Source: Perna viridis
Lineage: Eukaryota
Length of the DNA stretch: 64,000 nt
Direction: 5' to 3'
Assembly (NCBI GenBank): GCA_037379345.1
Contig: CM074520.1
Location: forward strand, 13,309,488-13,373,487
The notes beneath the pieces were generated by a model. It did not search any database, was not told where the DNA came from, and worked only from the letters and a program-made list of their open reading frames with translations. Both the position numbers and the translations under genes were made by a program. How positions within the stretch are numbered: position 1 is the stretch's first letter; every line of letters begins with the position of its first letter. This document shows, piece by piece, positions 1 to 64,000 of this stretch.

Positions 1-932
1 TGCAAACAATTTTCCTTGGAAGGCATATCTGAAAGTAATATTGTGTTCAGGATCAGACGAACAAAACTCTCAATTGCAAAGTCACTTGTTCATAAAAGAT
101 GATGAACCGATGGATTCTCTATCTTTAAATTCAGGATTTGTCAACAGATATGAATATACGAAACTATCTAGAACATTTGAATTAGAAGGGAGTCTGATGG
201 AAGACGTTTTAAATCTGGACAAATATTTAATCAATGCAGTAGATATCTACATGAAGTTATTTAGATCTAGTATTCCTTTTCTGTTGATGTCTGGAGAAAG
301 CACTCCCAATTATAAAGTGAAGTTATTAGATGTGGCCTTTAAGACAGCAAGAGTTAAACTCGATCCAGGAGTTATTTTAAACCATAGTCAACAGATCAAA
401 GAAACACCTGCCACATACGTGATAAATAGAAGTAATGTTTCACAGAACATTATACCAAATGGTGCAAGTGACTTTTATTGGGACTCCATGTTTCCAAAGG
501 CTTTACCTTCGAAAGTAGTGTTTGGACTAATTTCACAGAAAGCAGCAAACGGAGATTACACTGCCAATCCCTTTAATTTTCAACACTTCAATTTATCCGA
601 AGTGAGTTTGAAAGTGAACGGAGTTGACATATATGGATCCCCTTTAAAATTAGATTTTGGAAACAACAGAAATTACGCGGAAGCATATGTTAGACTATTT
701 GAAATTTGCTGTCAGGAATGACTTTAGAAAAGGGTTTACTTTATTGGCATTTTCGTTAAATCCTTCCGATTTTGGAGAGGAATTTTTAGACCTAGTCAGA
801 AACGGGTATGCCAGATTGGAAATGACATTCAGTCAAGCGACAACAGACGTAATAAATTGTCTGTGTTTTTATCAGTCACAAGCCATTTTGACGTGTAACG
901 AAGCAAGAGACATCAAATTAATAGAGCCATGA
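1..932 (+). pseudogene. Polinton major capsid protein (double jelly-roll/hexon-like), 5' end outside window, frameshifted near 705-720
   Basis: ORFs 41-721 and 657-932 together give motifs LPSKVVFGL..AANGDYTANPFNFQHFNL..LKVNG and DFRKGFTLLAFSLNP..GYARLEMTF, typical of Polinton MCP. The stop overlaps the protease start (ATGA at 929-932). Confidence 0.85.
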
Positions 933-1396
933 ATACAGATGAATTGAGAAGGGTCATTTCATCACTCCATTGTCTAAATAAATGTCACGTGGAAATATGC
1001 GCATTAAATACATTACCCAAGACCACCACGAATCGGTATCCGCAGGTTTATATTATCAACACAGATCCCATACCTTTACCTGGAGAACATTGGATTTGCG
1101 TTCTAATGTTAGATACAATGTCATCAGAATATTTCGACAGTCTCGGTAAACCAGCGGAATTCTACGGTGATAGTATTCAAAACTTTATTTCAGAAAATAG
1201 TAAAAGATGCTTTTACATTTTACAGTCGTTACAGGATCCAAACTCAGATGTGTGTGGCCAGTATGTGCTATTTTTCATTTTGATGAGGGTGTGCCTTTCA
1301 GTTTCTATGAAGAAAATGTATGAAATGTTTGGAGATAATCTCAAAGACAACGACTATTTTATGACGTCATATTTAAGTGATCTGTTGAAGGCATAA
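929..1396 (+). CDS. Adenain-like (adenovirus-type) cysteine maturation protease
   Basis: YIINTDP..PGEHW (His), YFDSLG (Asp), LQ...SDVCGQY (Gln/Cys); intact 155-aa ORF. Confidence 0.92.
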   Translation: MNTDELRRVISSLHCLNKCHVEICALNTLPKTTTNRYPQVYIINTDPIPLPGEHWICVLMLDTMSSEYFDSLGKPAEFYGDSIQNFISENSKRCFYILQSLQDPNSDVCGQYVLFFILMRVCLSVSMKKMYEMFGDNLKDNDYFMTSYLSDLLKA

Positions 1397-1445
1397 AAAA
1401 GGGAAAGTAACTAGTGAAAAAAAACTTTTGATTCTAAGGACGCAT

Positions 1446-2083
1446 ATGAGAATGGAAGACACCACTGACAAAATTCTGCTGCCATTTAACTCTCCGACGA
1501 CCATTGCAGTTATTGGTCCAACACAATCGGGCAAATCGAGGTTGACAAAGAGACTCGTAGAAAATGCATCCAAAATGTTCACAGAAACACTGGAAAATAT
1601 TTTGTATGCATATTCTGAATATCAACCACTATTTGACGACATGAAACATATTCACAATCTAACATTTCACGAAGGTCTTCCCGATAAGCAGAAAATTGAA
1701 GACTTTACATCTAATGATAAACATACATTGATAATATTGGACGATTTGATATCTGAAATAGTACAGTCACAGTCACAAGTCATCATAGAAGGGCTTCTGT
1801 GGTACTAATTTCACAGTCATTGTATCCACCAGGGAGATACGTTAAAAGTAATTTTGTTTTGTTTCGTAACCCTAGAGATGCTAGACAAATAGTAACGTTT
1901 GCGTCTCAAATCCTTCCGGGACAAAGTAGATACTTTACAGATAGCTACAATAAAGCTACACGAGATAAATACGGATATATACTAGTAGACATATCTCCAC
2001 ACAGAGGGCAAGAAGAACGACAGTTTATGTTAAGAACTGGAATATTTCCTGGCGATACCTGTACAGTATATAAACCATTATAA
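1446..2083 (+). pseudogene. A32/FtsK-like genome-packaging ATPase, frameshifted near 1770-1780
   Basis: Walker A GPTQSGKS and Walker B LIILDDL. After the frameshift the other frame reads SHHRRASVVLISQSLY..LFRNPRD..YGYILVD..LRTGIFP. Confidence 0.9.
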
Positions 2084-2122
2084 AAGAAGAGGTCAACGAG
2101 AAAATAAATCATTTGCTGTGGG

Positions 2123-2434
2123 ATGAGTAGACGGATGAGGTCACATTCCTCATTCTTAAAACTGTTGTATCAAACGACCGAAAACCAACGGAAGGCAATT
2201 ATAGCGACTCTGTCGACAGAACAGTTGGAAGTACTTTCAGAAATAGCTTTAAACATATATAAAGGTGTATTTCCGAATAAGCAATCGTACATAAAAGCTT
2301 TGAAACCCTTTAAGAGAAGTGTGCTTCGACTAGGAGACAAAACCATAAACAATTCGGAGAAAAAAAGACTATTGCTGAAAAGAAGGCATTTTTTACCCAA
2401 GTTATTGAAACCCGTTATAGAAATACTGAAATGA
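2123..2434 (+). CDS. Small basic Polinton ORF, unknown function (possibly a virion core protein)
   Basis: LKLL..QRKAII..EQLEVLSEIALNIYKG..KKRLLLK resembles a small ORF that recurs in Polintons. TATAAAAG lies at 2079-2086, about 40 bp upstream. Confidence 0.65.
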   Translation: MSRRMRSHSSFLKLLYQTTENQRKAIIATLSTEQLEVLSEIALNIYKGVFPNKQSYIKALKPFKRSVLRLGDKTINNSEKKRLLLKRRHFLPKLLKPVIEILK

Positions 2435-2437
2435 ACC

Positions 2438-2740
2438 ATGTCTAAAGAATTTGTATTACTACCTAAACAACAGTACAAAGATATGGTGTCCACTACATCC
2501 GCGGAGTCCGTTGAGACAGAGGACAAGGGAATACAAACAGAAAATTTGAACGTTTTTTGTCAAGAAGGAAAAGGTCTTGTTGTTCAGGCAGAACATGAGG
2601 GAGAAATACCTGGTATACTCGACAAACCTCCAGTCAAGAAGAGAAAAAATAGGAACAGTATTCGTTGGATAATGTTTTTATTTAACACATTTGACAATGA
2701 GATTATCCCGTGTGATTTTGTTAATAATACATCAGGTTGA
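2438..2740 (+). CDS. Small hypothetical Polinton ORF (3' end uncertain)
   Basis: Starts 3 bp after the previous stop; MSKEFVLLPKQQY N-terminus and a basic PPVKKRK patch. Confidence 0.45.
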   Translation: MSKEFVLLPKQQYKDMVSTTSAESVETEDKGIQTENLNVFCQEGKGLVVQAEHEGEIPGILDKPPVKKRKNRNSIRWIMFLFNTFDNEIIPCDFVNNTSG

Positions 2741-4085
2741 ACAGAAAAAAAAATAAGTATTTATAGTTATCTATCTTTGATCTGACAAAAATAAGACATT
2801 TCTTATTAAATTATTTTAATATCGGTAAGGTACAGTAGGAAAATCGTTTAATAAACGTCTCTTTGTGTACACCATTTTAAATTCTTTGTCTATGATCCTG
2901 TTATAGAGTTTTCTCTTTGTAGCGATCCGCGATATTTTTCGAGGATTAGTTGTCTTTATCGTCTCAATGTTATCTTTGTTTAAGATGATTTCTTTGATAC
3001 TCGATAGATTGATCAATTGTACGTTGGTCCAATTCAAAGTGAAGCCTCGGACCTTGCATACCTCTTTGCCGGCAGCCGTTCTATATGCATAAGATTTAGG
3101 ACCAGAGGAGACGAACGTTTTAATATGTCCATCTTGGGGAGAAATTTCACTAGTGAGTTCACCAAGGTAATTACCTACAGGAAGACGTTGTACTAGTTTA
3201 TTGTTAACATCGTGAAATATGATGGAATCCGTATCCACATAAAGTGCATTTTTCTGTGTGACATCGAGCAACTCGTACAATTTCATTCTGGCGTAAGCCG
3301 TGGTAAAACTGGCAATAAAAATGTTGGTTTTGTAGTCAAAAGGTAAGAAGACTGGATCGTCGAAATATTCCAGCTGTATGATATCTTTACTAACGATATG
3401 GAAATCTTGAATGTCCTTTCTAGTGTCTGAAAGTAACTGGAAAAATTTGTCGACCTCATTTTCATATAGTAACGATGTCTGTTTCATATTCAAACGCTGT
3501 CCGAATTTTCCCCAAAAACAGTTTAAGCATATTTTCGCCAGACTGCGAAGTCCTGGATTTTCTCTAATGGAAGTGAAATCGAGTTTTATTTCTTCATTTT
3601 GTGCATAATTAATGATGTCATTTTGTTTTTCACTATCGGTGTTACAATTAAAAGGAAAACCTGAAGCCTCTTGTTTTATTTTCAAGAACACATTAACGAA
3701 TTCCGTAAAAAGTCCTCCTTTTCCCGTAGATCTGTCATAGTGACTCGTTTCATCAAAATGGTAAACTTCGTAAATTTTAACGAGTCTGTAACCTTTTCAA
3801 CGGGCTAACTGAATTTCTGGAGTACACCAGGTTCCCTTTAGTATTCTTTCCGTATCATTACAAGTACAGTCTTTTTCGTTTTCGGTGTCTGCACACGTTC
3901 GACACAGCGGAAATTTTAATTTTCCGTTCGATAAATACGGAAGAACGGGGTGATATAGTTGACGAGGTGCTAGAATGCTCACTTTTGCTATACCCATATA
4001 ATTAAAAATAGTCTTGAAATCAGACATGATGATGGTTGGATGTCCTATCGGATACTTGGAATACTTGTTCACGCTAGGATACAAA

Positions 4086-4280
4086 CTGCAAAAAAAAAAT
4101 CAAAAGACTAAGTCTTTTGGGGGAAAAAAGAGATATTACTCGTTAACCTATACTTTTAATCTTACAATGTTGAATTGAAATTTCCTCCTGCAAAGCTCTT
4201 TTTATTGTTATTAAACTTTTTTTTAATTTATCTACACCCATGAGACAAAATTTCATGTTATATATTTTTTTATATATTAC
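4086..4280 (-). other. Spliceosomal intron 2 of pPolB (195 bp, phase 2)
   Basis: Donor AG/GTAATA and acceptor ttttttttttgCAG/T; splicing restores YYDFTSLYPSVN. Confidence 0.92.
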
Positions 4281-4617
4281 CTAGTGAAGTCGTAATATTC
4301 GATGGTTTCTCCTGGTTCCGTGGTTTCGTGAAACAATTTGATGGCGTTGGTGCGTCCACCAAAGAAACTATCTCTGGGGTCTAATCTATCAACAATATCG
4401 AGAGAAGACACGTAATCTCTCATGGATGTGTCGACTTTCAGCTGATGGTAGAACTCGTGCTCCCAGATATTCTTGTAGTGGAAACCTAGGGCCAACAAGT
4501 CGGCTTCCTTTTTCTTGGTCATGTAGTAGAGTTCGTTCATCGAATGTTTTGTAACGGGGTGGGTCGTTGTCCTGCGATCTTGCGGGAAACACGTCAGACA
4601 TCCATGAAAGACACATC

Positions 4618-4680
4618 CTTTTAAAATAAATAATATTATATATATTTTATAAACTTATAAATATGTATTATATATTATTA

Positions 4681-4731
<51 letters not shown>

Positions 4732-4756
4732 TAAAAAAATTAAAAAAAAAACTCAC
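4618..4756 (-). other. Spliceosomal intron 1 of pPolB (139 bp, phase 1, contains a (TA)n microsatellite)
   Basis: Donor G/GTGAGT and acceptor tttattttaaAAG/GA; splicing restores AYEFLG-CVFHGCLTCFP. Confidence 0.88.
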
Positions 4757-7700
4757 CCAGGAACTCGTAGGCGGTCTTTGTGGCCTCGTCGTACCCGTCC
4801 AGCCTGTACCTCGATCCGGGGACCCGGTACTATCTGCCGTTCAGGGCGTGGCGTATTCGTAGGGACTGATCGGTCGAAGACCACATGATCCACTCCAGCC
4901 ACTGGATGGACGCTTTGCTGAAGTTATCCCTGGCGGTGTACCCTTCGGACGGAACGATGCCTATGGGGCTCTTGACGAAGATGCGTTTTCCTATCTTGTA
5001 CTTTTCGGTATCCGGAGATGACGATTGAATCCATTCGCCGTTGGACAACAAAACTCCCCATTTGTCTTCGACGAATCTGGTTGGACGACTGGTCCACTCT
5101 TTCGTGTCCAGATCGAGAACTTTAGTTTCGTAGGTTTCGTCGAGAAACACATGGCGGTAGATTCCCTGACACACTGAGGCAATGGTCACGTAATCGAAAG
5201 GGTCTACTCCCGGTGATCCGTCTTTAGCAGTGACTTCCATCATGAGCCGTCGAAATTTCATGCATCCTCGGCGCAGGATGTCTACGTCGGAAACACAGTA
5301 TGCATATATTTCCCTTTGGAAATCGAAAATCTCGTCTCGTTTGGTGTCGTGCCATGTTAAAAAAATGTCTCTGTCTTCCGATGACATGTAATCGCACCCG
5401 TAAAACGTCACATCGGGGTATTGACCGACGTACGTCTGGTTTTCCTTCCTATTGAACAGATGGGGAAAATATCCCTTGCAAAGTTCCTTCAACTCGAAAC
5501 ATTTTGGTATTTTCGACAGTGGCATACCTATAAAATTGATGGAATCCAAAAATGTGAGACCGATACCCTTTTCAATTTTCATGTACATGATTTTCGAGCC
5601 GTCGTAGAGAATTTTGTGAGGTTTGATGGAGTGGTGGTCGATCATCGTATTCAGGATAGGGTAATTGTCGAATGCCTTGGCGTTGTGTGCGATTAGAACG
5701 GTATTTCTATAATAAGGAGTCAATATGTGATCGCAGAAATCTATGATGGCCCTGTCACCTTTGAATACTCTCTGTCTGTACCCGCAACGATCTGTACAAG
5801 GAGGAAGGAACGAGTCTTTTCGTAACGTTCGACAGACACTGCATCGACTTCCACATGTATCACAATGCGAATTCATGTTTAATTCGTCGTTCAAACAATT
5901 GTCACACGTGGACTGGAGCACCGCAAAATTGACCTTGTGTTCTTCCAGACCACAGTGGGGTTCGTTACTGTTCGTACAAAGTCTACATTTGTTACATCTA
6001 TTTTCTGACGTACAGCCTTTACAAGGCACATCGGGTGCATAAACTTCCGTACAATGTTCTTTCAGACTACAATGGGATTCATTACAGTTTGTACATCTAG
6101 ACTCTGACGTACAGCCTTTACAAGGGACATCGGGTATGTAACTTTCCTCACAAGACATTAATTCGTTTTGTGTCGTCTCGAAATCGTAGAAAAAGAACTT
6201 TCTCGGTGCCTTTTTAACGTTTTCGGCCGTGAAGCGTCTACGTTGATAGCACAGATGTTGATCCGTGTACTATTCGAAGCAGCTTTTACATTTCCATTCG
6301 CCGCACACGTGATCCTCGGGCTTTCTTTTTTCTCTTTCCAGCACCTTTCTACATCGTTTGCATTGGTATACTTTTTCGCACAGTGACTTTTCGACTTCTT
6401 GTCCCTTCTTGTTTTGTCTCTCCATGTGTTTCTCATAACAGTCGAGTGAACGACAAGTTCGATTACAAAATTTACAACTCCTTTTGATGTCTTTCAGGCA
6501 AGGATTTCGACAACAAACGTTACAGGTCGTTTCGCAAGAATGGCGTCCTTTATTCTTGTAAGGTTTAAGACAGGTTTCGCAAAAGTATCCGTATGCGAAA
6601 AACCCATTGATGCTTCCGATGCGGTCGAAATGTCCACCCGATTCTCCTTCGGTCATATACAGATAAATGTTCTGGCGTGTGACATTGTTAGCTACGCGGC
6701 AAAACTTATTCCCCATTTTGGCAGACAAGACGAGGATGTTGATGTTTAATAAATTTTCAAAAGCAGTTATATCCGTTAAACCGAGGGCCCTGTCAATCGG
6801 AAGCGAGGCTTCTCGGCATAGAGTGATGGCCATGTTTTTGCTATAGCGTTTCGCGGACCTATCACCCACATGCTTGTAAAAACTTTTCGTCGTCGCTCGG
6901 TGTTTGATCGCTTTCATCGTGGAATTCATCGAAGGTCCGTCGTTTTGTGTTATCTTTTTCCATTCGTCTAACGGCACTTTTCTGCAAAGTTTCAAAAAAC
7001 ATCTGCCGATGGCCGTCGCCATGCAAAGGTGATCGTCGTTTGACACTTGTAATATTGATCGCTTGAGGGCAATCGAATTCTGTGGTCCAGACAGTCTTGT
7101 AATGTGATGTCTACCTGATCCAGTGGGTACTGATATATTCCCTATGGTGACTTGCATTTGGTCGTTTAGTGGAAGATTTTCTTCGCTATTCAATACCCAT
7201 TCTATGTTTTCCATGACTGTCTTCGAGTCTAAGTTTGACCATTTTTGTAACGGTACGACGATGGCATTATTTAATTCTGGATGGGATATAATGACCCGAC
7301 CTAAATCGGTGTCTTTTCCTCTTGCCTTTGCCAATACGGTGTCAAACATGTCGTGTAGCTGTGATATGAGTGTTCGCATTTTTCGTCCTTGCCATACGTT
7401 TGTGAATTTTACTTTGTACGTACTTTCGACCGCTAAATTTTTCGCAAAGGTCTTTTCTCCGGCTTTTCTAAAGATAAAGGGCGTCTCTTTCTCGGTCGCC
7501 GCTTCCCCCTCCCATATTGAGAGGGAAAATCTAGAGGAATCGGCGGCGTCTGAACATGCGTGTTCAATTGTTCTACATCGCTTATTTCTGCTGACTCGCT
7601 CGTTGTGGGAAGTAATTTTTCCACATTGTCTGATCCATTCGTATAGAGCCGATCTTCCACCATATGGGGCATTGAATAAATGTCGTCCATATTTTCTGAC

Positions 7701-8218
7701 GTTGGATTAGAATAATCAAAATTTATCTGAGACAGTAAGGGGTCATTTTTGCATGTTTTCGGACCAAAAATCACAATTTATTTGGTGTGAGTTACTGTCA
7801 GCGTCGATGAGTTCATCTAGCCAAGTATGCATTTGTTGGTGTTGGTGTAATTCGTCCTGTAGGTCAAATCTGACATTACACCATTTACAAGTCAGAAGTT
7901 TGTTTATCCTGTCAACAACGGCTTCGTGGCATAAAACATCGTTTTCTATTGCCCATAAAGTTAACGATAGGACATCGATCTTGTGTTGATTGTTTGTTGA
8001 AAACATTTTAACGAGTCCTTGAGCGATGAGAAAAAATTACTTTTAAACATTATTTAACTTTTTAGCTGTTGAAAAATACAATTTAAAAATTGTGACTATT
8101 TTTAACTATAAAAAAAAGTTTTGGTAATGCAAAGTCCAATAACTCTGATACATGACATGTGCCCTGCAAACCAATGACAAAAAAATAAAACAAAAACTGT
8201 AATATATCATTTCTGTTG

Positions 8219-8372
8219 CAGTCTTCGCGTTATAAATTTTGGTCTACAAGCCCGATCGGTCATTTTCATAAGATTTTGTATCGACAACATTGGCTTGTTG
8301 TAGCAATTTCTACAGGCCCCAAGGATTTTCACTAGCCAGGGGCGTCGGGCTGGTGGCCAATTTCGAAGACTG
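8219..8372. mobile_element. 154-bp MITE nested in the Polinton
   Basis: Perfect 9-bp TIR CAGTCTTCG/CGAAGACTG; 6-bp TSD CTGTTG at 8213-8218 and 8373-8378. Confidence 0.8.
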
Positions 8373-8446
8373 CTGTTGCCCTTTTATTTCGTGTATATAG
8401 TTGTCTCTAAAATTTCCTATTTTTTTGTTGTTATAACTAGTTTCAG

Positions 8447-10557
8447 ATTTAAAAAAACAACGACGACACCACCCAGAACAACTGATACCAGTTCTACATT
8501 GTCAGTCACAGATGTTCCAACATCACCACCCAGAACAACTGATACTGGTTCTACATTGTCAGTCACAGATGTTCCAACAACACTGCCCAGAACAACTGAT
8601 ACCAGTTCTACATTGTCAGCCACAGATGTTCCAACAACACTACCCAGAACAACTGATACCAGTTCTACATTGTCAGTCACAGATGTTCCAACAACACCAC
8701 CCAGAACAACTGATACCACTACTACAGTGTCAGGGACGGGTGATTTTCTAGGTGATAAAACATTAACATCAAAAATTTTTAATTTGTTATCAACTGATTT
8801 TGGTTTCAAAATTTGACTCATACTGTCAAAAAGTTTTAAAAATATGCTGTCGTATGTTATTGTTATCTACTGTGATGACACGAATCAGTTGATAAAATAA
8901 AAAAAAAAATTAAATTTTTTTAAGTACTTATTATTGTTTAAAATGTTATCAGTTTTGGTGAAAGTTACAATTAAAATTTAATGTATAACACAAGTCGATA
9001 TAAAACGGATAGTTGTTACATGTGTCATGCTAACAATAAATCTTGAAATAAAACACAGACTGTCACAATACCATTTCTATCCTGTACACACACATCATCA
9101 AAGTCATTTTAAAATCTTGCCTTCAGTTGTCAGAGATTTACAGGTCTTGCATTTTTATCTCATGTATATGACAATGGTTAAATGTATCTCTAATTTTTTA
9201 TTATACATGTAACTAATTTCAGAAACAACAACACCACCAAGAACTACTGATACCAGTACTACAGTGTCTACAGTTGATGATCTAGGTACTAAATCATTAA
9301 CAACATATAGTTATAATGTGTTATCAACTGATTCTGGTTTTCAAAATTTGACCCATACATTTTCATCACCAATCACTACTATGACCACTGCTAAAGTGAA
9401 TGAAAGTGCACCATTTGATGAACTGAATACTAGTCATATTAAATTGATTAACATTTTAATACCTGTTTTCAGCGTTGTTTTGGTTATTATTTTGTTGTCA
9501 GTGATTTTTCTTAAACTCTTACCAAATACTAGAAAAAAAATTATGAGGGAAGTTTATCCATGAATAACTTAGTTACGCACAGTGATTCTGATAAGAATGG
9601 CAGTGATGATGATGATGAGATATAGAATGTTAATACCGGTTTTCATGATTGTTATGTTCATTATTTTGTTGTATATTATTTTAAAAAGATTAAAAATTAT
9701 TAAAAAAAAAAAAAAAACAAGTAAAGATTGTGATTGTATGCAAGTCATATAAACCTCCTCTTACCCACCTGTTTAATTTTTATGGCAGAAGATAGTCTTG
9801 ATGGTTGCATCTTGTTTGCCATCCCCAGAATACCCTAGATATTATTTTTTGTTAAAATCAGACATCATTTAATTTTGTTCGATTTGGTGGCCATTTTGAA
9901 TTTAAAATTATAGAAATTCAAAATTTTGATATCATAAGTTAGATTTAGAATATGCAGGAATTGGAAAAAATATTTACCAAGGGACCATTTCCCTCTTTTT
10001 TTAACCCCTGAAAAAATTAAAGGGATCTTTTCTTAAAACTCCATACCTCACCCTTTGGTGTCGGATGTTTCATAAAGAAAAACTATAAAAAGTTATTATA
10101 AATACACTGTAACTTGCCATAGTTATTAATTATATATAGTGATTCTGATAACAACAATGATGATGAAAACAATTTATAATGATATACATTATAGATAACA
10201 ATAATATTTTATCACAAATATTTTACAGCTTACATGATATGGGCAGTTATCTCGACAATTATACTTTTGTTCGGTATTCCTGTTTATATTTGGATCAGTT
10301 GTAAAAGAACTAGAAGAACTATTTACACCCGAATTCCAGTTTCACTACCACATCAGTCGTCACCATCACCTCAACATGAAGAATTACCATTCATGACACC
10401 ATCTCCTTCACCGCCACGTCTACCTCACTTTGTTTCACCTTCAACCCCTATTCCTTCACCAGAGCAGCATGAAACACCAGAACAACCGGTTTCCAGCCGA
10501 ACCCGCAGTAAAACTAAAACTAAACTACAGTTTAAAGAAGAAGAAACATCACTGTAA
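8447..10557 (+). CDS. Putative spliced mucin-like single-pass membrane protein carried inside the Polinton (exons ~8447-8751, 9223-9286, 10229-10553/10557; first exon uncertain)
   Basis: Thr/Ser/Pro 20-aa repeats (TTPPRTTDTSSTLSVTDVP), pyrimidine-rich CAG acceptors at 8446, 9222 and 10228, and phase-1-compatible donors at 8752 and 9287. TM helix IWAVISTIILLFGIPVYIWI is followed by KRTRR and a Pro/Ser-rich tail. A further GTAAGT donor sits at 10554 with an acceptor at 10643. Confidence 0.55.
8458..8735 (+). repeat. 60-bp coding tandem repeat, ~4.5 copies (mucin-like)
   Basis: CCCAGAACAACTGATACC...GTCACAGATGTTCCAACA recurs every 60 bp. Confidence 0.9.
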
Positions 10558-10789
10558 GTAAATACAAAAAAAACAATTGTCTAGGTTTTGATACATGATC
10601 AATAATTGTTGATTCAAATGTATGTTTCATTTTTATCTTACAGATATTGTTTTACATTCAGTTAATATAAACTTTACATTATATTGGTTTACATTCAGTT
10701 GATAAATTTGCATATTATGTTTTACAATTTATTTTTAATTCTGTTCAATGTTATTTAACTGTTTCACAAAAACTAGACAATATCTTTTT

Positions 10790-11530
10790 TTTTTTTGTAT
10801 TTACATGTATGTATTTTAATATTAAGATGTACATCGGTATTAAGTAGTTTCCTTCACTATACATTTTTTTTTGTTCTTAGTTCTTTGTTAAAACTTTAAA
10901 TCAGTAAAAATTACGGGTGTTTCTATTTTATTACATGGTTAATACATGTTATATCGTCAATATTTTTGTATTTACATGTGTATTTTATACTTAAAATGTA
11001 CATCAGTATTAGAAGTTTCCTTCATTATACATTTTTTTTTGTTCTTAGTTCTTTGGTATAAACTTTAATCAGTAGAAAATTACGGGTGTTTCTATTTTAT
11101 TACATGGTTGATACATGTTATATTGTCAATATTTTTGTATTTACATGTGTGTATTTTAATATTAAAATGTACATCAGTATTAGTAGTTTCCTTCAGTATA
11201 CATTTTTTTGGGGGGTTCTTAGTTCTTTGGTAAAAAAAACCTTATCAGTATAGAATTTAATTACATGTATTTCTATTTTCTCTACATGGTAGTTCTTTGG
11301 TATTTTGTCATAATTTTGTCAATATTTGTTTGCTTTTAAACTCATAGTTCTTTGGTAAAAATCTTTAATCAGTATAAATTACATGTATACATGTACTTGG
11401 TTGATAAATGTATGTTATTTTGTTAATATTGTTTGCTTTTAAACCCATAGATCTTTGGTAAAAGCTTTAATCGGTATAAAATTACATTTATACATGGTTA
11501 CTACATGTTATTTTGTCAATATTTTTACTT
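10790..11530. repeat. Diverged AT-rich tandem duplications (~170-bp units x3, then shorter units)
   Basis: ttttgtatttacatgt..atgtacatc.gtatta..gtttccttca.tatacatttt..gttcttagttctttg recurs at ~10793, 10963 and 11132. Confidence 0.7.
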
Positions 11531-11881
11531 AGTCATGTCTTTCTTGATTGTTATTGTTTCATTGATCTTTAAAGAATATTTTGGGGTTTTTTTCAAGTTA
11601 ATAATTATATTCTGTTAAGATTTGAGTTGTCAAGGGTAAACAACCATGTACTTACTTTTTATATGTATTGTATGTTTTAATAACATTTGTTGATTATCGT
11701 TTTTTTTGTTTGTATTTTTACCATAGTCGGATATTTTTATCAATATTTGTTCAATATTGTTTACTTTAGTTTATGTACAATATATGGTTTAGGACACCTA
11801 TAATGCAAGCATTAATAAATCCATTTAAACTTTTTTTTATTTATATTTGAGTCGTCAAGGGTAAACAACCATGTACTTAAT

Positions 11882-13311
11882 TTTTATGTCGCCTGCAACG
11901 TGTTGCTGGAGCGACATATAGGGATCGCTTTGGGACCATCCGTCGTCTTGCGTCCTACGTCCTGCGTCACAGCAAACAATCAAAGTTTTCTCAAGAAGTA
12001 TAAATCGCAGAGGCTTGAAACTTTACACAAGTCTTCATACCATAGTACTACACCATGTATACCGATTTTATGCTGCTACGTCATCTATTTCCTGTTTTAT
12101 GACTTAGTCATTTTTTCTCCCATAGGGTCAATCGTAAAATTTTCGTAACACTTTTCTCAGAAACCATGAATCCTAGGCTTCTGAAATTTTGTATGCAGCC
12201 TCCAGTAGTTGTCCCATACCGTGTAAGCCGTTTTCGGGTTTGTCGGACGTCTACTTCCTGTTTTACGACTTAGTCATTTTTTTCTCCCATAGGGTCAATG
12301 GTAAAATTTTCGTAACACTTTTCTCAGAAACCATGAATCCTAGGCTTCTGAAATTTTGTATGCAGCCTCCAGTAGTTGTCCCATACCGTGTAAGCCGTTT
12401 TTGGGTTTGTCGGACATCTACTTCCTGTTTTACGACTTAGTCATTTTTTCTCCCATAGGGTCAATGGTAAAATTTTCGTAACACTTTTCTCAGAAACCAT
12501 GAATCCTGAGCTTCTGAAATTTTTTATGCAGCCTCCAGTAGTTGTCCCATACCGTGTAAGCCGTTTTCGGGTTTGTCGGACGTCTACTTCCTGTTTTACG
12601 ACTTAGTCATTTTTTCTCCCATAGGGTCAATGGTAAAATTTTCGTAACACTTTTCTCAGAAACCATGAATCCTAGGCTTCTGAAATTTTGTATGCAGCCT
12701 CCAGTAGTTGTCCCATACCGTGTAAGCCGTTTTTGGGTTTGTCGGACATCTACTTCCTGTTTTACGACTTAGTCATTTTTTCTCCCATAGGGTCAATGGT
12801 AAAATTTTCGTAACACTTTTCTCAGAAACCATGAATCCTGAGCTTCTGAAATTTTTTATGCAGCCTCCAGTAGTTGTCCCATACCGTGTAAGCCGTTTTC
12901 GGGTTTGTCGGACGTCTACTTCCTGTTTTACGACTTAGTAATTTTTTCTCCCATAGGGTCAATGGTAAAATTTTCGTAACACTTTTCTCAGAAACCATGA
13001 ATCCGAGGCTTCTGAAATTTTTTTTGCAGCCTCCAGTAGTTGTCCCATACCGTGTAAGCCGTTTTCGGATTTATCGAACATCTACTTCCTGTTTTGCGAC
13101 TTAGCCATTTTTTCTCCCATAGGGTCAATGGTAAAATTTTTGTAACCCTTTTCTCAAAAACTACAAACCGCAGAGGCTTGAAACATTACACAGATCTTCA
13201 TACCATAGTACTATATCGTGTAAAGTGATTTTATGCTCCTACCTCATCTACTTCGTTTACCGATGACTTAAGCGCAGGCGACATATGCTATCCCTGGATT
13301 GCTCCATCTAG
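11882..13311 (+). mobile_element. Non-autonomous Helentron/Helitron-type element carrying a 166-bp satellite array, nested in the Polinton
   Basis: Subterminal inverted repeat ATGTCGCCTGC (11886) / GCAGGCGACAT (13274), 3' hairpin GCTATCCCTGGATTGC, end CTAG, insertion in a T-run without TSD. The empty site is preserved in the neighbouring duplicate at 11623-11830. Confidence 0.8.
11990..13270 (+). repeat. 166-bp satellite, ~7.5 monomers (same size class as the oyster Cg170/HindIII and BIV160 satellites)
   Basis: GACTTAG anchor at 12101, 12267, 12434, 12600, 12766, 12932 and 13098. Confidence 0.92.
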
Positions 13312-14289
13312 TTATATGTATTGTACGTTTTAATAACATTTGTTGATTATCCTTTTTTGTTTGTTTGTATTTTTACCATAGTTGGATATTTTTATCAATA
13401 TTTGTTCAATATTGTTTACTTTAGTGTATGTACAATATATGGTTTAGGACACCTATAATGCAAGCATTAATAAATCCATTTAAACTTTTTTTATGATTAC
13501 ATTCCTTTAAATGTCTTTTTGGTTAACTTCTTTCAATATCCAGTCTAATAAATTACCTCAATGCTGTATTATTATTTCTTTTTATAAATTTCGATGTTAC
13601 GTTAAAGATATTTTGTTATTTTTCCAAATTGTTATAAACATGTAAAGTTTTATAAAAAAATATATTTGTAGTTTAAACATTCCATATATAAAGTAATATA
13701 AATTCCAATGTCTTCCAATTACTAGTATATATTCAGGTTTTCTAAAACTGTTTATACTTGTTATTCTATTTCATATATTTCATATTTCATAGCAAATTTC
13801 ATACTTATCAATACTCTGTTATGTATTCTTTACATTTATAGTTGTGTATATAGGTTGTAAAAATGTTATATTTTCATCATCTTAAAATTGTTAAAGAATT
13901 CTTCATAATTAATATTTTTTATAATGATAATACTCAAGGGATGACTGCGCCATAATTTGTTTTTTTTTATCTTTTAGTTTATGATTTGTAATTTTAAGTA
14001 AAATTAAAGAAGAATTCAAGAAAAAAAGGAAAAAAAAAACAAAAAAACAGGGGTTATCTTTTTGCTGAGTTGATCAATTTGTACAACCGACAATAAGATT
14101 ATCTCATGTGATTTTGTTATTAAACATCATTCAAAGCAAAAAGATGTGTGTGCAGCCCTTGAACAGGTATGTATGCTTAGAAGATTAATGTTTTAAAACT
14201 TTTGCAGTTATCTCTCTTATAACATTATATTCTTGTTATTACACCTTGTGTCTCAACAATTCCTATTTATTGATCCCTCATTTCGGATA

Positions 14290-14455
14290 GACTCCCATAA
14301 TTGAGTTTTATAAACCCATAACTTATATTAAACTTCCCCTCTTTCTTCACTATTTCATACAACTTATCGGAACCAGAAAATGCCGCTGGATGATTCGGGT
14401 CTGTCCATATCTCTTTTAGATATTTCTCCTTTCTCCTTAACGTTGCACTTACCAT
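14290..14455 (-). pseudogene. N-terminal stub of the Polinton retroviral-type integrase; catalytic core missing
   Basis: EKYLKEIWTDPNHPAAFSGSDKLYEIVKKEG matches the L..iyydP.hP.sfsG..kLY start of Polinton integrases. It points inward from the terminal repeat; no DDE core follows. Confidence 0.75.
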
Positions 14456-14524
14456 ATTTCATAGCATTACTGTCGTTTTGAAGATAAAATGCATTCATAA
14501 TAACAATTGGTGTAGAGGTTTATT

Positions 14525-14771
14525 TTATGGACCCCTTCGTGACGTCAGATATTACATCAGGTTTTAATGTTTATGGACCCCTATGTGAGGTCATAGACCC
14601 CTCAGTCTCTGAGGGACCTCAGGTCATAGACACCCCTCTAATTACGAGGGACCTCAGGTCATAGACCCCTCATCTGAGGGACCTCATGTCATAGACCCCC
14701 TCAACTGAGGGACCTCAGGTCATATACCCCCCAGGGTACAAGGGGTCCTCCTTACCCCCTATTGTAGTTCT
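14525..14771. repeat. Right terminal (TIR) region of the Polinton with short internal tandem repeats
   Basis: GAGGGACCTCAGGTCATAGACCCC repeated about 5 times at ~30-35 bp spacing; ends CCCCCTATTGTAGTTCT. The matching left TIR is not in the window. Confidence 0.7.
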
Positions 14772-15055
14772 ACCTGACCGTAAGCTATTTGAGCTATTGC
14801 AATCACTTGGCATACCAACTTTAATTGAATTTTCTACAGTAGTTTATGAGGAGAAGATTTTAAAAAATAACGACAAACGACATCAAGACCAGCAAAAAAA
14901 AAATCTCCAAAAAGGGCAATAACTCCAACATGGGTTAAGAGATTTTCACTAAAATATGACCACAGATACATTTGTAGATTTTATCAGTCCAAATTTGGTT
15001 TAACTAAATTTTAGTACAAAAGTATCATTTTCAATGGTTTAAATAGCTCAGGTAA
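14772..15055 (+). mobile_element. Remnant of a Helentron-like repeat into which the Polinton appears to have inserted
   Basis: Begins ACCTGAcc...TGAGCTATTGCAATCACTTGGC, like the agctcACCTG..tgagctattg head of bivalve Helentron-like repeats, and ends GCTCAGGT. Confidence 0.4.
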
Positions 15056-15068
15056 AATATTATAGATA

Positions 15069-15470
15069 TATGGCAAGCCAAAGTGGACAAAAATCAATAT
15101 TTTGTAATATTAGAAAATGAATTTTTTATGTTACAAAATCATTTTTTTTAATATTAGAAAAGATTTTATAATATTAGAAATTCATTTTCTAATATTACAA
15201 ATTCCTGATGTATTAATATAATAAAACATCACACATTTTGTAATATTACAAATTGAATTTGTAATATTAGAAAATTAATTTGTAATATTAGAAAATCACT
15301 TTGCAATATTGCAAAATCAGTCACATTTTTTAATATTACAAATGATTTTTGAATATTAAAAAAGTGTTTTGTGATATAAGAAATCTAATTTGTAATATTA
15401 GGAAATGAATTAAAAAATCATGTTTTTAATATTAGAAAATACTCATTTTTGTCCATTTTGGCTTGCCATA
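15069..15470. mobile_element. Non-autonomous DNA transposon, IS3EU-like (TAY...RTA, 6-bp TSD)
   Basis: ~25-bp TIR TATGGCAAGCCAAAGTGGACAAAAA / TTTTTGTCCATTTTGGCTTGCCATA; TSD TAGATA on both sides; interior made of TAATATTA-core repeats. Confidence 0.85.
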
Positions 15471-17745
15471 TAGATAAATATGTTTTCCCTTCACTAGTGT
15501 GCTTAAAATAATTATCTTGTTGTTTTAAACGCTAATGGCCAATTATAAAATGGATATTGTTCTAAAAAAATCTGAAATCTAGAACTGTTAAGTAATAAAG
15601 AAACAAGTAATTTGCAAATCAGGTATTCGTCTGACTTGACTATTTTTACACAGAGTCAACTCTACACAGTAGCACATTAAGGACGTTAAGATTATGTTGT
15701 TCGATTTTCGGCTAATCTAACGTGATATTCATCGAAATTTACTTTTTTTAGTTTCATTCAATGGAGAGATTTCTACGATGGTTACGACGATAATGAACAC
15801 TATCGTGATAACGACAGAGATGATGAATATTGGTGAATAAGCAGAAGGACATGAAATCATTGTAAACTATTGTACTGAATCAAATCTAGTTAGTAACATT
15901 TGGAAGTAAAGAATAATCTAGATAAACAGAAGTGTCGAACAATGGGGGATAGAGTACAGCAGACGACACATGATAAACACAGCAACAAGCAGCTCGAATG
16001 ACAAGATGTTCTTGAAAATCACGTCGTTGTTATTATAACCATGTCATTTTTCAGTCGCCATTTGTCAGAAATTAGAAATTGACATTTTGTCTTTTTTACA
16101 TTTAATAGAAGTTTTAATGCATGTTTTTGACGTACCGATACCCATATAGATTCTCTGCGTAACCCCGTTTTCACTATCTCATTACAACGCTTTTTTGTAT
16201 TCAGAATATTACATTTTATGCTTGTGGTGAGACGGAGTTTTTGCTAACTCACTTATTATGATAACTCGTTGTTTGTTTTCATACATTTACTGCATCTAAG
16301 ATAGAACAAAGCTAACTTTTATGTTCACAACTGAGTGACCTAAAATGTTTGATAATTTTTTTTTACAGTTAGTACCAACTTGCCCACATATCGATCACCT
16401 CGGCATACACGTCTTTATTATAGGATTAAACACTGCACTCTGAAATATTTAATTCGTTTTCTATTCGAGTAACCTTACTTAGAAAAAATGTTTAATTAAC
16501 TCTACTAATTCTAGAGCTTTTAAATACATAAGAGGAATAATTCTTAAACATGCATAGATACCGCGCCAATGTATCATGATTGCATAGGGCCATGGAATGA
16601 CTAGAATAAATTGAAGCCTATGCAAGACGTTACACAAAACTTACATAGTAAAAACTTCACAATTCAATATGAATATAAATTAATAACATACAGACGTGAA
16701 CCCGATGAAAGACGTGCCGGATGTACGCCACCTAAAATTAGGAACATTTTTAGTTTGTTCGAGATCTTAAAATTTCTTTCGATGTATACTTTTTTTTTCA
16801 CGCGCCTGACTTTTACAGAATGAAATCATTATGATACTACTAGGCTAATCAAGCAGTATGATGGCCGACTAGATTCCGCTGTTGAAGGCGCGACAGTTAT
16901 AGAAGATGGGTGACAGAAACTAGTCTTGGTTAATCTGCTCACCCCGAATGAAAACGTTCGAATTATGTTTCATTTACGTATATTAAAGCAAGATTCATCT
17001 GATCTCTTTTGCATGTCCTAGGCATTGTTTATTATTGGACATTTTCTCTCTGTTCTTGCAGTTTCGGACTTTGTCAGTAAAAGAAAAACAACTTCTTTAT
17101 TATTTTCAATCGGAATATCATTTATGTGATTGCTCTTATCTTCCTTCACGTAGGAAACTATAACTTTCAATCAATATCCGTTTCAAAAAAACATGAAGTA
17201 AACAATGGCAGATGCTCATTGGTGTAGGTTTAATGTCGAACAATTTTTCCATAGTACATGACATTTAAGTAAAATCGAAGTATACGCTCCACATGTAAAT
17301 CAAGGCAGCGGACTCTTTTCTGATTTCATTTGTACACCTTTACTTTATTATCACCTTTTAGGCAAATGAAAAATCTACCATCAACACTCTACGTACCGTG
17401 TCGTCATTGATCGCAATCATGATTGTGACCGTATGTCACGCATGTGATCACTGAAAACAGTTTATCGATTACTTCTCTGTTAAAATTACCGCTCCCCGAC
17501 ATGAATAGAAATTAAATATGCACATAACAGATCGCTTTATGTTTTTGTTTGAATGCTATGATTCCCCGTCTTAGTGTATACAGCGACATGATCATGTATT
17601 GTGATTATGTATTTGTTAATTAGTGTTGACGTCTGTGTTGATTAATTACTATACAAGCACGTCGAGTTCCCGGTGAGAGAGGTTTGCTGAGGATATTAAT
17701 ATTTTCTTGTGTTTCCATCAGAATTACCACGCGTAGACCTGCGCC

Positions 17746-20700
17746 ATGTCGAGCTTCTTTTCATGCTTAGGAAAGAAAAGTAAGGCGAAAAAGAAAAAGA
17801 ATGGAAAACCACCAGAATCTAAAATAGTAAGTACTACTGTGTTTTCTCTAGAGTGCTATTATAATTAATTAAGTAGCATCGCAATCTAATTATATATAAT
17901 TATTGATAAATATACTTATGATATGCATCAACACCTACACAACTATAAATATTTCATTTTAACACATCGTGTAATAGAACATTTGAATTATAAATGTATG
18001 TTATGATGTATGGTACTATTTCCCTTGGAGATACACTCCAGGCAATAGAAAGCAAGTATAAAACGAACAGCTAATTACATCTGTACATTCGCTTTACCGC
18101 AAGGCAATTACTGTCATCAAAAGTTGCGTAGACCTAGCCTGATTCAATAATTAGTTTCTATAATAAGCTTATAAGTAGGCAGCTTAAGGTGCTAAGATAC
18201 GAGTAAGATATGTGTGATACACATGACCGTTGCTTCCATTCACTATTTCTAAAGTCTTCCACGTGGTTTCACCGGTAAGGTGTTTTATCTGCCGTGACCT
18301 CATCGTCTTATGCAGTTTGTTAACTTTAAAGTCTTCTATTCAAATGAAACTGATTAATCCCTAGTCAGGTGTAAATCCGGTGTTCAAGGTCCTTTTAAGT
18401 GTACTATGAAGTTTTCGCCGGACTGGTAATGGATTTTTCGATCCTAATGTTCACTGTCCGTCAGTCTGAGCGATTCTTAATGACAAAAACATTAACAGCA
18501 AATTTATCCTCATGTGTTTAATATATTTGCACTGTATTTTCATAGTTCTTAATTCATTTCTTCATCGATTTGAGGAACTGAAATAATAAGGGTCTTGGGA
18601 ATGACAAGTTTATTTTTGTTGTCTTCTTGTCGTAAATACTATTCAATATGTTCATGGTCAGTAAGGTTCATTGTATAAGATTGATTTTCTGAGGGAAGTG
18701 TTTTTTATTGTACCATAAATGGAGAATCCAGAAATTCCGAAATGAATAGGTTGGACGGGGGGTGACAGAGATTTGGATTCAATCAACCGCACTTTTCTAG
18801 CATAAGAGGGGCAGCCCCCCCTTTGGATCCTTCTACTGTCCATGTACTTTGACTTTGAAAAGTTGGGAAAAATAATATGTTTGTTTTCATCTACCTTACC
18901 TACCCTAGTTTTGTGTCGACCGTAAACGTTTTATGACCATTTTGGCTCAAGCACTAATAAAGTCTAGATCGTTTCTCGATTACAATTCATTGTATAATAT
19001 TTTTGAAAATTAATAAAATAATTTCCCTACATACAAACCCTATTTGTTCTTGCTAGTAGCAGGAAACAAAACTATTATTATTTTTTCGGCATTATATACG
19101 TATATTGTTTTCGCGTTCTATCAGTAATAGTCATAACAGAACTGAGTCGGTCTGTTTCCTCTCGAGATTTATAAACATCACGTATTTTTTTTTCAGATTG
19201 AGGACCAAACCAAATACGATGGGGACAAGGAGCATCCCATAGAGGAATACATCCCTGCAGACAAGGTTTGTTATTGTATATAGGTCTACATAAATGTAGT
19301 TATTATAGCATTTTGTAGTGCTAACTGAAAAGTGCCACAAGCAGTCTGCTATTGAATGAATGCCTTCAAAATGGTAAAAACATTCATTTGCATTGTTTAA
19401 ATCTCACGTATTTGTACAGAAAACATTAATGGTTGTTCCTCGAGTTATTTATTGGAATAGTTTACCCCCAATCAATGTGTGTTGAATCTATAAAAATAAC
19501 TTTGTCCAGGACTTAACCTACAAAGTCGATGTTGATTGATTCATACTTTGGGAGCGGTTCATCGTCTCGATTCTATTTCATAAAAACTATTTAATGATAC
19601 ATGTATGAATACAAAATGATTATGCATGAAGTGCATCCGACCAATTTTGGTCCTCTAGGTAACCGCGTTTTCTTCGTTGGCATCCTGAACGAACTGTAAC
19701 ACTCACAATAAGCACTTGATGACATTTTTAATACAATTTCTATAACTTCAGAGTACATGCTTTTAACAAAATATTCGTCAATCTACCTTTTACAGGGCTG
19801 TGAATACTCACTACATACCAGTGTTTTCGAAATATAAAATAATTTATGTTTTTTCTGCAATGTTTATACAAATGTATGTCACGCCCAGTTATAAAAGGGT
19901 TGTAATTTTATATACAATTATGCTTATCTGTAATACTTATATGACTTCAATTATTTAAATGCTTCTGTAAGGGTCCTTTTCCGGGATTCTATGCATTTCT
20001 TCTTACTGTTTTTTTTTCTGTCAACACAATTTTTGTACCTGGATTTATAAGCTTAAACCCCAAGAACTTCCACCAGGAGGAATGACAAATCATTGAATGT
20101 ATTACCACTGATAATTGGTTTCCAGATGTTATTGAGCCATTAAAAAGTTAAGTACCTTGTCGCTTACACTGCACATATGTAAGCATCATATTTCATTTCA
20201 TTGATAAAAAGACAAAATTGTGTTGTTTTGGACAATTCATATCACAGTTAACACATTTCAAGTGTGTCTACGGACATCGCTAAGCACAGGGAGAGACTTC
20301 TTATTTCTTGTTTATATTAAACACCTTGTCTATCACTATTCAAACGAAATTGTCGATGTACGATTGATGCCTCTAGTTATAGATCTGGTATGTTTTCCAG
20401 ATACTAAACAGGCGCGGACACATGGCAGCGGACCCGGTGTACGCCCGATCTAAAACTGGGAGGGGTAGCATAAAACATTATTATATGTTGACTGTATTAT
20501 TCCATAATTGCAGGAGGAAACTCAGTCAGTTACTGAACAGGCATGTGAGGTAAAAGGACCAGTGCAGTGTTCCGATGAACCAGTCGACGTACCAGTCGAA
20601 GAGGCACCGTTAATAAAAGAACTCAAGTCGAAATTGAGTATTAAAGTTGAAAAATCTCCTACTCAGGAACAATCTGAACAGATCAGCAAACCTAATAATG

Positions 20701-23700
20701 ATGAAGATAAACAAGAAAACACGATAGAAGACATTGTTCCTGAAATTATTGAGAAGTCAGTCATTAAATCTGTTGGCGCTGAGATTGGTAAAATTGAGGC
20801 GAAGGCAAAAGAGGAAACTAAGAAACTTCTTAAAGCTGACAGTCTGTCTGAAAAGAACTTCCTACTGTCTGAAGAGAACCAAAGATTGAGGAAAAAATGC
20901 GACGAAAATGAAAATCAGATACGTAATCAGAGAAATGAGATACAAAAATTACAGGAGGAGTGCTTGGCAATTAAAAGGGGGTTAAATGATGGAACAAAGC
21001 TTCAGAAGGCTATACAAGATCGTGTAGATATAATGGTGGCTGTCGATCAGCTCACCAATGCCTGTTCATCTCTCAAGATGAGATTAGATGAAGTAGAAAA
21101 TGAAAAAGATAAAAAATCGAACGCATCGCAAAATATAGAAAGCAAGATAAGTGTCATCAATAATGATCACGAAGAATTGAGCAAAAACATAAAGAATACC
21201 CTCAAATGTGTGCAAGAATTAGAATGTCGTGTTATTAATCTTGAACTTGATAAGGAAAATGGAACAGAGAAGCAAGACGATGTTTTGTGTAGTTTAAAAG
21301 AAAAGGATAGCCCTTTGAAAATACAGCAAGATCATCAACAGGTTGTTAATGCGTTCGAAAACCAAGTATCAATGCTGTTAGAAGAGGCAGCTACTTTAAA
21401 GAAAGAAAATAAGGAACTGAAAAATCAGAACTCGAATGAACAAATAAAGCAACAGTTGAATCAGTTGACATCCTTAGAAAAACAGGTGGAGCAACTGACT
21501 GGTGATTTATCTAAGTTACTGAGTGAGAACAATCAATTAAAAGACCAACTTAAAGACAACAAAACACAAGCTGAACTCATTAGTAAATGTAAAACTCTTG
21601 AGAGCACAATAGACAATCAGAAAGTAGAAATTACAAAGATGACTGGTGAAATTGGACAGTTACAGAAGCAGGTGTGTGCACAAGAATCAAAGGCTGAAAC
21701 AGTAGAAAAACAGGCTGTTAAAATAGGGTCTTTGCAAGAAACTGTTGAAAGCCAAAACAAAGAGCTAGCTTTAGTAATGGAGGAAAATAAACGTCTCTTA
21801 AAACAATTGACCCCTGTCAAAGACGATGGAAAGTTGAAATCAATGCAGCAGCAAATGGAGAAACTTAATTCAGAGACCACTAAATTAAAGGAAGAAAACA
21901 CGATGTTACAAAACCAAATAAAACTTGAAAAGGTGCAGACTGAAACGGTACAGGAATTGCAGAAACAAGCACAAACCTTGGAATCTGAGAAATCTACGTT
22001 GCAGAAACAAAGTAAAGATTTGAGCACACAGTTGGAAGAAAGTTTACAATCTCATCGCTCTAAAGACGAAAGGTTGTCATCACTTCAGACAATCGAAAAT
22101 GGCCTTAACAATACAATATCGTGTCTGGAATCTAAACTATCACAGTACGAAGCTCGACATAAAAGTGAAACTGAAGAAATGACCGTCGTGAAGAAAAAGC
22201 TAGAAAAGACTGAAGGTCAACTTAGGGAAAAGGAAATAGCTCACCAGGACACTATTAAAAAACTAGCAGAGGCGCAGAAGAAACAAGAAGAGATTCAGAA
22301 AAGGTTGTACTATTGTCTTAGTTCAGCTACATATTAGAAGCTGATTTAAAGAGTTAATAGCTCAAACTGCTCAGTTTTGTCTAATTCCTAAACATTTTTA
22401 TTATCCTTCCGTTTTGGGTTCCACCCACAAAACGGAAGCATAATATTGATGTAAAGGAATTAGACAAAACAGAACAGTTTGATTATTAACTTTTGACTTT
22501 TAAACAAACATTTTGTGTATAAATCTCTATGAAATTTTGCTGTAGGGTTTCATAACACAAACTTTGAATGATGTTTAATTATGTTTAAAGAATCAAGGAC
22601 GGAGAATTTTATTTTTTAAGTTTGGCAAGTTAAGTGATACAACAGTGCAACTATACTAACAGTGGAATAATGCTCTTCTTCTGTCCTGTCCATACAAAGT
22701 AATTGCGTTTAATAGTTTTATCTATCTTTGATACAGAATATACACAATCTAATTACAGATGTCCAGCTCCAAACCAGGAATCTATATTTAACAACATTAG
22801 CAAATACTATACTACCTTTTTAAGTTGAACAATTGATTCAATTTTGTAGACAAAATGGAATTACTGCGGAGAAGTCGCATGCCGTTAACGGTACCGCCAT
22901 GATGGCATCGTTATCGACGTCAGAAGACAGCTCAATAAAAATAGGCGAAAAGTTTCGAGAATTATTCGACACAGTTTGGCGTGAGGCTTTTGATAAACTG
23001 CACAATGTCTGCAAAAGGGATGAAAGAAAAGTTTTATTGATCCTGATGGAGTATTTGACGGTAGAATTACTTTAATTCTTTTAGCTAGTAACCCCAACCA
23101 CACAAGAAAAATTATCCGTTCTGAAGAACCATGGAAAATGGAACGCTTAAACACTTTATCCTGTATATATTGATTGAAAAGTTCTACAAAATTAATATGA
23201 ATGTATTTGGTATTTCAAAATGGCTAAAATATTACTTCAAAACGTATTTAATTTCCATACAGAGAGTAGGAAGAAGTCCTGATTAAGGGCACACACATCT
23301 AAGAGTAATCAAGGGAACCAATGTTATAGCAGTAATCAAAAGAATGTAATCCAGGGACAAAGACAAGACATGGAAAACAGACACACACAACAAAGAACAC
23401 AAAGTAACTAAAATCATACATACAAAGTAACAAAAGTAAATGAGCAACTCGGACTCCACTAAAAACTGGGAGCATGGACTAGGTGCACCGGTAGGGTAAA
23501 AATGTAACTGCCTAAATAAAGATAACTTAATCCTGTTCAGTAGAAAGTCTGTGTTAGATACCAAATGTTTTCTTCCTTTTAAATTGTTTCATTGATATTA
23601 CCAATAGGGTTATCTTAATTTGAAATTCCGCGATCGCATTAAGGTTGGTTTGACTTGAACAAGAATAAAATAAGGAAAACTAGATTTTATGTTTGAAGAG

Positions 23701-26365
23701 AGAAAAACCTAAATGTACATCCGTATTTTATTCAAATGTATTTATTAGTGAAAAACTTTAGTGTAAATGAAACCAGATCGAAATTTAAATAGAGAAACGT
23801 TTTGTAACGAGAAATTGATATCAGATATTTATCATACAACGGATCCTGTTTTGTGTTCTAGTGAAAATATAAGTAGAATAAGATATCGCTGCAATAAAGT
23901 ATGAGATCAAACGTCTATTTTCTAACTTTGACGGTAAGGGAATGTGTACAATATATCCTCAATTCTGACTTGTGATAAAACATTATGTAAAGTTAATGAA
24001 GGTAACCAGTCTTTTAGCATATGGTATTTACATTCCTTAGTATGCCCTGTAATCAACGTAATAATGTGTTTTTAGCGTAACTGTTATTCATTATAACTAT
24101 AGGGTAACGATTGATGTAATATTATGAACCTCTGTAGAAATATTAATAGAAAAGTACGTTACTGACTCAAGAATACACGATACATCTTCATTACTCTTTT
24201 TCTCTCGATGCATTATATTTTCTCGTTATAGACGGTGAATTTTTAGATTGATTAACAAGCGTGGGGTGTTTATAGTATTTATCATGAAACTGCACGTAAT
24301 AACTGCGAAAACGCTTCAATGGGATTAAGTGAGAAATCTGACTTAAAACAATTAATAGAAAATGCACCTCAAATACGGATTTATTAAACATGAACGCTGT
24401 CAACGAGAGGTGACCGTCTTCTGTAAGAATTAAAATCTTTCTGGTTTTAAACATGGGCAGATCCAAAAGGGGTTGGAAACCCTTTTCCCCAACCCGGCTT
24501 ATCCTCAGAATTTGTTTAATTATAGTGAAAAAAAAAAACAAGAAATTACTCGAGCGGCTCCTTTCGGACTTTCTAGATCTGTCACTTGTAAAGCAAAGCT
24601 ATGATTATAACCTAAAAACCAGTGTCTATGAAGCGACCGATATACCTTTTATAAACTATTATAGATTAATGAATCTACTGCTCTTGTCAATATCCACATA
24701 ACGGCAGATGGTCGTTTCCTCTCTTGGATCTCGGGTTTGATCATGTGTCCATGTGATATTTAACACGAATTGATATCGCATGTCCTTTAACAAAATCTTT
24801 GATCGTATTATTATCAAATTAAAAACTATCGGGAACTTGCTTTAATTTTTAAATATTGACTTATTCTTGAAATAAAATCAATACAACTTTCGTAGAATTG
24901 GACCAGATGTATAAGATATGAATATGTTTTCAGGAATGTTACTTGTATAGCAGACGGACTGCCAGACATCAAATGGATGTTCTGCTATCTCTACTGGTCA
25001 CTCCGACTAATTTGAGGGGCAGCTTGAATAAACGGATACACGGGGTGAGTTTGAAGAGTTTTACAACTCATACTGAATGAATTTCAATAATTTGAATGTT
25101 AATACTTTATGTATGATTAAAAATTTTAGGGAAAATGTATAAACATCGATTAAAAAAACATGTCCCAATTGAAAGAAGTTGACTGGAATCGTATACATGG
25201 ACAGTTACATTCATTTACTTTCAGAAACCAATCAATGCAGAAAACATTCCAGCAGCCCTGAAACAGGATATCATGGCATTTAGAAGATCTCCATCAGAAA
25301 ACTTTATTGAAAATCTTTTTGAGGTAATCCATATAATATTAAGTTACCATTTATTAACATAACCAATTAGCTCCGAAAAGCGTAAATTAGAAACAGTTAC
25401 AGTTTAGCTTATGATCGCTAAACATTACCTTCCAGAAAATAATAATGATCACAAAACAGTTATTCATAGCAATTGTATAAACTAAGATAAAAATCTTTTT
25501 GTTGTATCATATATCATATTGAAACACATTTAAATGCAGCTAATTTAATAAAGTATTACCTCTTCTCTGTCCATAAAAATCATGGGCGGATCCAAGATCT
25601 TTTAAAATGAGAATTCCTATCTAGAAATTTATAAATGGGAGTCCAGGCTATCAATTGCTCTTTTTTCTTGCTCACAGTTTGCACACATTAACAAAAATCA
25701 CATTTGTTTTGGATCCACCAAATGCTGCTCCTGATATGAGGTAAAACTCTTTACAAAAACTGCCAAATCTTTGGAGTTTGAATTTTACTGTGCACGGTAA
25801 TGTCTTATTGGATCATCTAGACTCATTTTCTTCTACACAAAGTGGCAACATCACCTTCGCTTTTGTAAATATATTGATGACATGATCCTTTGCACGGTTT
25901 CATTTTTGTTCCAGTTTTTATTATTATTATTATTATAAAAATGAATGTAACGGCATATGCTTTTCCAATCTTGATATGCATATTATGGAGTTACTACATT
26001 CATATCGTTTACAGAAAAAATATTCTAGATCAGAAAGGTCATATTTGGTTATTTTGTTTCAGGAATTTATGAATGTAGTAGACTATCAAAAGTCAAGACA
26101 CCTGAGAAACATACAGGCGCGGGATATTACGGAAGTGACACCATTTGTCCAGAAGTGTGTTGGGGTATGTTGGGAAATGGTGACTCAGGAACCACCCATG
26201 TACCTACTGTTCAAGCTTCGTCATAATCAAGTCATAGAGAAGGACAAATTTGACGTTTTTAGTCATGATGGGAATAAAGTTGACTTTTTAGTTTGGCCCG
26301 CACTATTACGGGACGAACATGGTCATTTGCTACAGAAGGGAGTTGTGCAAGCTATGCGGTCATAA
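17746..26365 (+). CDS. Long coiled-coil protein with C-terminal MIEAP (mitochondria-eating protein/SPATA18-like) domain; exons ~17746-17826, 19197-19265, 20514-22303, 22850-23060, 24934-25044, 25225-25323, 26063-26365
   Basis: Phase-compatible GT-AG exons and a 1.8-kb E/K/Q-rich heptad exon. The last exon PFVQKCVGVCWEMVTQEPPMYL..GNKVDFLVWPALL..GHLLQKGVVQ matches the MIEAP C-terminal signature. Confidence 0.82.
22352..22491. mobile_element. Palindromic (fold-back) MITE in intron
   Basis: AGTTAATAgctCAAACTG.TC.GTTTTGTCTAATTCCT...CTTCCGTTTTG loop CAAAACGGAAG...AGGAATTAGACAAAACAGAACAGTTTGATTATTAACT. Confidence 0.7.
23310..23500 (-). mobile_element. 3'-end fragment of the Penelope-like element family also present at 33345-34210
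   Basis: Aligns with 33350-33540 (aaagaatgtaatccagg..gacatggaaaacagacacacacaacaaagaa..gagcaactcg..ctgggagcatggac). Confidence 0.75.
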
Positions 26366-28901
26366 CCTTTAAAATCCTTAAATGTATTCTATACCGTTCG
26401 TATTATATTTTGTTCAGGCTCAACTGTTGTGTTCAGGGTTACATAGTACATCATTGACATTCGACCTTCGTGTACATGCATGTATGGGTACAAACATTAT
26501 AAAGATGTCGCTGATATACAATTTATTTCATTGTTTATCTTAAAGTACACGTGGACTCCGTAAAGAACCGATTTTATCTTGCAGCTGATAAATTGTCTAT
26601 AAGTGATGGCTTGTTAATATTGACGAAAATAGATAAAGTTTAAAAGATAGTAAAGGGGAATATGGTTGTTAAACTATTAAATCTTGAATCTTCTATGATA
26701 TTGGGCAAAATTATGCAGGAGTGTACTGGTATGGTGAATTTTCTTGCCTTTTTGTCTTTCTTCAGTGTTTGTTGTGGTGCATAACTAGGCGATATTGTCT
26801 CCCGTGCTATTGACCATTCGATGTCTTGACATAAAAATAAAACAATTTTAATCTTAGTTGTTTTGTTGTGTTAAAGGTGGAAACATTTTTGTATTTATAC
26901 TTGTCTCTGTTGTGATCGAGCAAGTATTTCATAGAATTATGGGGAGTAGGGATAAGTCAGGGGAAACTGGAATTAGACTCATTCAAAGTTTTGACGAAAC
27001 TTCCTGTTTTTTTTTTTATTTCTATTGACATATTCTCTGAATTATCTTGACCCTATAAGGACCGAGAGTAAAACAAACAAAAAAGTACCCAAAACAAACA
27101 CCAACAATCAAATCACAAATGGAAAATTAAAGCGTCCGAATCAAGGTGACAAGACACTGCTCAGGGACTGGTATACCCAAGTACAGCAGTGTTTATTCCC
27201 TCAAAATAACTAACTTGGAGAGAAAAAAAGAGAATTAGGCTAGTTTGCAGTTTCTCTAAAGAAGATGATTTGGAAATAAAATATTTGTGAAGTGTGTCTG
27301 ACGTTTTTCAATTAGTACACAATAGGTATTCAAATCTGAACAAAGGTTTGTAAGGTCCTCCTGTCGCCCATGACAACAATAACAATAGTAAGATCATTTG
27401 ATGGTTACACATTCAACTATCATTCCCTATGTATCTGCCTGCCCTCGGGAGGAAGAAACTACCTTTCGTCCTCATCGCCCTTTTTCATAAAAAAGAATTC
27501 GTCTCTTCCATAAGTGTATAGATTTAGAACCTCAACCCACATGCTGTTCAAGGGCTTGTTTATATACCATATTTAAAATCATTCAAAGTAGCTGCTGATT
27601 ATTGGTGCATTATTTTCATACTTTTATACTACAAAATTTTACTGTATGTAGTTATCAATAACTTGTACCACTAGTCGATCAACTTGTGCCCATATCTAGC
27701 ATGAGGAAATACCGACGCTCCCATCTCTGTCCTTAGTCTCTCCTCGGTGTGTTTTTGTCTTCACGGTTGCTTGTCTAATAAAGTTCTAATCGTGGTTTCT
27801 CATAGCCAACCTTCCTGGTTACAGTTGCACGGGACCATGCTTTTTTTCCTGTATAAGAAATTTTTATTTCTATTGTGTTGTGTGGTTTAAATATTCTTCG
27901 TCTGTTTTCTTTTTTTTTGTAATTCCGGTGTTGAATTCTCTACGGATTCCATCTCCTTTGTATATTGGGTATATACTTCTTCTCTTCACTTTCGATTATT
28001 AGACATGCATGTACATGTACATTTGTAGTTCTATCCGTGGCTATTCATACGTTCTCTTGTATAACTGAACTGCAGAAAACATGGAAGATCACAGTATCAA
28101 AGAAGTAAATATCTTCTGCTTTTTTAAAACTTCTGCAAAATTTTATTCAGCGTTAAGATTACATAAGACTATTTGTGTGTTGATACGTTAAAAAGACGTG
28201 CATACATAAAAGGACAAGAGAAAAAGTCACCTTGTCAAGTCCCAAGATATCACTTTTCGTATATGTAAGACAGGGTTCTTATATCTGTGCGTACTTGTGT
28301 ACAGAAACAATAAAAATGTACTTTATACCATGTGACTGAGAAGTATCTGTAACATATTAATCCTGCTTAATTACTATGTTACGATTTCTCAATGATTTTT
28401 GCAGTTTTACTATCAAGCCGTTTTAATCCGATTTATTTTTCGTAGCATAATAAATATAATTGTTTCTGAAAAGGAGGGCGGACAGTGTGTCATAACCTCA
28501 CGTCCTTGTATCCTGAATCACTTCATCATGCATGTGTTACAATCAAAATATTGCTTAAAATCTTATTACATAAACAACTCTTTTTATGTAAGATATTTAA
28601 ATAGATACTATTAGTTATGCAATCTAATTCAGGTTTATCCTGTAAGAGAGAGAGCGTCCCCATTCTTTTTTTTACCCGTCGCCATTTTGGCCGGGTTTTC
28701 ACGCAAGGGTAGTAAACGTAAAGAAAAATATAAACGTCTGATAATTTGAAGTATACATGCAACATTTTGCGTTGTAATAGTATGTACACATATCGTACAT
28801 GGTCATCTTCAGGTTAAACTTATGACAGAAATTCCTTAACTTACAAGATCTTTGATAAATAATCTTAAGTTAATCTAATTGTATTTACACTGTCTTCTGT
28901 T

Positions 28902-28953
28902 CAGTGGCGGATCCAGGTGGGGTGCAGGGGGTTGACATCTGAATCCGCACCTG
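28902..28953. mobile_element. 52-bp mini-MITE of the CAG.GGCGGATCCAG family; related fragments near 18720-18835, 24453, 25583, 35258 and 35769
   Basis: CAGTGGCGGATCCAG...CTGAATCCGCACCTG flanked by the direct repeat CTGTT. Confidence 0.55.
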
Positions 28954-29229
28954 CTGTTTTTCGTCTGTTGTCTGTTGGTGTTCCTGGTTGTCTGTTTCTG
29001 TGTGACTAGGGATTTGACACCTCGGTTTTCCTACTGTTTCAAATTAACAGACTACTAGTATTTAGGTTATAAGTTGTTGATTAGTCACTAGAATGTTTCA
29101 TGCATTTCAGAACGAGAACGTTGGAGCAATAAGTAAACAATTACCAATACGTTGATTATTTAGTATGCTAACAAGGGCGATTCAAAGATGACATAAAATC
29201 TATGTGGGATTCTTAGATTTTTTCGACCG

Positions 29230-29425
29230 CGAAAACAATTGCGGTCGTATGAAGGTATCGTGCTATCGTCTTCCGCAGACACTTACCTATGTGAATAAAT
29301 GAATCTATACAAGCCATCAAGATCATCTTTCTGGAATTCACACAGGAATTTCAAACTGCTCAGTCAGTGAATATATTCAAAAAGAAACTAAAGACTCATT
29401 TTCAGACAGGCCTTTCTATTTAAGT
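29230..29425 (+). mobile_element. Degenerate 3' end of a CR1/L2-group LINE
   Basis: tggaattca...TTCAAAAAGAAACTAAAGACTCATTTTCAGACAGGCCTTT resembles the terminal WN...FKKKLKTHLF..AF of L2/CR1-group ORF2. Confidence 0.45.
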
Positions 29426-29623
29426 TAACGTATTTCAAGTGATAGGATATGGTGACACTGCAGTTTTTTGTTTAAATGATTTTCTTAATTTGTTGTATAT
29501 TTTCATAAAATGCTCGTTAATGCTTTAAAGCAGCTTATTACTTTTATGTAGATTGTTCTGTGATAATGGAACATTGTTTAACTTTGATACTTTGAAATTT
29601 TATATTCTCATGTTTGATGATAC

Positions 29624-30306
29624 TACGGAAGCTTATTCGGGCCTTTTATTTGAAAAAAATTTTTTTATTGCGTTTAAACGCAAAACATTGCGAATAAACA
29701 CAAGTCTCATTGCGAATAAACGCAAAGCTCATTGCGAATGAGCGCAAAACATTGCGAATAATCGCAATGAGTTTTGCGTTTAAACGAAATTTGTTTGCGA
29801 ATGAACGCAACCATATAAACGCAAAAATTTATTGCGTTTAAACGCAAAAGTATTGCGAATAAACGCAAGAGTACTGCGAATAAACGCAATAATGGGAATG
29901 GGAAATACGAAAATGGGTAAAATCTTTGTACGCAGTCATTACAGCAAAACGTGCCTACGGGCAATCTTACGTCAACTTTCTTACCTTAATTTAAGCTAAT
30001 CTCGTTATATTCCCTTAAACCTGTTGGACAGTAACTATATTCCACTATTATCCTATGTCTCCATTTACTGACAATATAATTGCTTTTACGCAAAACGATG
30101 ATATTTGCATTAATTCGCAATACTTTCGCGTTTAATCGCAACAAATTTTTGCGTTATTCGCAATAATCATTGTGTTTATTCGCAAAAGATTGCGTTTATT
30201 CGCAATGATAGAGTTTATTTGCAATGATTGCGTTTACTCGCAAAAAAAATGCGTTTAAACGCAATAAATTTTTTTTAAAAAAAAGTGGCCCGAATAAGCT
30301 TCCGTA
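29624..30306. mobile_element. Non-autonomous DNA transposon, IS3EU-like, second family
   Basis: 20-bp perfect TIR TACGGAAGCTTATTCGGGCC / GGCCCGAATAAGCTTCCGTA; TSD TGATAC; subterminal arrays of palindromic TTGCG(A/T)nCGCAA units at ~21-bp spacing. Confidence 0.88.
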
Positions 30307-30446
30307 TGATACAGGTATTTAGGTTATAATACCTGTTTTCATGACATACGTGCCTACGTCATTATATTAACTACCTTCATTTAATGCAAATTCTTATATA
30401 AACGTCTCAGAATGACCCGGCCAGCGAAAAGCTATATTTTTATATA

Positions 30447-30550
30447 GCCTAGCTGGCCGAGTGGTCTAGGGCGCTGGACTTTGTGCAGGCGGTGTTGCCA
30501 TAGATGTCACAGCGGTACGAGTTTGAGTCATGCGGAGGGAACTACCAAAA
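30447..30550 (+). mobile_element. tRNA-derived SINE head
   Basis: A-box TGGCCGAGTGG(TCTAGGGCGCTGG) and degenerate B-box GTTTGAGTC; no complete cloverleaf. Confidence 0.55.
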
Positions 30551-30569
30551 AGTTCTAACGTCGTTGGGA

Positions 30570-31210
30570 ATTTTTCAGACCATCTATAACACTTCATGTT
30601 CGGCAATAACTTGAGTATAAGTGTACAAGTCTTTATGAAAATATCATACCACAAGAGGCCATACCACAACATGAAGCTTGGGATTAATTGTGGAGATTCT
30701 GACTTGAACTGTTGAGAAATAATGGACCAAAAGGGGCCAGATACAAACATTTTCATGATATCCGGACATGCAATAACTCGAGAAAATTTTAAAGGTTCTT
30801 TTAGAATTGTACCACTGGAAGGTGTCGTACCACAAAAGTAAGGCTGGGAATTGTTTTGGGGGTTGTGACTCAAACCGTTTAGAAATAAAGGGTCAAAAAG
30901 AGTCATTTATAAACAGGAATTTTCATGATGTCCGGACAATAACTTGATTGACTCTGAATAATATCTTTGAAATTGTACCACAAGAGGAAGGCTGTAAATG
31001 ATTTTGAGGATTGTAGCTCATATTGTTTAGGATTCAGGAGTCGAACAGGTGGTAGAAACAAGTTTTTTTTATGATATTCGGACAGTAACTTTTCTATAAG
31101 TGAATGTTTATACCATAGGATGCCATACCACCAAAGAAAGGCGTGGATTGATTGTGGGGTTGTAATTTAAACTGTTTAGGGGATTGTGCTTATTTAGAAA
31201 TAATGGGAAA
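30570..31210 (+). repeat. Highly diverged ~165-bp tandem monomers (Helentron-interior type)
   Basis: Recurrent tccggaca..aataact..taccacaa..aaggctgg.att..ttttgggg.ttgt..ctc..tgtttagg motif, about 4 times. Confidence 0.5.
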
Positions 31211-31573
31211 AAAGGGGTGCCTGTCATTTAGATCAAATTATTTTTATGTGTCCAATATATAATCACAATCAAAATTCGGGTGTATCAAGATTGAATGGTA
31301 TAAACTGTTGAGGGTTTGAACTATGTGGTCGTATCAAGCCGGGCCTAACATTTTATTCATTCATACAATTCATGCAAATTTCGGGAGTTGCTTATAACGG
31401 ATCTGCCTTTCAATCCATATCTGGTCAGCTCGGAGAAGGAGCAGTCTAAAGGAAGTTATGGTACCCTATGTAAATACATTTTCTCCGTCTCCGAATCATA
31501 GGTCATGTACCAATATTTTGCACATCAAATACAGAAGTAGTAACAATCAATTTGTTGACAATAAGTTTTTTTG

Positions 31574-32385
31574 TATGAAACGGTCGGGCACGGCACCTTA
31601 CATTTAATGCGACTAAACCACCGAGGTTTTATATGATACGGTCGGGCACGGCACCTTACATTTCATGCGACTAAACCACCGATGATTTATATGAAACGGT
31701 CGGGCACGGCACCTTACATTTAATGCGACTGAATCACCGACGTTTTATATGAAACGGTCGAGCACGGTACCTTACGTTGATTGCGACTAAACCACCGATG
31801 TTTTATATGATACGGTCGGACACGGCACCTTACGTTGATTGCGACTAAACCACCGAGGTTTTATATGATACGGTCGGGCACTGCACCTTACATTTACTGC
31901 GACTAAACCACCGAGGTTTTATATGATACGGTCGGACACGGTACCTTACGTTGAATGCGACTAAACCACCGAGGTTTTATATGATACGGTCGGGCACGGT
32001 ACCTTACATTTCATGCGACTAAACAACCGATGATTTATATGAAACGGTCGGGCACGGCACCTTACATTTAATGCGACTAAACAACCGATGTTTTATCTGA
32101 AACGGTCGGGCACGGCACCTTACATTTAATGCGACTGAACCACCGATGTTTTATATGAAACGGTCGAGCACGGTACCTTACGTTGATTGCGACTAAACCA
32201 CCGATGTTTTATATGATACGGTCGGACACGGCACCTTACGTTGATTGCGACTAAACCACCGAGGTTTTATATGATACGGTCGGGCGCTGCACCTTACATT
32301 TACTGCGACTAAACCACCGAGGTTTTATATGATACGGTCGGGCACTGCACCTTACATTTACTGCGACTAAACCACCGAGGCGGTT
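31574..32385. repeat. 58-bp minisatellite, 14 copies
   Basis: CGGTC anchor every 58 bp from 31581 to 32335. Confidence 0.95.
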
Positions 32386-32420
32386 AATGTCAAGAATGAT
32401 GATTGATTTAACGAATGTTC

Positions 32421-32930
32421 TATGGCAAGCCAAAGTAGACAAAAATCAATATATTTTAAATATAGATTTTTAATATTACAAAATTATTCTTTTAATATTA
32501 GAAAGTATTTTTAAATATTAGAAAAGCATTTTGTAATATTACAAATTTAGTAATATATTATTAAATATCACACATTTTGCAGTATTGAATTTAAATTCAA
32601 TTTGAATTTGTAATATTAAAAAATGAATTTCTATTATCAAATATCAATTTTTTTTTATATTACAAAATGATTTTCTAATATAAAAAAAAATCGTAATTGA
32701 ATACAACAAATCCATTTTCTAATATTAGAAAACCAATTTCTTATATTAAAAATGATTTTTTAATACTAAAAATGGGTTTTGTGTTATTAGAAATCTAATT
32801 TGTACTATTAAAAAATCATTTTTCTAATATTAAAAAACACCTATTTTGTAATATTAGAATTCATGTTGTAATATTAAAAAAATATTTTCTAATATTACAA
32901 ATTCCTGATTTGGTAATATTATAAAAACAT
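32421..32930. mobile_element. Second, right-truncated copy of the IS3EU-like family at 15069
   Basis: Starts TATGGCAAGCCAAAGTAGACAAAAATCAATA with the same TAATATTA repeat interior; no right TIR seen. Confidence 0.75.
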
Positions 32931-33344
32931 AATCTACAAATAATCTAAACAAAGTTATACCACCGGAAATTCTCAGATCTGGTCAGCTTTGAGAAGGTGC
33001 AGCCTAAATTACCTTATTGGTTACAAAAATAAGTCAACGTCTTCAAAACCCAATGTAGAAGACCAGTTTACACTTTCAAAACTGTCGGAGAAAACTTCAA
33101 AACTTTGTTGAAACAAAACCATATAATTTTTCATAGAAAACTTTGGGTTTTTTCGGTGTGATTTTTTGATTGACTGTTGTTTCCAAAATGGTAAAAAAAG
33201 TGTAAGTCTATGTAAGAATCATGCAAATGGAAAAAATCAGAAACATGCATGTAAAATACCCACCGATATGATTCATTCAATAAGGACTTCCCTATTTGAT
33301 AAGACCGCTATATTAATTTTTTCAACAGAATGTTAGCGAGAGTA

Positions 33345-34210
33345 ATCATGCAAGGGAACAAAGATTCTAGCGGAAATCAAAAGAATGTAATCCAGGAACA
33401 AAGACCAGACATGGAAAACAGACACACACAACAAAGAATATAAAATAACCAAAATAATACATACAAATTAACAAAAGTAAATGAGCAACTCGCACTCCAC
33501 TAAAAACTGGGAGCATGGACCAGGTGCGCCGGTAGTGTAAGCGTCCTCTGCTTTTCTGGAAACACCCGCCGAGTTGCTCATAAAAAATCAAGTCCAGGGT
33601 AGACGGAAGAGGAAGGGAAAACTATGACACGATTAACAAATCAGTTTTTCAAGGTGCATATGGACACCGTAACAATCCACGAGTTCATGATGACGACCAT
33701 AAAACTTCTGTAGTGATGAATTCAATCTTATAGCAACATAACCCTGTTCCAGAAGCCCAATTGTAAGAAGCTCTGGTATAACGTATGAGTTGTGATATGA
33801 AAACTCAATACGGAGGTGCTGAAGGGATGTTGCCAAAGGTGAAAGGAAAATTGACTATACGAAATGAAAAGTCATCGCGTTTGTCGTATAGTTCCGTCAA
33901 TAGTTTTCTTTTACCATCGATCTCTAAGTGTAGGTCAAGATTTTAGGCTGACTTCACAGTGTCTGTAGTATCCTTTATCTCAAGTTCTCTGGGGGTAGAT
34001 GCGATGTATCAAATCCCCGGATTGTTTAACGACAATACATCATTTATATAGCGGAGACTGAGATTAAAGGGTCTAGCTAAACGATGTTCCTTCTTTTGGA
34101 TCAGATCAGCTATAAAGGCAGTTTCATGAGAGAGCAGGAATAGGTCAGCAAGTAGAAGAGCACAATTTGTTCCCATTGGAATGCCGACCGTTTGTTGAAA
34201 AACTCGTCCA
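33345..34210 (-). mobile_element. 5'-truncated, degenerate Penelope-like retroelement (RT C-terminal half and 3' UTR)
   Basis: VFQQTVGIPMGTNCALLLADLFL, RYINDVLSLNN (decayed YIDD), YDKRDDFSF, LLEQGY..SSLQKFYGRHHELV; frameshifts. Confidence 0.85.
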
Positions 34211-34689
34211 TTACTAGTTAGGGTTAGGATTAGAAAAATGAGGATTTTGACAGAGTTATTTGCTCTTGAAATGCTCATTTGCAGTGCATTTCAATGAAAT
34301 CATAACTCAATTTACCTTGACTTTTTTTTTATTTTTGCGATAAAGATAAGCATATACACTGTCAAAATTGTGCTTTTTTCATACTTTGTTTCTTCCACTG
34401 ATTCTTACAGAGACTGACACTTTAACGTTTAAAAGCTGTTGAAAATATGTGTTTAAAATTATGTTAGAACATTAATACTTGCTTATAATGTGTATTACAA
34501 AGGGTAACTGCATTACAAAACCATATTTGTTTCATTTTGTATCGGTATATCAATATTAGTAGGCACTAGCTTTTGTAATTCTCCGGGTTACATGAAAAGG
34601 AAATGGAAAGTCCCTAACCTGTAACAGGAAACAACGGTCGATAAAATCAAGTGCTCCAAACGAAGTATTAAGTTTTGCTTAAGCTGTAT

Positions 34690-35115
34690 GGATTGATTGA
34701 TTGCTTGGTTGATTACGATTTTATGTTCTAACAAATGCATTTCAGCACGAAACTTATCGACAGGTCCTGCTTTGTACCAGTCCTACACGCTAAACTTATC
34801 GACAGGTCCTGCTTTGTACCAGTCCTACACGCTAAACTTATCGACAGGTCCTGCTTTGTACCAGTCCTACACGCTAAACTTATCGACAGGTCCTGCTTTG
34901 TACCAGTCCTACACGCTAAACTTATCGACAGGTCCTGCTTTGTACCAGTCCTACACGCTAAACTTATCGACAGGTCCTGCTTTGTACCAGTCCTACACGC
35001 TAAACTTATCGACAGGTCCTGCTTTGTACCAGTCCTACACGCTAAACGGGATTTTTATTGTGCTATAGCTAACAGAGGAAAGAGCACGCAGGTGCGCATG
35101 TCACCCCAATCACAG
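34690..35115 (-). mobile_element. SINE-like fragment (reverse orientation) hosting the 42-bp array
   Basis: (GATT)n tail at 34691-34712 and gtcctgctttgtac..cacgct..gatttttattgtgcta..catgtcacccca body resembling bivalve SINEs. Confidence 0.45.
34750..35047. repeat. 42-bp minisatellite, 7 identical copies
   Basis: AAACTTATCGACAGGTCCTGCTTTGTACCAGTCCTACACGCT x7. Confidence 0.97.
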
Positions 35116-36029
35116 GGATTACATGCCAGATATACTGATATGGAGGGCCTCGGTTGTATACGTAAATGGTAGGCCCCCATATCAGTATATCATGCATATA
35201 ATCATTTTTACGAATCACTGTGCTCCAACCGTATTCATTATTCTGACTCCGAGCTAAGGGGCAGATCCAGACAGATTGGAAATGAGGGGTGCGTGCCGGG
35301 CGTGCACTAGCATATATAACGATCTACACTTCTCTTACATTTCTTGAAACAACTGCCATTATATTTTCCTCCTGATTTTTTTATTAAGAAGTTATGTCAT
35401 TCATTCTTTTTTCTCATTTGCATATTTTGATCAAATTTCTTTTTTACAAATAATCTGAAAATAAAATTATCGCATTAAGTATGATACTATTTGTCCCTTG
35501 AAATTTATATTTGTATGCAAATTATGTACTCACTACCTAAATGTATCATTTCGGGGATAAAACTAGACATTGCACGGCTGCAACATTTGAGACAGAATTG
35601 CTATATCTGAGCATGTATAGTGATTTATCCTGCTTTGTAACTGATTCCTTATACATTTTTATGTAGATCCTCATACTAACAAAAGTATGCAGATGATTTT
35701 TATTATTTATCGATCTAAATTTTTTTCCACATTCAAAATGGGGATATATTTTAAATCAAGGCATGGCCCAGGGGCGGAACCCGGACACTTTAAAAAAAAA
35801 AAAGAGGGATGCAGCCGGGGTTCCACGGAAAAGGGAGGGGGTGTTAGGACATTCTTTACCATTTTTTGTCAATTTTACACATGAAAATGACAAATTTTTG
35901 GGTAAAAACAGTTGGAGTGCCCCACTCCCCACCCCCCACCCCCCACACACACCCTTCATCTGTTAAACAGCAACCAGAGATAAAAGTTTTATTTGAAAAT
36001 CTATGATTTTATGTTATGTGGAAATAAAA

Positions 36030-36160
36030 ATAAAAATTTTCTTCCGGAATTTTCAACTACTCCGACATCATTTCTAAAATTACAATTGTTTTCTAACGTT
36101 GTGTTTCCGGTTAGGGACTAAGTGTCCCTGTAAGTGTTGAAATTTATCAGAAATGTAAGA
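36030..36160 (+). promoter_or_regulatory. Candidate TAF1 promoter / non-coding first exon
   Basis: ETS-like TTCCGG motifs (~36042, ~36105) followed by GTAAG donors (~36129, ~36154). The first coding exon is preceded by an acceptor (CAG at 40157-40159), implying an upstream non-coding exon. Confidence 0.3.
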
Positions 36161-36986
36161 AATACATAATTTCCGTGCAGTGTTACACAGGTTACGCATA
36201 AGCCTTAAAAATGTAAGATCAATACCTAAGAAACAGACGAGAGCTTACTCATTTGCATACGAAATTAACCAGTTAGACCCCTTTCACTAGTTGTAGTACA
36301 GATCAACAACAGAACAAACACATAATAAGAAACGAATAGTCTTAGGAAACGTCATGAATCCAATAAGTAAACTTCAACTACCTAAAGCTCACCAACTGAC
36401 ATACATTTCTGGCACAGTAGTGAAATTTAACAAAATTACAAGGAAGCACAAGTTTACACACACACATAAAGCCATGTTAAGCATGCAAGTCTGCACTCCT
36501 AAGGATTCCAAGCATGATTTCTTGTCGATCTGTTCCCTAGTGGATCTGTCCCTAGTCGATCCATCTCAAGTCGATCTGTCCCCAAGTGAATCTGTCCTCT
36601 ATTTTAAAGTTGATCTGTCCCCAATTTTGAACTTGATGCATTATGAATTCATGCAATTAAAATATTGAACATAGATATTGAAAATAAATTATCTTATCCT
36701 TTTCTTAAATTGTACAATATAAATGAATAGATCAGAGTTCATAAAATATTGTTAATTAGATCTACACTACACTCTCAGTGGAGTGGTTCTCTAACACTTA
36801 AGCCTGACCAGAGTGAAACTCAGTGTCATGCCAACATGGTCATTTAGTCAGTGATTAACACCCAGATTCAACCTAGCCAACACTGACTGTTTGTATATTG
36901 TAATAGTTATAATATTCAATGAGGCATAATTGGGATTTCATTATAAGATACGATGTACATTCTGTTTCTGTTGATTGATGTTACAT

Positions 36987-37802
36987 CAGGGGTCGTGCTG
37001 GGCTTTGCCAACGTAGCAATTTGCGACTTTTTATTTTATCTGGCGACAAAAATAGCCAGTTGGCGATTTTCTTGGCGACTAGGTTTTGTATATTAAAATT
37101 GACAGGAAGTTTATCAGCAACGGATATTCTCTCCAATTAAACAATTGTGTTGACACCTGGTCAGAGTTAATTGACTATGACCAATTTACGACCGAAGGCA
37201 ATTAAAGGTAATTAGACCAGGTGACTGGACTGACAATATCCTCATGGGAGATGTCAATCAAATGTAAATATATCATTGAGCCAAAAATCTAATTAAGATA
37301 TCAAAATAATTAAACAAGGACACAATTAATGGTCCATGGTACAAACTGTAGTTTGATAGAAATTTTATCACATGAAAAAAAGAATCAAGTTTGTTAAAAA
37401 TAATAAAAAAAAAGTAAATTATATTGTATTAGATAAATTAGACCATAAAGGACAACTTAGGCGAACATGTTTTAAAATCTGGGACTGTATGAGAATAGTA
37501 ATATTGTCTTTGATAGAAGTAAAATATCTCTTTCTGTAGTAGTACTTAATATTTTATGCATATGAAAGTGACAGACTAGAGCTAAAAACCTGCTTTTTAC
37601 ATGCATCTAGAGTGAATCTTGGGTACATGTATGTCATGAATGGAGAGGTTATTTTGATGATTTGACAAAAACAATTCATCAGTGAACTTAATACTGTCTT
37701 TTTTTTTGGCACCCTTTGGCTCTAGTTTTTGAAAACTGGCGACAAAAAATGGCAGCTGGCAATTTTTCTGGTGACAGAATTTTGGAAGCCAGAGCAGCCC
37801 CT
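36987..37802. mobile_element. Older hAT-like MITE
   Basis: CAGGGGTCGTGCTGG start and CCAGAGCAGCCCCT end, TGGCGAC subterminal motifs at both ends; TSD not recognisable. Confidence 0.45.
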
Positions 37803-39292
37803 CTCCATGTATGTAAAGTGAAGGATGATCTGTTTAAAATAAAATAAATGTGAAATAAAAGTATAAACTGATGTTTAAATCTATTGCATTATGTAAATAT
37901 GTGTAAAATTGACAAAGAAAACAACAAAAACAGTAAAATACGGTGACCGCTCTGTGGTCACGTGATGTGTTAAATGGATCAGTTTGACAGATCGATGACT
38001 GATCGGAAACTAATTAGTGATCGATGAACGATCACAATTTTTGTTGAATGTATTGATTCATTTTGATTCGAGTGATGGACTTGTAAAAACAGTCTGGTGA
38101 CACTTTTTTTTTCTGATAGCCTGAAGCTAATTTGAAGATAATTATGATATTGCCTACAAGATTCTAAATTAGTTATCATGCATATTAATTTTTAACTTTT
38201 CTGAATCATGCACATACATGAATGAATTTTTTGCACCTAAATGTATGTGCAGGTTTCATTATAATAACGTCCTGAATCCCATGACATTAAAATGAAAAAT
38301 TGTTGTGTCTTAAATGCATCCGCGTCATCTAGAATTGTGCAGTAAAATTTTCTTCCATTGTTTAATTTTAATCCATGGAGAACCCTGGTTAACGGTACTG
38401 TACATGTACTGTGGCTTCTTTGTATCAGTTGTATTCATGCTTTCCATTGAAAAAAAAACATTATTATAAGATTTTTAAGTTATTTTGATGATAAGATTTT
38501 TATTTCATGAATTTTTATACCTAATCAGATGGATTTTGTTTTGTTATTTTGTTACATTGCCTTTGACAATAAACTGGTCTTTCAGGTGTAGAAATAGTGT
38601 GGATGAAACTGTACGAGTACATGTAAACCACCTCACTGTTCATTAGAGGAGTGATGTTGGATGACAGGAAAGCTATGGCTTTGACATAGTGAAAAGACCG
38701 TTCACATACTACAAAATGATACTGATTTTAGATTATCGTGGTAGAAAGTAAAATGTAAGTTTTCTATTATTCCTGTCATGACTTCGTTCTAAGTTTGTTC
38801 AGCAACCTCTCATTTTTTATGTAACAGAATAAAAGGTTTAAAACTTGTACATGCATGAAAGATACTGTGCATTCAGTGTAAACTTTTGTTTGAATCTTGT
38901 TTCATATGTCTCATCTTCTTGCCACTTGGTCTTATAATTCTTATATGCATTCATTATTATTGTTTCATTATTATTACTTCCAAACCAAGAATAAAATAAA
39001 AGTATAGCTGTTTACCTGCAGTGTTAGAATTGTAGTGTTAAAACTTGAAGGATCTCATGTTCTCATTTTTATTTCTTGTATTAGTAAGAATGAATCATAA
39101 TTATTTAAAATTCACCACAGGTGTTGAATAATCTTTTTTTTTTTATTTAAGTGGCAAGAAAAAAGTAATCAAAATGCACTAAAATAGTCATTTTACGGGA
39201 GATAACTTTTATTTTCCCAGGGCAATCCACATGTGTTATGACTTCTAAATTCAAAGCTCTGTCTCTTGAATGTTTCATATGAAAAGCATTGC

Positions 39293-39866
39293 CAGTCTTT
39301 CTAAAGGTTCAGTTTTTTTTTCAGGAATTCGGTTGTGTGATGACATACTATTTTCAGGACTGATCCAAGTTTTACCGTCCTATCAATTTGAACTTCTCAG
39401 CCTTTCTAGTTACACAGAGGAAAAACCTCAGAGGCACTAGGCGTAAGAATGTGTCCGGAATTTGGCTGATCCAATTCTAAAATTATAGTTTTACTGGTTA
39501 AAACTTTTACCATTACTTCGCACCAAATTTCTTGACAGTTATTGTTCTTTATTTCTATTGATATCTGAACAAATTTTGCAGTGCCACCTGGTGGATAAAA
39601 CTACTTAAAGTCACTTTTGACTACAATTCCAGTAAATTTTTCAAGAAGAAATTATCCTTGCTGCATCCGAGGTTATTTTTTAGTGTTGGGGAAATGGCCA
39701 AGTAGTTCCGATTGACTGTCCATTTAAGGCATTTTGACATGAATCAAGAATGACTGATATCAGGAATTTTCTGAACTCCCTGTCTGGTGTTCCGGATTTT
39801 TTTTACTGGTCCAGCCATATTTTTACCAGTGATATCCAAAGGTCCGACGAACCTTCAGAGAAACTG
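39293..39866. mobile_element. MITE with CAGT...ACTG ends and 6-bp TSD
   Basis: Imperfect 18-bp TIR CAGTCTTTCTAAAGGTTC / GAACCTTCAGAGAAACTG; TSD CATTGC on both sides. Confidence 0.78.
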
Positions 39867-40167
39867 CATTGCCAATACAAGCAATGAAATGCATAAAGCT
39901 AACTTACACCAACAATGAAATATATATATTTATATTTTCATATAAATCACCTAATAATTTAGCATAATTTTGACTAAGAGAGCTACTTACTATATAGTAT
40001 ACCATAAATATTCATAAATCATAAGATTACAGTCACTAATTAACACAACAATTACATGTTGTCCAATATTTAATTACTGTATTAGCAAATACATATTTTG
40101 TAAATTTCTTCAATGCTAAGGTTATTTTGTATATAATTAATCACTAGTTTTACATGCAGCTTTGATC

Positions 40168-63723
<23,556 letters not shown>

Positions 63724-64000
63724 GTTTGTATAGTAGTATAGTTAACTTCATGCACAAATTCAGTATTTTTGGAAATGTCTTTAATTAAAAATATGGACTT
63801 AAACGGAAAAAAATATGGACTTCAAAGAAATAGAAAGATGTTTTCTTTTATTTTCCTTTCCAAAAATGTTGAATTTTTCCATGAAGACATTTTTTATGTT
63901 CCTTGAAGTTAACTATGGTATATAATTAGCTGTAATAGATTAAAATATAAATACTTGTGGTTTAATTTCAACGATTTGGTATTCAAAGATGATAATTCTG

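Follow-up and report, generated by a model that had tools for sequence, protein, structure and literature searches.

The window, by which we mean the whole 64,000-nucleotide stretch of Perna viridis DNA analysed here, begins within a Polinton/Maverick element and contains its right part. The element has the termini ACT...AGT, a 6-bp target duplication (TCTACC, at 14769-14774) and terminal inverted repeats of ~460 bp at both ends, each including the first codons of the integrase. Between its polymerase gene and its right terminal repeat lie the exons of a spliced gene for a predicted membrane glycoprotein. The features, in window coordinates, are:

1..14768, no strand assigned: right part of the Polinton/Maverick, which totals 17.4 kb and has its left end 2675 bases before the window
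2-932, plus strand: capsid-like ORF, which gave no Pfam match
899-1396, plus strand: adenain-like protease (Peptidase_C5, E 4e-4, 20.6 vs 21.3 bits)
1389-2083, plus strand: ATPase, with weak AAA matches
2816..8036, minus strand: protein-primed family B polymerase gene (pPolB), in several broken pieces, N-terminus missing
7996..8000, no strand assigned: deletion junction, with ~2.9 kb lost in the window copy and a 4-nt TGAA microhomology
8050..8452, plus strand: segment missing from the sister copy on contig C13, probably the 3' part of the family's intron 1, with an acceptor at 8446
8447..8751, plus strand: Thr/Ser/Pro repeat exon with a 57-nt unit, encoding a mucin-like stalk
8752..9222, plus strand: GT-AG intron of 471 nt, with its joint in runs X6 and X9
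9223..9285, plus strand: Thr-rich exon of 63 nt, phase 1-1, with joints in contigs
9286..10228, plus strand: GT-AG intron of 943 nt, with its joint in runs X1, X5 and X9
10229..10557, plus strand: transmembrane (TM) exon with TM helix, KRTRR, YTRI (a YxxPhi motif), nine S/T-P sites, an RTRS-basic C-terminus and a stop at 10555-10557
14305..14768, minus strand: right terminal inverted repeat, containing the first codons of the integrase

The polymerase was recognised by PF03175 in three broken pieces, at E values of 2.7e-18, 2.5e-8 and 1.4e-5. The assignments of protease, ATPase and capsid rest on a gene order conserved in other elements, and two small ORFs also lie on the plus strand of the Polinton within the window. 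The integrase gene itself sits at the opposite end of the element, left of the window, and its ORF is 63% identical to one that matches Chromo at E 1.6e-8 and, under the cut-off, rve_3 at E 9e-4. What an earlier, sequence-only reading of this DNA took for an integrase stub to the right of the membrane gene is really the set of 5' integrase codons copied inside the right terminal inverted repeat. The composition of the region is AT-rich, like that of the host.

That reading had also proposed Thr/Ser/Pro repeat exons and a TM exon with KRTRR and a Pro/Ser tail, and repeat structure, composition and hydropathy bear this out. The 57-nt repeat, present in 4.7 copies at 8466-8733, encodes a 98-aa stretch with 52% Thr+Ser, and the 63-nt exon duplicates the repeat exon's end plus its flank (83% identical). 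In the TM exon, a 19-residue hydropathy peak of 2.3 is followed by KRTRR and then by the Pro/Ser tail. The codons split at the two joints, G+AA and G+CT, make these phase-compatible, as had been claimed; since 9286 is the first intron base, the second exon ends at 9285 rather than at 9286. The repeat exon begins out of register with its relatives, which are read in phase 1; neither of the window's two stalk exons offers a Met upstream of the TM exon, and a GTAAGT donor at 10554 overlaps the stop codon at 10555-10557. Reading through the intron at 9286-10228 gives an open frame at about 9213-9563 that ends in a second TM-like helix; when this read-through TM frame (about 9225-9560) was compared with a similarly placed TM exon of another family, no homology was seen.

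A DNA search of the assembly (723 Mb, 46 contigs) returned only two copies of the region, with the introns present in both. The second copy belongs to a sister Polinton on contig C13, which, at 96% identity and a length of 19.4 kb, has flanks of its own and the target duplication GACAAC. Because flanks and 6-bp duplications differ, the two are separate insertions, and the same differences rule out a segmental duplication as the source of the C13 copy. The position previously read as the pPolB start is the deletion junction at 7996-8000, and the N-terminus of pPolB is missing from the window. Lost here and kept at C13 are this N-terminus, a CARD+PC4 gene, a coiled-coil gene whose small exon is on the minus strand and, on the plus strand, a signal-peptide/Cys exon. 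This C13 first exon has a hydrophobic, signal-peptide-like start and eight Cys, and ends in a phase-1 GTAGGT donor. The remark that no signal-peptide exon is visible thus holds for the window, where a Cys-domain profile gave no match, but the exon exists in the family and was deleted from this copy. At C13 the Cys exon is itself broken near its 5' end, and the copy is without a counterpart of window 8050-8452 (a segment that includes a dispersed-repeat fragment near 8220-8373), hence without the next acceptor. The membrane gene is therefore defective in both genomic copies, in different ways, and the window copy, having lost its first exon, is a truncated remnant of a gene family. When the two copies were aligned, gap columns numbered 0 in 688 exon nt, as against 42 in the first of the two introns (8752-9222) and 9 in the second (9286-10228), while substitutions showed no rate difference (12 in 688 exon nt vs 18 in 1414 intron nt).

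Evidence for splicing came from assembled contigs of 7 of 24 listed sequencing runs (5 studies), which we compared with the window and the C13 copy; the runs were presumed to be RNA by a program's guess, with none on record as RNA, and their contigs are called RNA-like here. The joint 8751>9223 was found in 2 of the 7 runs (X6 and X9), with X1 using an in-frame donor 12 nt upstream (after 8739), and the joint 9285>10229 in 3 of the 7 (X1, X5 and X9), with a 15-nt matching loose end in X6. All observed joints were GT..AG, and each of the two introns was skipped in two studies. A further intron proposed at 10554-10643 fared less well. Its donor is probably used: the contigs from X4 and X9 stop at 10553, and a 3547-nt contig from X5, which includes the 63-nt exon and the TM exon, continues from there for ~3150 nt of unlike sequence. 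Its acceptor at 10643 finds no such use, in that among the contigs listed there was no joint to 10644, and an X1 contig spans 10227-10741 unspliced; as X1 reads through 10554-10643, the stop at 10555-10557 stays. Relatives of the gene end at the same C-terminal motif as the unspliced TM exon of the window. The contigs likewise speak against the weak candidate first exon at 8152-8198, since those from X2 (8133-8374) and X4 (8128-8336) cross its donor unspliced; the segment is moreover missing at C13, and the exon would join in phase 2 vs the phase 1 of the family. Among the contigs listed, none joined the Cys exon to the stalk exon.

The letters of these contigs differ in part from those of the window. 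At positions 10339 and 10413, 4 of the 4 runs of one comparison carry the C13 letters, and in the repeat exon the contigs mix letters of the window and C13 copies, so that the transcripts come from other alleles or insertions and are not assignable to the window locus. Given these sister-copy letters and the lack of an upstream Met, the window copy probably yields no full protein. Contig cover was absent from the pPolB stretches (7700-8122, and the first 1336 bases of a second comparison) and from most intron bins, which we do not count as evidence.

To place the gene in the genome, we turned to its relatives. Genome-wide single-protein searches gave 12 loci with the TM tail, a lower bound, and for 10 of them the distance to a Polinton core gene is 0.5-21 kb. 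Nine of the first 11 TM-tail loci fall within ~25 kb of pPolB, for which an unbiased search gave 19 loci; the 25-kb surroundings of those 19 make up no more than 0.13% of the genome. As 8 of the 12 loci are on contig C15, they are not independent. Around the two orphans (C7 and C15:16.32M), ~40-48 kb of DNA showed no Polinton core gene, and both loci are broken fragments, one with a stop at a conserved Trp and the other a tail piece beside a LINE. All seven Cys-exon loci, three of them found by inspecting pPolB surroundings, lie <=12 kb from a core gene, and two (C15:7.73M and 9.85M) are open from ATG to donor across signal peptide and Cys domain. No homologue was found in the DNA examined around several Polintons (C6, which has a nearly intact pPolB, C8, C4 and C15:14.2M), and the gene is therefore accessory. 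Nor did eight single-protein genome searches with family exons or members, whose counts are lower bounds, reveal an intact host paralogue outside Polintons.

Across these loci the architecture recurs. All seven TM exons examined have a phase-1 acceptor, a TM peak of 1.9-2.5 and a YxxPhi motif; in the alignment of the seven, the helix begins directly after the acceptor and YxxPhi lies ~10 residues beyond the basic patch. A TPSP-like stretch and the C-terminal RTRS-basic motif recur among them. Thr-rich exons are phase 1-1 in 4 of 4 relatives examined; of the five Cys exons examined that extend as far as the last Cys, four end in a GT donor of phase 1; and at the C9 locus Cys, Thr-rich and TM exons stand in series. 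Phase and motifs are kept in diverged families at ~30-40% identity, and between families the Cys domains share only 20-50% identity on a fixed Cys skeleton. The gene is thus found, with frame, phase and motifs kept, in the C13 sister and in diverged Polinton families, rather than being absent from other copies, matching an unrelated host locus or losing its frame. Selection gave a more divided picture: dN/dS was 0.22-0.49 between diverged TM exons, a rough value as dS exceeds 1.2 and is near saturation, and 0.15 for one close Cys pair, but other close pairs showed little or no constraint (0.68 for a TM pair; 0 synonymous and 5 non-synonymous changes in one Thr-rich pair), and the TM exons of the window and C13 differ by 2 changes only. 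Most copies in the genome are visibly broken.

Whole members of the family were found as protein models in Mytilus. The Cys-exon profile alone retrieved 11 proteins at E<=0.001 among 1.84 billion; the first ten were seven unnamed Logan/ENA products, mostly read-through first exons, and three Mytilus models. The M. edulis model XP_071143936.1 (304 aa) has a signal peptide, the Cys module, a Thr stalk, a TM helix, YLPI and a ..RRTRS end; its tail is a weak match to the TM profile (22% probability). The stalk is missing from M. coruscus CAC5421908.1, which otherwise shares this architecture and has a tail matching that profile at 95% probability. These two members are known here as protein models; whole, at 226 and 304 aa, they show the Cys and TM parts within a single protein, a link that does not depend on our own exon reading. 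A cluster mate from M. trossulus, XP_063436625.1, has signal peptide, Cys module and stalk fused to a pPolB N-terminal region 60% identical to that of the window, and the Cys exon therefore adjoins the Polinton polymerase in M. trossulus too.

The module itself spans ~65 residues, with eight nearly invariant Cys that include two CxC pairs ~22 residues apart. An AlphaFold model built from 19 sequences is a small all-beta fold with pLDDT 72 (about 80 in the module); an earlier model from 5 sequences had reached pLDDT 46, and Foldseek with it was uninformative. Neither Pfam (19 family members) nor PDB sequences gave a match. With the module model, Foldseek against a viral library gave no match at E<=0.001, and a comparison with 48,161 PDB representatives gave nothing convincing (best VIA Z 3.6), the weak beta-solenoid rows at Z 2-3.6 not being trusted. 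Word-index searches of proteins gave nothing for the TM exon, the TM alignment or the C12 Cys ORF, IMG/VR held no relative of the Cys alignment, and the Atlas returned nothing for the Cys exon and only leads below 0.9 for the M. edulis protein.

Taken together, these data make it very probable that the gene family and its architecture are real. We further consider it likely, with less assurance, that the exons in the window are the spliced back half of a conserved Polinton accessory gene for a predicted type I glycoprotein that modulates the host cell surface. The type I topology is predicted from sequence, namely a hydrophobic N-terminus, one TM helix and YxxPhi in seven of seven TM exons. 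In the mechanism that we propose, the signal peptide would take the protein into the secretory pathway, and the all-beta module of eight Cys would be displayed on an O-glycosylated Thr-rich stalk, with the single helix as membrane anchor. The YxxPhi motif, ~10 residues into the tail, could let the protein cycle through endosomes by AP-1/AP-2. During activity of the element, the Cys module might attach to a surface or immune receptor of the host and either block it or carry it into the cell, target and benefit being parts of this model. Such an E3-like role in receptor binding and down-modulation, which rests on analogy, we put forward tentatively, at somewhat under even chances; the likeness to E3 suggested earlier extends to the architecture but not to the domains, as no CR1/Ig-like or other domain match was found, and we claim no membership for the family among the adenovirus E3 CR1/herpesvirus RL11 glycoproteins.

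We rank receptor down-modulation first among the possible functions and exclusion next, with a virion role, neutral cargo and local exon capture less likely. In an exclusion role, the protein on element-bearing cells would mask or remove the receptor of related polintoviruses or of a larger virus, protecting element and host. The same architecture fits, as do Cys domains that diverge between families around a constant Cys skeleton and RNA-like contigs in the runs of five studies, as for a gene active when integrated; but these elements have no known receptor, virion or helper virus, and we regard this role as unlikely. A part in the virion, as attachment glycoprotein or entry factor of a membrane-wrapped particle, would have a precedent in the nematode Mavericks that encode a fusogen with signal peptide and TM helix (10.1101/2022.07.12.499685), and in the Atlas the M. 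edulis member has its nearest feature neighbour in UL132, an envelope glycoprotein of a herpesvirus, with a score of 0.81 that shuffled proteins attain in one case out of three. Against it stand the small size of the Mytilus models and their 65-residue ectodomain module, set beside the 866-aa MFUS-1, and the gene is both missing from several capsid-bearing elements and placed apart from the capsid module; we hold a virion role to be very unlikely.

The choice left by the sequence-only reading, between an accessory surface glycoprotein and a captured host gene, falls in favour of the former. A mucin-like receptor gene captured with its introns and carried as cargo need not serve the element, and would account for spliceosomal introns, host-like composition and a position beside the terminal repeat, as well as for the two orphan loci and a sub-threshold likeness to TMEM154 and podoplanin; intron-bearing Maverick cargo has been published (10.1101/2022.07.12.499685). 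Its host source, though, did not come to light: both orphans are broken, and the named profile matches are all Mytilus models of unknown function. The divergence alongside Polinton families, with phase and motifs kept, also tells against capture, as does the fact that, in the available part of the nematode study, ~20% of cargo genes are Maverick-linked (10.1101/2022.07.12.499685) vs 10 of 12 loci here. An ancient host origin of the gene is possible, and neutral captured cargo improbable. Because the sister and diverged families keep frame, phase and motifs and no intact host paralogue was found, we favour a Polinton accessory glycoprotein. Finally, stalk and TM exons might be spliced onward into host sequence, as leader or fusion partner of a neighbouring host gene. 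The X5 contig that runs on beyond the 10554 donor and the X4 and X9 contigs that end there are in keeping with this, and downstream at C13 lies a B-box/TRIM-like ORF whose acceptor matches in phase. A phase match is nevertheless a 1-in-3 chance, and the partner stretch in X5 was not seen; since such capture leaves the conservation of the family unexplained, it is a local add-on at most, and as an explanation the least probable of all.

The main finding is thus a gene family, of which the window copy is a remnant. That a gene for a spliced surface glycoprotein is kept across diverged Polintons and in several mussel species is not easily reconciled with a purely intracellular transposon, and bears on whether animal Polintons act as real viruses that meet host defences; according to the portion available of 10.1101/2023.08.22.554363, no virion of an animal Polinton had been observed. 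A broader and rather doubtful proposition is that the Polintons of mussels have their own immunomodulatory unit akin to E3. It would be a spliced and rapidly evolving family of receptor-binding glycoproteins, having alternative membrane anchors, a disulfide-rich beta module of a new kind and a conserved RTRS-basic end that signals inside the cell, and it would still be transcribed from integrated copies in natural populations. If true, this would give a first handle on how animal Polintons cope with host immunity. The natural 304-aa M. edulis model is a concrete protein for a partner search, and the intron-containing structure implies that Polinton annotation based on ORFs alone overlooks accessory genes of this kind.

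Several of the kinds involved are already published, namely Maverick accessory regions, intron-bearing cargo and a fusogen with signal peptide and TM helix (PMC8097293, PMC8502044, 10.1101/2022.07.12.499685). Literature searches returned no description of this glycoprotein family, with most subscription papers, and supplements such as the gene maps of PMC8502044, outside their scope. As a lineage-specific accessory gene, the mussel gene resembles the PLA2X, GasderminX and cupiennin-like genes of adintoviruses (PMC8502044) and vertebrate Maverick accessory regions (PMC8097293), which the available parts of these sources, unlike the present case, do not describe as secretory-pathway type I glycoproteins. 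The nematode Maverick cargo genes WASP and KRMA (10.1101/2022.07.12.499685) are likewise intron-containing non-core genes beside a terminal repeat. They are presented there as enzymes and lie mostly outside Mavericks, whereas the mussel family is small, non-enzymatic-looking and, in this genome, nearly confined to Polintons. MFUS-1, from the same study, shows that a Maverick can encode a protein with signal peptide and TM helix, and differs in being a class III fusogen, a class marked by a large (~800-aa) gB-like ectodomain that exceeds the whole Mytilus models. The mucin-like single-pass host proteins TMEM154, podoplanin and PRIMA1, together with HCMV gpUL132, all Pfam or Atlas neighbours below threshold, share the composition of stalk, TM helix and Pro-rich tail; the 8-Cys module sets the mussel family apart from them, and their scores lie below curated cut-offs or at chance level.

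Among the closest analogues are the adenovirus E3 glycoproteins, especially E3/49K (CR1-beta), a glycosylated type I protein that inhibits CD45 (PMC13437282). As far as that source was available, E3/49K has three CR1 domains and a tail of 19 residues, in contrast to the single 8-Cys module and the ~80-residue Pro/Ser tail with an RTRS-basic end in the mussel family. The latter further differs in its Thr-rich repeat stalk, in domains split by phase-1 introns and in belonging to an integrating element, and shows no sequence or fold link to CR1/Ig-like domains. In both cases, an accessory gene of related non-enveloped DNA viruses encodes a glycosylated type I membrane protein, predicted as such in the mussel family, whose compact ectodomain module is joined to a disordered spacer and which carries a YxxPhi sorting signal.

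Beyond its main exons, the Polinton membrane gene, which comprises Cys, Thr-rich stalk and TM exons, carries additional hydrophobic segments, and its TM exon has a recurring tail motif:
window 9213-9563, + strand: read-through of exon 2, with a second, more hydrophobic TM-like helix (hydropathy peak 3.2)
window 9627-9745, + strand: duplicate of the read-through TM-like helix, 75% identical
window 10490-10554: example of the conserved C-terminal motif of TM-exon tails, [IV]A.RTRS..[KR].L.F

An extra TM exon, or the remnant of one, also follows the stalk exon in two other Polinton families, and when these exons were compared with the read-through helix of the window no similarity was detectable. 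The additional TM-like helices after the stalk exon are possibly alternative membrane anchors. At the far end of the gene, the motif is the best-conserved portion of the TM-exon tails and is preceded by several S/T-P sites; we take it to resemble basic nuclear or chromatin-binding motifs and cyclin-docking (RxL) motifs.

Two further coding features were located in the sister Polinton insertion on contig C13 (stretch L017):
L017 7586-8503, + strand: CARD+PC4 fusion gene, deleted in the window copy
L017 8635-8850, - strand: small coiled-coil exon, in head-to-head orientation to the membrane gene

The fusion gene encodes both a CARD domain (PF00619, E 3.5e-6) and PC4/p15 ssDNA-binding domains (PF02229, E 1.2e-15), lies near pPolB or divergent from it, and recurs in six other stretches of the genome (L030, L032, L034, L038, L082 and L084). 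With its death-fold domain, its product may act as a second immune modulator of Polintons. The small coiled-coil exon is kept in three Polinton families, with homologues in L041/L057 and L053, and is entered by a minus-strand splice joint from inside the Cys exon region in X5, an assembled-contig run guessed to be RNA.

The window copy itself contains an insertion, and several exons or exon-like features lie outside the two sister copies:
window 11841-13311: insertion of 1.5 kb that the C13 copy lacks; includes 6.5 copies of a 166-bp tandem repeat
window 20508-22337, + strand: host coiled-coil exon, open for 609 aa
window 25886-26365, + strand: exon encoding a MIEAP domain (PF16026, E 5e-15)
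window 59818-60174: duplicated exon-like stretch
L019 7288-8959, + strand: single-exon ORF that lies downstream of the C13 copy at a distance of 11.5 kb

A duplication of ~140-185 bp bounds the insertion. The coiled-coil and MIEAP-domain exons lie downstream of the membrane gene on the same strand. The L019 ORF has an acceptor immediately 5' of its ATG and is presumably B-box/TRIM-like, judging by its motifs. The translated exon-like stretch contains what we assume to be a zinc-knuckle-like motif. Elsewhere in the assembly, decayed Polintons of several families are densely clustered on a single contig (C15, 7.7-17.0 Mb), where one LINE-like element heavily interrupts them.

A different arrangement of the gene start was found in the Polinton on contig C9:
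L092 1863-4764 and L075 5166-7656: inverted repeats of ~2.9 kb, with the Cys exon inside

Since the repeats of this family contain the Cys exon, the membrane gene begins within the terminal repeat. The Cys exon of the left repeat is directed into pPolB. The M. trossulus model XP_063436625.1 shows the same arrangement: there, signal peptide, Cys region and stalk are fused to a pPolB N-terminal region.
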